From: Amphiura filiformis
Lineage: Eukaryota
Length of the DNA stretch: 64,000 bases
Direction: 5' to 3'
NCBI RefSeq assembly: GCF_039555335.1
Contig: NC_092633.1
Location: 21,100,334-21,164,333, forward strand
Under the pieces are notes generated by a model, which worked only from the letters and a program-made list of their open reading frames with translations, did no database searches and was not told where the DNA came from. A program made the translations under genes and the position numbers. Within the stretch, counting starts at the first letter, position 1. Each line of letters starts with the position of its first letter. This document shows, piece after piece, positions 1-64,000 of the stretch.

Positions 1-69
1 TATGATTGCAGACATACACAGGTGATGAGTGTAACCTGCTTGTAGTGCATCGCGATATGTTCAAAATTG

Positions 70-115
70 TTTTCGCCTATTGCTATGGTAATTAATCCGA
101 TTAATTACGTAACTT
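70..115. mobile_element. Solo TIR-like fragment of the 52-bp-TIR MITE family (compare 11391-11711), truncated near the window edge
   Basis: The sequence attgctatggtaattaatcc matches the right TIR of the element at 11659-11711. No partner TIR is visible inside the window. Confidence 0.3.
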
Positions 116-870
116 CGCCAGCGTATTGATTTGTAATATGGTAACATTCTTATGTAGACAATAAAAACATTGCAGCATTATGTATGACTCTTTTCTTATA
201 TTCAAGATGTTGAAGTATCATTACATTTCCCGTTTATTACTCATATTTCACTATTATATAAAAGCAGCTAAGATAGCCTACAAGGACAATCAAGCAGATA
301 TTGCCCCAATCTGTGTAAACTGAAGCGCTCTTTAATAATATGGTATTATCCATTGAAGGAAACTAAACCGTATGAAGGGCAATAGATACTTTCAAGTAAT
401 TCCATAAATAGGTAATAGTAATGGATTTATGCATTATATACACTTCCATGATTTCAAAGTGTCATACTTAGATGAGTCACATCCTATCTTTATATACATT
501 TGATCATCATACTTATTTGGTTAATTAACTTACAAAAGCCGTAAACCTTTTTATCACTAACCGGCCATGTAAGGTGCATAAAAAATGAGTTAATATGTGC
601 ATATAGGCATATTAAATAGTAGCCTAGCTCACCAACTTGGTGCCAAGTCGGATTTTTTTTGGTTAACCTATATTTCAACATTATGCAATCTAGTACAAGT
701 GTCAGGTAATGCAATCCATTCTGCAACATTGATAGAAGTGTGTTTACATTTTTGCTATTCAAGGCGCATCTGTGGATACAAAGAATACATCTATTATGTG
801 ATTCAGTTGAAGAATAGCGTGTTTATTTGATCTGGTATTTTCATCTCTCTCTCTTACTTTCTTTTTATTT

Positions 871-997
871 CCATTCTTCCTCCATATCCCTTCTTCCTTT
901 CCACTCGTTTCTCTCTGCATCTTTCTTTTTATCTCCATTCAACCCTCCATATCCCTTCTTCCTTTCCACTCGTTTCTCTCTGCATCGTTCTTGCCCA
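871..997 (+). repeat. Two tandem copies of a ~63-bp CT-rich unit
   Basis: The unit ccattc..ccatatcccttcttcctttccactcgtttctctctgcatc is repeated head-to-tail at 871-934 and 935-997. Confidence 0.8.
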
Positions 998-1735
998 CTC
1001 ATATACTAAGTTTCAGTGGAACGGCTTTCGATAATTTCCTATTAACACACTAAAGGTTGGATTAAGTAAACACATATCATTACAGGCATCATTTACAGCG
1101 ACGGCAGTGTTCAGTACCTCCTTTAAACATAAATTGTATCTATTTATAGAAATAATGTTTAAAAAATAATTTATGTTGCTCTTTTTTTTCAATGAACCTG
1201 ATCTGCTTCATATTTAGTCTAACCAAACGTTACAACAGGTGATTCTATAATCATTAATGAACAGGTTTGCTATATGATGTGACAAATCAATACAGCAACA
1301 AGAAGAGAACAAGAATTGTTCATTTTGAATATCTGTTAGATAATCTACAGTACATCTTCTGTTTCAAGAATTTGCAAGTTGCAATAAATTCACCTGTCAA
1401 TCAAACCGTAAACTCGGTTATAATGCACTTTGTATTAACCTTCTGCACTACTAAAGCTACTATGAAATTGAAAACTTCTCATTAATGATATTTTTGGTTA
1501 TGCATTATGTAGAACAAATAACACTGTTGCTATTGAAGAGGTTCATTATAAATAACACTGTTTATGGCTGTAAAGTAACAGTAAGGCAAACTTAAAAATG
1601 TTGTTTTACTGGGTAGTACCAGGGATACTGAGTAGTACCAGGGAATGTTGCGTGGGTTTCAAAGAGGTTTTTCTTGCTTTTAAAAAGGATGACAGGGTAT
1701 TTAAAAATAAAATGTCAATATGATCTACACCCACA

Positions 1736-1800
1736 ATCATATAAATCCCCCGACATCAGCACCCTCCACCCCACACATACTACCACCGCCACAACAAAAT
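1736..1800. repeat. C/A-rich low-complexity patch (C-tracts, CACA, CCACC); macro-repeat landmark
   Basis: ccccgacatcagcaccctccaccccacacatactaccaccgccacaacaaa. Homologous patches occur at 12845-12962 and 25975-26050. Confidence 0.7.
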
Positions 1801-2309
1801 ACATAATATTCACAAACACCATTTTGTTTCATACTACTCGTCTTCTCGATCACTTATTTCTTCAGGCTGTGTACAAGTATGAGTAACTTACAACTTTAAT
1901 ACTAGCGTAGGCTTTCTATTAGCCTTTACACATACCAAACACAAAATGCAGACATGAGACCTTGTATAGAACAATGATATTGCTAAGAATTGTGTCCAGC
2001 ACTGAGAAAAACTCAATATCTAGCGTTTGTGGACACGATAAGAAGAAGAAGAAGAAGACCAACAAACACAAACACACATGATATTTTCTTATTCTTTTAA
2101 ATAGCCATTACATTTTTTTAAATGTAAAATAGGTTACTTTGGTTTACACGGAGAGAGCAATCAGAAATGTGGTCTATTAAGTAGGGAGGGATAAGTTGAC
2201 TAGATTAAGGAAAAGCACATACACCTGCTCATGAACACGCACAAACACACCCTACAATATTATAATCATGGATTGATAGAGTCAATGTGGGCTAAGTTTC
2301 TTTCTATTT

Positions 2310-2950
2310 CAGTGTCATTACGCAAGAACGTACAAAGTGATGTTAAAAGTAATACTTTCAGTTTAATAACGCAAAAGTTTACTAAGTGATGCTAAAAGTG
2401 ATGCTTTCAGTGTCAGTATGCAAAAGCTTACAAAGTGATGTTACATAAAAGTGATACTATTAGTGTGATTACGCAATAGGTTAAAAAGTGATGCTAAATG
2501 TGGTACTTTCAGGGTCATTATGCACAAGCTTACAAAGTGATGTTAAAAGTGGTATTTTCTTTGTAATTATGAAGGCTTACACACTGATACTAAAAGTGCT
2601 ATTTTCAGTGCCATTATGCAAATGAAAATTATTGATGCTTTCAGTGCAATTACTCAAAAAGGTTACAAAATGATGCTAAAAGTTATGCTTTCAGCGTCAT
2701 TATGCACAAGATTACAAAATGATGCTAAAAGTGGTGTTTTCTTTGTAATTGTGCATTATACTAATGCTAAAAGTGCTATTTTTAGTGTCATTATGCAAAA
2801 GCATATATATTGATGCTAAAAGTGCAACTTTCAGTTTAATTATGCAAAAGGCTTGCAAAGTGATGCTTAAAGTGATGCTTTCAGTGTCATTATGCAAAAG
2901 CTTACAAAGTGATGTTAAAAGTGATGCTTTCAGTGTCAATACATAAAGGC
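2310..2950 (+). repeat. 49-bp satellite array, about 13 units
   Basis: The unit is approximately gtgtcattatgcaaaagcttacaaagtgatgctaaaagtgatgctttca. The period of 49 was verified from gctttcagtg at 16112 and 16161 in the homologous array. Confidence 0.9.
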
Positions 2951-4190
2951 TTACACAAATTGATACCACAAGTCATCATGAGCTGACAGGTGTTAATGAA
3001 ATAGTAAGCTCGCAACCTCATACAAAGATCAAAAGGCAATAATACATGTATGATTGAATATTTTAGTGCAGGCAACCGTTCAAATTTCCTTGTCGTGTCT
3101 CGCCGAATATTGCCATTAGACTCAATATAAGGCGATATTCTTACAGGAGTTCGCATTTTTTTCTGACAATTCACCGTTTATTTTCCTAAATGTCTGTAAA
3201 AACACTTGACCATTTTGTGTGATTAATCACAAGCAGGACAAATACTACTTCATTTGGAAGTACTGTCTGCAATGATAAGGACTTTGGACGTCAATTTAAC
3301 GTTACGTTGCTATATTGATTTCTTATATATGGATGTGGTCAGTAGCCCGATATAATTTTTTTCTCTTTTATATTGAAAAACGGCTCAAGCTACATGCGTT
3401 ATATAAAAACCCTTTTAAATAATCGTGATGGTGTTAATATGATTTTAAGCAACATGTTTAGTGAAATGTAAGGAGACATTAATGTAAGGCATGTTAGGGT
3501 TACGATTGTTTCCCTAAATAACACTCTTCTTTATAGATAGGTTTATCTGTACTGTATACTTGACGATATTTTTCATCATATTATATTTCACCGCTTCTTT
3601 TCCACGTGTGTGGATTCATTACTCACGGGTTTGATTTTTAGCCAACACAAAAAAATAGCCATTGCGTTAGTTTAAAACCGGAGGGACTCAAAGTCGACCA
3701 AATTGTGCTTAACGAATGTTCCAAGCTATTTCAATATTTTGAATCATCACATAACTTTGTGTATACATCATGCTTTCAGGTTCCTACTGCTCCGACGTAC
3801 GTTTGTATTTTTACAGCAAAATCTCGGATTAAATTCGGTTAAAAATAACATATCTAAAATATGCACTACTTGTGTGCTTTGTTTCGTTATGTTATTTCTT
3901 ATATTCCTCCATACTCTTGGAGCTACTCAGCCCCAGGAATGCATCTGATCAATATTCTAAGCCTCATTGAGTGCCTTGGTAACCACTGAGAAGGCCTCCG
4001 GACATGCCTTAAGCATGCAAGCAAACTTACAAGTGGTCTTCAAAGTAGCCAATATACTCTGCATATTTTCACGTGTTTATTCAAGCAATTCAAACTTTCA
4101 AGCTCTTTCATGACGAACGTAAAGCATGATAAGGTTTCGTCATGGTATCTAGGCCTATAACGTCTGTATAAAATAAATTATATCAACATA

Positions 4191-6001
4191 CAGACTTGAC
4201 ATAAGTATGGGATAATTCTTCACGAAGTGCAAGGACTAATCTGAAAGGGGTCTGCATAAACCGCACGGGTTAAATATTTCATATTGGGGTGTGTCGGGAG
4301 ATGGTGGTGTCAAATAATTTTTTTATAGAAAATGTGCTTTCCATGACTACATTATGGTGCTCATAATGTAGTGAATTAGCCTAAAACGGCGGATTTAAGG
4401 AGACTGAATTTGAGTGGGAGAATTTTTAAATTTAACAAAATGGCTCTTAAAAGTAGTACGTACTCAGAAAGTTCAATCATAGAAGAAATTGGAACCCCTA
4501 AGGGTTCTTGGCCTTGTCTCGTATATGGAACCTCAAGGTTTCTTCCAAGGAACAGCGCCATCTACGTCTGCTACCAATAGGAGGCAACAGACGAGAAAGG
4601 TCAAAGCTGTTAGTAACTGGTCATATATGTGCGGAAGGAAGTACTTGTCACAATCCCTGTTGAGTGTTTCAAGCTACCCCTCTTTCTTATCCAAATTGAT
4701 TCCTTTATGTGTATTCTTTTCCTGCTGATTTTAATGTCTTATTTTGCTTCATCTCATTCAATTTGAGAAAGTGCTGTGTTACAGCACGGAACGTCATTGA
4801 GGTATGTCAATATCACCTATTTTTTATTATTTGTAAATAATTTCTCCAAAGAACCTTTGTTGAAGAACCCTATCACAAAGGTTCTTTAACATGTTTATTG
4901 AAGTCTAAAGGTTCTCCAATTTTGTCCAGTATATGGAACCCTACGGTTCATCAAAGAACCTTCATGATATCATGATATGGGTTCTTTGAATAACCCTATC
5001 AAAAAGGTTCTTTGTTGAACCTTTAAAGGTTCTTCTAGTTTGTCCCCATATATTGCACCCTATGATTCTTCAAAAAACCTTTGCAATAAGGTTCTTTGAA
5101 GTATGGTGACACGTACTCTAGAAATTGTCCTTAAAAGTACGGTCTTAAAGGTGAACGGCCAGAAAATTTTATATATTTGCTTGAAAATATAAAATCCGTG
5201 AAAATTTTATATATTTGCTTGAAAATATAGAATCCGTGGCTATTTAAAAATAGCGTTTTCCCTGCGTTTCAGTCGTATATGTAATACACTAGGAACCCTT
5301 TTCAAGTAAATTAGGGGTTCCTTGTGGAACTCAAAAGCCATAAAGAATCGTATTTTCACTGCGAGAACCCCATTGAGACTTCTAGCCTAGAGGTTCTTCA
5401 AGCGCACATGGTTCTTAAACGAATCCTATATCATTTTGAAGAACCCTTGAAGAACCCTTTTTCTAAGAGTGTTTGAATGGCCCCTAGGGGCAAATGTTAT
5501 AAACTTACTGTGCACAAAGAAACACGTGAGTTCATTGGACAACCAGAAATCCGCGCAGTTGTTTTTGTACCGTAAGTTTATAACATTTGACTTTTGACGC
5601 CGAGTACGTACCACGTTTAGGAAAAATATTTTAAGCTCCTCCCATTTAAAAGAAAATTGCGCATTGCAAGTACATTTCAGCTCTGATGAAAGCCAAAAAG
5701 GAAATATCACCTTAAACTCCAATGAATTTGATAATAACAATAACAATGTTGGATTAAGTCCGAAATTGTATCCCCCACAAAGATCAAATTCATTCCTTTA
5801 AATCCGCCATTTTAGGCAAATGCACTACATTTTGAGCACCATAATGTAATCTCATGGGGAAACACAATTTCTATAAAACAATTATTTTATACCATCTCCC
5901 GACACACCCCAATTAATATTAAGTCCGTGCGGTTTATGCTGACCCCTTCCAGATTAGTCTTGGCACTTCGTGAAGAAATAGTCCATACAATGTCAAGTCT
6001 G
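4191..6001. mobile_element. Foldback-type non-autonomous DNA transposon with ~245-bp terminal inverted repeats. Termini begin CAGACTTGAC (hAT-like CAG start, unproven).
   Basis: Left arm 4191-4435 is the reverse complement of right arm 5757-6001. The interior carries reiterated ggttct/agaacc sub-repeats and a 2x40-bp tandem repeat at 5161-5240. It is absent from the paralogous site in macro-repeat copy 2 (~17300, aataaattatgtagtttctgttcaag). Confidence 0.7.
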
Positions 6002-6394
6002 TAATGTACTTTCCGTTCAGTTCAAAACGAAACATTCGAGACATAATATTCCCCACACATGTCGCATTAAAAAAAAAATAAACACGTACTAATGAACTAG
6101 CCCCTACCAGCTAAACACTAAACTGTGTTTCATGTCAAGAGAAACAAATCATATTTCAAGAGTTGAATTGCTAAGGAGAAAAACGTGTTTTTGTGATTTT
6201 GCAATTCCCTTCGATTTGATTAATTTTGACTTGGGTTAAAGTTTCCATGGATAGAAACTAAAATAATAAGTTTGATGCAAATTTTCAGTCTTCAGTTTTA
6301 TTTTATTATTTCTTTTATTTCTTGGATTTTATGGATGTAAGCAGTTTTGCAATTCAACAAAATAACCACTTCTCTAGAAACCACCTTTGCAGTA

Positions 6395-7055
6395 CAATTT
6401 GATTCCAGCTTTGACGTCTACTTTATGCTTCTTGATCAATGCCTTTAAAATCAAAAGGGAAAATTGAAACTTGAAAATTGAAAAATTGAAAATTGAAAAC
6501 TTTAATTGACAAATTCCCGAAATTTCCCGAAAGGAAAAATAGCGATATCTCAGTAAGGGAAGGTGAAATGATAGTCAAACAAGCACCACAATGTGTATTG
6601 TGACCGACGTAATAACTCAATTTGATTCCAGCTTTGACGTCTACTTTATGCATCTTGATCAATGCCTTTAAAATCAAAAGAAAAAATTGAAAAATCTCAT
6701 TTTCTTTTTTAATTACGATTTTTTAATTAAATTCGTGAAAATGCCATTTTCCGTCATTTCAATAATCCAACTTTTGTTCATTAATTAATTAGTAATTCTT
6801 ACAATTATAATGGCCAAAAAAGTTCATTTTGATTTTAAACGTTAATGAACATTAAATGCTATCATAAAACTTCAAAACATTATAAGAAAAAATATTTTCT
6901 CTAGATTTTAGACAACTTTAATTGACATTTTCCAGAAATTCCCGAAATTTCCCGAAAGGGAAATAGCGATATCTCAGTAAAGGAAGGTGGTATAAAAGTC
7001 AAATAAGTACCAAAATATGTATTTTGACCGCCGTAATAACTCATTTTGACCAAAA
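6395..7055 (+). repeat. Local duplication of a ~223-bp unit with (GAAAATT)n and a tttcccgaaatttcccgaaagg motif; private to macro-repeat copy 1
   Basis: 6395-6462 repeats at 6618-6685 (caatttgattccagctttgacgtctactttatgc). 6502-6630 matches 6917-7050. The block 6130-7095 is missing from copy 2, where 17450 directly abuts the homolog of 7100. Confidence 0.6.
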
Positions 7056-8589
7056 GTGGACGTAAGCTGTTTTGCAAGTCAACTCTTCATGTATCCTATC
7101 TATGGCGGGCCATGGCGGTCATAAAAAAATTAGGTGCAAAAGGAGACGCGATCTCAAAGACGAGCATAACTTTTTCAGTCTTCTTCATATTTTGTCGACA
7201 TTTCTGAAACATAAATGGTTTAAGGGAATTCCTCCAATTTATCAATCATTTTAAGCAATTTATCAACCATTTTGGCCCTTGCCGAATATCTGAAATTGAT
7301 GTGACCCATCCTACAACCATGTCAAATTCTGACTTTTTGTATATTTAAACATAACTGTGAATTATATACAAGCAGTAAATAAGCTTTAAATGGCACCAAA
7401 TTTGCAGTTCTGTACCATAAAACCTATTTAATATTTATGAAGATGTGCTACAATTTGCTAAGAGTTATTTAAGTGTTAGTGTGATTTAAATTCTTAGATA
7501 TAAATAACTACATTTATTCTATTACGACCATGAAGAGGGATTAACAAAAGTCAAGATTCAATTGTTTGCTTTGTTCCATTAACTCTATATTATATTTTCT
7601 TTTATCTTAAATTGGATTTCATTACAAAACTACTAGGTCTACCAACATCACACTTGAATACTCGGATTAAACGATAAGTGAATTAATTAATAGTCCTTAA
7701 TTATTATTGGTTTAAGAAAAACAGAACAAACACATATACATCTTATAAGAAGACGCTGAGAAACATAAGAAATACATGATTCAATTAACTGATTTGAATA
7801 GCAAATATGACGAAAAATGTACATTTCAGATGTCATTCTGTTTTGACGCTCATTCATAATATAGTCATAGTAGATAACCCGGAAGTTGCACCTGTTACTT
7901 ATAAATTCGCGTAAAGTTTTGTACAATAAAGCCTTTGCCATATTGTGCACACATCAAAGAAGAGAATTCTCTGCCACCTGGCCATTGTTTTGACGTGGAC
8001 TTCATTCCAATGTTCAACGCTGGAGAAAAATAATATATCGCTGTAGGACTAAAGTAAACATGTTGTAGAATAAGGATTATTGTAAAACCTCTAGTAGGGT
8101 AAATATTCCGCAAAGGTAAAAGAAAAGGAAAAAGGGACAAGAAATGTTATAAATGGACACGTAGACGAGACATGCAAAATACATAAGGAAACAAACAGGA
8201 AGGAATTTCAGACGCGGATTAAGAAGTAAACTTTAGGAGACACACGGATATACTAGGCTTGGTTTATTGTGTAATGGTAAATGAATGGATAGTGACAATG
8301 CAGATAGGCAGGTGTTATAATACAGTTCCCTGTTGATGTGTACATGTATTACAGAGGTTCATCCCATTATTTCAAATGGGGTTATTCCAGATCTTTGAGA
8401 TCCTGAAACTGGATATTTATATTTATGACCAAAAAACGTAGTGGAATTAATATCATAATATGTCATGGTTTGATATTTTGACACTAGAAAGTCATACAAT
8501 GTTAAGATTTATGTCATCTTTCTAAAGCTTCACTAAAGAATGTTGTTGATTTGCGTTCACTGGAAATAACCTCAATGTAGTTCCATTTT

Positions 8590-9160
8590 GTTTTATTTAT
8601 TGACCAAATAGGTTTTGTCGTTGTTGGAATATGTAACTATTTTCTCATGCTAAGCGTAATTTAACACGTTCTTGTATAAATAATGTTTCCACAGGTTTTA
8701 TTTTTATTGTTGGTAACATTGGGTGACATTTCCGCCGCTGTATTCCAAATCGAGTTTTATTCAATGACGATTAAAAACAAAATGACCTATGATCATATTC
8801 TTTCATGTTCAAGAAATGAAAGACGGTTTGATGTTGTAATAGGTTACATCTAAGGCTTGACGCAATCACTTCTGAAGAAAATCCGCTACTCTGTTTCAAT
8901 TAGGTACTACATTTATACATATTAAGGTGTTCGAAACTTCTTACACAACACTTATGTCACACTGCCCCCATCGTTATCGTCTCATCAAGTACTAAGTGAG
9001 TGCATGGGTGTATTGAGTTCAATGTTTTCGGCGGTCGAGATGATCAGTATTCAGATTCAAAAAGAGTTTAGCTGATGTCGATAATTACGTACATGTACTT
9101 ATACTAACCTTTGCTTTCTTCTGCCAAGTACCAGTTAGTGTGTATGAGATCCCTGTAATA
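8590..9160 (+). repeat. About 570-bp dispersed repeat (copy 1 of 3)
   Basis: Homologous to 24110-24660 and 30110-30640, for example ctcatgctaagcgtaatttaacacgttcttgtataaataatgtttcc and gtactaagtgagtgcatgggtgtattgagtt. Confidence 0.6.
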
Positions 9161-9187
9161 GGATCTTTATTATGTTAGGGATGAAAT

Positions 9188-9310
9188 CAAAACTCGTCCT
9201 GTGGTCGACGGCCGGTTCCGTCCGCTTTGATCCGGTTTCTGTTGTTCTAAACAATGGAGCGCGGTTCAACCGCTGATAACTGCCGGTCAACCGGCCGTCG
9301 AGTTTTGATT
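9188..9310. repeat. GC-rich hairpin insertion (short palindromic element) in an otherwise AT-rich repeat
   Basis: atcaaaactcgtcctgtggtcgacggccggttc at 9190-9222 is the reverse complement of caaccggccgtcgagttttgat at 9285-9306. It is absent from the paralogs at 24660 and 30640. Confidence 0.5.
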
Positions 9311-9859
9311 GTATCGCTAACAGATTGAAATTAGATTTGCAGCATTAAAATAATTTCATCTATTTTATCAACAATATTTTCTCTGAATAATTTCCTTCAA
9401 ACATTCATTTGGCACTTACGTTTTATAGATTTTAAGCAGCCTCAGTTTTGGTTAAACCAAAGAGAGGTTGATAAGCTATTATATCATATTTACCAAGAAA
9501 ACAATAAACTATTCATTCAATTCGTAAAGAGCAAGATGTAGTAAACTATCGGTATAAACGACTTTGTTTTTAGTAGTACTCAAAAGTCAGACTTCACGTG
9601 ATAAAAGTCATTGCACTAACCTCGTCTGCCACCTGGTAAAAATAGAAACTTATTGAATATATACATCATTTGATTTCCAGGGGGCATGGGATTTGTTGTG
9701 AAAAAATAACTTCGACTAATAGTGAGCCGAAACAAAATCGCTCCACTGATGAGAAAAAATATTTCGCCGCCGTAATCCCACCACTGAGACCTTTTTGGAA
9801 TGAGGAACCAATTTAGGTCATTCATATCGGCTATTACAAACTTCTTCAAAAGCGTGGAA

Positions 9860-11020
9860 ATATCAGAAAAGAGGTGGTGTTCTCAATTACACGTATTCAG
9901 GCCAGTAAATATGGTGAATCCAGAGATTTACTAACTAGTCATATCTCGGTTTAATACAGCAAAGAGTAAGACGCCCAGACCATCTCATTTTGCTAATTTC
10001 AATATTGCTGGTGTGTTTTAAATATTACTAATGCATGTCACCGCTATTACAGGCTTTAATATAATAGGTATGATATCGTCTGCGATCGATATAACAGTGT
10101 AATAACATTACATATTTTTTAGAATAACTAAAAACAACCTCTTTTTAGCTCCTGAAGTCTTGTAACATTTCCGCTGTCACAATGTTATAAAAATTAATTT
10201 GGCCAGAATGAAAATGCACTTAAAAGCAAAGTAATAAAAAACCTATTGAAACTTGAAAAATAGACTCTTGACGGAAATGCAAACTGTATGAAATTTTAAA
10301 CGTAATTGCCTTGGGGTGATATCAATTTCAATATCTATCTAGACGTGAAGCTATGTCCAGAGCAAGGTCTCGTGTAGATAACTGAATATCGTGTGGGCAG
10401 CACATAAAGCTTCAATTGCTAAGAGACGCATCGACTTAACATCGATTTCGTTTATGGTGTTACAAAGTGGCGTGGTTTGGTTGTGACTTGGCAATTGGAG
10501 CAATAACAAGCATATGCTATTGGCCTCTGGCTATGTCATCATGTCCTAGTTACAGATAACCAATTATACAGGCCTCAGGATGTCAACAAACTACTCAATA
10601 GCAAAATTAACACTAGCGAAACATTGAACACCTTTTACATGGTTCATCAATACTAAATATATGAGCAGAAAAGAATTACATGAACTTATTTTAATGTTGT
10701 AAAATCAATTCTACTTGTTGTTACGCTTTATGAAAGACTTCGTGTTTATATTCACTCACGTAAGCGACCAAAGGTTCTTGGTACGTCTCTGGGATACCAC
10801 TGCACCATATGAGTATAGATATGATAACTTACAGCACTAATGAAAATACTTGTGACATACTCAAAATAACATTTTACATCGAGCTTTTAGATGATGGTAT
10901 CCTCATTATGGAAATTGGTATCGACTCCTCTTCCCACAAGATGTTGATTTAATATGCAGGTTGCTTGGTTCTATGGCTAATAAAGCAGTTGAGGACCCAC
11001 TCAACTTATAATTTGTCCCT
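9860..11020 (+). repeat. About 1.2-kb interspersed repeat family, class unknown (copy in macro-repeat 1)
   Basis: Homologous to 24890-25620, 35120-36545 and 41051-41760. Shared strings include ggtgttctcaatt, cttgaaaaatagactcttgacg and ggctatgtcatcatgtcctagttacagataac. Confidence 0.6.
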
Positions 11021-11390
11021 CCCAATTTATAATAGCCTTTCAGGATAGCCGTCTGATATTTCTCGTTTACTTGTTTGAGCCCTTATCGCGAAGTTGTAGC
11101 TCATCTCGGGGCTTCCTGGTTGATAACATAACATGGCCGGTTTAAGAAATATATAGAGGATTTTCTGGTTATCTGTGGATGTTTTTCATATATTATGGCT
11201 TTTACCGATCTTTTAAAAGAAACAATGCAGATTTACTTATTCTTTAAAGATACAGTTATATATGGCGCAGAGTCTATAAATAAACATCTACACTCCTCTT
11301 TATGAGCTAGCTTCGTGATATTGATGTGAGGCATTGATCACTCTATTCTATGGTTAATTTAAGGAACCTTTACTTTCTTTACATAGATCG

Positions 11391-11711
11391 GTAGAAGTAG
11401 TGATGTAACAGGTTTAATTACCATAGCAATGGGTTTACACTATTCTTTAATGTCCTGCACTATATGCAGGATGTACTAATCATCTGTGTATGTTTGCAAT
11501 GATAGATTGACTACGATACCGCTCTTTTCAAAGACATTAATCTTACAGGTGTTGGAGATCAGCATGATCTAATTCTAAATAATTACGATCCAGGTCTTTA
11601 TCCATGTACGGCATGAATGGCGTAACGCGACTTGCGCAGGCCAATACAATAAAAAAAAATAGTGTAAATCCATTGCTATGGTAATTAATCCTGTTACATC
11701 ACTACTTCTGC
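11391..11711. mobile_element. MITE, ~320 bp, with ~52-bp terminal inverted repeats
   Basis: gtagaagtagtgatgtaacaggtttaattaccatagcaatgggtttacactat at 11391-11443 is the reverse complement of 11659-11711. The internal region is shared with 59290-59400. Confidence 0.7.
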
Positions 11712-12844
11712 GACGAATTGATACTATTCCTTACATTGTTTTATTACTTACGCGTTATTAAAGCAGTATGCTATATAGTAGAATTTGTTATCCATTCTTG
11801 TTTCAGTACTGCTGCTTCAAATATTTTTGTTGTGCAGATAACCGTATTATATATAATATATACATACAGGTATTTCTCACATCTAAGTTCATTATTAATC
11901 CATAATTACTTCCTGTGAAGCCAAATTTGACAATATGTATACAAGGAAAGAAAAAGATAGAGATTTAATGGAACATTAAGAAAAAAGACAGAGTTCAGCA
12001 ATACATTCCGAACACATGCTGAACACATAATAATCACATGTGCCTGAAACTATTTATATAATAGCTATGGACAAATTGTGGGATATTTTTGTCACCTTCT
12101 TGCAATGACCTTACTTAATAATAACTCCAAAAATATGTAAAACCAACCTGCAGAAAGAAGGGTTTTGTGATGATTAGATCTAAAAAAGTGCTACAAAATA
12201 TTGGTTTTGAAATTGGTTTTCGAAATATGTTTACAAAACATGTCATTAAGACCTCGTTTTGGTCTTCCTAGTAACCATTTTTGTCTGATTTGGATTAAGT
12301 GCATGAACATATTTCATTGATATACAGGCATCATTTACAGCGACTGCAATGTGCATTACCTCCTTCAAACATAAACTGTATCGTCATAGAAATAATGATT
12401 TAAAAATAATTTGTGTTGATCTTTCTTCCCAATGAACCTGACCTGCTTCATATGTACTCTCTATTTGGTATAGTTGTGACAAATCAATAGAGCAACAATA
12501 TGAGTACAAGAATAGTTCGTTTCGAATATCTGTTAGATAATCTACTGTATGTCTGCTTCTATTTCAAGAATTTGCAAGTTGAAGAAATTCACCTGTCAGT
12601 CAGGCCGCAAACTCGGTTGCATTTTGTATTAACCTTCTGCACTACTAAAGCAACTATGAAATTGAAAACTTCTCTTTAAGGATATCTTTATTTATGCATT
12701 ATGTAAAACAATTAATTAATCTTACAAATGTGGTTTAACGCGTATTATACTGACAAATACTGAGTGGTACCAGAAAATATCGCGTGGATTTTCAAAGAGG
12801 AATTTTTTGCTGTCAGTATGTACAGCTATACAAAGGACAGACAC

Positions 12845-12962
12845 ACGAACCTCTCTACAACCACCACCACATCACCACCTTCCAACACACCCCACACACA
12901 CCACACACACCCCCATCCCCACCCCCCCCACACACACACCCACACCCACCACATATTTCATA
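12845..12962. repeat. C/A-rich low-complexity patch (expanded version)
   Basis: ccaccaccacatcaccaccttccaacacaccccacacacaccacacacacccccatccccaccccccccacacacacacccacacccacc. The His/Pro/Thr-rich ORFs reported in the track here are translation artefacts of this patch. Confidence 0.7.
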
Positions 12963-13419
12963 CTACCACTCTTCTTTACCACGACTTTAAGTAACAACTT
13001 TAGTACTAGCATAGGCATTCCGTTCCCTGAACAACCGTGCGAAATGTCAACCTTCTCCCCCAAACACAAAATGCAAAGCTGAGACATTGCAGAGAACAAT
13101 GACATTGCTAAGAATTGTGTCCAGCTCTGATTGAAACACAATATCTAGCGTGTGAAGACACGATAAGAAGAAGAAAGTCAACAAACACAAAAACACAAGA
13201 CATTTTCTTATTCTTTGGTTTACACGAAAAGCAATAAGGAATCTTGTGTTGTAATGTTCACAAGGAATGTGGTCTAATAACAGGGATGAATAAGTTGACT
13301 AAGTTGAGGAAAAGAACACAAACTTGCTCATAAACAAGCAAAAAAACACCCAATGATCTTATCATCAGGCCATAAAATGGATTGATAGAGTAAATTAAGG
13401 TCAAGTTTCTTTCTATTTC

Positions 13420-14655
13420 AGTGTCATTATGCAAAAGCTTGTAAAATGATGATAAAAGTGACGCTTTCAGCGTTATTATGCAAAAGCTTACAAAGGTTAC
13501 AAAGTGATTCTAAAAGTAATGCTTTCAGGGTCATTATATAAAAGTTTACAAAGCGATGTTAAAAGTTATGCTTTCAGTGTAATTATGCAAATGGCTCCAA
13601 AGTGATGCTAAAATTATGCATTCAGTGTTATTATGCAAATGGTTACAACGAGATGCTAAAAGTGATGCTTTCAGTGTAATTATACAAACAAAGTGATGCT
13701 AAAGCTGATGCATTCAGTGTAAGGCTTACAACGTGATGCTAACAATGATGTTTCAGTGTCATTATTTAAACTTTGACAAAGTTATGCTGATGCTAAAAGT
13801 GATGCTTCCAGTGTCATTATGCAAATAGTTACAATGAGATGATACATTCGGTGTAATTATGCAATGGTTTACAACGTGATGCTTTCAGGGTCACTATATA
13901 AAAGGTTACAAAGTGATGCTAAAAGTGATGCTTTCACTGTAATTAGGCAAATAGTTACAAAGTGATACTAAAATGATGCTTTCAGTGTAACTATGCAAAG
14001 GTTTACAACGTGGTGTTAAAAATGATGTTTTCAGTGTCAATATTTGAAAGCTAAAAGTGATGCTTTCAGTGTCATTATGCAAAGGCTTACAACGTGATGC
14101 TAAGAATGATGTTATCAGTTTCATTATTTAAAAGCTTACAAAGTAATGCTGATGCTAAACCTAATGCTTCCAATGTCATTATGCAAATTGTTACAACTAG
14201 ATGCTAAAAATGATACATTCAACGTAATTATGCAAAGGCTTACAACGTGATGCCAAAAATTATGTTTCCAGTGTCATTATTTTAAAGCTTACAAAGTGAT
14301 GCTGATGCTAAAGGTGATGCTTCCAGTGTCACTATGCAAATGGTTACAAGCAGATGCTAAAGATGATACATTCAGTGTAATTATGCAAAGGTTTACAACG
14401 TGATGCTAAAAATGATGTTATCAGTTAACAGTTTCATTATTTAAAAGCTTTCAAAGTAATGATGATGCTAAACGTAATGCTTCCAATGTCATTATGCAAA
14501 TTGTTACAACTAGATGCTAAAAATGATACATTCAGTGTAATTATGCAAAGGTTTACAACGTGATGCTAAAATAATGTTTTCAGTTTCATTATTTAAAAGT
14601 TTACAAAGTAATGCTGATGCTAAACGTAATGCTTCCAATGTCATTATGCAAATTG
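13420..14655 (+). repeat. 49-bp satellite array (copy 2, part a), interrupted at its 3' end by a MITE
   Basis: Same unit as 2310-2950. The MITE 14659-15237 sits inside a repeat unit. Confidence 0.9.
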
Positions 14656-14658
14656 TTA

Positions 14659-15237
14659 GGGAGGACAGTTTTTATGGTCTACTTAGCTCAGCAATTCTTT
14701 GCGTCTTCGATAGCGCATTGTATCGGAGAGGTACCTGGCTTTTATCAAAGCCCAAAACCATAAAAGCATGTAGCCAACTCTGTCAGGCTCCGCTCAATTG
14801 TCCACCCCGCTCCGATACGACACGTTGACCAAATATCAATCGAATCTATTTTACGACCCTGCTTGAATTAACCCCTTGAAACCTAATTGCACCACTTTTA
14901 ATTTTTATGTATTGGTCAGGCACAAACAAAATTAAACTTACACACATTATTGACTTTCTATTGACCACAAAACACGACCCCAGACATGCTTATTTAATGA
15001 CCACTTGAGTAGTTGATTTAAGTGGGTCGTTATGTACTTACTGAACACAAAGGAAATTGATTATGGTTTTACCATCGACCGTGTTTATAATCCTGCTGCT
15101 CTGCTGAACGCTCCGATAGATATCAGCAAACCCGTATACTATTCGCTTGTTCCTATCGAACGCTCTAGCGTACATGAACCATTATTGAAGACAGCAAAGC
15201 ATTGCTGAGCTAAGTAGACCATAAAAACTGTCCTCCC
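14659..15237. mobile_element. PIF/Harbinger-like MITE (579 bp) inserted into the 49-bp satellite
   Basis: Perfect 37-bp TIR gggaggacagtttttatggtctacttagctcagcaat. It is flanked by TTA at 14656-58 and 15238-40. The satellite unit reads through uninterrupted if the element plus one TTA is removed (tgcaaattgTTAcaactagatg). Confidence 0.7.
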
Positions 15238-15240
15238 TTA

Positions 15241-15790
15241 CAACTAGATGATAAAAATGATACAGTCAGTGTAATTATGCAAAGGTTTACAAGTGATGCT
15301 AAAATAATGTTTTCAGTGTCATTGTTTGAAAGCTTACAAAGTGCGGCTAAAGGGATGCTTTCAGCATTGTTATGCAAAAGCTTACAAATGGGTTAAGTGG
15401 TGCTAAAAGTGATGCTTTCAGTGTCACAGTGCAAAGGCTTACAACGTGGTGCTAAAAATGAAGTTTCAGTGTCATTATTTAAAAGCTTACAAAGTAATGC
15501 TGATGCTAAACGTAATGCTTCCAATGTCATTATGCACATTGTTACAACTAGATGCTAAAAATGATACATTCAGTGTAATTATGCAAAGGTTTACAAAGTG
15601 ATGCTAAAAATGATGTTTTCAGTGGCATTGTTTTAAAGCTAAAAGTAATGCTTCCCGTGTCACTATGCAAACGGTTACAAAGTGATGCTGATCAAATTGA
15701 TGCTGAAAGTGCTACTTTCAGTGCAAAGTGATGCTTAAAGTGATGCTTTTAGTGTCATTGTGTAAAGGCTTACAAAAATTGACACCAAAA
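15241..15790 (+). repeat. 49-bp satellite array (copy 2, part b)
   Basis: The array continues after the MITE. It ends in a truncated copy of the array 3' flank (15790-15895, cttacaaaaattgacaccaaaaatagtcatgtgctgacaggtgccaatg). Confidence 0.85.
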
Positions 15791-15895
15791 ATAGTCATGT
15801 GCTGACAGGTGCCAATGAAACTGTAAGTCCGCTTTTTCACGCCTCGCCGAATATTGCCAAGTTAGACTACTAAGGCGGTATTCTTCCATTTTCAA

Positions 15896-16240
15896 GAACA
15901 AAGGTTACAAAATGATGCTAAAAGTGATGCTTTCAGCGTCATTATGCACAAGATTAAAAATTGATGTTAAAAATGGTGTTTTCTTTGTAATTGTGCAAAG
16001 GCTTATATACTAATTTTCAGTGTCATTATGCAAAAGCATACATATTGATGATAAAAGTGCAACTTTCAGTGTAATTATGCAAAAAGCTGGCAAAGTATTG
16101 CTAAAACTGATGCTTTCAGTGTCATTATGCAAAAGCTTACAAAGTGATGCTAAAAGTGATGCTTTCAGTGTCATTATGCAAAAGCTTACAAAGTGATGTT
16201 AAAAGTGATGTTTTCAGTGTCAATATATAAAGGCTTACAC
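15896..16240 (+). repeat. 49-bp satellite array (copy 2, part c), followed by the complete 3' flank
   Basis: A second array block follows the internal flank copy. This implies an internal array-plus-flank duplication in copy 2. Confidence 0.85.
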
Positions 16241-17726
16241 AAATTGATACCACAAGTCATCATGAGCTGACAGGTGTTAATGAAATAGTAAGCTCGCAAC
16301 CTCATACAAAGATCAAAAGGCAATAATACATGTATGATTGAATATTTTAGTGCAAGCAACCGTTCAAATTTCCTTGTCGTGTCTCGCCGAATATTGCCAT
16401 TAGACTCATATAAGGCGATATTCTTACAGGAGTTCAATTCAACGTTTATTTTCCTTAATGTCTGTAAAATACTTCACCATTTTTTGTGATTAATAACAAG
16501 CAGTACAAATAATACTTCATTTGGAAGCACTGTCTGAATTGACAAGGACAAGGACGAAAATTTAACGTTACGCTGCCTTAATGATTCCCCATACAAGGAT
16601 GCGGTCAGTAGCCCGATATAGTTTTCTTTCTCTTTGACCTTGGAAAACGGCTCAAGCTACATGCGTTATATAAAAAACGATATTAAATAACCGTGATAAT
16701 GTTAATTATAATTTTAAGTATAAACATGTTTAGTGAAAGGGTTACGATTTTACCTTAACGACTCTTTTTAGATTTTTTTTATTTTTATTTTTTATTTGAA
16801 CTGTATACTTCTTGAAGATGTTTTATTTATTTTATATTTTACCGCCTCTTTTCCACGTGTGTGGATTTATTATTTAAGGTTTTTTTAAAAGGGTTTCATT
16901 TTTGCCCAACACAAAATAGCCATTGCGTTATTTTAAATCCACCGGGGCCAATAGTCCATGGTGCTTAACCAATATTTTGAATGGATCAACATCATATAAC
17001 GTTGTGTATACATCATGCTTTCAGCTTCCTACTGCTCCGACGTATGTCTGTATTTTTACAGCAAAGTCTCGGATTAAATTCAGTTAAAAATAACATACCT
17101 ACAATATGCACTTCTCGTGTGTTTTGTTTCGTTATGTTATTTTGTATATTCCTCCATACTCTTGGAGCTACTCAGCCCCAGGAATGCATCTGATCAATAT
17201 TTTAAACCTCATTTGTTAGTATCCACTGAGAAGGCCTCCGGACATGCCTTAAGCATGCAAGCAAACTTACAAGTGGTTTTCAAAGTAACTAATAATACTC
17301 TGTATACAATAAATTATGTAGTTTCTGTTCAAGTTAAAACAAAGTCGACACTCAGACATTCCCCACACATGTCGCTTTTTTAATACGTGCTAACGAAGTA
17401 ATCCCTACAATGAATCAGCTAAGCACTGTATTTTCAAAATCCTAAGTTCTCTAAGGCGGTCATAAGAAAAAATACGTACAAAGGGAGACGCGATCCCAAC
17501 GACGGACGGAGCCTGTCAGTTTTCTTCATATTTTGTCGACATTACTGAAATGAAAATGGTTTAAGAGCATTCCCCTAATTTATCAACCATTTTTAAGCAA
17601 TCGCAATGCAATGATCCGTGCCGGATCTCAGACATTAATATGACCATCCTACTACAACCCTGGACATGTCAACATTTTTGTATAATTTAAACATAACTGT
17701 GAATTACCAACAATAAATAACCTTAA

Positions 17727-18270
17727 GGGATCTGGAATGAGCGTTTTGAGCGTTTCGACAATATTTTTGTGGGACATGAGAGCACATCAGACATATCGAA
17801 TTGCATTCTGAATACGAAGAATGTCTTTCTGATATCAATTTTTTTTTTTTGAAATTCACGATATAAAACAAATTTTATGACAAATTATTAAATTTGATAT
17901 TTTTCACATTTTTGATATACATGTATAACAGTCCTCGAAGTAAATTTTATAAATCTAATGATATATTCTTAAAGTGTATGTAGCTAGGAGGTAAAGCCGA
18001 CGATCAATTGAAAATTTTGACCTTTCATCCCACCTACATACACTTTAAGTATAAATCATCAGATTTATAAAGTTTACTTCGAGTGCTGTTTCAACAAAAA
18101 TATCAATTTTCAATCATTTGCCATAAAATGTGTATTACATTGCGAATTTCAAAAAATCAAAATTATTTGATATCAGAAGGACATTCTTCGTATTCAGAAT
18201 GCAATTCGATATGTCTGATGTGCTCTAATGTCCCACAATAAATACTGTCTAAACGTTCATACCCCACCCC
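17727..18270. mobile_element. TTAA-flanked palindromic MITE (544 bp) with ~70-bp perfect subterminal inverted repeats and GGG...CCC termini
   Basis: TTAA at 17723-26 and 18271-74. 17762-17830 is the reverse complement of 18170-18237. The empty paralogous site at ~7388 (gcttTAAAtggcaccaaat) has a single TTAA. Confidence 0.7.
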
Positions 18271-19023
18271 TTAAGAATGGCACCAAATTTGCAGTTTTGT
18301 ACCATAAAACCTATAGTATATTTATGAGGATATGCTACAATTTGCTAAGGGTTTTTTAAGTGGTAATGTAATTTCAATTCTGAGGAATAAAGCAATACAT
18401 TTCTCCAATTACGCAGTCCTGAATAGGGATTAACAAAAGTCAAGATTCAATTGTGTGCTTTGTATTCACATGAGTATGACAAACCATTAACTCTAGATAT
18501 TCAATTACAAATATTTTACCTTATGATATGGTCGGTTCTTTTATCTTAAATTGTCTTCATCACAAAATTAGGCCTGCCTGCATCGCAATAAGTGAATTAT
18601 TTACTAATCCTTAATCATTATTGGTTTAAGAAACACAGACCAAACACATATAAATCTTATAAGAAAACCCTGAGAAATACAAGAAATATATACTAACTGT
18701 TTTGAATAGTAGATAAGACGAAAATAAACCAAGATTTGAGTTGTCATTGTGTTTCAATGCTCATTTATAAAGTCATAGTTGATAAGTCTGAAGTTGCACC
18801 TGTTCGTTACAAATTCGCGTAGAATTGTGTACAATAAACCCTTTGCTATTGTGCACACATCAAAGAAAAAGGTTCTGTGCAACTTTTTTTTTATCTTTCC
18901 ACAGAGCACACAAGGTGCCCTGTGTATTTATTTATCAAACATGATCTCAGTTATACATAGTTATAAAAGCCACAATTATACAGAATAATAACAATAATAT
19001 TACATTGATGAAAGTAACTGTTA

Positions 19024-19713
19024 TTACATATTTATAGAGTTCCATCTTTTATTCCATTCATACATTTTACCTTTATTGTTTGCAATGTGTTTTTCAGTCT
19101 CGGCGACAGTATTAAGCATACCTTTAAAACCTTGTATGTCCAGCTTATTTTTATTACATCTTGCATTATAAATAAACTTTTTCCCCTGAAGAACAACAAA
19201 ATTATAATGACAATAATCAACATCTAATATGCCCAACAGAACATCCTTCATGGTAAGAGTAACTCTTTTTTTAAAGATATTATCTTGAACCTTCTTCCAA
19301 AATTGAGCAGAAGTACCACATTGCCAAAATAAATGTGGGATATTTTCTAACTCCTGATTACAAAAAGTACAAAGATTTGAATCAACATAACCATATTTAA
19401 ATAGATTTTCATTTATACCTATAATTCTATGCAGAATTTTGAATTGAAAATACCTAAGTTTGGTTGATAGGGAGGAAGACAAGGAAATCCTGTAAATATC
19501 GTTCCAATTTAAATTCATATCATCAAAAAAGACAGCCCATTTGGCCTCGGCTTTGGGCGCAGTTAAACAACTTGTCAACGCAAATTTTGTGAACCAATTT
19601 GCAGACCTTCTTAGAGGAACAGATAAGAGCAAGCATATCATCATGATCATTCTGAACAGTTCCCAAGTCTTCCCCCCTCTCGACACTTCTGATCCATACA
19701 TTTGGAATGGCAT
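19024..19713 (-). pseudogene. L1-like ORF2 C-terminal region with Cys-rich motif and stop codon (copy B)
   Basis: ORF ends 19024. The ~130-bp 3'UTR then runs to the poly(A) at 18892. Confidence 0.7.
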
Positions 19714-21009
19714 AGATTAGAGCAAAATATTCCAGAAAGTTACATTGTAAATTATACTTGGTCTTCAAGATATCAAGGGGAAGAAAACTATCATCTTCAT
19801 TTAAAATATCAGAAATAAATTTAATACCTTTCTCATGCCAGACTTTTTTGTAAACAGTGTTTTGGGCGATAACAATAGATGAATTATTCCATAATATTTG
19901 ATGTCTAAAATGACTTGAAGGAGAATCATAAGTAATTGTACACCAAGCGTTGAGAATTTCACCAATAAACACATTCTTAATAAGCTTAATACATTTCTCC
20001 TCTGGTTTAGTGTTAAAAAAACAAAAAAGATTACCACCAATCTGTTTCATATAAAACATATAAAAACATTTCCATTTACCATTGTTGTTCACATCCAAGA
20101 GACGTTTAACCCAAGCCACTTTAAGCCCATTAATAACTGAGGGAATGTGAACCATCTTGAGGCCCCCTTTCTCATAGTCACCAATGATGGACTTTCTGCT
20201 GAGCTTATCTGGTTTTCCTGACCAAATAAATTTAAATATTATCGAGTCAACCTCCTTCAAAAAATTATCAGGTGGTTTAGGTAAAACAGAAAACAGAAAA
20301 ATTAATTGAGAAAGACCCAAGGATTTAACAATTGTAATTTTACCAATTGGACTTAAATCTCTCATCGACCAAATTCGCAAGATTTCCTTGAGTTTTTTGG
20401 AACGAAATTTAATTCAAAAATATTGCTCAGATCAGAACTAAAAACTACACCCAAAAGACGAACAGGATTGGCAGTAAAATGTAAATCATCATTGTTTAAA
20501 TCAGGAGGATTATCCTTAAACAAACCTAAAGGGAGTAACTCAGATTTATCCAAGTTAATTTTCAAGCCAGAATAAATTTGGAAAGTCTCAAGAATGTGAA
20601 CAACTCTGTGAAGGAGCCAACATCCTTTAAGTAAATAGTGGTATCATCCGCATAAGCACTAATAATAATTTCAGTATTCTCAACCATGATACCTTTAACA
20701 CTATTATCATTTCTGATGGCCAAATTCAAAATCTCACTACTAATTATATAAAGCAGCGGACTAAGTGGACAACCTTGACGAAGTCCACAAAACAATTAAA
20801 AAAATCAGAAGCATGTCCATTGTTCATAACACACGAGGTAATATCTGTATAGAAAACTTTCACCCAATTAATCAAATCATCACCAAAATTAAACAATTTT
20901 AATGCCCTAAACACAAAGGACCATTCAAGTTTGTCGAATGCCTTTTCAAAATCAATTAAAAACATAATACCAACAAAATTATTTTCTGTGCAACCTGATC
21001 ATTGGGTTT

Positions 21010-22714
21010 GAAGTACCACATTGCCAAAATAAATGTGGGATATTTTCTAACTCCTGATTACAAAAAGTACAAAGATTTGAATCAACATAACCATATTTAA
21101 ATAGATTTTCATTTATACCTATAATTCTATGCAGAATTTTGAATTGAAAATACCTAAGTTTGGTTGATAGGGAGGAAGACAAGGGAATCCTGTAAATATC
21201 GTTCCAATTTAAATTCATATCATCAAAAAAGACAGCCCATTTGGCCTCGGCTTTGGGCGTCTTAAACAACTTGTCAACGCAAATTTTGTGAACCAATTTG
21301 CAGACCTTCTTAGAGGAACAGATAAGAGCAAGCATATCATCATGATCATTCTGAACAGTTCCCAAGTCTTCCCCCCTCTCGACACTTCTGATCCATACAT
21401 TTGGAATGGCATAGATTAGAGCAAAATATTCCAGAAAGTTACATTGTAAATTATACTTGGTCTTCAAGATATCAAGGGGAAGAAAACTATCATCTTCATT
21501 TAAAATATCAGAAATAAATTTAATACCTTTCTCATGCCAGACTTTTTTGTAAACAGTGTTTTGGGCGATAACAATAGATGAATTATTCCATAATATTTGA
21601 TGTCTAAAATGACTTGAAGGAGAATCATAAGTAATTGTACACCAAGCGTTGAGAATTTCACCAATAAACACATTCTTAATATTAAAGCTTAATACATTTC
21701 TCCTCTGGTTTAGGGTTACATTCCCAAAAAAGATTACCACCAATCTGTTTCATATAAAACATATAAAAACATTTCCATTTACCATTGTTGTTCACATCCA
21801 AGAGACGTTTAACCCAAGCCACTTTAAGCCCATTAATAACTGAGGGAATGTGAACCATCTTGAGGCCCCCTTTCTCATAGTCACCAATGATGGACTTTCT
21901 GCTGAGCTTATCTGGTTTTCCTGACCAAATAAATTTAAATATTATCGAGTCAACCTCCTTCAAAAAATTATCAGGTGGTTTAGGTAAAACAGAAAACAGA
22001 AAAATTAATTGAGAAAGACCCAAGGATTTAACAATTGTAATTTTACCAATTGGACTTAAATCTCTCATCGACCAAATTCGCAAGATTTCCTTGAGTTTTT
22101 TGGAACGAAATTTAATTCAAAAATATTGCTCAGATCAGAACTAAAAACTACACCCAAAAGACGAACAGGATTGGCAGTAAAATGTAAATCATCATTGTTT
22201 AAATCAGGAGGATTATCCTTAAACAAACCTAAAGGGAGTAACTCAGATTTATCCAAGTTAATTTTCAAGCCAGAATAAATTTGGAAAGTCTCAAGAATGT
22301 GAACAACTCTGTGAAGGGAGCCAACATCCTTTAAGTAAATAGTGGTATCATCCGCATAAGCACTAATAATAATTTCAGTATTCTCAACCATGATACCTTT
22401 AACACTATTATCATTTCTGATGGCCAAATTCAAAATCTCACTACTAATTATATAAAGCAGCGGACTAAGTGGACAACCTTGACGAAGTCCACAAAACAAT
22501 TTTAAAAAATCAGAAGCATGTCCATTGTTCATAACACACGAGGTAATATCTGTATAGAAAACTTTCACCCAATTAATCAAATCATCACCAAAATTAAACA
22601 ATTTTAATGCCCTAAACACAAAGGACCATTCAAGTTTGTCGAATGCCTTTTCAAAATCAATTAAAAACATAATACCAACAAAATTATTTTCTGTGCAACC
22701 TGACCATTGGGTTT
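21010..22714 (-). repeat. Tandem duplicate of 19309-21009 (LINE 5' part plus TSD plus 15 bp of upstream flank)
   Basis: The junction at 20983-21011 reads ttctgtgcaacctgatcattgggttt|gaagtaccac. That is the TSD plus flank joined to internal LINE sequence (= 19309), with a 2-bp 'ga' microhomology. The two units are near-identical. Confidence 0.7.
22065..22670 (-). pseudogene. L1-like ORF2 reverse-transcriptase fragment (copy A)
   Basis: 201-aa ORF with FIDFEKAFD, RQGCPLSPLLY and YADDTTIY. The equivalent region in copy B (20362-20965) is broken into three frames by homopolymer indels. Confidence 0.8.
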
Positions 22715-22759
22715 GACGTGGACTTCATTCCAAATGCTCCAAGCTGGAGTAAAATAATA

Positions 22760-23220
22760 TATCGCCGTGGATAAGACAATGCAGACATAAACATGGTTTA
22801 TGTTCAAGATCAACAGGTTAACATCAACATAAATAATGCTACAAACTAAAAGCTAGATAAGTTGAAAGACTTCAAATATTATGGAGCAATGGATGGATAG
22901 TACAGATCATGATGTCAAACATATAAGACAGCAGCTTGGCGAGCATGAAACAACTTAAGCAAGATCTGGAAGTCTGCTTGACCTACCAAAGAAAACCTGC
23001 GTGTCTTCAGTACAACAGTGGCGTCTGTGTTAATGGATGTTAAGCCAGGACCACGAATCCAAAACTATCCAAGATCTGGATGCCTCTTACTATGAATGCC
23101 TAGAAATAACAATAACATGATAACGTACACGGGAAACAGCACATAAGTAGCAAAGAGCTGCACGGAGACCTTCCAAACCTCTCTGAAGATCCGAGCAAGA
23201 ACTACACTAGAACTGGCTAG
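22760..23220 (+). pseudogene. Decayed 3' end of a CR1/L2-type LINE ORF2 (older element into which the L1 and a MITE inserted)
   Basis: Homologous to 29513-29900, with stops and frameshifts. The LINE-tail homology continues at 23886-24100, after the MITE 23222-23885. Confidence 0.5.
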
Positions 23221-23221
23221 T

Positions 23222-23885
23222 CCGTACTTTAAATAAGTTGTATTTTGGGTTTTGGTTTAGGTAAAAACGTTTTAATAACATTAAAATGTCGGGTTATTAT
23301 AAAGGTCATGAAATCGTTTTAACACGTTTTGTATGAAAACACACTACAACAATATTTTTAAAATGTTTTTGAAATGTCATTGTAAACTATTTTTGCAAAC
23401 AATTTTAGCCAAATATTTTGTCAACACTTGAATAACATTATGTTAAAATATGTGCACCCAGCAAACACAGAAATGTTCTTAAAATGTTTTTTACAAAACG
23501 TTTTAATAACATTTAAATGTCGGGTTAAAGGTCGTGAAAACATTTTAAAAACGTTATTGTAAATATGTTGGGCAAACATTTTTTGCAAAATATTTTTCAA
23601 CCCCAAAATAACATTCTGTTTAGAATGATTTGTACCAAGTTTTCAAAAATGTTTTTGGAATGTTATTAAAACGTTTTTATACCCTTTATATAACCCGACA
23701 TTTAAATGTTTTCTGTAAAACATTTTTGTTTGCTGTGCAGTAAATTACCAACAAATGTTATTTAATGTTATGAAAATGTTTTATACCATTAATGTAGCCT
23801 TTATATAACCCGACATTTAAACGTTTTCTGACAACCTTTTGCGAATGATGTCGAAAACGTTTTGTGTTTGCTGGGTTCCAGCCGG
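23222..23885. mobile_element. MITE with internal palindromes, lacking its 5' TIR, inserted in a LINE tail
   Basis: Homologous to 62560-63360. The 3' TIR aaaacgttttgtgtttgctggg ends at 23885. Internal inverted repeats of the type ataacccgacattt / aaatgtcgggttat. Confidence 0.6.
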
Positions 23886-24109
23886 TACTGGTCACGACAC
23901 TGGGTACATGGCTAGAACTACACGTTTTGCTGTACACTGCTTCAGGAGTAAGAGCGAAGATGTCGACAAATGTAACTGATCAACTGGACACCCAGGCATG
24001 GAGGCAGAAATCCTGGTAGACCATTGTGGACCGCCTAATAACTATGTATATGAGTTCAGCATTCAATCATTCGTTATACGGCCAATTTCTGCTGACAATA
24101 ATTTGTTAA

Positions 24110-24660
24110 GTTACACCATTTTCTCATGCTAGGCGTAAATTAATTTAACACGTTCTTGTATAAATAATGTTTCAACGAATTTTTTTTATTGTCGGTAACA
24201 TTGGGTGACATTTCCGCCGCTGTATTACAGATCAAGTTTCATTTAATGACGACTAAAAACCAAATAACCTGTGATCCTATTCTTTCATGTTCAAGTAGTA
24301 AAAGGCGCTTTGATATTTTGATAGGTTACACCTCAGGCTTGAATTAAGCACTTTTGAAGAAAAACCGCTACTCTGTTTCAATTAGGTACTATATTTATAC
24401 ATATTGGGGTGTTCAAAAACTTCTTACATAACACTTATGTCACATTGACCTCATCGTTATCGTCTCATCAAGTACCAAGTGAGTGTATGGGTGTATTGAG
24501 TTTAAATGTTTTCGACGGACAAGATGGTCAATATTCAGATACATAAAGAGAGAGTTTAGCTTATATGTCAATAATTACGTACATGTTATACTTTACTACA
24601 CCTTGCTTTTTTGCCAATACCATTTAGTGTGTATGAGATGATAAGAACACTTTTATGTAA
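24110..24660 (+). repeat. About 570-bp dispersed repeat (copy 2 of 3)
   Basis: See 8590-9160. Confidence 0.6.
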
Positions 24661-24889
24661 GAGATTGGAATTAGATTAAATTTCATCTATTTTATCAACA
24701 ATATTTTCTTTGAATAATTTCCTTCAAACATTCATTTGGTACTTAAATCTTAAGTAGCCTCAATTTTGGTTAAACCAAAGACAGTAGCTCGTATATGAGA
24801 TGAAATATTTACCGTAAATATTTCAGGAAAACAATAAACTATTAAATAAAATTCGATTCGAATTATTTGTCACGGTGTACTGTGTGGAG

Positions 24890-25620
24890 ACTCTTCAGAA
24901 GAGTCGGACTAACAAGAAAAGATATGGTGTTCTCAATTGCTCGTATTCAGGCCAGTTAATAATATGGTGAATCCAGGGATTTACTAATTCGCCATATCTC
25001 GGTTTAATACAGATCATCTAACTTGTTAAATTCCAAATCGGTGGTGTGTTTTTAATGTTACTGATGCATATCACCGCTAATACCGGCCTTAATATTGTAG
25101 TTAAGAAAAAAAGAGTCCCTACATGACAGCGATCGATATCAATGCAAAATTGCATATTTTAAGAATAAAAAAACAAACTTAAATATATAAGCAACCTCTT
25201 TCCCGCTCCTTAGGTCTTCTAACATTTCCCGCAGTAAAATGTCACAATGCTTATAACATGAATTTTGCCAGAATGAAAATGCACCTAAAATAAACACAAA
25301 ATAGACTCTTGACGATAAAAGCAAACTGTGTGAAATTTGAAACATAATTACTCTGGGCTAATATCAATTTCAATCTATCTGGACATGCAGCTACGTCCAT
25401 GTCAATGTCTCGTGTAGATGACTGAATATCGTGTGGGCAGTACATAAGTTTCATTTGCTTAGTGCTGCATCGATCTAACGTTTCGTTTATGGTGTTACAA
25501 ACTGGCGTGGTTTAGTTGTGTGACTCGGCATTTGTCGCAATAAACCATGATAACAAGCATGTGCTATTGGCTTCTGGCTATGTCATCATGTCCTAGTTAC
25601 AAATAACCCATTATACAGGT
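24890..25620 (+). repeat. About 1.2-kb repeat family copy, 3' truncated at the copy2/copy3 junction
   Basis: See 9860-11020. Confidence 0.6.
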
Positions 25621-25974
25621 CTCAGTTTCAATAAATTCACCTGTTAATCAAGCCGCAAACTCGGTTATAATGCACTTTGTATTAATCTTTGGCACTACTT
25701 AAGCTACTATGATATTGAAAACTTAATTTCTTTTATGATATCTGTAGTTCATTTCGAAAGTATACATCGTGTGAAACAAACGACACTTTTGACGGTTATA
25801 AAGTAGCAATAAACTTACAAAGTTGTTTTATTATACTGACAGATAATATTGCGTATGTATTTCAAAGAGGATTTTACTTTTAAAATATATGACAGGGTAT
25901 AATGGCAGCGTATGTGTCGCTAAATTGCTACAGAGTACTGTTACGTACAAAAAAATGGACAGATACACGAACCT

Positions 25975-26050
25975 ATCTACAACCACAAGCATATAAACAT
26001 CCCACCTATCACAACTCCCCCCCCACACACACACCCCCACACACCATCAC
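25975..26050. repeat. C/A-rich low-complexity patch (copy 3)
   Basis: cccacctatcacaactccccccccacacacacacccccacacaccatcactaccacaaa. Confidence 0.7.
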
Positions 26051-26235
26051 TACCACAAATTTCAACAAATTCAACAAATGAAATAGAACATATATTTTTA
26101 CAATGTTCTCAATTTCAGTAAAATATCTTCAAGTTTAGAATAAATCTAGCAATCTAGTAAATTTTCTAAATGGCCTGCCAAAAAAATCGCTTCTCCCCTT
26201 GGTCCGCACAGCCCCTAATAAAAATACTGTTTTCC

Positions 26236-26310
26236 GTGTATTTATTATGCAAAAGCTTATAAAGTGATGCCACTTTCAGTGTAATTATGCCAATGTTTAA
26301 AGTGAACATG
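26236..26310 (+). repeat. Relic of the 49-bp satellite, about 1.5 units (copy 3)
   Basis: gtatttattatgcaaaagcttataaagtgatgccactttcagtgtaattatgccaatg, flanked by the usual array-flank homologs (26310-26560 vs 3225-3430). Confidence 0.6.
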
Positions 26311-28055
26311 TGCTGACAGGTGTTAGTAAAAATCACAACCCTTTCACCAAAAGCTGACAGTAACGTATCTAAAAAAACATAAACATTACAAACAATGCTT
26401 CATTTGGTAGCACTGTCTGCAATGACAAGGACTTTTGACATCAATTTAACGTTACGTTGCCTTAATGATTTCTCATCCGCGTATTATGGTTCTCTTTCAC
26501 TTTGACCTTGGGGAAAAAAGCTTAAACTACATGCGCTATATGAAAACCCTTTAATAATCATGATAGTGGTAATATGATTTTAAATAGCATCTTTAGTGAA
26601 ATTAAGGTGAGATGGAGTTGGTTGCCCAGCACTTGCATGTGGCGCCCAGCACTTGCCTGTTACAGTACAATGCAGTTAAGGTAGTGCCCCGTCAGGCAAC
26701 AGTCAACCACACGGTCAGAAAAAAGACGGGAACCGCCACAAACCAGATCACAGCTGTTTGCAAGAAATTTTGCACCGCGTATGTGGAAGTTCACTTTTCA
26801 AACGGCTACTTTACTTAAACAAAATTGCGACAAGAACTGTCACCCTTGCGAGGGAAAATACAGCTTCGTTAGCCATGTCACTGGGTCGTCAAGAAACAAA
26901 AATATTGAACTAACACCACAGCTGTGGTACATCACAATATAAAAGCAATGGAAAGAAAAATGCAAATGTTCGTCATTTTTCAGCACATATAATATTGGCA
27001 AAATTTTGCATATAGCCACCATTTCTTCAGCTAACTCGTCTATATCCAAGGGGTGCCCGTCATCTAGTTATTATCTATATCTATGTTATAGTACGGAACT
27101 GAAGATTGTGAAAGTGCCAGGTTTTGGCTATAAATTTACATTCCGAATCAAATTGATTATATATTTGTAATGTTTTTATTTAAAATGACTCTTGTGCCGA
27201 GAATAATCATTTTGATACGCAACGTCAGGCTTTTTGAATCTCAATCTCGCTTTAAAGGAAGTTATGTAAGGCTATCAGTTTCTGTTCACTTCAAAACTTA
27301 TTCGCTGTTTAAAGGGGACATTCAGACATTCCACAGATTACGTTTTTATTCCACTTTTAATACGCACTTATGTAAACCTAATATGAATTACTAACCCCTA
27401 TAATGAATAAGCTAGACACTGCGCTTTCATGTCAAGAAAGGCAATCTAAAATTGTATTGGCAGTCATAAGAAATTACGTGTAAATCAATTGGAATGCGAC
27501 GTGATCTTTCAGTTTTATTCATATTTTGTCGACAACTTCAGAACATTTTACAAATATATCTTTTTATATTTTGGGTCCTAGCTGGATCATGTGACCCATC
27601 CTACAACCCGTAACATGTAACGATTGGACTTTTTGTTTGATATTCAAACATAACTGCAAATCACAAATATTATATATATAAGCTTTAAAATATCACCAAA
27701 TATATGTAATTTTTTGCAGATATGCTACCGTGACAATTTGCCAAAAGTTCTTTATGTGTTCTAATGTAAGAGCAATTTGAGGAATAAACCAATATTTTTC
27801 TACAGTTACTCATTCCTGAACAGGGATTAACAAAAGTCAAGATTTAATTGTGCGCTTAGTATTACACAAGTATGACTCTAGAAATTGAAATGAAACTATT
27901 TGATCTTTTCAATGTATCATCTTTATATTATATTGGCCTTCATCACACTTTAAAGTGGGAACTCGGAGTTCTAGGTAAGAAATAAGTGAGTTATAACCGA
28001 ATCCTTAATTTGGAAATATAGAATGCAAGTAACTATCTCAAATAGTACAAATATG

Positions 28056-28640
28056 TGACCGTCCACGGCGAATGAGCCGTAAATTCCTCCCCGGTCAATT
28101 TTGTTTTATTTCGTGTTTAAAAATAAACATCATAAACTTAAAAATGGTATATCATTTGACTTCAAACGATATCCAGAAGCGGGGTTATGGTTTGATAAAC
28201 TTTGCTCCTTCAACAAAATTATAGCTTTTACGTTTTTACAAGTGTCTCTTTTTCCACATTGCTGGCAATAAATATCAAACAGTCATAATTGGCGGTCATT
28301 TCAAATCATCCCCAAGTCAACGAGGTTTAAGAAGGTTCTCTCATTGTTAATTGTTGGTTATGCATACCTATACAAAATACAATGCCTGGTAACCCACCAC
28401 TTGAAAAGGATTTAGCAAAAGCAAACAAAGACCAGAGCTATTAAAAGTTCTATAGCCATCTAAGGGAGAAGCTTATTATCCACTTCAATAATAGGATTAT
28501 TGATTGGTGTTGTGACTATCGAAATAAGACAGATGTCGCGCCAGCATAAGTGACCGATGAATACGACCTTCGTACACATTTTACACCATAACTCAGAATA
28601 CAATTTAGGGAATTTACGGCTCGTTTGTGCTGCCGGGTCA
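28056..28640. mobile_element. TIR element (~585 bp) private to macro-repeat copy 3, with an apparent 5-bp TSD (ATATG)
   Basis: Ends tgaccgtccacggcgaatgagccgtaaattcc and ggaatttacggctcgtttgtgctgccgggtca form an imperfect ~32-bp TIR. ATATG at 28051-55 and 28642-46. Paralogous empty sites ~7790 and ~18710 read ...caaatatgacgaaaaatg... Confidence 0.45.
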
Positions 28641-29512
28641 CATATGAAGAAAGCAAGAACATTTCAGTTGATGTCATTGTGTTTTGACGCTCATTCATAA
28701 AGTCATAGTTGATAAGGCGGAAGTTGCACCTGTTCGTTGCAAATTCCGCGTAGAATTGTGTACAATAAACCCTTTGTTATTATACACATATCAAAGAAGT
28801 GAATTCTTTACAACCTGACCATTGCTTTTGACGAGGACTTCATTCGAAATGCTCCAGGCTGGAGAAAAATAATATATCGCTGTATTAATGCAGACATGTT
28901 GTAGAATAAGGAATATGGTAAAATCTCTAGTACGATCATTTTCCACAAAGGTATAAGAAAAGGACAGGGGGCAAGAAAGGTGGTCAAAGGACACGTAGAC
29001 GATACATGAAAAATACAAAAAGATACAAGCAGGAAAGTATTTCTGACACGGATTCAGAAATATAGACGAATATATCTGGCTATGTTTATTATGTAATAGT
29101 CAATGAAATGGTAGTGGCAATGCAGAACGGTGAATATTGTAATGGCGTTTCCCTTTAATCTGTATTAAAGAGGGTTATCCCATTATTTAAAAAGTGGTAA
29201 TTTCCAGATATTTTGAAAACCTGACACTGTACAGGATATTTGATAGTCATAAATATCATAATAACTATTAATTTCGCTCGTAGTGGAATGTGTCATGTAC
29301 TGGAAAAACATCATTCGCCGTTTACCATGTTAACAACCATGTTATCAATCCCTCCCTAAACATGCTAAATAATGTGTATCCAAACATTGATGATTTGCGT
29401 TAAATAGAAATATCCTTAAATGATTTCCATATTATATTTATTTATTGACCAATTTGGTTTTGCCGTAGGATAGGATATGTCATTTTGGGTGTAATAACCT
29501 TAATCTGTTTTA

Positions 29513-30010
29513 TTGGTCATGTTGGTGAAAGACTTCAAATATCTTGGAGTATGGATGGCTAGCACAGCGCATGATGTCATAACACATAAGGTGGTAGCTT
29601 GGAGAGCATGTTACAACCTATGCAAGATCTGGAAGGCTGCTCAACCATCAAAAGAAAAACTGCGGGTCTCCAGTGCAACAATTAAATCTGTGTTAGAATA
29701 TGGGTGTGAAGCCTGGCCCATGACTCATAAATTATCTGAAGAGCTGGATGGCTCATACACCCGAAAGCTTAGGACGGATAGTGTACAATAACCACTGGAA
29801 ACAGCACATAAGTAACAAAGAATTACGGAGACCTTCCAAGACTCTCAGAAAAAGATCAGAGAAAGAAGGACACACTTCGTTGGATACTGCTTCAGGAGTA
29901 AAGATGAAAATCTCGTCAATTGGAGGCACATGGAGCCAGAAACCCTGGGGACTGCGATGCAGGACAGGATAATATGGAGAACTATCGTGGTTCGGGAAAA
30001 CCACTCGAAA
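29513..30010 (+). pseudogene. Decayed CR1/L2-type LINE ORF2 C-terminal region
   Basis: The 92-aa ORF MVMLVKDFKYLGVWMAS...KIWKAAQPSKEKLRVSSATIKSVLEYGCEAWPMT follows the conserved post-RT pattern FKYLG...W.S..L....K.R.....V.S.LLYG.E.W. It is followed by a ...NW..ME.E....DR..WR..V-type tail. Confidence 0.55.
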
Positions 30011-30109
30011 TAAGCAAGTAAGCAAGTTATTGCTAAGTGACTCTTCAAAATTGAAGTCAAAATAACAAATTGACTAGAGATTAGTTCTCAATCAATTTGT
30101 TATACAGAT

Positions 30110-30640
30110 ATTTTCTGCTGGTGATAATGGCATGTTGTCGTAAATTATTTTAGCACATTATTGTAAAAAAAATATGTTTCCACGATTGTTTTATTGATGT
30201 TACAATAGATAACATTTCCTCCCCTGTATTCCAGATCGAGTTTCTTTTAATAATGACTAGAAACCAGTGACCTCTTGAGCTTATTCTTCCGAGTTTAAGT
30301 AATGGAAGAGGCTTTGATGTTTTAATAGCTTACACCTTTGGCTTGAATCAATCACTTTTGAAAACAAACGCTACTCTGTTTCAATTTGGTACTATATTTA
30401 TACATATCAAGGTGTTAAAACCCTTCTTAAATAACACTTATGTCACATTGACCTTATCGTTATAGTCTCATCAAGTACTAAGTGAGTGCATGGGTGTATT
30501 GAGTTTAAATGTTTTCGGCGGACAAGATGATCAGTATTCAGAGTTTAGTTTATATGTCGATAATTACGTACATGTTATACTTAACAAAACCTTGCTTTCT
30601 TCTGTAAAATACCAGTTATCATGATTTCCACACCTTAGGG
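30110..30640 (+). repeat. About 570-bp dispersed repeat (copy 3 of 3)
   Basis: See 8590-9160. Confidence 0.6.
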
Positions 30641-30873
30641 TGTCTGAGGTATCTCAATACAAATACTACCGAATCATTTTCTGAACACGAGTTACAAAAT
30701 ATGATACGCCTATATATGCGTTACTTATTCAGTTGTTCATTGGACTGTCGTTCTTCAATGGAATCTGTCTAGCAAGTTTGGAACGGGTGTTACTAAAACG
30801 AAGACAGGAGACCGAAGACGTTTAGCGAAGGTCTGCAATTCTCTATTTTAAGCCCACGGTTGAATAAAACATA

Positions 30874-31466
30874 CGAGGGGTATCAAAAAGTTTTAGAAAT
30901 CGCACAGAAGTGAAAGAGCTATATCAATGAAATTTTGTCAGTGCAATCACTGGTCCTTATGTACACTATGGTGCAAAAATGGTCTCATAAGTATGTTTAC
31001 TTTTTTTACAGGAGCTAGATGTCACTACCTGCCTATGTAACCGCATAACCAGCAAAATGGAGAAAATTGAGCCATGCAGCATGATTAAGTTCCATTTTAA
31101 GGGTTACAGTGCCCAGAAAATCTGTGATGAAATAAAAATTCCTTTTCCAAAAAGTGACAGTGACATATCACAATCACCACCGAAGATAACTTTCATTTCA
31201 TCATCAATTTTCTAGGCACAGCAACCCTTCAAAAGCTGGATCTTAATAATGCTGCTTGCCTCAATTTTCTCAATCTTGCAGTTTATGCGCAGTAATTGGG
31301 GCAGCGGGTTATTGGCATCTAGTGCCACCTGTAAAAAAAGCAAACATACCTATGAGACCATTTTTGGACCATAATGTACATAAGAACCAGTGATTGCACT
31401 GACAAAATTTCATTAATATAGCTCTTTCACTTCTGTGCGATTTCTAAAACTTTTGATACCCCCTCG
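30874..31466. mobile_element. TA-flanked MITE (593 bp) with ~125-bp TIRs, likely Tc1/mariner-mobilised
   Basis: 30874-30990 is the reverse complement of 31340-31466 (cgaggggtatcaaaaagttttagaaatcgcacagaagtgaaagagctatat...). TA dinucleotides at 30872-73 and 31467-68. Confidence 0.7.
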
Positions 31467-33272
31467 TACGCACCCTATGTTGTTTTAAAAATAATAGTAT
31501 CCAAATTTATTTGGTATCTTTTACTTCATGAATATATAGACTTCTGAATTCTTATGATTAGAGAAGTAGACTAAGTTTGGTGTGATTTCAACATTTTTGA
31601 ATATTATTTGACCCCTGTATACACTTCGATGACCTACTCCCGTCATCATGCAAAGAAATTTTCGCTCTTAAACCAAATTTGTTAGCCATGTCAAATGCTT
31701 CATCTGTCAATTTCTGTGTTTTTCCGGTAAAATGAACACTGCTTTCAACATTCTGCAGGTATAAAAATGGTAATATTGGCTAAAGGTTTCAAGTAAACTA
31801 CACTAAGTTCAATTTGCTAAACAAGTTGGTTGACACATTAATGGTTGGATATGGATCTCTTACACAAAATTAACCAAGTAGAGACAAACCTCTTCAGAAG
31901 CAACGGGCCTACCAGAAAAGACGTGATGTTCTCAATTACTTCGCTATATGAAGAGCTTTGTTTTAAAAACCCTTGCATCCACTTTTGGCTGAAATTGAGT
32001 TATTGACATGACATATAGTGTGGGTAAAAATACACATTTTGTGTCATACCACTTTCCCTTCCGGAGATATGGTATATTTCCCGTTTGGGAAATCTTAGGG
32101 AATTTCCGGAAATCTGAACATAAAATGAATATAAAATTGTTTTGTTTTAATTTTTTGATGTATACTAGTAGCATGGAATGTTCTTTACCTATTAAAACCA
32201 AAGGGAATTGTTTTTGGGTCACTATTTTTGAAAAAATCATTTTAATCAACAAAAGGTGTAGCTTCGGAAATACTCAAAAAAGTAAATAAAAAAGTAAATG
32301 AGATATTTCAATTTTTCTTTTTGATTTTGAAAGCATTAGTCAAGTTACATAAAGTAGTGCAAACAAATGGGCTCAAATATGATTGCAAAGGTGGTTTCTA
32401 GAAAAGGGGTAAATTTGTTTTGTTGCAAAAGCCCTTACATCCACAAAAGGCGCGATATAAAAGATATAATAAAATAAATAGGAAGGCTTCAAAATTGTAC
32501 CAAACCTATTCTTTTAGTTTCTATTCATCAACACTTTATCCAAACCCAAATTGAATCAAATCGAACCAGTAATATTTGCACAATTTAAAAAAGCTGTTTT
32601 TCTCAAAAAGTCAAAAGTGGATGTAAGGGGTTTTGCAACAAAGCTCTTCATATATCGGTTTAATGCAGCAATGACGCCCAGATCATCTAGTTTGTTAACT
32701 TCAAAAACGTTAACTTCAAATTTTCTAGACATATCAAGCGCTTCATCTGAGCCCATTTCTATGCTTTTTCGGCAACAGAACACTGCTTTCACCATTCTGC
32801 AGCACCAATCGTGCAAGCTAAAATAAGGAAACTAATGTTATAGATTATGTAATTTGCAGTATCAAACTTCATCCAGTTTATCAACAATATTTTCTTTGGA
32901 TAATTTCATTCAAACATTTATTCGATATAAATTTTATAGATTTTGAGCAGTTACAATTTTGGTTAACCAAATTGATAAGCTAATATACTCGTATGAGATG
33001 AAATATTATTGTAAATATTTCAAGAAAACATAAACAATAAACTATTCATTAAATTGTAAACGTCATTCAGAGCAGGATATGGTAATCTATCGGAGATAAC
33101 GAGTTTTATATCATAATACTAAAAAGTAAGACTTTTCGTGTATAAAGCACCAACATCGTCTGCCACTCGAGGAAAATAGCAAGTTCTTGAATATTTAGAA
33201 TGTTATATTTAAATAAGCAATTCAATTTAATGATATAAATCAATTACTGGCGATGCATGCATGTGACTTTTT

Positions 33273-33470
33273 TAGTGACGTTTCACCACTACACTAGTTG
33301 TTTCATCAGACTTGCAACTCATCACATCTAAGTGCTTCCTTTTCTTAACAACATCTTTGACCAACTCATAACGCCCTCAACGGTTCCTGTTGCCTATAAA
33401 AGGAAGCAGTCAGATGTGATGAGTTGCCAGTCTGAAGAAACCACTAGTGTAGTGGTGAGACGTCACTAAA
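33273..33470. repeat. Hairpin element with ~70-bp stem and ~60-bp loop
   Basis: tttagtgacgtttcaccactacactagttgtttcatcagacttgcaactcatcacatctaagtgcttcc is the reverse complement of 33400-33470. It is absent from the paralogous repeat copy at ~34450-34500. Confidence 0.6.
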
Positions 33471-34824
33471 AATTTAAGTAGTTCAACATAATTTTTCACT
33501 TGAATTGTTCAAAACGAACCATATTTACAGATGTGGCTGACATTTTTGTACAAAATTACAGCTAATTTCAATCGTTGTTCACAAACTACTTTATGATTCC
33601 ATTGATCATCTGCTGGCCAATCAAATACGCTGAAACTATTACATCAGGTCACGTTTTTATTTTCTCTGAACTCAATAAACTCAATACCTAAAGCACTTGC
33701 ATAAACGGCTATTAATCTGTCATTTACGCCACTCAAACTCTTTTAGATTGGGAACCAATTTAGGTCATTGGCTAATTTCAAGTAAACTACATTAAGATCA
33801 ATTTTCTAAACAAGTTAGTTGACACACTAATCTATAGTTGACACTCAGAATAATTGGATATGGATCTCTTACACCGAATTATTAGTCAAATTCTGTGTCA
33901 CAGTGTACTGAGTAAAGACAAGCCTCTTCAGAAGCGTCGGACCTACCAGAAACAACATGGTGTTCTCAATAACACTTGTTTAGACTGGTTTATATTGTTA
34001 AGTCATAGATTTATTAATTCGCCATATCTCGGTCACTAGTCGTGCAAGCTAAAATAAGGTAACTAATGTTAGAGATTGTGGAATTATATTTGCATTATTA
34101 AATTTCATCCATTTTATCAACAATATTTTCTTTGGATAATTTCATTCAAACATTTATTCGATATAATTTTTACAGATTTTGAGCAGTTTCAATTTTGGTT
34201 AACCAAACACATATTGATAAGCTTTTATATGAGATGAAATATTTACCGTAAATATTATCAGGAAAACAAAAGCAATAAACTATTCATTAAATTCGTAAAC
34301 GTCGTTAAGAGCAGGATGCGGTAAACTATCGGATATAACGACTTTTAGATTATAATACTCAAACGTAAGTCTTCTCATGTTTAAAGCACCAATATCGTCT
34401 GCCATTTGAGAAAAAAATCAAATTCTTGAATATTTAGAATGTTATATTTAAATAAGCAGGTCAATAATATAACTCAATTACTTTTTGTACAAGATTACAG
34501 CTTCGTCTATTGCTTGGTAAAAATGACAATTTTTATTTTATCCAAGAGATATAGATTTCTTCAATCGACGTTCGCCAGCTACTTTATGTTTCCATTAACC
34601 ATCTGCTAGCCAATAAAATACGATTAAACCATTGTAAACTATTACATCAGGTCAAACACTTGCGTAAACGCCTAATAATCTGTCATTTGCGCCACTGAGA
34701 CTCTATTAAATGGGGAACAAATTCAGGTCATCAATATTGGCTTAAAGTTTCAAGTAAACTACACTAAGATCAATTTTGTAAACAAGTTAGTTCACACATT
34801 AATATATGGTTGACACTCAACACT

Positions 34825-35074
34825 CTAAGAAATAAAGGTTCTTAAAAGGTTCTAAAGTTGTCCTCTAAGGCGAACCCGTAGCGGTTCTCTAAAGAACCAA
34901 AAATGGTTCTAAAAACCATAGAAAATGGTCCCAAAAAGTAATACAGGGCCGTTTTCGGTTCTTTTAAGAACCTTCAAGGGTTTTCCATAATTAAAGAACT
35001 TTTTTAGAGGTTCCAGATGGAGGATTCTCGTGAGAGGACAAAAAAAGGTTCTATTTGGAACTTTTATTTCTTAG
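34825..35074. mobile_element. MITE (~250 bp) built from ggttct/agaacc sub-repeats with a 17-bp imperfect TIR
   Basis: ctaagaaataaaggttc at 34825-41 against ggaacttttatttcttag at 35057-74. The empty paralogous site is at ~33845 (gttgacactcagaataattgg). The same sub-repeats fill the foldback element 4191-6001, and a partial copy lies at 59020-59110. Confidence 0.5.
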
Positions 35075-35119
35075 AATGAAGATAATTGCATCTTTTGCAC
35101 CGAATTAACCGAATTCTAT

Positions 35120-36545
35120 GTAGAGACAACCCTCTTCAGAAGTGTCCGCATCAGACCTACCAGAAAAGACGTGGTGTTCTCAATTTACTTGTTCAGACTG
35201 GTTAAATAGATTGACTAATTCGCTATATCCCGATTTAATACAGCAGTGACACCCAGATCATCTAATTTGTTAACTTCAAAAACAGTGGTGTGTTTTTAAT
35301 GTTACTGATGCAAGTCACCGCTAATATAGGCTTTAAAGTTATGGTATCATAGTTAAGAAGATAAAATCAAGACAGCGGGTCTTTACAGGACAATAAACGA
35401 TAAAATGTAACATATTTTTAGAGTAACATAATCAACTGAAACATAAGGAACCTCTTGTAAATTGTCACAATCAAAATGAATTACGGCTACAATGGAAAGG
35501 CACTTAAAAGCAGTTGATACTTGAAAAATAGACTTCTGACGATAAATACTAAACTGCATGAAATTTTAAATGTAATTGCCCGGAGTAATATCAATTTAAA
35601 TATCTATATATGGACGTGAAGCTTCGTCCAGACCAAGGTCTCGTGTGGATGGCTGAATAACGTGTGGGCAGTGCATAAAGCTTCAATTGCTTTGAGCCGC
35701 TTTGACTTAACATCGATTTCGTTTATGGTGTTACAAAGTGGCGTGGTTTGGTTGTGTGACTCGGCATTTGGAGCAATAACAAGCATGTGCTATTGGCTTC
35801 TGGCTATGTCATCATGTCCTAGTTACAAATAACCAATTATACAGGCCTCAGGATGTCAACAGACTACTCAATAGCAATATTACCATTCTCCAACATTGAA
35901 TACCTTTTTACATGGCTCATCAATACTGAATATATAAGCTGAACAAACACCTACACGAACTTATTTTCAATGTTACAAAATCGATTCTACTTGTTGTTAC
36001 GCTTTATAGAAGACTCCATGACCAAAGGGTCCGAGGTACCCCTCTGGAAAACCACTTTCCCAGTTGCGTATGCTTATGAACGGGTGCAGATTCATATGAC
36101 AAAACATCAACGAACATTCTTAACATCAAGCTTTTTGGCCGATGGCTTCCTCATTATGACGATTGGTATCATTTGCTTTTCCCACATGATGTTGTTCTTA
36201 CATCTGCAGGTTGCTTGGTTCTAATAAAAATGATCATCTAATTTGTTAACTTCAAAATCACAGGTATGTTACCACTAAATATAGGCTTTAAAGTTTTTAA
36301 GCAGAACAAGACAGCTGGGTCCCTGCAAGACAGCGATCGATAACAATGTAACACATAATTTTATAATAACAAAATCAACTGAAATATAATTAACTTCTTT
36401 TCAGCTCTTGAGGTCTTCCAGCAGTAACTGTTAAAAGGCTTATAACAATGAATTTAGCTAGAATAAAAATGCACTTAAAAGCAAAGAAATAAAGACCCTG
36501 TTGAAACTTGAAAAATAGACTTTTGACGATAAATGTAAACTGTAT
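35120..36545 (+). repeat. About 1.2-kb repeat family copy, split by the L2 insertion (left part)
   Basis: Homology to 9860-10290 ends exactly at 36545 (aaactgtat) and resumes at 41051 (cgtatgaaattttaaac). Confidence 0.65.
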
Positions 36546-36995
36546 AATAATAATAATACAATAATACATGGGATTTATAAAGCGCCCTACGATGTAAAAA
36601 CAGCCTCAAGGCGCTGCACAGAATCTTAAAAACTACATACACTAATACAATATCAACTAGGGCCTACATGCTAAAACAAAATAGTATACATGAAAAATAA
36701 GCATGATAAACTCATTATACACACCATAATATACTAAAACATAAAATAATGTACAAGTTACACAATCAATAAAATACCGTAAGCTTGACCAGCAAACTAC
36801 TGGTATATAAAATTAGTCTACACTCTGAAGACACAAGTTTAAAAAGTAGCAAAATGAATAAGATTAAAAACGCTTTAAAAAGGCAGTATTTGCACAAACC
36901 ACATGCCATCTTATTTCACACTTCTAAAAACAATATAATTCAGAACCTTGCAGAAATGAAATTGCACAACTGAAATGAGATGACGATCATATTGT

Positions 36996-37301
36996 CTAAC
37001 AAGATACATTGAAAAGATGAGTTTTGAGTCCTTTTTTGAAAGAGTTTATGTTTGATACTGAACGAAGCTTGAAAGGCAACTTGTTCCATACCTTTGGTGC
37101 AGCTGCGGCAAATGATCTTTCGCCGTAGAACTTGGTTTTACACTTCTTTGGAGCGCGTGTACAAAGGAGAGCTTGTGAAGCCGATCGTAGAGTCCGCTGT
37201 GGCTTATACTCCTCAATAAGATCGCTAATATATCTAGGAGCCAACCCGTGCAATGCCTTATAGGTAAGCAATGCAATCTTGTATACAATCCGCTGTTGCA
37301 C
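36996..37301 (-). CDS. L2 ORF2 extreme C-terminus, displaced into another frame by a frameshift
   Basis: ALLTYKALHGLAPRYISDLIEEYKPQRTLRSAS...APKVWNKLPFKLR...FKKGLKTHLF is the canonical L2 tail. Confidence 0.8.
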   Translation of the reverse strand: MQQRIVYKIALLTYKALHGLAPRYISDLIEEYKPQRTLRSASQALLCTRAPKKCKTKFYGERSFAAAAPKVWNKLPFKLRSVSNINSFKKGLKTHLFNVSC

Positions 37302-38434
37302 GGGAAGCCAATGGAGGGCTCTAAGACTGCAGGCTTCATGTGCTCATCCTTTCTGCACTTGGTAACGAGGCGCGCCGCAGTGTTCTGCACTCTCTGTAAC
37401 TTTGCGATTTCATTTTCTTGAAGTCCGTACAAAACAGCATTACATGAGTCTAAACGCGAGGATACAAATGCATGTACCAACCTCTCCACAGATGACTTGT
37501 CAAGATAGCGACGCAGCTTTCCAATACGGTAGATTGCAAAAGAGGCTGCACGGACAACACTCTTAACATGGTCTTTCATGTCCATAGATGAATCGAAGAT
37601 GACGCCGAGATTCCTTGCGACCCGCGATACCTCAATTTCAGATGTATCAATGGTGAGTTTGGGAAAGGATGGAGTTTTCACAAATTTTGAACTTATGTGA
37701 ACCACCTCAGTTTTTGAGTCATTCAAGACAAGCCTGTTTCTGATTGTCCATGCTTTGATGTCGCGAAGACAGAGTTCTAGTCTCGGGATGGCGAAATTGC
37801 GTTCACTTGGGTGAAGAAGCATGTACAGCTGCGTATCATCAGCATATGTCATGAAGTTGATGTTATGGGCGTTAATAACATCACCGATGGGGGCTGAGAA
37901 CAGAGTACACAAAAGGGGACCATTGACCGAGCCTTGAGGGACCCCGTCATTAAGGTCGAGACTGTCCGATAATTCTCCATTGATAACAACCGACTGAGAT
38001 CTGTTTTGAAGATATGACTCATACCATTTCAGTGCCGTTCCTGTTATGCCGTAGCGTTCACGCAGACGTTGAAGTAAAGCTGGGTGGGAAAGCGTATCAA
38101 ACGCTGCGGAAAAGTCTAGAAGTACTAAGACAGCTTCAAGATGTTGGTCAGCGGCGTTGAGAATGTCATTGTGAATTCTGGTGAGTGCAGTCTCTGTGGA
38201 ATGGAATTTCCGGTAGGCAGATAGATTAGGAGCGTAGAGATCATTTGCAACAAGATAGTCTGATAGTTGTGCTGCAGAAACTCGTTCAATTGTCTTTGAT
38301 AAGAACTTCAAGTTTGAAATTGGCCGGTAATTCTTCAGCTCATTTCGGTCAGAGTTCGCTTTCTTTAAAAGTGGAGTCACTTTGGAGACACATTGACGAT
38401 GTTGGTTATCTATGGCAGCAGTGGATCCAAACAT
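37046..38434 (-). CDS. L2-type ORF2 reverse-transcriptase domain
   Basis: 462 aa with YRPISNL, AYRKFHSTETAL, LLDFSAAFDTLSH, GVPQGSVNGPLL, YADDTQLY, LNDSKTE, LVHAFVSSRLDSCNAVLYGL and LQRVQNTAARLV. These are diagnostic CR1/L2-clade motifs. Confidence 0.9.
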   Translation of the reverse strand: MFGSTAAIDNQHRQCVSKVTPLLKKANSDRNELKNYRPISNLKFLSKTIERVSAAQLSDYLVANDLYAPNLSAYRKFHSTETALTRIHNDILNAADQHLEAVLVLLDFSAAFDTLSHPALLQRLRERYGITGTALKWYESYLQNRSQSVVINGELSDSLDLNDGVPQGSVNGPLLCTLFSAPIGDVINAHNINFMTYADDTQLYMLLHPSERNFAIPRLELCLRDIKAWTIRNRLVLNDSKTEVVHISSKFVKTPSFPKLTIDTSEIEVSRVARNLGVIFDSSMDMKDHVKSVVRAASFAIYRIGKLRRYLDKSSVERLVHAFVSSRLDSCNAVLYGLQENEIAKLQRVQNTAARLVTKCRKDEHMKPAVLEPSIGFPCNSGLYTRLHCLPIRHCTGWLLDILAILLRSISHSGLYDRLHKLSFVHALQRSVKPSSTAKDHLPQLHQRYGTSCLSSFVQYQT

Positions 38435-40131
38435 TTCTTCAAAAGACTAGTTGGAATTGGATCCAATGGACAGGACTTTGTAGATGATTTCAACACAATC
38501 TGGCAAACATCCTCATCTGATACCTCACGAAATGCAGTGAACTCACTCTCACACGAATCAGTTATATCAACAGATAGTCCAGGTGGATTAATGTTGTCAA
38601 GCGTATCTAACAGTCTTTTCACTTTCTTCTTGAAGAATTCTCCAAAGCCATTCGCGAGATCTTTGCAACATGAGTGGTCAGGAAGCACACTTGACGAGGA
38701 GGACTTGCTCAATTTGTTGACAATCTTGAACAGTTGGCGGTCATCACATTGACTGATTTGTGCACGGTGGTATTCACATTTTGCTCCTTCAAGTTGTTTG
38801 CGATATTCTTGGCAGTGTTGGACATACAGCTGGTGATCCACTTCCAAACCAGATTTTAACCATTTACGCTCACATTTTCGCTTTTCACGCTTATATGATC
38901 GTAGCTTGTCATCATACCAGGGGGCATTAGGTCTGTGCACTATTGTCCGAGTTCTCATAGGGGCATGGGAATCAAGCAAGCTGGAGAGCACATGTTCATA
39001 TCGGTCAACTAGAATGGAAGGATCGCCATCGAGATGATCAAATTTGCTTTCAGATGAACCAAGGGTCGACGATGTAATGTCAGTTTTAAACTGTTCCAGA
39101 TCAATACTTCGTAGGTTCCGCGAGCAAACTTCAACTTTTACAGGAGCTGGTCTTTGCACATCCATAAGACATTTCAATGGTTTATGGTCTGATGGAAGAC
39201 CATTCAAAATGGCCACACCAGAGATAAGCTCATCAGATGAACGCGAGATAATAACATCCAATGTGTGACCGTCCTTGTGCGTTGGACCATGGACATGTTG
39301 ACAGAGTCCACATGAATCTAAGAGATCCATAAATGCAGTCGCTTTGCGATCAGAGGAATCATCAAGATGGAAGTTCATATCACCGGTGATCAAAAGATGG
39401 CCCGGGGCAATGGTCAAAGTTTCCAAACGCTGGGAAAACTCTGTCATGAACATTTTCACTGTAAGTTTGTTTTCAGTTGATGGTGGTGGGCGGTAGATGA
39501 TGACCAACCTGATTGATGAGGATCCATTTGACAACAGTACATCGAGATATTCGAATGACTGGAAGATATGAATGTCATTGAGTCTAACATTGAATCCCCT
39601 ATGAACAATCAAACAGACGCCGCCGCCTCTGCGGTTTACACGAGGAGCATGGTGAATGGCGAAATGGGGCAGAGTGTTGATAATATCTGCAAGAGGAACT
39701 TCATCACGATCGTCTCCATCCAGCCATGATTCAGTAACGGCTAGAACATCAAGTTTCTGATCAATTATAAAGTCAGCAATAGACGCCGTTTTCTTTTTAA
39801 TTGAACGCGCATTCCATGATCCGAGACAGGCTTTTGGCAATGATTTTGTCTTTTTTGGTTTCTGTCCAGCTCCGACTGGGGCTGCAGGTAGTTCAACAAG
39901 ATAGCGCCGCCGCGAAGGCGGTGGTTTCAAATCAAATGGCTTGGGCGTGATATGAACTTCGATTTTGCGTCCTTTCCCCTTTCCTCCACGGCAACCTCGT
40001 CTTGTTTTTCTGGCAATACCAAGGTTGCTCAACGTAGTCCAGATAGATGGTTCAATATTATAACAATGTTGTTGATCACACCTTTTGTTCAGATTAAGTA
40101 GGATATCCTCACTGTATATTCGTGGAGGCAT
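38410..40131 (-). CDS. L2-type ORF2 N-terminal part: apurinic-like endonuclease (APE) domain plus linker
   Basis: 573 aa with LDVLAVTESWL, GGGVCLIVHRGF, LITGDMNFHLD and SDHKPLKC (the EEP/APE catalytic motifs). It overlaps the next ORF by 25 nt in another frame, which indicates a frameshift. Confidence 0.85.
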   Translation of the reverse strand: MPPRIYSEDILLNLNKRCDQQHCYNIEPSIWTTLSNLGIARKTRRGCRGGKGKGRKIEVHITPKPFDLKPPPSRRRYLVELPAAPVGAGQKPKKTKSLPKACLGSWNARSIKKKTASIADFIIDQKLDVLAVTESWLDGDDRDEVPLADIINTLPHFAIHHAPRVNRRGGGVCLIVHRGFNVRLNDIHIFQSFEYLDVLLSNGSSSIRLVIIYRPPPSTENKLTVKMFMTEFSQRLETLTIAPGHLLITGDMNFHLDDSSDRKATAFMDLLDSCGLCQHVHGPTHKDGHTLDVIISRSSDELISGVAILNGLPSDHKPLKCLMDVQRPAPVKVEVCSRNLRSIDLEQFKTDITSSTLGSSESKFDHLDGDPSILVDRYEHVLSSLLDSHAPMRTRTIVHRPNAPWYDDKLRSYKREKRKCERKWLKSGLEVDHQLYVQHCQEYRKQLEGAKCEYHRAQISQCDDRQLFKIVNKLSKSSSSSVLPDHSCCKDLANGFGEFFKKKVKRLLDTLDNINPPGLSVDITDSCESEFTAFREVSDEDVCQIVLKSSTKSCPLDPIPTSLLKKCLDPLLP

Positions 40132-41050
40132 AGTGTGAAAAAGTTAAAGTACAATAAACTGTCAATGCACTATGTTAGAGAATTGCTTCCAAATTCTGCA
40201 TTTGTATAATACACAAGAGATAACGCTGATCGTCAGACAGGGTCTAATTCTGCATAAAACCGGGCAACGTTATTTCTATAGATCTGCTGCGCATTCAAAT
40301 TGCATTGTATTGCATCGTAATTTCATTTGTGTCTATGCTAATTATGTTTACACAACATGAACTCACGTGTTTTCAAGCAAATTCGCCGATGATAGGTGAT
40401 CAAAAGCGATCGGAATGTTACAAAAGTACAGATCGCATTCAGTTTACTTCATATGAGATGATCTTTGGAAAAATACGGCATAATTTGTCTTGGTGTTTGC
40501 GGAATGCCATGCAGTAAAATATTAATACGTTGCGGCAATTCATGATTGACAACTAACAATCGGCGTGTCCTTCGTATCCTCCACTGTCAATTTCTTATCC
40601 ACTCACTAATCCTCACAAAAGCTTTGTGTTGATTACGTAATGTGTGGAGGCAAATTGCAATAAGTACAATGAAATAATGAGTAGGGCGGGCTCCGAGGCG
40701 GGTTTCTTCTTCATCTTACGTAACAGTATTGTTCTCCAAAAATACCCGGAAGCTTGTCGTTTGGAGCTCTAGCTGAAATACAGCAAGATAATGTAAGATA
40801 GTAAATGTAAACCTGTATTTTAGCTAGAGTATCTCGAGCTACTGATCATTGAGATTCAAAAATAAGACAAAATAGCACAATTGCTGATTCCAAAAATTCA
40901 ATCAAGTTCTGTTATCCATTATAAAATGTACTCACGCAATTCCTATATTGACGAAAAATACACAAAAACGGCTTTAAAATATCAAATTTGATGAAACATT
41001 TACAGAGCGAAAGTGACATGCAGCCAATCATCAAAGAGGGCGCTATCTAA

Positions 41051-41760
41051 CGTATGAAATTTTAAACATAATTGCCCTGGGGTAATATCAATTTCGATAT
41101 CTATATCTGGACATGAACCTGCGTCCATGGCAAGGTTTTGTGTAACGTGTGGGTAGACATACAGCTTCAGTTGCGTAGAACCGCATCGACTTATATCGAT
41201 TTCGTTTAAGATGTTACAAAGTGGCGTGGTTTTGGTTGTGACTTAGCATTTGGAGCAATAACAATATTGGATTCAGGCTATGTCATCATGTCCTAGTAAC
41301 AGATAACCAATTATTCAGGCCTCATGCAGGATGTCAACAAACTACTCAATAGCAACATTAACACTTGCGAAACATTGAGTACCTTTTACATGGCTCATTA
41401 ATGCTAAATATACAAGCTGAAAAAACAGCTACATGAGCTTTATTTACAATGTTGCAAAATTATTTTTATACGCTTTATGAAAGACTTCGGGTTTATATTC
41501 ACTTACGTAAGTGACCAAAAGTTCTAGGTACGTACGTCACTGGAAAACCACTGCCCCAGATAAAGCATACTTATGAAAACTTACTGCACTGAATTCATAT
41601 GGCAGCCTAAAAACAACATTTTACATCAAGCTTTTGGATGATGACTTCCTCATTGTGGCAATTGATATCCACTGATTTTCCCACAAGATGTTGGTCTTTT
41701 GTATATCTGTACCTTGCTTGGTTCTATGATATGCTAATGCAGTTGAGGCTGGTTTGTGCC
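41051..41760 (+). repeat. About 1.2-kb repeat family copy, right part after the L2 insertion
   Basis: Matches 10290-11020. Confidence 0.65.
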
Positions 41761-42062
41761 ATTCTCGTGAAGTTGTAAGTCATCTCTGAGCTTCCTAGTT
41801 GCTGTCATGACTATGGATGACTTAAGGGAGCATGTGCAGTATTTTCTAATTGTCTGTCGGTTTTTTATTGTATAATTTTTAGCTTATCGTTGTTGCTCCT
41901 TTAATATGGTTCAAAGAGGTCTTTCTGCCTCTGCAATATAGAACAATCCACATTTCTTGGTGGTTATGCACCAAAACTCTTTTCATTGTTTTATTTGTGC
42001 CATTGCTTGATAGAAACTACGAAGAAAATGTTGTAAAACTTTATGTATACGTACCCAAGTAA

Positions 42063-42190
42063 TCCATGTGCTTAGAGGTTAATAACTGCGCATCGGTTAT
42101 TTGGAGGGCATTGTGAAAAATCTAAACATTTTGTTTAGATTTTTCACAATGCCCGACATATAACCGATGCAAAGTTATTAACCTCATTCA
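42063..42190. repeat. Perfect 54-bp-arm hairpin (palindrome)
   Basis: gaggttaataactgcgcatcggttatttggagggcattgtgaaaaatctaaaca is the exact reverse complement of tgtttagatttttcacaatgcccgacatataaccgatgcaaagttattaacctc. Confidence 0.7.
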
Positions 42191-42339
42191 TAACCGTCAC
42201 TTTGATCTTTTAACTTTACAAAATAACACAAAATTTTCCTCAAAAGTTTGTAAAAATAAAACAATTTTTACATCTTCCCTTTCCCAAAATCGATCAGGCT
42301 AAAACAAAACGACCAATAACAAAAGTGCGTATCAGAATC

Positions 42340-42520
42340 TGTGCAAATATGGTAGCGCGCAATCCAAATACGGCAGCCAGCGCGCGCGCAGTTCGTTGGA
42401 CGCACAATACGGCGCACGCAGAAGTCAATTGTGTGCGACATTGGAACAACTACGCATTTTGCGGTCAATTGTGAGATATTAATGACCTCGATTTGCGTTC
42501 GCGTTTTCACAAATAATAAG
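42340..42520. other. CpG-rich, GC-rich island in AT-rich context
   Basis: cagcgcgcgcgcagttcgttggacgcacaatacggcgcacgcag..., with gcgttcgcgtt nearby. Confidence 0.4.
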
Positions 42521-44877
42521 ATATGATTGGATCTCACGCATCGCGTTTATTAATGAGGTTATGAATTGTTTTTAATCACTCGTCTTTTCTTTCTTTTACT
42601 AATGCGGTACTTGCGGCCCATTTGAAAGGTTAATTCCGGTTTAATAGACCGGTCAATTAAGTAATCTCAATATAACGTGTAGTAAGTGAATAATTAAATA
42701 TTGTATCAATGAAAATTAAATACTAATATATGTATATTAACTATTATACTGAGGTAATTATATAAATGAATATGGTTAAAAGTGTATTCTTACACATACA
42801 CTCCCTAAACTAGTGTCCCAAGAAGAGGTTGTATTGTACCAAGATGCTTTAAAGGCCCGTTCACAGATTTGGTCATTGGGAGGATCATAAAAATCATAAA
42901 AAATCAAGTTTTGGAACCTTTGTTAGTGTCCTGTACCGCCTGGAAAGATGTACCGGATATAGTCTGGATAATATAATAAAATATTGATCATTTTATTCAT
43001 ATTCTGTTTAATCATAAAGCATTCTCGCTTACTTCCATTGTTTAATGCATAATTCTAAATGTGCATATTATGTTCTGTTTAATGCATATATCGTGTTTTA
43101 ATGTACCACTTATATTTCAAGAGAAGACGGCGAACTTACTCTCATTGAGAAGATATCATTATGAGCGAACCAAATCTTCCGTAATGATAAATAGGGAAAC
43201 TCATGCTGTTTGTTGTGGAGAGTTAAGATTGCCTTCTATCTCCATATCTCTTTAATCAATTTCTTCCTCGAATTGGTCGTGAGTGGAGTACAAAACCGCG
43301 GCTTTGGAATCCAAGTGGAGGGCGATGAAAATCAACAACATCCGTAATGCTAATGACAAAGCCCTAATGGAAATGGTCTTCGAAAAGTTACAGCTATCCA
43401 CAGATATACTGGATAAAGTATGCGTCAAAACTAGGGAATGAAGATCAACCCAACTATAAACTGCAAACTCGTGATGACAGAAGACCTACGAGATATCACC
43501 TTTAACCAGGCGCCCGCGCCCATTGACAAAGTGATTGACTGTCTTCCTTAGTACTATAGTAACTTTCAATCAGTTAAGAAGAATATCAAGAGCCGTACTA
43601 TCTGGACCAAGTACCAATTATGACATCATAAGACCACTTAAAATGAGAATTTACCTGTCTCTTGCCACCTATATGGAACAGCGACGAGGGTGTACCTCGG
43701 TCTGCCAAAAACTATAATAAGAAATGATGAACTTATACAGGTCTTAACATCCCAAGCACTATCACAGAAGTAATTACCAGAAGTCTATTTAAAAGGGTTT
43801 GGATGGACAGGTTCCCAAACCAAGCCTAATGTAAGACTTTAGTTCTAGTAGGGGTAAGCAACCAGGATGTCCTCAAATAAAATGGTAGACTAGATCACAA
43901 TGGACACAGAGGCATGGATCTCTAACAGACCCAATATCAGGCAACGGGAAGACAATGATTATCTGGCAGGTGACAATGGGACACTCTGTTCTAATCAGCT
44001 AAGTCTTAAGTCAAGAGATAGCGGTGATATGAACACAACAATATTCATGCAAACACAATATCTTGATAAGAATCTCCAAAGAATTACTTACACGTATTCA
44101 ATAATTTTAAAGTTTAAAACCTTTGATCCAAACACAAGAAAGTTATTTCTCCCTCTCGGAATTTCCAGATGCTTTATACTCCATCTTTCATCAGCGAGAA
44201 TGAGATTGTGATTCATTATAATAAAACATCGGTCTTATTTATAACCTGAAATGAATTTCCATCATCCTCAATCAAGTGCACTTCTATCGACCTTTAGAGA
44301 TAGTTCTTGCTTAATGGGTTTGTTTAAAGTAGGTGTAGATTATGTAATTCATTATGTAACCGACCGTTGTAAACCCCTTCATATAGCAACGATCTTGTAT
44401 TGCCGGCGCCTTTCAAGACTAATGAAGCTTCCAATGACACTTAAAGTAGGTCATTTTGACCATGTTGACAGAATTTAAGGATCTCTACAGACTCCGAGTT
44501 ATCGACGTGGAATATTCGATGTAATATGAATTCGTTATATGTTTTAATACTATTTCCATTCTATTTTCAGTCATCTTTAAAAGGGCATTTCGTGATCCAC
44601 AGCCTCATCCTCCACTTTTCTCAAATTTTTTTTATACCACTGGAAACCTCTGGCTACATAATATTTACGGTACCCAAAAATTTCTTCCAGATTAATTCTG
44701 GTATACCAGAACGAAATTACAACAGTGGCGCGGCCTATGGAGCAGTGTAATACACATAATCAAGCATAACTCGCAAACGCAAAATCGGAATTAACTGAAA
44801 TTTTGGGAGTAAGCTGGATATCTACTGAAAAATGTCATAAAAAGAGGATGCTAGGATCACGAAATCCTCCTTTAAGT

Positions 44878-44975
44878 TCTAACGAATGTTTCATGATGTG
44901 AAATCGATAATATGTTGCATATAATATCTGGTGGAAATATATTATCGATTTTACGCCATCAAACATTCGTTAGAA
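44878..44975. repeat. Hairpin with ~35-bp perfect arms
   Basis: ctaacgaatgtttcatgatgtgaaatcgataatat against atattatcgattttacgccatcaaacattcgttag. Confidence 0.6.
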
Positions 44976-45059
44976 GTAAAACATAACTGGAAATAGACCG
45001 GAATAAATTAAATAACGAAGACATGTTACATCGAATATTCTACGTCCACTAAAATACCC

Positions 45060-45290
45060 GTGCGGCTTTAATGCAGTTGGTATGGTTGAACTGGTGTATG
45101 ATTTCTTCAGCAGTGGCGGCGTCACGGGGGGCATGAGGGGGCAAATCCCCCCAGTTAGAACTCTTTCCCCCCTGTTTCCCCCAGTAAAAACTGGTAATTT
45201 TGCGCAAAATTGGTTAATTTTGCCCCCCTGAAATTCATTTTGCCCCCTCAATGCCCCATCCCCGGAAAAAAGTCCCGCCATTGTTCTTCA
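45060..45290. repeat. Poly-C-tract dispersed repeat (family member 1 of 4)
   Basis: Motifs gcaaaat..ttgcccccc and cccccctg/ggcctg are shared with 48285-48500, 60095-60350 and 63385-63485. Confidence 0.4.
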
Positions 45291-46156
45291 GTCCATTATT
45301 CATTATTGTAATCAATTCATTACTTCATTAGTTGTAAAAGTAGAGCAACCTTCATATTGTTTGTGAAAATGCGGTTGATGCTATGTATAATGCATCCATC
45401 ATACGATTGACATAAGTTGCAGTGCTGAATTGAACTAATAATATAGATGTTGAATCGGATGCAAGTGTTAGCAAACGTGTTAAGCATCAAGTTTAAATAA
45501 AAGCCAGACACTGTCAATTGCATATGCCTACTTAATAAGTTCTAAGTTAAGAAAAGTTTTAGATACACACCACTCTTAATGTTACAAAAGTGGATAGTCG
45601 CTCTTTCTATGTGTCATTTTTAGGGAATTGTTTAGGAGAAACAAGCCTCAGCACACTGTATAAAAACGTGTATACCCCTTAGAATAAATACTTTCTGCTT
45701 CTGATTCTGATTCTGCTTAATTACTCCTCAACGCTACAATCGTAACCAGGCGAGGAGGGATTAGTGCGCGATGCGATGCGTAGATGTTTAACTTAGTGAC
45801 GTTGATAATGTTTCAGGATCTCTTGTTTGAATTGCTTATTTTCTTCAATGCTGACAATGTTCTGTAGTATTAAATTCCAGTCTCTTATTGTGTTTGGGAA
45901 GAAAGAATAAACCCAGCAATCCTTCCTCCCTGACGGTCTTTGGTATGCTTTGTTGTTTGTGTTGCGAGTAAGGCGTTTAACCGGCTGGAATGGCTGCCTG
46001 ATGATATGCGATCTTGTGCATTAGTGATACTCTGTTTACTTTCCTTCTGAGTTGCAACTTATCCCATCCAAGGGATGTCAACATGTCGGCGGAACTACTG
46101 TATCGGCTGTAATCTCGTTTCACAAATCTTGCCGCTCTTCTTTGGGTTGATTCAAC

Positions 46157-46183
46157 TTTTTTTTTTTTTTTTTTTTTTTTTTT
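46157..46183 (-). repeat. 27-nt poly(T) run, equal to poly(A) on the minus strand; possible retroposon tail
   Basis: Homopolymer tttt...t followed by ctgtgttttttattttaac. No recognisable ORF is adjacent. Confidence 0.6.
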
Positions 46184-47204
46184 CTGTGTTTTTTATTTTA
46201 ACAAGATATCACACAAAAAAGAATTAAGCTCCCCATTGTTTGTGTCCCATACTGAGGAGGAGTACTCCAAGAGTGGTCTGACTAATGTTGTGTAAGCAAG
46301 GGCTTTAAGCTCTTGCAGACATGATAGTAGATTTCGGTGGGGTTTACAACTTTTTATCATGGTTTTTGGTCACACAATTTAAGAAAAACATATCTCGGCC
46401 GTAAATGTTTCCCGGGGAATAATGAACAAAAAAGAGCTTTCTTCTGATATCAAAATCTCACCTTTGATGAGCGAAAGTGGGGGAGGGTGAAGCTGGCGAT
46501 CTGGTCAGATACCTTCAAAAATAAAAGAAAGAAAAAAATCACATTGGATATATGTCATTATAGGATACATTAAAAGATGAATATAATTTACTTGCCATGA
46601 AGGTAAGATAAAATTACATCTTAATCAAAAATCGGGCAATATGTGAAAAACAGTTCATAAATTATATTGATATAAATGAAACATGAAGTACTAAACTCTC
46701 CGTCAAATGATATCTGTTCAGAAAGTTGTTCGGATTAATCTCATATTACATTTTATGCGTTACTGGCTATAATCAGGAAATAATAATCCAAATTCAAAGT
46801 GACAAGCTCTTCACAATAGATTTGTCACCAAAGTTTTATCATTATAATGGCATCGCATCACATTATATTGCTATAGATTAATGCCTCCTTTGGGATATAA
46901 ATTGAACCTTTTTGTAAAATTAAGACTTTCAATAATTCTAACAAGACGCGAAAACAGATTAACTAGTTTTTAGTGCACAATAGATTTTTGAGCTTGTCAA
47001 GTTTCAATTCTGATGAATTATTCAAGTAAATCAAGGTCTCGGTTACTTTTCTTTAAATAAAACCATTCCTGGGGGCATGATTTTCCCAATTTACCTGATG
47101 GAATATGTTTTATTGTATGACGTCTAACTAGAAACAACGACATTTATCAGAGGCTCTTCGGAAGCAACTTTCTTTTCTGTCCACTTTTGAATATCTTTTA
47201 TGCT

Positions 47205-47290
47205 TTCAAGTATTTGTATCATACAACGTGCCGTGTGTGGGAGGAGTGTGGGGTGGGTGGGTTTTTGGGGTGGGTGTGTAGCGTTCTTGA
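47205..47290. repeat. G-rich low-complexity patch (GGG/GTG runs), inverse-strand analogue of the C/A-rich patches
   Basis: gtgtgggaggagtgtggggtgggtgggtttttggggtgggtgtgtagcg. Similar patches at 47500-47545 and 47690-47705. Confidence 0.5.
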
Positions 47291-48284
47291 TAATGTAATA
47301 TCAAGGTTCATAATTTAATTTAATGTATATAATTTTATTTGCATGGAGATCCGTGTTAAGGAAAGTCTTTAACTTTACTTTACTCTCGACTTGACGGTTT
47401 AGCCAGGCAAAGCCCAATACATAGTGCTCAGAGGCTACTAAATTAAAGGAATGCCAAGGAATCGGTAGTCCAATTTTAGGTTGATCCTTACTTCCGGTCT
47501 GCCAGAAGAGAGTGTGGGTGTAGAGTGGGCGCGTGGGGTGTGTGCAACTATAATTTGTGCATAAGTCATACATTAAGTGAATAGACAAAGCAGATATTAA
47601 CGTAGCCTTAACAAATAAAGTATGGAATGTAATTCTCTGGAGAATCTCTTTCTCCCTTATGCTGGAGTGCGCGCATAGGAGCGTCTCATAGGTGGGGTTT
47701 GGGGGTATGTACTTATTTATTTGATTTATGTCCATGCATGCGGCTGTGGACCCATTACATCTTTGCTTGATAATTGTTATTAAAGCAAGAAAATAGCTTT
47801 TAGTGTGACTAAATAGCTAAATACCCTTTTCTTATTTGTTCATTTTTCAGTATTTGAAGAAATAAGCATGTGTACATGCTGTAACAACTTTTTCATCTGT
47901 CGACTAATTTTGCATGGTCACTGTCAAATGGAACAAAACTTATTGAATTAATTTTTACCTTTTTTTCTTTCTCATGCAAATTACCTGCTTATCACCAATA
48001 CTCACAAACAAGGGAAGGGCGGTAAGTTAGTTTCATGTTACTACTTTTACATAAAATGTTTAATTCAGTGTCGTAATTGTCAATATCAATATCGATTAGT
48101 GTTAACAAAATATGCATTGACATTATCAGTAATGTAATTGAATTGCATTTTTTGATATACTTATTTTCTCCTCTTACATTGCTTTATCTTTGTGGAACAC
48201 AGCGGGTAAGTCACATATTTAATGTTAAATATGGTATCAGGGGCTATGCAATAATTATGAACCCCGGGTAACAATTCCAAACGA

Positions 48285-48500
48285 CATGCCAAAAATACCC
48301 CCCCCTCGGCCTGTCACCCCCCCCTTTGCACATGCCAAATTTTTGGGATCCCAATTTGCAAACCTTAAATTGTTTACGTACTGTTTTCCTGACCTTTTAT
48401 TTAAAAGGCGCACCATTAATTTGTGCCAAAATCGCTAAAAATTCTTAACCCCTCGTCCAATTTTACCCCCAGGGCTCGTAACTATCGCACAGCTCCTTAC
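48285..48500. repeat. Poly-C-tract dispersed repeat (member 2)
   Basis: atgccaaaaataccccccccctcggcctgtcaccccccccctttgcacatgccaaat... 48450-48500 is homologous to 63435-63480 (ccccaggcttgataactattgcgcagcc). Confidence 0.45.
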
Positions 48501-48559
48501 GTAATAGCCAATGTTATTCCAGATTTGTAACTAATATAAAAGTATACCTGGTCAAATTG

Positions 48560-48900
48560 AGTAAATTGCAGCTCTCCTTTTTCTTTTACTCGATTTTTCT
48601 CTTCATTGATTCTCTTTCTACTTCACCTTCTCTCTTTTTTTTACTACCTATTTCATCTGTTCCGTGCTTTCTCTCTGCTGCATCAGCTGATATTAGCTGT
48701 AGCAAATTGTTATCACATCATAAAATACTTGAAAATGCTTTATTCTTATGATGTAAGTCAACCAAGTTTTCCGACTTCTTCTACACCATAATCGTGTTCT
48801 CCTGTCCTCTCCTTTTTTTTCCTTTCTTTCTTTCTTCTTCCTCCTTTTAATCTTTTTTCTTTTTTAAACTCTTCTACTTCTGTTCTTTCTTTGTTTCTGG
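48560..48900 (+). repeat. CT-rich low-complexity region
   Basis: ctctcctttttcttttactcgatttttctcttcattgattctctttctacttcaccttctctc... and ...cctttctttctttcttcttcctcc. Confidence 0.7.
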
Positions 48901-49553
48901 TGTCATTCAAGGTCATTATACTCTCGATTCCCTGTTCCATAAATCGAAGGCAATGCTCTAAAAAAGCCCCCGTAAAATGAAAGAAATGCCAGTTTCGGGA
49001 AAACCGTGTCCTCAAAGACCTCGAATGGTATGTCAGAATATGTCACGATATTATTCGAGTGGAAACGAGCGAATAACAAAGAAAGCCTTTTAAAATATTG
49101 AAACCTAGCTTTAATGGCGTCAATCACATAATAACTACTCTGACAACTTCATTGAAAGAGTTGGCCTTGAGCACTAACTGGGTAATCCATCGGTGTATTC
49201 TATCGCATTTCATTCAGTAAAAGTGAAATCATGTCCGTAAATGGTGATTATCACTAATGTATGTGTCTTCAATAATATTTCTAATGCCACTCATGTTTGT
49301 ATAACTTCTCATCTTGAATAGAATGTGTTATGTGTAGCGGTGATCTAAAAGTATGTCAATGTCATTATTTATATGTTCATTGTGTACAATTTGAATCGTA
49401 ACACTTGTTTTTATTCTTTAATTTTACCTTGCTTTTCAAACTAGATGTGCGATGTAAGTATACCAGCTCTAATACATTGAAAATACTGCGCAAAAATCTA
49501 TATCGACAAACATAACAAAAATAGAACGATTCGAACCAGGTATACCAACTTAA

Positions 49554-49904
49554 GGGGGTACTACACCTCTGGCCAATTTTTTGCCTATTTGTGCAAAAAA
49601 AAAAAAATTATAGCACATTGGTGACAAGTAAGATATGTATATTATAGGGGCAAGGACTACAACTACTGCACTGAAAATTCAGCAACTCGAGGCAAGTAGT
49701 TATTGATTTATTGATCAAATATTGGTTTTCCCTCATTTTTGACTGTAACCCCACAACTGTTGTCTGTGCTGAAATAAAATTTCCAGTGCAGTAGTTGTAG
49801 TCATTGCCCCTATAATATATATATCTTACTTGTCCCCAATGCACTATAATTTTTGAGAAAAATGCAAAAATAGGCACAAAATTGGGCAGGGGTGTAGTAC
49901 CCCC
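49554..49904. mobile_element. TTAA-flanked MITE (351 bp) with ~125-bp near-perfect TIRs and GGGGG...CCCCC termini
   Basis: TTAA at 49550-53 and 49905-08. gggggtactacacctctggccaattttttgcctatttgtgc... is the reverse complement of the right arm. A paralogous near-empty site on the opposite strand at 50875-50915 reads gattcaaaccaggtataccaacTTGAtgtggggaacaagaca. Confidence 0.75.
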
Positions 49905-52900
49905 TTAATGTGGGAACAAGACAAAGACGAAATTAGATAAAAACTAGTGCAGTATGTAAACCATGGTGGTGTACACTGACACTGTACCAGCAAAAAAATC
50001 CAAAACCATGAGTAGCAGGCACAAATTACAGATAATAATAATTAAACTAAGGTAGCAAGCAAAAAATATATCAAAACCACAGAGGTAGAGAGCTAGCTTG
50101 TACCTGAAGAAGGGCAGTTTATCTACCCGAAACATCGATTGTAATTTTGTTTACTTTTGTCTACCATCCCTGTGTTTTTGGAACTTTTATTAGTGCAATG
50201 TCAGCCGGTCGTTTCAAATAATAAGTTTTAGTATTGGTTTTGGTTTTGATCACGGGTTTCAAGAAGTCCTAAGCTCTTGACTGACATCATTACCAATACA
50301 TTTGGCTGTACCTTTTGTTAGAAGGTTGAAAATTGTAGAAAACAGTTTTGGTTTTCATTTCAATTTGTTACATAATCGTGTGACCGCAGATTATCAGGTT
50401 TGAAGTTACCTTGATCAAAGTATTTTAATATTTCGCAGTGCAATTTTTACGAGCAGAAATGTCGAACAAGTCAATCTACGGCTTATTTCCACCTAAAAAA
50501 TATAGATCATCGAAATATTTCCACTGAGATTACAAAAGAATAGACACTCGAGTGGTATAAACACATCTATTCATGTGATAATCGCATGCATGAGGTTATA
50601 GCATATACGTATGGTCCTCTCAACACTATAAAAGTTGAATTTATCACTGAGCGAAAAGCGGTTGGTACTTGACCAATGAGGTAGTGGCGCTTTTCCCAAC
50701 GCAAGAAAAGGCGATCTACCGCATTGGGTAAAAACCAATCGCTGTCGATCACTATGTAGTATAAATTTAGCTTTAGATGTTATGATGCAGACAAGTGCTG
50801 CCCCTCTTTTAAATCCGCTGATTTTTGGTTTCTGAACAAAGGAGAAATGAAAACTTATAGGTAGCGTATACCTTGTCTTGTTCCCCACATCAAGTTGGTA
50901 TACCTGGTTTGAATCTTTCTGTTTTTATATATTCTAGGTATCCTCTTGTATCATCCTTGGATACCTTGGTGTGTTTTGTACCTCGTCCGTTGGAGACACT
51001 ATTAACTACTTTGATTAAATAAAACATTACAATATTATTAAACATAAATGGATAAGTATAGTTTTAATAGTTAATAAAAATTTACCTCTAACGGAAAACC
51101 TATAGTGTGTTTCTAATTCAATTATTTTTATTCTCGTTATTTTTCCTTTCGTCTTTGGATCTCACAGTATCATGCAGCAGTAAGTACATTACCAAACAAA
51201 CGCTTTTTCAAATGTTATAAGTATATTTTCACAGTTACTTTAAATAACTTTACTTGGTTATGCAATATGCATGTAATGTTACTGTGTATACTCATTTTTG
51301 TACTCAACTTCCTGTGTTATGTTTAATCGCATTCAAGTATTACACTATCCAATGTCAGTGTATGTCCTTGTAACCGTGCATAAACACAAATGTTATTCTT
51401 TGGAAAACACGATTATACATATCAATGGTAATTTGTCTGAGAGCCGATGAAATACTGTAACAACAGCCGTTGATCTAGAAACGATCCTCATCCCACGATA
51501 AATATTGTTTCTTACATCAAACGGTTACAAAAACCCCTTCTGGTTATTTCGATTAACAATCATTCTTATTATTTGCTTCACACTTGTATTGCTATTCTTA
51601 AAGTCTCCTCAATTATATACCGATCCAAAATGCCTACGCTTCGTCGAATTAAACATTTTGACATTTTTAAATAAGCATCGTAGACATAGATCTTGAACAT
51701 GCGAAAGCCAGTAGAAATAACATAAGGATAAATACAAAGGAATTCATTGTATATTATCCACGATATTAATCATGACTGCTCTATACTTGGCCTAAGAATA
51801 TATTCTCAAATATATTTAAGTGCACTTTTTTCCGTGTATTTCTCTGAAAATTAAAAAAACGAAAGAGTGTCTCTGATTGTGTTTATTACAAAACTTATAT
51901 TAAAGTTGTTCCCTATTCCTTCCCTTTAATAATACCTGTAAGTGGTATAGCCATATAAGTACACGCAAACAAAAATGGGGAAAAATTCTGTCTTTAAATA
52001 AACAATATATATTTTCAGACTTACATATGAACGTCAGATGTATACTTTTGATACTTTACTTTACTGATTATAAATTTCAGTATAATTGATACTAATATAA
52101 TATCTTAACTCTTTTTCTTAACTTTTTTTCTGTTCTATTCTCGCATCCATAGAATTGTAGAGGGGTAAGTTATTTATGTTGAAACTTTCAAGTTTTAAAA
52201 TGATGTGACTTCGAAAGTATCACGACAAAATCCATGAGAACTACCTGCCGATTGACCAAAAAGAAGTTTTCATTATCAATTGGACCAATCAGCAACATTG
52301 TTAGACTAATTTCACCACACATAAAATTGGGGTTAATTATTTGCAAAGCTCCATTCTGATTGGTGATTAAAGTGAAGATATCACGTAATTGACCAATCAG
52401 AGGCAATGTTAGATCGGCAGGTAGTGCTCAGGGGGTTAAGCTAATAATAAATGTCTGGTTCACGTCAAAAATACGTTCGTGACGAATACCCGTTAAGATA
52501 AAATATAGAGGGCGCCTGTCAATAATGCCCAATTGATTATGTAAAGGGACTTTTTCAGAGATCCGTATCAAATATATCTGTGAAATTTTCTAAATTCGCT
52601 TTAAAATTGCCCTGAAACAATTTTATTTTCAGAAATATCGACAAAATATGGTTATACGTAAGTCTTTGAGATCGCTTCCTCTATTGGATCCGCACAGAAT
52701 GCCCGGTCATAAAGAATTAAGATTAATCTCTCTTTATCTGAATCGCAGTGTCTAACTTATTCAACATCAGTCTCTTGATAATGCAGTTTCTAGCTAATTG
52801 TTCAATGTGAAGTGCCCAGCTAATTATTCAATGTGGTTACTATATATATTATGATTAAGTATTTTAAAAGTGCAAAATAATTGTCATGCATGATTATTAT

Positions 52901-53017
52901 GTAAGTTATGCCTTGACCATATAAGGCAAGTTTCCGCAATTGACTGATCTCTGAATGTCCCGTTAATGATTTAACAGTCTCAACGTTTAGCGTTTTACAT
53001 CTATAATAACTGTATAA

Positions 53018-53020
53018 TAA

Positions 53021-53113
<93 letters not shown>

Positions 53114-53135
53114 ACTATTATTATTATTATTACTA
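53018..53135 (+). repeat. (ATT)n microsatellite, about 38 units with a few interruptions
   Basis: attattattatt... The poly-Ile ORF reported at 52987..53172 (-) is its translation artefact. Confidence 0.95.
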
Positions 53136-53369
53136 TTTCTGCAGATCTGGTCATCTGGTGGTAGTAGAACAAATAAACGAACAGATACAGTAAGTTTGCT
53201 TTTAAAGTGATATCACATTAACATGATTAAGAACTCTGTAACCCACCTTTGCACCGTATTTTTAGTGGGACCGTAGAGCATATCACACACATATATCCTT
53301 TTGATATCAAATAATATTTGAAATTCGCCTAATAATACAAAATGTATGGAAAATTAAACTTTATAAACC

Positions 53370-53560
53370 AAATGATACCGGTATGTACTTAAAGTGTATG
53401 TAGCTGGGAGGAAAAGCTGTTTAGACCTTTCTTATTGAGGATATAATTGTGGGAAACTTCAATATAAAAGGTCAACATTTTCATATGATGGTCGACTTTT
53501 CATTCCAGCTACATACAAGTACGTAGGATTACATTTCTATAAAGTCTACCTAGTTTAGTT
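53370..53560. mobile_element. Fragment related to the 17727-18270 MITE family
   Basis: cttaaagtgtatgtagctgggagg...ccagctacatacaagtac resembles 17975-18050. Confidence 0.4.
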
Positions 53561-53576
53561 TGAGGACTGAAAAATG

Positions 53577-53990
53577 CCATCAAATTTGTATTATATCGTG
53601 AAAAATCCAATATCAGAAGGACATTTCTCATAATCAGAATGTAATTTGGTGTGTTTGATGTACTCCCAGATCCCACAAAAACACTATGCAAAGGTGGGTG
53701 ACCGAGTCCTTAAATCAAATTTTGATTTTGTTGCCACAGAAAACACAAGCACTGAAAAATGTCAAATATGCCAATTTTTGCCATCAAATTTGTATCATAT
53801 CGGGAATTTCAAAAAATCAAAATTATTTGATATCAGAAGGACATTCCTCTTATTCAGAATGTAATTTAGTGTGTCCGATGTGCTCTCAGGTCTCACAAAA
53901 ATACTGTGCAACGGTGGGTGACCGAGCCCTTAAATCAAACTTTGATGCCACAGAAAACAGAAGCAACCCCAAAAAAACCGGAGCCTCTTC
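53577..53990 (+). repeat. 2 x ~204-bp tandem duplication derived from the 17727-family MITE arm
   Basis: ccatcaaatttgta...tatcagaaggacatt...attcagaatgtaattt.gtgtgt..gatgt.ctc..ag.tc.cacaaaaa..ctatgcaa.ggtgggtgaccgag.ccttaaatcaaa occurs at 53577 and again at 53781. Confidence 0.6.
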
Positions 53991-54469
53991 CATTTATCGA
54001 GATTCTGAAAATAGCCAATATCATAATATGATAATATACTATCAGATTTCTGTGATATTTGGAACGACTTCCGGTTTTTTAATATCGGTTCCATTAAACA
54101 ATTCGTGTTTATAGTTGTATTCCATTTATCTCGAGTCATTTAAAGTGCATCGATATGTTGCATTTCGATGTGACCATTAATATCAGTCCAAAGTATTAAG
54201 TGGTTGCCAATTATTTAGAAACGGGTTATAATGTACGAAAGGTATCTTTAACGGAAACGCTAATTATAGCCAGACTATGGTTCAAATATAAAAAAAATAA
54301 TTATTGTCGATTAGAGTGAATTAAGTGACCTTGAAAAATGACACGGACAGTATAAGCCTTAAGTACTGTAAGTTTTATATAAGAACCCAGTGTGTAAAAT
54401 GGTATAGAATCGACTACAAAAATCCCCATGTGATAGCTTTGAATGTTACTTTAATATAGATATTTTTGT

Positions 54470-56170
54470 GGCTGTTTTGTTTTTGTTTTTGTTTGTTATG
54501 TTTCATTACTATTATTTTTTAGTTAAAAAAAAGAACTTACATATGATATTTATGTGATACGGCATGGCTAAGATCTGAGGTAACATGTTGAAATCAGTTT
54601 TGTCGCTAGCATAGTGTGACACAGACATAACTAATACTTTTGAGCGTACATTTAAAGGTTGATATATCGGGTGAAGTAGGTCATATAGCTGTATAACGGG
54701 TAAGAGGATGTTGATAACAGAGGTAAGAGCCTGTAAAACGTCACAATACAGAATGAGTAAACTTTCTCTGTGTAGTTTTCTATTACCTGTCGAAAGCTTA
54801 CCCTTTAGAGTGCTTATAGGTTTATTATTTCATGTCGCTAGAACTGGTACTGGGACTTGGAAGCCTATGTAATACAAATCTCGCCATTATAAAAACAAAA
54901 TTCTGGTTTTATCGCTCATTCAATCTGTTGCTTTGAGAAACGTGTAGATATAGGAAGCGTAAACTATACGGCAACCGATGTGTAAATGTATTTTATATAA
55001 GCACTAAATACAAAAAATAAGAAGAATTATTATACATCTCGTGATAATAAACGTATATCTAAGCCGCACATCTCGTTAGCCAATCTAATAGTGGACATTA
55101 ATATTCCTTTGTATGCATTATTTCGCATCATTTGAATTTGTAATATTAAACATTAATACAGCTGGATCTAATTTGATCAGTAATGATTATTTTGTTAGTT
55201 ATGCCTTGACTGGGATTATAAGGCAATGTTCCGCTTTGTGGACAACTGGAGGAACCATATGCATGATATGACGTATTGAAAGTTTTAGTTGGCAGTGATC
55301 ATGTTAAACGTGATAAAGCAATAATTAGTTATCCATTCTAAATGTTAGTTGGACTTTAGGTGTTTCCGACTCAACTCTAATCTAAATTTTATTTCAACAT
55401 CAAATTAATTTTCATTTGAGCTGTTGTTTCACGCGGCTTAATCCAACGCAAGAAACAACCTTGACATTAATAACGCAAGCTTGAGTTTCCTTACCTTGCT
55501 TACGTGTGTTGAAGGGAACTAGTTAACATTATATTTTATTTATGTGTTTTTTAAAATATATGATAGTCAACATTTATTTAAGCTTATCATTGAAGGTGAA
55601 AGAGTTTGGGTAAAGCCACTCAAACAGTGTGCTTCACCACAGGACTGTGCGATAGAGGTGAATGTGAAGCTATAGAATACTGTGATTTTCAAAACAAAAG
55701 TAACTTTATATTAGTATGCTGTTTTAGATTTCTAATAAAATGATATGACACTTGATATTAAGCCAATACAATGTCCATAAGCAGTACGTCTCAATAGTTC
55801 CAAATGTTTTTTCTGTGTATTTGTTCGAACCTAAGATATGGTTGTATAAAAGTATTAATACACATACATAAATTTACTCCAAGCAAGTCATCCAATGTAT
55901 AACAAAGAGTTATGATGTATCGACTGCTCAGTGCCAGAAGTGTGTATGTACAATAGCTGCTATGTGTAGATGAGTGCAATATACTGTGAATTGTCATATG
56001 TTCATAAGGCAGCTATTGCACTTACCCACTTGTGGTACTGATCAGTCGGTATGGTTATCTTTGTTGTGACTTAATTTGCAGTGGCATATGTGTTTGCTCA
56101 TTGACTTAACTTGACTTGAGTTAATAATAATTTGAGTAGTTTTCTTAAACGACTTTCCACAGCTTCCTGT
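54470..56170 (+). repeat. Segmental tandem duplication, unit 1 (~2.05-kb period)
   Basis: 54470-55650 vs 56520-57690, 55700-55870 vs 57700-57870 and 56100-56170 vs 57925-57990 are all colinear at ~85-90% identity by eye. Confidence 0.65.
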
Positions 56171-56199
56171 CCTGCATAGATATTTCCCCAAAACACCAC

Positions 56200-56480
56200 A
56201 AAAAATGTGATATTTTTGGAAAATATCTTCAATAAGAAAGGTCAAAATTTTCAATTGATCGTCGGCTTTTCATCACAGCTACATACACTTCAAGTACATA
56301 CCATTACATTTATACAAAAGACTATTAAATTAAAAAAATATCAATTTTTAATCATTTGCCATAAAATCAGAATTATTTGATATCGGAAGGACATTCCTCG
56401 TATTCAAAATGCAATTCGATATGTCTGGTGTGCTCTCAGGTACCACAAAAAAATATTTGACAACGTCGCTTTCCGAGCCC
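56200..56480. mobile_element. Fragment related to the 17727-18270 MITE family
   Basis: tatcggaaggacattcctcgtattcaaaatgcaattcgatatgtctggtgtgctctcagg matches 18170-18237. Confidence 0.45.
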
Positions 56481-56519
56481 TTAATGTATGTATGTATATT
56501 ATTATTGTTTTTTGCGGCT

Positions 56520-57990
56520 TCTTTGTTTTGTTTTTGTTTGTTATATGTTTTCATTACTATTATTTTTTTAATAAAAAGAGAAGTTACATACGATATTTAT
56601 GTTGAAACGGCATGGTTACGATCTGAGGCACAGGTTGAAATTAGTTTTTGCTAACACAGACATAGCTAGAACTTTTCAGCGTACATTTAAAGGTTGATTT
56701 ATCGGGTGAAGTAGGTCATATAGCTGTATATCGGGTAAGAGGATGTTGATAACAGAGGTAAGAGCCTGCAAAACGTCACAATACAGAATGAGTAAACTTT
56801 CTCTGTGTAGTTTTCTATTACCTGTCGAAAGATTACCCTTAGAGTGCTTAGGTTTATTCCATGACGCTAGAACTGGTACTGGGGCATTGGAAGCCTATGT
56901 AATACAAATATCGCCATTATAAAAACAAAATTCTAGTTTTATCGCTCATTCAATCTGTTGCTTTGAGAAACGTGTAGATATAGGAAGCGTAAAACTCTAC
57001 GGCAACCGATGTGTAATGTATTTTACATAAGCACTAAATACAAAAAATAAGAAGAATTATTATACATCTCGTGATAATAAACGTATATCTAAGCCGCACA
57101 TCTCGTTAGCCAATCTAATAGTGTACATTAACATTTCTTTGTATGCATTATTTCGCATCATTTGAATTTGAAATATTAAACATCAAATTTGATCAGTAAT
57201 GATTATTTTGTTAGTTAATGTCTTGACTGGAATTATAAGGCAATGTACCGCTTTGGGCATTTGTAGGTAGCCTACCATAATACATGATATGACGTATTGG
57301 AAGTTTTACTTAGCCATACTTTTGGCAGTGATCATGTTAAACATGATAAAGCAATAATTTGTCATTCAGTCTTGGACTTTAGTCTTCAGGTCTTTCCGAC
57401 TTAACTTTATTCTAAAATTAATTTCAACATCAAATTAATTTTCTTTTGAGCTGTTGTTTTACGAGGCTTAATAATCCAACGCAAGAAACAACCTTGCCAT
57501 TAATAACGTAAGCATGAGTTTCCTTACTCTGCTTAAGTGCGTTGAAGGGAACTAATTAACATTATGTTTTATTTATGTTTTTTTAAATATGATATTCAAC
57601 TTTTATTCAAGCTTGATGGTGAAAGAGTTTGGATAAATGCACTCAAGTAGCGTCATATAAGACATTCTTCACCACACGACAATACTTTTAGTAGTATGTT
57701 GTTTTAGAGTTCTAATACAAAAATGATATGACACTTGATAAGTCAATTGCTATTACATGTACAATGTATGTACAGAACGTCCCAATATGGTTTTTCTATG
57801 TATTTGTTCGAACCTAAGAAATGGTTGTATAAAACATTGAATATATACATACGCCAAGTGAATCATCCAATGTATAACGTCCACTGAGGTTGTTCGGACA
57901 CTATGGTCTGTGTGTTTTTCTCAAACTTGACTGAGTTAATAATAATTTGAGTAGTTTTCTCGAACGACTTTCCACAGCTTCCTGTCCTGC
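56520..57990 (+). repeat. Segmental tandem duplication, unit 2
   Basis: See 54470-56170. Confidence 0.65.
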
Positions 57991-59195
57991 ATTGCTGTCT
58001 CAAGGTATAATTTATGAAGTCCAGTGTCTTGTTGTAGAACATCGAAGTGTTTTGATACTGGACTGTCCTCACTCCTGAATCAGTGACCAGCAAATCATGC
58101 CATTTTCCTGGTCTACTTAATTATCTTAAGAGATCCCCATACAACTCTACACAGAAAGACGGTTCGAATCATTCTGGTGCAAAATCCATTCTACTATTTG
58201 GTCAGTTTTTTGGCGTGATTGTCCATCCCTTGCAACCGCCACAGGCTTACCAACATAGCGGGCCATGTAGCATACTTTCCATGCTCCAAGGTACTCGAAG
58301 TCCTCATTATATTAACATGTTTTATCAGTTGAACATTCACGAACCCCCGGCACGTATTAGACATACAGAAGAGGAAATGTGGACAATAGTATCATTGAAA
58401 ACGTTTCCTTGAATAAAATAAAATGTAATAATTTTGTTTGCACACCTTTAAAATTAATTCCCTTTCCGGATTCAAATAGTCGGGGTGATTGTATTTGACA
58501 CCATTTGAAGTCGTCGAGTTGTCACTGTGGTGTCATTATATCTGAAGATATTAACTATCGGCACATGCCACAACCTGTTCAATGATATTTCAGTATCGGC
58601 ATAACATTGAGGTTCTGTGTTGAGTTGTTGAAAACTAAATTATTAGCATAGGTGGCTCTTGTGTTGTGCAAGATCATGATTGTATCCTTATATACCTGTT
58701 GGACTAGTAAAACTTATGGATTGGCCAATTAATAATTTTGGGACACCCTAATTAAAACTTCTTTGCCTCACTACATTGTATTGTTTTTATCTTTCTAGAA
58801 TTTAAATGAACAGATTCGGGAACACTTTAGAGGACTTTTACAGAAAGCAGCCGAAAGAAGATTACAAAATACACTACAACAGGTAACTTGTAATTATTTG
58901 AATATAGTAGAATATCAGTGCATCAATTACGTAATCAATTATTGCTTTTGTATACAATTCAGTGTCTCCTTAAAAAAACAATAGATATAGAAAAAATATC
59001 CGTTGTTCAGGACTTATCTAGACATACACTCTCAGAAATAAAGGTTCTAAAACGGCTTAAAGAACTTTTTGCCATATACAAATCACAAGAAAGAAGTTCT
59101 TTAAACTGAAAGAGCCCTTAGAAGTTAAAAAAAGTGTTTGCAGAACCATATTTGGTCTTCATAGTTGTTGGTTCGTTAATTGCCATAGAAGTGAT

Positions 59196-59745
59196 GTAAT
59201 TATCGGATTAACTACCATAGCAATAGGTTAAAATTATTTTTGAATATATCGCCCTGCACTCCTCATCACCTGTTTATGTCTACTCTGCAATCATAGATTG
59301 AATACAATACCGCCCTTTTCAAAGATACTAATCTTACAGGTGCGAGAGATCAGCATGATATGAATATTCTATAGAATTACGATCCAGGTATTTATCTCTG
59401 TTCTTTGACATCTATCTCTCAATGCAGAGATACCGCGTGAATGTAATAATGCAGTGCGACATATTCAAAAATTGTTTTAACCTATAGAGGTTATCCACTT
59501 TACTCATGCGTGATTTCTAACAAAAGGCACTGATTCCCGTATTCCTCATTCAAACCAATTCAATACACGACCTCGGAGTTACCTGCATGACTTTGGCGGG
59601 CTATTTTGAAGCATTCATGGTTGCACATGCAGGTACTTCTTTTGAAAGTCCTAAACAAGGTATAGCAGTCGCTGATAGGATTATGCAACTTATAGAACAC
59701 GGATAACCTCTATTGCTATTATTACACCACTTCTACGGCAAATAG
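59196..59745. mobile_element. Longer member (~550 bp) of the same MITE family
   Basis: TIR-like ends ccatagaagtgatgtaattatcggattaactaccatagcaatagg (left) and ctattgctattattacaccacttctacgg (right). Internal homology gattgaatacaataccgcccttttcaaagatactaatcttacaggtg. Confidence 0.5.
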
Positions 59746-60094
59746 GACCGTTGAAGTTTCCACATAGACGACAGATTTTAGAACCATTATTCTGAGAGTG
59801 TATCTCTACAAATCTGCATCAAACCTTAAAAACTTTCATTTTAACTGCAATTTGTATGTTGCAAGTATAAAAGTACGTTAAACTTTGCAATCAAAATTAC
59901 AGTCAGCATTAGAAGTCAAATCAGAATTCAGAACACATCAGAATTGTATCCGCAGCCTTTATTACAATCCAGGATTACGATACACACCCGATAGAAACCC
60001 AACGTGCCCCATCCCAACTCCACTATACTAACAGTCCACCCAGCCCCATAATCCTCACACACATTCCCATACGTGGAAGTCCATTGAAAGCGAG

Positions 60095-60350
60095 TCCCCA
60101 ATTTTCCAAATGGTGTGCCAACGATTGCTTGCCCCCCCTCTCGGCCTGCCAAAAATCGCTTGCTTCCCCCCCCCTCCCTCTTGGCCTGCCAATAAAATTT
60201 CCCCTACCCCCTTTGCTTTGAGCGCAGCGAGCGAGAAAACTTGCATATTTAAGCGTTTCCGTACTGTTCTGTGGGAGGCCTTTTTTTTATAATTTTAGCC
60301 CATTTTTTACCATTTGCGTCAAAGCCCCTCCCCCTCCCCCCACTGAATTA
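60095..60350. repeat. Poly-C-tract dispersed repeat (member 3)
   Basis: gccaacgattgcttgccccccctctcggcctgccaaaaatcgcttgcttccccccccctccctcttggcctgcc. Confidence 0.45.
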
Positions 60351-61996
60351 TCCTGGCTACGCCATTGCTGTTAAACGGGGAATTTGTCCTGCTGATACAG
60401 TATAAATTTGTTTTAGTTCCTATAGTTAACCGGGGGCAGTTTTTAATCACGGATATGGTAGGTACTACTCGTACTAGTACTGTGGAGTCAATATCTCAGC
60501 CCATTGAACATATTTCCAACTGGGGATGTCCCGAGTTTGAATGTGAGATTTCACGTGTGTGTCCCGTTTGCAGTAAATTATGCGTACCCCATCCACACCC
60601 ACATAATGTGTATATAATGAATATAAAATATTATTAAATGACATTTAGGGTTCGAAAACTTGATCTTTATTAAAATTTGAAGCTAGTAATTTATACAAAA
60701 TACATCATACGCACATTCAAAAACTCTCTCATTTCAGAGATCTACGTAATCAATATTTTTAACTGAATTATCTTCTAATCTTGATGCACGCAATTGTCAG
60801 ATGGTTATTGAATATTTCTTTAATATTCAGTTTATCTATATGAAAGTCATTTGTTTTACAAGTGGTCTGGACGTTCTAGTTACTTTGAAAGAGAATATGA
60901 ATATGTCTGGACTTGAACACACACAAAAAGATGTCTATGCGCAATACAATGTCAATGAAGTCTTAAAAGAAATTTCAATAAAGAAACACTAAACCAAGAG
61001 CCCGAAATGCAATACGCGGACAATAAAGGAATGTTTATTCTCATGTGGCCTGCCTAGGTATATGGTTTCTTGTTTCTTAATTTGCTCAGGTTGTACTGAA
61101 ATCATTTTGTATTATAATAATATTCAAAGTGGCAGAACTTGAATATTTTTCTAAAAATAGGTGATTCAACGATAAATTAGTTGGGTTCTAAACGTAATAG
61201 CTCTTAATTAAAAGTTTTAAACATTACAAATGAGCTAAAAATTGCAGTTATACGTTGTGCCCTATAATTGTTACAGTGTTGATATAATTGTAGGAACCTT
61301 AAAGTATATTCATTATCTCGCAGAAACTGAGATAATTTGGAGCTAATCATGCTATAAAGAGGGACATTTTAATATAATATATTTGTCGTAATAAAAAGTG
61401 TTATTCACATGTGCATTAAATTTAAAGCAATTTAAAAGAATTGGTCACCATTACTATGATTGCTTTAATTCCCAACACGGCAAATATAAAATGGCTTTCG
61501 TTTCTTCTCAATCCCCTAGATTACTTCTTAATTGTTATAAACATGACCATGATGACTGCATAGGTATACAGAGTGTATCGGAAAAAATTGTACGGTCAAA
61601 CAAAATTGCTGATAAGATCTTGCCCTCAAAAATAAATGTCCTGGACCATGTGGACCGGTTTAAGAAATTGTGTCTGCAGTGCGTGCTACTCTGACTACAA
61701 TACATTTATTGCTATTTAATTTCAATCAGTGGAACGGATTGGAAATGAGGTATTTCCGTAAAATTCATATATCTCAATAATGAGATGATATATGAAAGCT
61801 GATTTAATGTGCCAATGCATAAAGTATTCCGTCATGTTTGATTCCAGCATTAAAATACCCAAAAATGTAAATTTCTGGCGGTGCTTGTGTTACTTGTGTT
61901 GTGAAATCAACACATTTTAGTCGAGTAGATAACCATAAAATATCATGTGTAAAGTTGGGTATGACCATCATAGTCACTTTAAATGATAGTTTAAAT

Positions 61997-62152
61997 GTCA
62001 GTTGTGTAGATGAAGAATTTGACGGGTGCCCATTGGGTACCCTTGAGGATTTCGAGATATTCTGAAACACACATGTCAGTTGTGTAGATGAAGATTTTGA
62101 CGGGTGCCCATTGGATACCCTTGAGGATTTCGAGATATTCTGAAACACAGAG
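61997..62152 (+). repeat. 2 x 78-bp tandem duplication followed by a G10-12 run
   Basis: gtcagttgtgtagatgaaga.tttgacgggtgcccattgg.tacccttgaggatttcgagatattctgaaacaca at 61997 and 62075, then agggggggggggtc at 62153. The 123-aa minus-strand ORF with the repeated VFQNISKSSRV.NGHPS.SSSTQLT is its translation. Confidence 0.8.
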
Positions 62153-62559
62153 AGGGGGGGGGGGTCAAAATTCAAAATTGCTCAAATTGTGTTGAAATCA
62201 ATTCCACAATATTCCTCTAGCAATAAGAATTCAGAAAATATATAATCTGACATATCTACTACATATCAGTCTTGAGTTACTAGTGGAAAAGATCGAAGGT
62301 CATGCTACATTTGGGCTTCACGGGCTTGACATGGGTCAAAACAGAAAATATCCTTTGATTTTGACGAATATGGCCTCAAACTGTTTATCTTGTTATAACA
62401 ATCCAAAACTAATAGTTTGCACTACGTAGGACATTTTGTTATCAATGAAACACAGCATAGATCACAGTCAGAGGAATCAATGGGTACTGACCCATTTCGC
62501 TGCGTTACCTAACTAATAAAATGCCATAGTAAAAACTATTCTTTTTCAATTGTTATAAT

Positions 62560-63360
62560 ATCCCAGCAAACACAAAAACGTTTTAAAAACGTTTTTAATA
62601 AGTCATATTTTGGCTTTTGGTTTACATAAAAACGTTTTAATAACATTAAAATGTCGGGTTATTTAAAGGTCATGAAAACGTTTTTAAAACGTTGTTGCAA
62701 ATATTTTAGGCAAACATTTTTCGCAAAATATTTTTTCAACCACAAAATAACATTCTGTTTAGAATGTTTTGTATCAAGTTTTCAAAAATGTTTTAAAACG
62801 TTTTGTATGAAAACACACTACAACAATATTTTTAAAATGTTTTCAAAAATGTTATTGTAAACTATTTTTGCAAACATTTTTTGCAAATATTTTGTCAACA
62901 CTTAAATAACATTATGTTAAAATATTTGCACCCAGCAAACACAGAAATGTTCTTAAAATGTATTTTTGAAAACGTTTTAATAACATTTTAAAAATGTCGG
63001 GCTATATAAAGGTCATGAAAATGTTTTTAAAACGTTGTTGCAAATATTTTAGGCAAACATTTTTCGCAAAATATTTTTTCAACCACAAAATAACATTCTG
63101 TTTAGAATGTTTTGTATAAAGAATACAAAAATGTTTTTGGAATGTTATTAAAACGTTTTTATACCCTTTATATAACCCGGCATTTCAACATTTTCTGTAA
63201 AACATTTTTTGTTTGCGCAGCAGTACATTATCAAAAAATGATTTTTAATGGTATGAAAACGTTTTATACCCTTTATATAACCCGACATTTAAACGTTTTT
63301 TGACAACCTTTTATAACCTTTTGCGAATGATGTCGAAAACGTTTTGTGTTTGCTGGGATA
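62560..63360. mobile_element. Full-length member of the same MITE family (TIR cccagcaaacac...gtgtttgctggg) with an internal ~340-bp tandem duplication
   Basis: 5' end atcccagcaaacacaaaaacgtttt at 62562. 3' end aaaacgttttgtgtttgctggg at 63335-63357. 62620-62760 repeats at 62960-63110. Confidence 0.6.
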
Positions 63361-63384
63361 ACAGGATAAACAAGTTTTAACAAT

Positions 63385-63485
63385 TTTCATCAAAATCGGA
63401 TATTTTCTATTCGACCTTTTTGCTAATTATTCCTCCTAATACCCTCTTACCCCAGGCTTGATAACTATTGCGCAGCCATTTATTT
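63385..63485. repeat. Poly-C-tract dispersed repeat (member 4, partial)
   Basis: See 48450-48500. Confidence 0.4.
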
Positions 63486-63730
63486 CAGCGCCATCAGTTT
63501 TGACGACTATGTATCTTCACAACTGATGGCAGTACCGCGAAATTCTGCGGGTGCGAATAACGTGCAACTTGGATCATGCTTGGATTAAGCCATTACTGCG
63601 GAAACATTTTTTAAAGGCACAGGTTGAAAATCCTCATTTCCCATAGAAATGGGCAGACTATATTAACAAAAGTAGGTGTAAATTGGACCTTATTCGCCAC
63701 GATGTGACTTTATATTATATGCGATGCAAG

Positions 63731-63793
63731 GAAGAAGAAGAAGAAGAAGAAGAAGAAGAAGAAGAAGAAGAAGAAGAAGAAGAAGAAGAGGAA
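63731..63793 (+). repeat. (GAA)n microsatellite, about 21 units
   Basis: gaagaagaag... The poly-Arg ORF at 63724.. is an artefact. Confidence 0.95.
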
Positions 63794-64000
63794 ATCGCCT
63801 TGATCGAAGGATGAAATGTAAAAATTTGTCACTTTTGAAAGGAGGAACAGTAGCGGGCCGAGGACTGTGGCCTGGGGCACACCTGATAAAACTTTGGCTG
63901 ATGTAGAACGTTCTTCTTCAAGAACAACTGTCTGCGAGCGTGATTTAATGTAAGGAACCCTGAGATCCAGTAAATATTTCCAGTAATACCAAAATGTCTC

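Follow-up and report, generated by a model that had tools for sequence, protein, structure and literature searches.

The 64-kb window, by which we mean the whole stretch of DNA that was analysed, contains a 4,505-bp non-LTR retrotransposon on its minus strand at 36546-41050 (Table 1). The element comprises a 919-nt 5'UTR, one ORF with endonuclease, reverse-transcriptase (RT) and C-terminal regions, and a 3'UTR of 450 nt with a stem-loop and an (ATT)n end. The original prediction, a full-length and lightly damaged L2-type LINE with a single ORF, a long 5'UTR, a microsatellite 3' end of the (ATT)n type and a clean insertion, was borne out in its anatomy. ORF1 is absent as it had claimed, the longest sense ORF wholly inside the 5'UTR being no more than 40 aa.

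Table 1. Features of the element and of its insertion site, listed along the plus strand of the window.
Feature	Position	Strand	Basis or comment
Host repeat copy, left part	36224..36545	.	36392-36545 matches 10136-10289 at 81%
Target-site duplication, 3'-side copy, GTAT on + strand (ATAC on element strand)	36542..36545	.	Paralogue comparison
3'UTR, 450 nt	36546..36995	-	From the TAG stop that closes the ORF (36996-36998) to the insertion end
3'-terminal microsatellite TGTATTATTGTATTATTATTATT, (ATT)n	36546..36568	-	TRF: period 3 and period 8 arrays
3'-tail stem-loop AGCGCCUUG ... UAGGGCGCU, inner hairpin, then UAUAAAU	36572..36625	-	Folding and covariation
C-terminal ORF part, frame 3: ALHWLPVQQRIVYKIALLTYKALHGLAPRYISDLI ... 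KVWNKLP ... LKTHLFNVSC, stop	36996..37318	-	Translation; aligns over full length with intact relatives
Lesion 3: 2-nt insertion within GCAG, shifts frame	37327-37330	-	DNA alignment to L001
Reverse-transcriptase domain with NYRPISNL, FDTLSH, YADDTQLY	37676..38356	-	RVT_1 E=1.6e-29, residues 27-253 of ORF 37046-38434
Lesion 2: 37-nt deletion (3n+1), junction	38383/38382	-	37-column gap versus both L001 and L004; 13-residue gap versus 8/8 homologues and intact P0069
Lesion 1: in-frame TAG stop	38410-38412	-	Ends ORF 38410-40131; CAT (His) in register in L001 and L004; variable sense position among homologues
First ORF frame, 573 codons	38413..40131	-	ORF list; conserved N-terminal ~100 aa, endonuclease, linker/TBR, start of RT N-terminal extension
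Predicted tail-binding region (cTBR + vTBR equivalent), residues 404-451, PWYDDKLRSYKREKRKCERKWLKSGLEV...	38779..38922	-	Alignment to ZfL2-1 TBR1(369-416)
Apurinic/apyrimidinic-type endonuclease domain	39184..39822	-	Exo_endo_phos E=1.1e-13 (residues 104-316), Exo_endo_phos_2 E=3.8e-08
5'UTR, 919 nt, inverted CCAAT box TGATTGGCTG at 41021-41030	40132..41050	-	Within the insertion per empty-site alignment
Extra 5'-junction nucleotide, C on + strand, G on element strand	41051	-	Between element and 5' duplication copy; absent from empty-site paralogues
Host repeat copy, right part	41051..41748	.	41052-41748 matches 10286-10994 at 78.5%
Target-site duplication, 5'-side copy, GTAT on + strand	41052..41055	.	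Paralogue comparison

Results

Open reading frames and protein domains

Three minus-strand ORFs in successive frames were found exactly where they had been placed, at 38410-40131 (573 aa), 37046-38434 (462 aa) and 36996-37301 (101 aa), and their translations contain every motif previously named (YRPISNL, FDTLSH, YADDTQLY, LVHAFVSSRLDSCNAVLYGL, LQRVQNTAARLV, KALHGLAPRYISDLI and LKTHLF). LHWLP and LKTHLF are C-terminal motifs typical of L2. The Pfam domain set consists of Exo_endo_phos and Exo_endo_phos_2 in the first ORF and RVT_1 in the second; the same search detected neither an RNase H nor a restriction-like endonuclease domain in the element ORF. The RT is distantly similar to the solved L1 ORF2p and R2 RTs (PDB). 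Homologues of 1,039-1,064 aa align end to end with the element protein with E=0, which excludes chance, and both the start codon and MPPxIYSED are kept in the intact relative P0069 and in more distant homologues. The Trp of KVWNKLP lies ∼245 residues past the YADD aspartates which, compared by spacing alone, matches the D689-W934 interval of ZfL2-2, where W934 is a conserved C-terminal Trp common to L2 and CR1 (PMC4176376).

Insertion site

The element landed in a pre-existing host repeat of ∼1.1 kb. An uninterrupted paralogue at 10136-10994 aligns colinearly with both flanks (36392-36545 and 41052-41748), in agreement with the clean split that had been proposed, and a second copy of the host repeat adjoins in tandem at 35158-36223. 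The predicted interruption and short 'gtat' duplication were both confirmed, whereas the proposed repeat size of ∼1.2 kb was too large for a unit of ∼1.0-1.1 kb. At the insertion point, each of three uninterrupted paralogues has GT(A/G)T (or GCAT) only once. The closest empty site reads AAACT[GTAT]GAAATT, and GTAT is therefore the duplicated target, 4 bp in length. The additional base next to the 5' end was either added without a template or is the one with which the element itself begins.

Judged from this single copy of the family, the 5' end is probably the true one and the element full-length. No sense genes were called in the 138-825 nt covered upstream of the relatives' ORFs. The 5'UTR has no similarity to that of the sister family described below, so its promoter role is presumed, as is any such role for the inverted CCAAT box.

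Lesions in the ORF

Lesions were mapped by DNA alignment to two relatives (L001 and L004) and by protein alignment to the homologues and P0069. The original prediction had counted two single frameshifts; the alignments instead resolved three lesions, namely a nonsense codon, a 37-nt deletion and a 2-nt insertion. The deletion takes out 12-13 conserved residues, the segment SLxSGxxPxxLKxA, just upstream of VTPLLKK. Taking 2 nt out at 37327-37330 restores KP-x-LRALHWLP, and the repaired reading leaves one extra residue in protein alignments. The ancestral ORF was thus 3,136 + 37 - 2 = 3,171 nt, or 1,056 codons plus a stop.

It had also been suggested that the frameshifts are sequencing errors and that the copy is itself intact, in which case the locus would be a retrotransposition-competent master element. 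The rest of the ORF is indeed very well preserved: of 215 columns that lie outside the deletion and do not vary among at least six homologues, 7 are substituted in this copy. The UTRs, tail and duplication are all intact. The kinds of lesion, however, make that reading untenable: a deletion of conserved codons, a TAG where the relatives have CAT and a 2-nt insertion in the non-homopolymer GCAG do not fit a common long-read or short-read error profile, and three independent errors inside 1.1 kb would be improbable. We consider it highly improbable that the copy is intact. Because the lesions are unlike typical sequencing errors, the copy cannot encode its protein; the uninterrupted ORF of a retrotransposition-competent copy is broken here in three places. 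The lesions may postdate the insertion, or they may have been present already in a defective source element that was mobilised in trans.

Tail-binding region and 3' stem-loop

The predicted tail-binding region (TBR) aligns without gaps to TBR1(369-416) of ZfL2-1, whose sequence was rebuilt from published primers, with identities at 19 of 48 positions. It contains the P and W together with the equivalents of R376, K379, R383, E386, R387 and W389, and these last six positions are invariant among the homologues. Stem-loop binding by ZfL2-1 needs the basic residues K379, R383, R387 and K390 (Hayashi et al. 2014, PMC4176376). The first three of these four are matched in the element, and the position of K390 is occupied by Leu with a Lys one position later. 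L2-clade LINEs that are only distantly related, sea-urchin L2-2_SP among them, are reported to have the cTBR motif in conserved form (PMC4176376).

The 3' stem-loop folds with an MFE of -21.2 kcal/mol (z=-2.48), and none of 200 shuffled sequences folded as well. The module is common to five relatives and zebrafish ZfL2-1, with a consensus of 13 pairs, four of which show compensatory changes. The ZfL2-1 3' tail reads UGUG-AGC(U)GCUUUG-loop-AAAAGCGCU-AUACAAAU-repeat and that of the element UGUG-CAGCGCCUUG-loop-UAGGGCGCU-UUAUAAAU-repeat, so that the two have the same architecture and shared sequence. The tail repeats of the relatives are (ATT)n in L001, L003, L006 and L007 and (GTTAT)n in L002.

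Clade assignment

The assignment to L2 rests on the TBR, the 3' tail, the duplication length and the ORF layout, an RT tree being the formal L2 criterion. The element has an N-terminal APE-type endonuclease and a central RT with neither RNase H nor a restriction-like endonuclease, a conserved cTBR between endonuclease and RT, and a stringent-type 3' tail in which a stem-loop is followed by short tandem repeats and not by poly(A). Its 4-bp duplication falls inside the peak at 3-5 bp reported for L2-clade elements, among which extra 5' nucleotides are also common (PMC4245944). L2 membership is supported by these four features (tail-binding motif, 3' stem-loop, short duplication and single-ORF layout), although the duplication length cannot separate L2 from CR1, which shares short duplications.

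Alternatively, the place of the element could be outside L2 proper, in one of the adjacent clades of the CR1/Jockey group (CR1, Rex1, L2A/L2B, Daphne or Crack). CR1 and L2 both have short duplications and microsatellite tails, and the clade labels themselves are fluid, ZfL2-2 being listed also as CR1-2_DR (PMC4245944). The presence of the cTBR motif of distant L2-clade LINEs in gapless alignment and of a 3' stem-loop module that aligns with that of ZfL2-1 both argue against such a placement, which we regard as unlikely. Taken together, the evidence suggests, with a probability of about 0.88, that we are dealing with a single-ORF, stringent-type LINE from the L2 lineage, in a copy that is full-length but defective.

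Relatives and age of the family

The best database matches to the element are 70-79% identical at the amino-acid level. A sister family (ENA assembly ERZ25070167; proteins P0069, P0070 and P0002, loci L008 and L001) has 69% nucleotide identity across the ORF. Its intact 1,052-aa protein P0069, the closest intact relative, is 70% identical over residues 1-1040, start codon included. The two families also share a near-identical 3'-terminal ∼90 nt (78-79% identity to sister-family copies over the last ∼90-100 nt) and an (ATT)n tail; no alignment was obtained, however, for the 5'UTR or for most of the 3'UTR, and the sister is therefore a different family. In Amphiura filiformis, protein XP_072044694.1 (P0009) has 73-77% identity over a shorter span. 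The sister family includes intact copies and copies that are 97% identical, whereas the copy in the window is defective and has no second representative in the data covered.

From the single stop in 3.1 kb, the maximum-likelihood divergence accumulated since the ORF was last intact is 0.7-1.0%, with a wide 95% CI of 0.02-5.6% that reflects one event only. Together with the otherwise good preservation of the copy, this points to neutral change of roughly 1%, and no more than about 5%, since the ORF last worked. A recently active lineage with an active master copy, as originally proposed, is thus plausible and a reasonable reading of these data.

The same copy could instead be a well-preserved relic of an extinct family with no active master, for which 'candidate recently active lineage' would be a misleading label. 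No second family copy is present within the 64-kb window, a search of 5.8 billion clusters gave no protein above 77% identity, and a metagenome scan returned nothing closer than 79% at the amino-acid level (66% nt). At the neutral rate of A. filiformis, 1.885e-9 per bp per year (PMC11310086), the ∼5% upper bound on divergence corresponds to tens of millions of years. The maximum-likelihood value, on the other hand, is merely ∼1%, and the missing copies say little, as the source genome apparently lies outside the collections searched. In addition, the sister family includes intact ORFs of 1,052 aa and 1,034 aa and two copies that are 97% identical, showing that the lineage as a whole has young members. 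Extinction of the family is accordingly a serious contender, at somewhat less than even odds.

Discussion

Among the closest known systems is ZfL2-2 (CR1-2_DR) of zebrafish, a retrotransposition-competent L2 of ∼4.2 kb with one ORF (PMC4176376). The 4.5-kb element is similar in size and shares with ZfL2-2 the lack of ORF1, a single ORF for endonuclease and RT, a long 5'UTR, and short tandem repeats that come after a 3' stem-loop. Both have a TBR between endonuclease and RT, and the element motif P-W-x8-[R/K]-x6-E-x2-W fits P324, W325, R334, E341 and W344 of ZfL2-2. Extra nucleotides at the 5' junction are frequent in ZfL2-2, and one is present here. The element differs in an ORF with a ∼80-aa N-terminal extension, in a tail of (ATT)n rather than (TGTAA)n-like repeats, in a longer stem-loop with an inner hairpin, and in being an inactivated copy whose host is not a fish but an invertebrate deuterostome, probably an ophiuroid. 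ZfL2-1 resembles the element in the length of its duplication (∼5 bp versus 4 bp), but it has ORF1, is 5.0 kb long and ends in (TGAAT)n.

If the element works like the zebrafish L2 elements that have been tested, an internal promoter within its long 5'UTR would produce an RNA encoding one ∼1,056-aa protein. The basic TBR of this protein, between endonuclease and RT, would recognise the stem-loop at the 3' end of the same RNA. The endonuclease would then have nicked the target, here at 5'-AAACTGTAT^GAAATT on the plus strand, and the (AUU)n tail could pair with the nicked end and prime reverse transcription. A second nick 4 bp away would generate the GTAT duplication, and joining of the full-length cDNA would have left one extra base at the 5' junction.

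Echinoderm genomes are already known to contain L2-type LINEs together with their partner SINEs; SINE/tRNA-Deu-L2, for example, has been reported from Amphiura filiformis (PMC11310086). The finding is an ordinary one, and a new L2 copy reveals little beyond the fairly recent mobility, in evolutionary terms, of its family. It does supply a clean, datable insertion event for the repeat annotation of this genome. Invertebrate relatives conserve, with covariation, the tail-binding motif and the stem-loop module of the 3' tail that were defined experimentally in zebrafish L2 elements, which supports the generality of the recognition mechanism. The host may still harbour a mobile family, with an intact 1,056-codon master copy elsewhere in the genome, a possibility that we hold only tentatively and think rather doubtful. 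If it is true, the family would be an invertebrate-deuterostome single-ORF L2 whose TBR and 3' stem-loop could be compared side by side with those of zebrafish ZfL2, a comparison system that shares the stem-loop module across >500 Myr.

Coding capacity of the element

The coding region of the element is divided among three successive reading frames (see table). The first-frame ORF matched the Pfam Exo_endo_phos endonuclease domain over residues 104–316 (E=1.1e-13), and the second-frame ORF matched RVT_1, a reverse transcriptase (RT) domain (E=1.6e-29). Conceptual repair yielded a 1,044-aa protein with full-length homologues of 1,039–1,064 aa at E=0, which places the coding signal well beyond chance. 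The protein opens with a conserved N-terminal region of ~100 aa (MPPxIYSED...RRGCRGGK); after it come the endonuclease, a basic linker, the RT and, last, a C-terminal region that is likewise conserved (LHWLPV...KALHGLAP...LWNxLP...LKTHLF) and whose motifs we take to be typical of L2. All motifs quoted in the original prediction were found in the translations, and its anatomy of the element was correct. A full-text literature search with LKTHLF, YADDTQL, LHWLPV and NYRPISNL retrieved no matching papers. The G+C content is ~44% in the ORF as against ~35% in the flanks and 34.8% in the whole window; that of the A. filiformis genome is given as 36.67% (PMC11310086), a similar value, which makes an ophiuroid or other echinoderm the probable host.

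No sense ORF longer than 40 aa lies wholly inside the 5'UTR, and no sense gene was called in the 138–825 nt available upstream of the ORFs of four relatives. The single-ORF layout thus looks like a feature of the lineage; loss of an ORF1 by decay was rejected on these grounds and because ORF2 is nearly intact. An inverted CCAAT box is located 21–30 nt from the 5' end of the element, and a promoter role for it is conjecture. Rfam gathering-threshold and tRNA scans of the entire window gave no match.

Features of the element, its lesions and its insertion site (window coordinates)
Feature	Position	Strand	Length	Remarks
5'UTR	40132-41050	minus	919 nt	
ORF, first frame	38410-40131	minus	573 aa	
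ORF, second frame	37046-38434	minus	462 aa	
ORF, third frame	36996-37301	minus	101 aa	
3'UTR			450 nt	
3' stem-loop	36572-36625			within last ~80 nt of element
Lesion: in-frame TAG	38410-38412			CAT (His) in both DNA-aligned relatives
Lesion: deletion (3n+1)	junction 38383/38382		37 nt	loss of conserved SLxSGxxPxxLKxA segment immediately before VTPLLKK
Lesion: insertion	within GCAG, 37327-37330		2 nt	KP-x-LRALHWLP restored once two bases are removed
Target-site duplication, GTAT	36542-36545 and 41052-41055		4 bp	
Extra base	41051		1 nt	at 5' junction of element
Host repeat copies	9861-10994; 24891-25625; 35158-36223			
Host repeat copy, interrupted	36224-36545 + 41051-41748			

Three lesions in the ORF

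Lesions were mapped by alignment with eight homologues and with P0069, an intact 1,052-aa protein of a relative, and at the DNA level with two related loci, L001 and L004. Where the original prediction had proposed two single frameshifts, the alignments give three lesions: a nonsense codon, a deletion and a short insertion. Correction of the 3,136-nt span by +37 nt and -2 nt results in an ORF of 3,171 nt, or 1,056 codons plus the stop, in agreement with the length of the relatives. The possibility had also been raised that the frameshifts were sequencing errors in an intact copy, but a 37-nt deletion, a nonsense codon and an insertion outside a homopolymer are atypical of such errors, and this alternative can therefore be dropped. 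The lesions either arose after insertion or were inherited from a defective source element that was mobilised in trans. Substitutions are present at 7 of the 215 columns that are invariant in at least six homologues, the deletion being excluded from the count. As judged from these alignments, the window copy is very well preserved apart from its three lesions.

Relatives of the element

Among named proteins, an uncharacterised one from the brittle star A. filiformis (P0009, XP_072044694.1) is nearest to the element, at 73–77% identity over a partial span. Intact ORFs of 1,052 and 1,034 aa occur in a sister family found in ENA assembly ERZ25070167; P0069, from this family, shares 70% identity with the repaired window protein, counted from the start codon through LKTHLF. 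Two loci of this family, L008 and the 5'-truncated L001, share 97% nucleotide identity. Relative to the element, the sister family exhibits 69–70% nucleotide identity in the ORF and 78–79% in the 3'-terminal ~90–100 nt, and neither the 5'UTR nor the greater part of the 3'UTR could be aligned. Conservation of the 3' terminus next to unalignable UTR sequence would be expected of a 3' tail that serves as a functional recognition module.

A metagenome scan with the RT/C-terminal protein detected only two loci; the better of these, L004, is 79% identical in amino acids and 66% in nucleotides and so falls outside the element's own family. Separately, a 109-bp segment at the flank or in the upstream part of the L004 contig (JAAUXV010221074.1, 427–535) matches window positions 44744–44846, outside the LINE, at 74% identity, and could be a common repeat. 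The contigs of two distant L2 homologues in GCA_029980105.1 (L002, 3713–7616; L006, 5333–7507) carry additional RT proteins, as well as a Phage_integrase-domain protein adjoining an RT, an arrangement like that of DIRS-like tyrosine-recombinase retroelements.

Neither the window nor the searched collections yielded a second copy of the element's family; the source genome apparently lies outside those collections, and this absence consequently says little. Self-BLAST and tblastn of the window returned only unrelated RT fragments (22131–22694 and 63839–63952). A second, unrelated non-LTR retrotransposon occupies 19024–22670 on the minus strand; its RT contains YADDTTIY and is 24% identical to the L2 protein. 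It is internally duplicated, with ORFs 19523–20380 and 21682–22083 sharing their first ~120 aa and ORFs 19024–19713 and 20979–21743 having C-terminal parts in common. The short minus-strand RT fragment at 63839–63952 (…GVPQATVLGPLLF…), near the window end, probably belongs to another retroelement that extends past the window.

The 3' stem-loop and the tail-binding region

ZfL2-1 (ORF1 and ORF2, 5.0 kb) and ZfL2-2 (one ORF, ~4.2 kb) are retrotransposition-competent zebrafish L2-clade LINEs, and the zebrafish ORF2 protein binds its cognate 3' stem-loop via a tail-binding region (TBR) located between the endonuclease and RT (Hayashi et al., 2014, PMC4176376). The conserved part of this region (cTBR) is common to distantly related L2-clade elements, including sea-urchin L2 (PMC4176376). 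The ZfL2-1 TBR1(369–416) peptide was reconstructed from primer sequences in the supplement of that study, and TBR1 rather than ZfL2-2 TBR2 was used for quantitative comparison. Residues 404–451 of the window protein align with it without gaps, with identities at 19 of 48 positions. Matched residues include P, W, the equivalents of ZfL2-1 R376, K379, R383, R387, E386 and W389, and then LEV, but ZfL2-1 K390 is not kept. The spacing also fits the ZfL2-2 residue numbers P324, W325, R334, E341 and W344.

The stem-loop near the 3' end of the element has a predicted energy of -21.2 kcal/mol (z=-2.48), and none of 200 shuffled sequences was equally stable; it is followed by UAUAAAUCCCA and then by an (ATT)n-type tail. 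When the ZfL2-1 and ZfL2-2 3' tails were reconstructed from published primers, the window and ZfL2-1 tails were found to be built alike and to have much sequence in common: UGUG / AGCGCCUUG - inner hairpin - UAGGGCGCU / UAUAAAU / repeat. Five homologous elements (L001, L002, L003, L006 and L007) carry the stem-loop module at their 3' ends as well. The RNAalifold consensus of seven tails contains 13 pairs, four of them with compensatory double changes; one covarying pair, for example, is C-G in four tails, U-A in two and A-U in one.

Insertion into a host repeat

In a self-comparison of the window, the left flank (36392–36545) matched 10136–10289 at 81% identity and the right flank (41052–41748) matched 10286–10994 at 78.5%, both within a single uninterrupted paralogous repeat copy. 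Three uninterrupted paralogues were then aligned to the joined flanks. The nearest of them has AAACT-GTAT-GAAATT where the interrupted copy has AAACT-GTAT-[element]-C-GTAT-GAAATT, establishing that the insertion spans 36546–41050. The extra G (element strand) at the 5' junction may be untemplated or derived from the cap, as at other full-length LINE 5' junctions. On the element strand the duplication opens with AT, which could equally extend the (ATT)n tail, as microhomology at the priming site. The 4-bp duplication agrees with L2-clade duplications, which peak at 3–5 bp, and the extra base with genomic ZfL2-2 copies, about half of which have extra 5'-junction nucleotides (Yamaguchi et al., 2014, PMC4245944).

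By analogy with the zebrafish elements, the TBR of the element protein would bind the 3' stem-loop, and the endonuclease would nick the + strand between GTAT and GAAATT. Target-primed reverse transcription would be primed by the (AUU)n tail, and a second nick 4 bp off would generate the GTAT duplication.

The host repeat is unclassified, with a unit of ~1.0–1.1 kb, and its interrupted copy directly adjoins the copy preceding it, so that two copies are arranged in tandem where the LINE inserted. Its copies are 70–81% identical to one another and hence far older than the LINE insertion. The Rfam and tRNA scans of the window revealed no Rfam match or tRNA-like head in the repeat, which also lacks obvious coding capacity. 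A 111-bp stretch (42075–42185) ~1 kb downstream of the interrupted copy is 88% identical to its reverse complement, forming a palindrome or inverted repeat.

Classification, age and activity

Four features diagnostic of L2 were found in the element: the APE plus RT architecture, the cTBR, the stem-loop with a microsatellite tail, and the short duplication. The clade is formally defined by RT phylogeny with named references; on the four features listed, we assign the element to the L2 lineage of LINEs with a probability of roughly 0.85–0.9, and membership of an adjacent CR1-group clade instead is improbable. A sequence search of the PDB gave only distant matches to L1 ORF2p and R2 RT (E ~1e-6 to 1e-4), which are of no use for clade placement. 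Echinoderm genomes have previously been reported to contain L2 LINEs and L2-dependent SINEs (PMC11310086).

A random substitution in the element ORF has a 3.2–4.5% chance of producing a stop, and the one stop observed gives a maximum-likelihood divergence of 0.7–1.0% (95% interval 0.02–5.6%). If the host rate resembles the A. filiformis neutral rate of 1.885e-9 per bp per year (PMC11310086), the age would be of the order of 4–5 Myr and at most a few tens of Myr. The CpG observed/expected ratio (0.84 in the element versus 0.73–0.77 in the flanks) was dropped as an age marker because the contrast is too small. The term recently active in the original prediction is reasonable on an evolutionary scale but does not imply activity at present. 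Taken together, the element is an ordinary, well-preserved, dead full-length L2 copy. From its sequence, recent activity of its family is plausible, and the sister L2 family (L008 and L001, from a low-coverage assembly) is a better candidate for current activity than the window copy.

What the first reader, a model, noticed from the sequence alone, without database searches (positions are those of the whole stretch)
49550..50915. Second, unrelated TTAA-flanked MITE with the same GGG...CCC end logic, plus a near-empty paralogous site 1 kb away on the opposite strand
Element 49554-49904 is 351 bp with ~125-bp near-perfect TIRs and is flanked by TTAA. The 22 bp on each side (gattcgaaccaggtataccaac | tgtgggaacaagaca) reappear contiguously in reverse orientation at 50875-50915 with TTGA at the junction. 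Two sequence-unrelated MITE families in this window share TTAA flanks and G-run/C-run termini. This suggests one transposase superfamily mobilising multiple non-autonomous families in this genome.
Basis: seen in the sequence. Interest (0 to 1): 0.55.

Follow-up and report, generated by a model that had tools for sequence, protein, structure and literature searches.

The report
Kolobok-type TTAA MITE, brittle star genome
This is a 351-bp non-coding, hairpin-shaped relic of a cut-and-paste DNA transposon (a MITE) inserted at a duplicated TTAA, almost certainly in the brittle star Amphiura filiformis; it is an ordinary example of a well-known kind of genomic debris, and its ends fit the Kolobok superfamily better than piggyBac.

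Summary
Element 49554-49904 is 351 bp, has about 126-nt inverted arms (85% identical, so not near-perfect) and is flanked by TTAA on both sides. With the element and one TTAA removed, the flanks match 50873-50926 in inverted orientation (49/54), with TTGA at the junction.

The window is an animal genome. Its LINE proteins are 97-98% identical to Amphiura filiformis proteins.

The "empty site" is the only other copy in the window. It forms a 54-62-bp inverted repeat with the insertion site, so it is more likely the partner arm of an older inverted repeat than an independent paralogue.

The other TTAA/GGG...CCC family (17727-18270) has two more copies in the window. All five independent ends abut TTAA.

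TTAA duplication plus purine-purine...pyrimidine-pyrimidine termini is the published signature of Kolobok (for example Xenopus T2-MITEs). piggyBac ends start with a conserved C.

A GGG...CCC MITE at 14659-15237 makes a 3-bp TTA duplication, so G-run ends alone are not diagnostic. The two TTAA families share no terminal motif beyond the G-run.

I found no transposase in the window and could reach no other copies, so copy number and the autonomous partner are untested. The finding is ordinary and of low interest.

The parts
49550..49553 (.). Left TTAA (target-site duplication, left copy)
   Evidence: Read directly. Complementarity between the two flanks stops just outside it.
49554..49904 (.). 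MITE B, 351 bp, 36.8% GC, termini 5'-GGGGGTACTACACC...GGTGTAGTACCCCC-3'
   Evidence: No Pfam domain in its 98-aa ORF and no protein homologue. No Rfam match even at E<=1. Single copy in the window.
49554..49679 (+). Left inverted arm, about 126 nt
   Evidence: 108/127 identical to the reverse complement of the right arm.
49680..49777 (.). Central, largely non-palindromic 98-bp core
   Evidence: 98 nt between the inner arms; irregular apical region of the hairpin.
49778..49904 (-). Right inverted arm
49905..49908 (.). Right TTAA (target-site duplication, right copy)
49517..49553 (+). Outer inverted repeat, left arm, part before the MITE (ends in the TTAA)
   Evidence: (I3).
49909..49925 (+). 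Outer inverted repeat, left arm, part after the MITE
   Evidence: the alignment runs straight across the junction once the MITE and one TTAA are removed.
50873..50926 (-). Outer inverted repeat, right arm: the uninterrupted 'empty site', with TCAA (= TTGA) at 50890-50893
   Evidence: 49/54, 1 gap, E = 3e-13; only these two copies in the window; extends to about 62 bp; no convincing TSD outside.
17727..18270 (.).
   Evidence: (arms 81% over 254 columns).
53231..53709 (.). Family A relative (copy C), TTAA at 53227-53230 and 53710-53713, ends GAACTCTG... / ...CGAGTCC
56236..56480 (+). Family A partial copy (right half), 3' end ...CCGAGCCC followed by TTAA at 56481-56484
14659..15237 (.). Control element: a GGG...CCC-ended MITE with a 3-bp TTA duplication (14656-14658 and 15238-15240), inserted in a 49-bp satellite
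   Evidence: With the element and one TTA removed, the flanks stay in register with the satellite unit.

Best explanation
MITE B is a non-autonomous cut-and-paste DNA transposon. It has no coding capacity and consists mostly of two ~126-nt terminal inverted repeats.

A transposase supplied in trans bound its ends and inserted it at a TTAA, which was duplicated on insertion. The target lay inside one arm of a pre-existing 54-62-bp inverted repeat. The other arm keeps the uninterrupted sequence.

The combination of a TTAA duplication with 5'-GG...CC-3' termini is the published signature of the Kolobok superfamily (THAP + DDE + H2CH transposases), as in Xenopus T2-MITEs. The unrelated family A in the same window carries the same signature and is probably served by the same superfamily.

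Shown here: the inverted repeats, the TTAA flanks, the uninterrupted sister sequence and the lack of coding capacity.

Inferred: past mobility by transposition, the 4-bp size of the duplication for this particular element, and the Kolobok assignment.

My confidence that it is a TTAA-site TIR transposon relic is about 0.9. My confidence that the superfamily is Kolobok is about 0.55.
For: - Structure and flanks.
- Uninterrupted sister sequence with one TTRA where the element sits.
- A symmetric 3-bp model fails. It would need TAA on the left and TTA on the right, which are not a direct repeat.
- All 7 independent ends of B, A, C and the 56.4-kb copy abut a full TTAA, while the next base outward varies. 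Under a TA model with A...T terminal bases, the extra T and A would have to recur by chance. This is roughly 0.325^7, about 4e-4, using the window base frequencies (my own rough calculation).
[quoted passage not shown] - Literature on T2-MITEs: defined by a TTAA target plus a terminal AGGRR motif. The full-length Xenopus Kolobok A5 TIR is AGGGGAACTATCATGA; here it is GGGGGTACTACACCTC, 8 of the first 11 identical (PMC6004289).
- Literature on piggyBac: the first base of the TIR is a highly conserved C, with a CC[C/T]T motif and 12-19-bp TIRs (PMC5381638, PMC2872659).
- Host context: A. filiformis has 59% repeats and a recent burst consisting mostly of DNA transposons (PMC11310086).
Against: - Only one copy of B is available, so multi-copy status and a consistent TSD are unproven for this family.
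- The palindromic TTAA leaves TA, TWA and TTAA formally indistinguishable at this one locus.
- No Kolobok transposase remnant is in the window (tblastn with 7 Kolobok catalytic cores, all E > 0.5).
- A profile search with T2-type Kolobok cores returned 120 proteins. One was from an echinoderm (Apostichopus japonicus, E = 8e-13) and none from A. filiformis. That search is limited by its word index.
- Echinoderms are not in the published host list for canonical Kolobok; only the KolobokP lineage is reported there (PMC9587614).
- Similarity to known Kolobok ends (8/11) falls short of Repbase's working rule of at most 1 mismatch in positions 1-11 (PMC4455052).
Confidence: 0.55

Rival explanations
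1. A piggyBac-derived MITE, mobilised by a piggyBac-like transposase that also targets and duplicates TTAA.
For: TTAA on both sides. piggyBac MITEs flanked by TTAA are well known in marine invertebrates, for example coral CMITEs (PMC2872659).
Against: The first TIR base in piggyBac is a highly conserved C (C[C/A/T][C/A/T], usually CC[C/T]T), with a functionally important 3' terminal G, and the TIRs are 12-19 bp. Here both ends start with G (GGGGG...CCCCC) and the arms are about 126 nt. The same holds for all ends of family A. No DDE_Tnp_1_7 domain is in the window.
Confidence: 0.12
2. The real duplication is shorter than 4 bp. Either it is a Tc1/mariner-type (Stowaway-like) element with a TA duplication and ends AGGGGG...CCCCCT, or a PIF/Harbinger-type element with a TTA/TAA duplication. 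The full TTAA would then be coincidental.
For: The empty site is identical under the TA, TTA, TAA and TTAA models because TTAA is palindromic. The window does hold a GGG...CCC MITE with a proven 3-bp TTA duplication and a mariner-like MITE with TA|CGAGGGG ends at 30872-31468.
Against: A 3-bp model needs asymmetric ends (AGGGGG...CCCCC or GGGGG...CCCCCT). The TA model needs T at -3 and A at +3 by chance at both ends of B and at all 5 ends of family A, roughly 4e-4 (my own rough calculation).
Confidence: 0.12
3. A MITE of another TTAA- or AT-rich-4-bp-duplicating superfamily (for example Sola), or of a lineage not yet described.
For: Nothing ties the element to a specific transposase. No A. filiformis Kolobok protein was recovered. 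Sola elements make AT-rich 4-bp duplications (AWWT in Sola2; PMC3627910). Pfam cannot detect Sola or Kolobok nucleases (PMC5751038), so says nothing about them.
Against: The Sola2 duplications described are AWWT (ATAT, AAAT, ATTT), not a fixed TTAA. TTAA plus RR...YY is exactly the stated Kolobok signature.
Confidence: 0.13
4. Not a mobile element: a local palindromic duplication or hairpin-forming sequence that happens to lie between two TTAAs.
For: Only one copy was seen. No hits in the viral, metagenome or prokaryote-genome collections.
Against: The boundaries are exact. The sister arm is colinear up to and across a single TTRA. The architecture and flanks are the same as in an independent multi-copy family in the same window. 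The collections searched do not contain this genome, so the absence of hits says nothing.
Confidence: 0.03

Closest known systems
Xenopus T2-MITE families (non-autonomous Kolobok; e.g. Xmix/T2-A1, T2-C) and Xenopus XKol elements
   Same: TTAA target and duplication. Purine-run terminus (T2: AGGRR; XKol A5: AGGGGAACTATCATGA; here GGGGGTACTACACC). Short, non-coding, TIR-bounded. Many sequence-unrelated subfamilies share only the TTAA target and the terminal purines (PMC6004289).
   Different: The first base is G, not A. Only 8 of the first 11 terminal bases match the closest Xenopus TIR. The arms are much longer (about 126 nt). The host is an ophiuroid. No linked transposase has been identified.
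piggyBac-type MITEs (coral CMITEs; piggyBac-like elements)
   Same: Flanked by TTAA; small non-coding TIR element in a marine invertebrate (PMC2872659).
   Different: piggyBac ends begin with C (CC[C/T]T...AGGG) and the TIRs are 12-19 bp. This element begins with G and ends with C.
PIF/Harbinger (Tourist-like) MITEs
   Same: GGG...CCC-type termini and an AT-rich target. One such element (14659-15237, TTA duplication) lies in the same window.
   Different: The duplication is 3 bp (TWA). With symmetric ends, MITE B and family A cannot be fitted to a 3-bp direct repeat.
KolobokP (the Kolobok lineage reported in echinoderms)
   Same: Same superfamily candidate, with RR...YY termini; reported in Asteroidea, Echinoidea and Holothuroidea (PMC9587614).
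   Different: KolobokP has long terminal direct repeats of about 450 or 660 bp, each with short TIRs of at most 18 bp, and duplications of 3-5 bp. MITE B is a 351-bp near-palindrome flanked by TTAA.

Membership tests
MITE (as a class) | Short (<800 bp) with terminal inverted repeats | tested here: met
   351 bp; arms about 126 nt at 85%.
MITE (as a class) | No transposase coding capacity | tested here: met
   No Pfam hit for its ORFs; no protein homologue of the 98-aa ORF.
MITE (as a class) | Flanking target-site duplication | tested here: met
   TTAA on both sides, with one TTGA at the uninterrupted sister arm.
MITE (as a class) | Many homogeneous copies in the genome | not testable with these tools
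   One copy in the window. The host genome could not be reached, and pattern scans of the other collections gave 0 hits.
Kolobok superfamily (non-autonomous member) | [quoted passage not shown] | tested here: inconclusive
   TTAA/TTAA at this copy, but TA, TWA and TTAA cannot be separated at a palindromic site. Supported indirectly: 7 of 7 ends of B and family A abut a full TTAA with variable bases outside it.
Kolobok superfamily (non-autonomous member) | Termini 5'-RR...YY-3' | tested here: met
   GG...CC at both ends. Criterion from PMC9587614.
Kolobok superfamily (non-autonomous member) | Terminal alignment to a known member, positions 1-11 with at most 1 mismatch (Repbase working rule) | tested here: not met
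   Best comparison available: XKol A5 AGGGGAACTAT versus GGGGGTACTAC, 3 mismatches (rule). Only the ten Xenopus TIRs printed in PMC6004289 could be compared; Repbase itself was not available.
Kolobok superfamily (non-autonomous member) | Autonomous partner in the same genome with matching TIRs, encoding a THAP/DDE/H2CH transposase | not testable with these tools
   None in the window (tblastn). A profile search found one echinoderm hit and no A. filiformis hit. A. filiformis loci cannot be fetched.
piggyBac superfamily (non-autonomous member) | TTAA target-site duplication | tested here: inconclusive
   Same evidence and same palindrome caveat as for Kolobok.
piggyBac superfamily (non-autonomous member) | TIR begins with the conserved C (CC[C/T]T motif) and ends with G | tested here: not met
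   Begins GGGGG and ends CCCCC. Criterion from PMC5381638 and PMC2872659.
PIF/Harbinger (Tourist-like) | 3-bp TWA target-site duplication | tested here: not met
   With symmetric ends the flanks read TAA on the left and TTA on the right, which is not a direct repeat. Compare 14659-15237, where TTA/TTA is clean.
Tc1/mariner (Stowaway-like) | TA target-site duplication | tested here: inconclusive
   Formally possible with ends AGGGGG...CCCCCT. Disfavoured by the invariant outer T and A at 7 of 7 ends.

The most novel reading that the evidence does not exclude
The TTAA-flanked, G-initial MITE families in this brittle star are mobilised by a transposase lineage not yet catalogued for echinoderms. 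That would be either canonical (non-P) Kolobok, which the 2022 survey does not list for the phylum, or an undescribed TTAA-specific lineage. In either case they would belong to the DNA-transposon burst of 10-15 million years ago reported for A. filiformis.
Probability: 0.15. Interest if true: 0.3.

Novelty: new member of a known kind. Interest (0 to 1): 0.13.

Why it matters
It matters little beyond annotation. It gives a clean nested-insertion example. It also makes a practical point: TTAA-flanked MITEs should not be filed under piggyBac by default, because the first terminal base (G/R versus C) separates Kolobok-type from piggyBac-type ends. If confirmed genome-wide, it would add Ophiuroidea to the hosts of Kolobok-type non-autonomous elements. 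It would also help classify part of the large 'DNA transposon' fraction of the A. filiformis genome.

Tried and rejected
**Finding more copies**
- Exact-pattern scans for the TIR (GGGGGTACTACACCNCTGNCCAA, TTAAGGGGGTACTACACC) found nothing in viral contigs, JGI metagenomes (two scans) or prokaryote genomes.
- A protein search with the MITE's 98-aa ORF, meant to catch gene calls on sequencing-run assemblies, found nothing.
- Searching the literature for the terminal sequence found nothing.

**Reaching the host genome**
- Encoding-contig look-ups for a window LINE ORF and for three NCBI A. filiformis proteins were all 'not on record'.
- The one locus obtained (L001, from an ENA metagenome assembly) belongs to another species (72% nucleotide identity in the LINE) and has no copy.

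**Looking for a transposase**
- Pfam on all 94 non-LINE ORFs of at least 75 aa gave only one extra reverse-transcriptase fragment.
- tblastn with 7 Kolobok catalytic cores copied from the supplement of PMC9587614 gave nothing significant. The text of those cores is partly degraded by OCR.
- A profile search with T2-type Kolobok cores gave no A. filiformis hit.

**Other checks**
- Rfam gave nothing for the window at gathering thresholds or for 49000-51500 at E<=1. No tRNAs were found.
- I counted TIR pairs flanked by each 4-mer as a window-level test of TTAA enrichment. I rejected it as uninformative because palindromic 4-mers inside long inverted repeats are counted too.
- I looked for a target-site duplication around the outer 54-62-bp inverted repeat. 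Only a weak ATA candidate turned up, so whether it is itself a transposon remains open.
- The A. filiformis genome paper and its held supplements do not mention Kolobok, piggyBac, Harbinger or Sola.
- The Sola paper (Bao et al. 2009) is not held.
Full report
**What the window is**

The window is AT-rich (about 34% GC). It has no tRNA or Rfam hits and is full of inverted-repeat elements.

It carries two non-LTR retrotransposons with endonuclease and reverse-transcriptase domains. The reverse-transcriptase ORF at 37046-38434 is 97-98% identical to annotated Amphiura filiformis proteins (P0103, P0105).

The window is therefore almost certainly from the brittle star A. filiformis. The genome paper describes that genome as 1.57 Gb, 59% repeats and 36.7% GC, with a recent burst consisting mostly of DNA transposons (PMC11310086).

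**Checking the observation**

TTAA lies at 49550-49553, then 5'-GGGGGTACTACACC...GGTGTAGTACCCCC-3' at 49554-49904 (351 bp), then TTAA at 49905-49908.

The arms are about 126 nt long. They are 85% identical (108/127), not near-perfect, and include a 7-nt block where an A-run faces TTTTCTC. The signal is far above chance:
- Self-reverse-complement BLAST gives E = 7e-55.
- As single-stranded DNA it folds into one long hairpin of -114 kcal/mol, z = -21.

It has no Pfam domain, no protein homologue and no Rfam match. It occurs once in the window.

**The 'empty site'**

I removed the element and one TTAA and compared the joined flanks with the neighbourhood. This gives a single 54-bp match to 50873-50926 on the opposite strand, 49/54 identical with one gap, E = 3e-13. 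TTGA stands where the filled site has TTAA-element-TTAA. A looser alignment stretches the match to about 62 bp.

Nothing else around the two sites is similar, and these are the only two copies in the window. The two sequences therefore form an inverted repeat whose arms are about 950 bp apart once the MITE is discounted.

The simplest reading is that the MITE landed inside one arm of a pre-existing inverted repeat. That repeat could be the ends of an older ~1-kb TIR element or a local inverted duplication. I found no convincing duplication outside it, so this stays open.

The uninterrupted arm still serves as a related empty site and fixes the element's boundaries. However, TTAA is palindromic. 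The same empty sequence is predicted by a TA, TTA, TAA or TTAA duplication, so it does not settle the duplication length.

**The second family, and what it adds**

Unlike B, it has relatives in the window:
- A 479-bp copy at 53231-53709, with TTAA on both sides.
- A right-half copy ending ...CCGAGCCC|TTAA at 56480/56481-56484.
- A fragment at 53753-53929, which belongs to a local duplication of the 53.7-kb copy's right end plus flank and so is not independent.

That gives five independent family A ends plus the two ends of B. All seven abut a full TTAA, and the next base outward varies.

Three consequences follow:
- A 3-bp duplication with symmetric ends is excluded, because the flanks would read TAA on the left and TTA on the right.
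- A TA duplication with A...T as the terminal bases would need T and A to recur by chance at seven ends. That is roughly 4e-4 with the window's base frequencies (my own rough estimate).
- A 4-bp TTAA duplication is therefore the best-supported model.

**Which superfamily**

Two well-described eukaryotic superfamilies duplicate TTAA. [quoted passage not shown]

Xenopus T2-MITEs are defined by a TTAA target plus a terminal AGGRR motif. Full-length Xenopus Kolobok elements have TIRs such as AGGGGAACTATCATGA flanked by TTAA (PMC6004289).

piggyBac-like elements have 12-19-bp TIRs. Their first base is a highly conserved C, usually within CC[C/T]T, and their 3' terminal G is functionally important (PMC5381638, PMC2872659).

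MITE B (GGGGG...CCCCC) and every family A end (GGG/GGA/GAA...) begin with two purines and never with C. On the published criteria both families look like Kolobok-type non-autonomous elements, not piggyBac. Several sequence-unrelated MITE families sharing only the TTAA target and purine ends is exactly the T2-MITE situation in frogs.

**Limits of the 'same end logic' idea**

B and family A share only the G-run. There is no common 8-10-nt terminal motif: GGGGGTACTACACC versus GGGCTCGGTCACCCACC / GGGATCTGGAATGAGC.

A third MITE at 14659-15237 also has GGG...CCC ends, but it makes a 3-bp TTA duplication. It interrupts a 49-bp satellite, and removing it with one TTA restores the satellite register. 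That is PIF/Harbinger behaviour. G-run/C-run ends alone are therefore not diagnostic of one superfamily. The duplication length is what separates the elements.

**What could not be shown**

I could not reach the rest of the genome:
- Look-ups for A. filiformis proteins failed.
- The one related locus I did obtain belongs to another species.
- Pattern scans of the viral, metagenome and prokaryote collections found nothing.

No DNA transposase is in the window by Pfam. Pfam cannot see Kolobok or Sola nucleases (PMC5751038), so I also ran tblastn with seven Kolobok catalytic cores taken from the supplement of PMC9587614. Nothing was significant.

A profile search with T2-type Kolobok cores returned 120 proteins, mostly from fish, molluscs and cnidarians. 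One was from the sea cucumber Apostichopus japonicus and none from A. filiformis. That search is limited by its word index, so the negative result is weak.

The best terminal match to a published Kolobok TIR is 8/11. This is below Repbase's working rule of at most 1 mismatch in positions 1-11 (PMC4455052).

Three things therefore remain untested: the copy number of B, the consistency of its TSD across copies, and the identity of the autonomous partner.

**Verdict**

Three corrections are needed:
- The superfamily is more likely Kolobok than piggyBac.
- The 'paralogous site' is most likely the sister arm of an inverted repeat.
- The G/C end rule is not specific.

This is a routine transposon relic in a repeat-rich invertebrate genome. 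At most it is a new family of a known kind, and it is of low interest.

Noticed in passing
window 14656-15240, inside the arrays at 13416-14658 and 15237-16239 (the same satellite also at 2307-2955): A 579-bp MITE with GGGAGGACAG...CTGTCCTCCC ends and a clean 3-bp TTA duplication interrupts a 49-bp satellite (unit TTTCAGTGTAATTATGCAAAAGCTTACAAAGTGATGCTAAAAGTGATGC). The satellite register is restored when the element and one TTA are removed. It looks like a PIF/Harbinger (Tourist-like) element.
   Followed up: yes
window 17727-18270, 53231-53709, 53753-53929, 56236-56480: Family A, the other TTAA-flanked MITE family, has at least three independent copies or part-copies in the window, about 80-90% similar in the matching parts. 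Their ends have diverged (GGGATCTGG, GGGGTGGGG, GAACTCTG, GGACTCGG, GGGCTCGG).
   Followed up: yes
window 53610-53751 versus 53830-53965: A local direct duplication (84.5% over 142 bp) copies the right end of the 53.7-kb family A element together with its TTAA and downstream flank. The fragment at 53753-53929 is therefore not an independent insertion.
   Followed up: partly
window 30872-31468: A 597-bp element with 141-nt arms (92%) and ends TA|CGAGGGGTATCAAAAAGTTTTAG...; it looks like a mariner-type MITE with TA flanks.
   Followed up: no
window 37046-40131 (minus strand): A non-LTR retrotransposon with Exo_endo_phos endonuclease and RVT_1 domains in two overlapping ORFs (573 and 462 aa). It is 97-98% identical over part of its length to A. 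filiformis proteins. This identifies the host and coincides with the GC-richer stretch at 36-40 kb.
   Followed up: partly
window 19310-20900 versus 21010-22605 (minus-strand ORFs 19024-22670): A second LINE-like element carries a 1.6-kb internal direct duplication at 98.9% identity. The same ORF start (MRIWSMRDLSPIGK...) occurs twice.
   Followed up: partly
window about 4185-5988: A 1.8-kb unit is bounded by long, multi-segment inverted repeats (74 nt at 86%, 54 nt at 91%) that extend further out than the tool's arms. This may be a larger non-autonomous TIR element.
   Followed up: no
window 50640-50770: Inside the outer inverted repeat there is a GC-richer stretch with two CCAAT motifs followed by TATAAAT. 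It looks like a promoter, but there is no evident downstream ORF and no Rfam match.
   Followed up: partly
window 53021-53137 and 63731-63793: Microsatellites: (ATT)39 and (GAA)21.
   Followed up: no
window 62559-63360 and 23267-23674: Clusters of short inverted and direct repeats are built on the motif ACGTTTTAAAAACGTTTT / TTTAATAACATT, including a 184-bp tandem unit. They were not classified.
   Followed up: no
L001 4031-4123 versus window 59484-59573: A 93-bp stretch is 81% identical between the window and a contig of a different, echinoderm-like organism from an ENA metagenome assembly (ERZ25070167). It is possibly a conserved repeat or element fragment.
   Followed up: no
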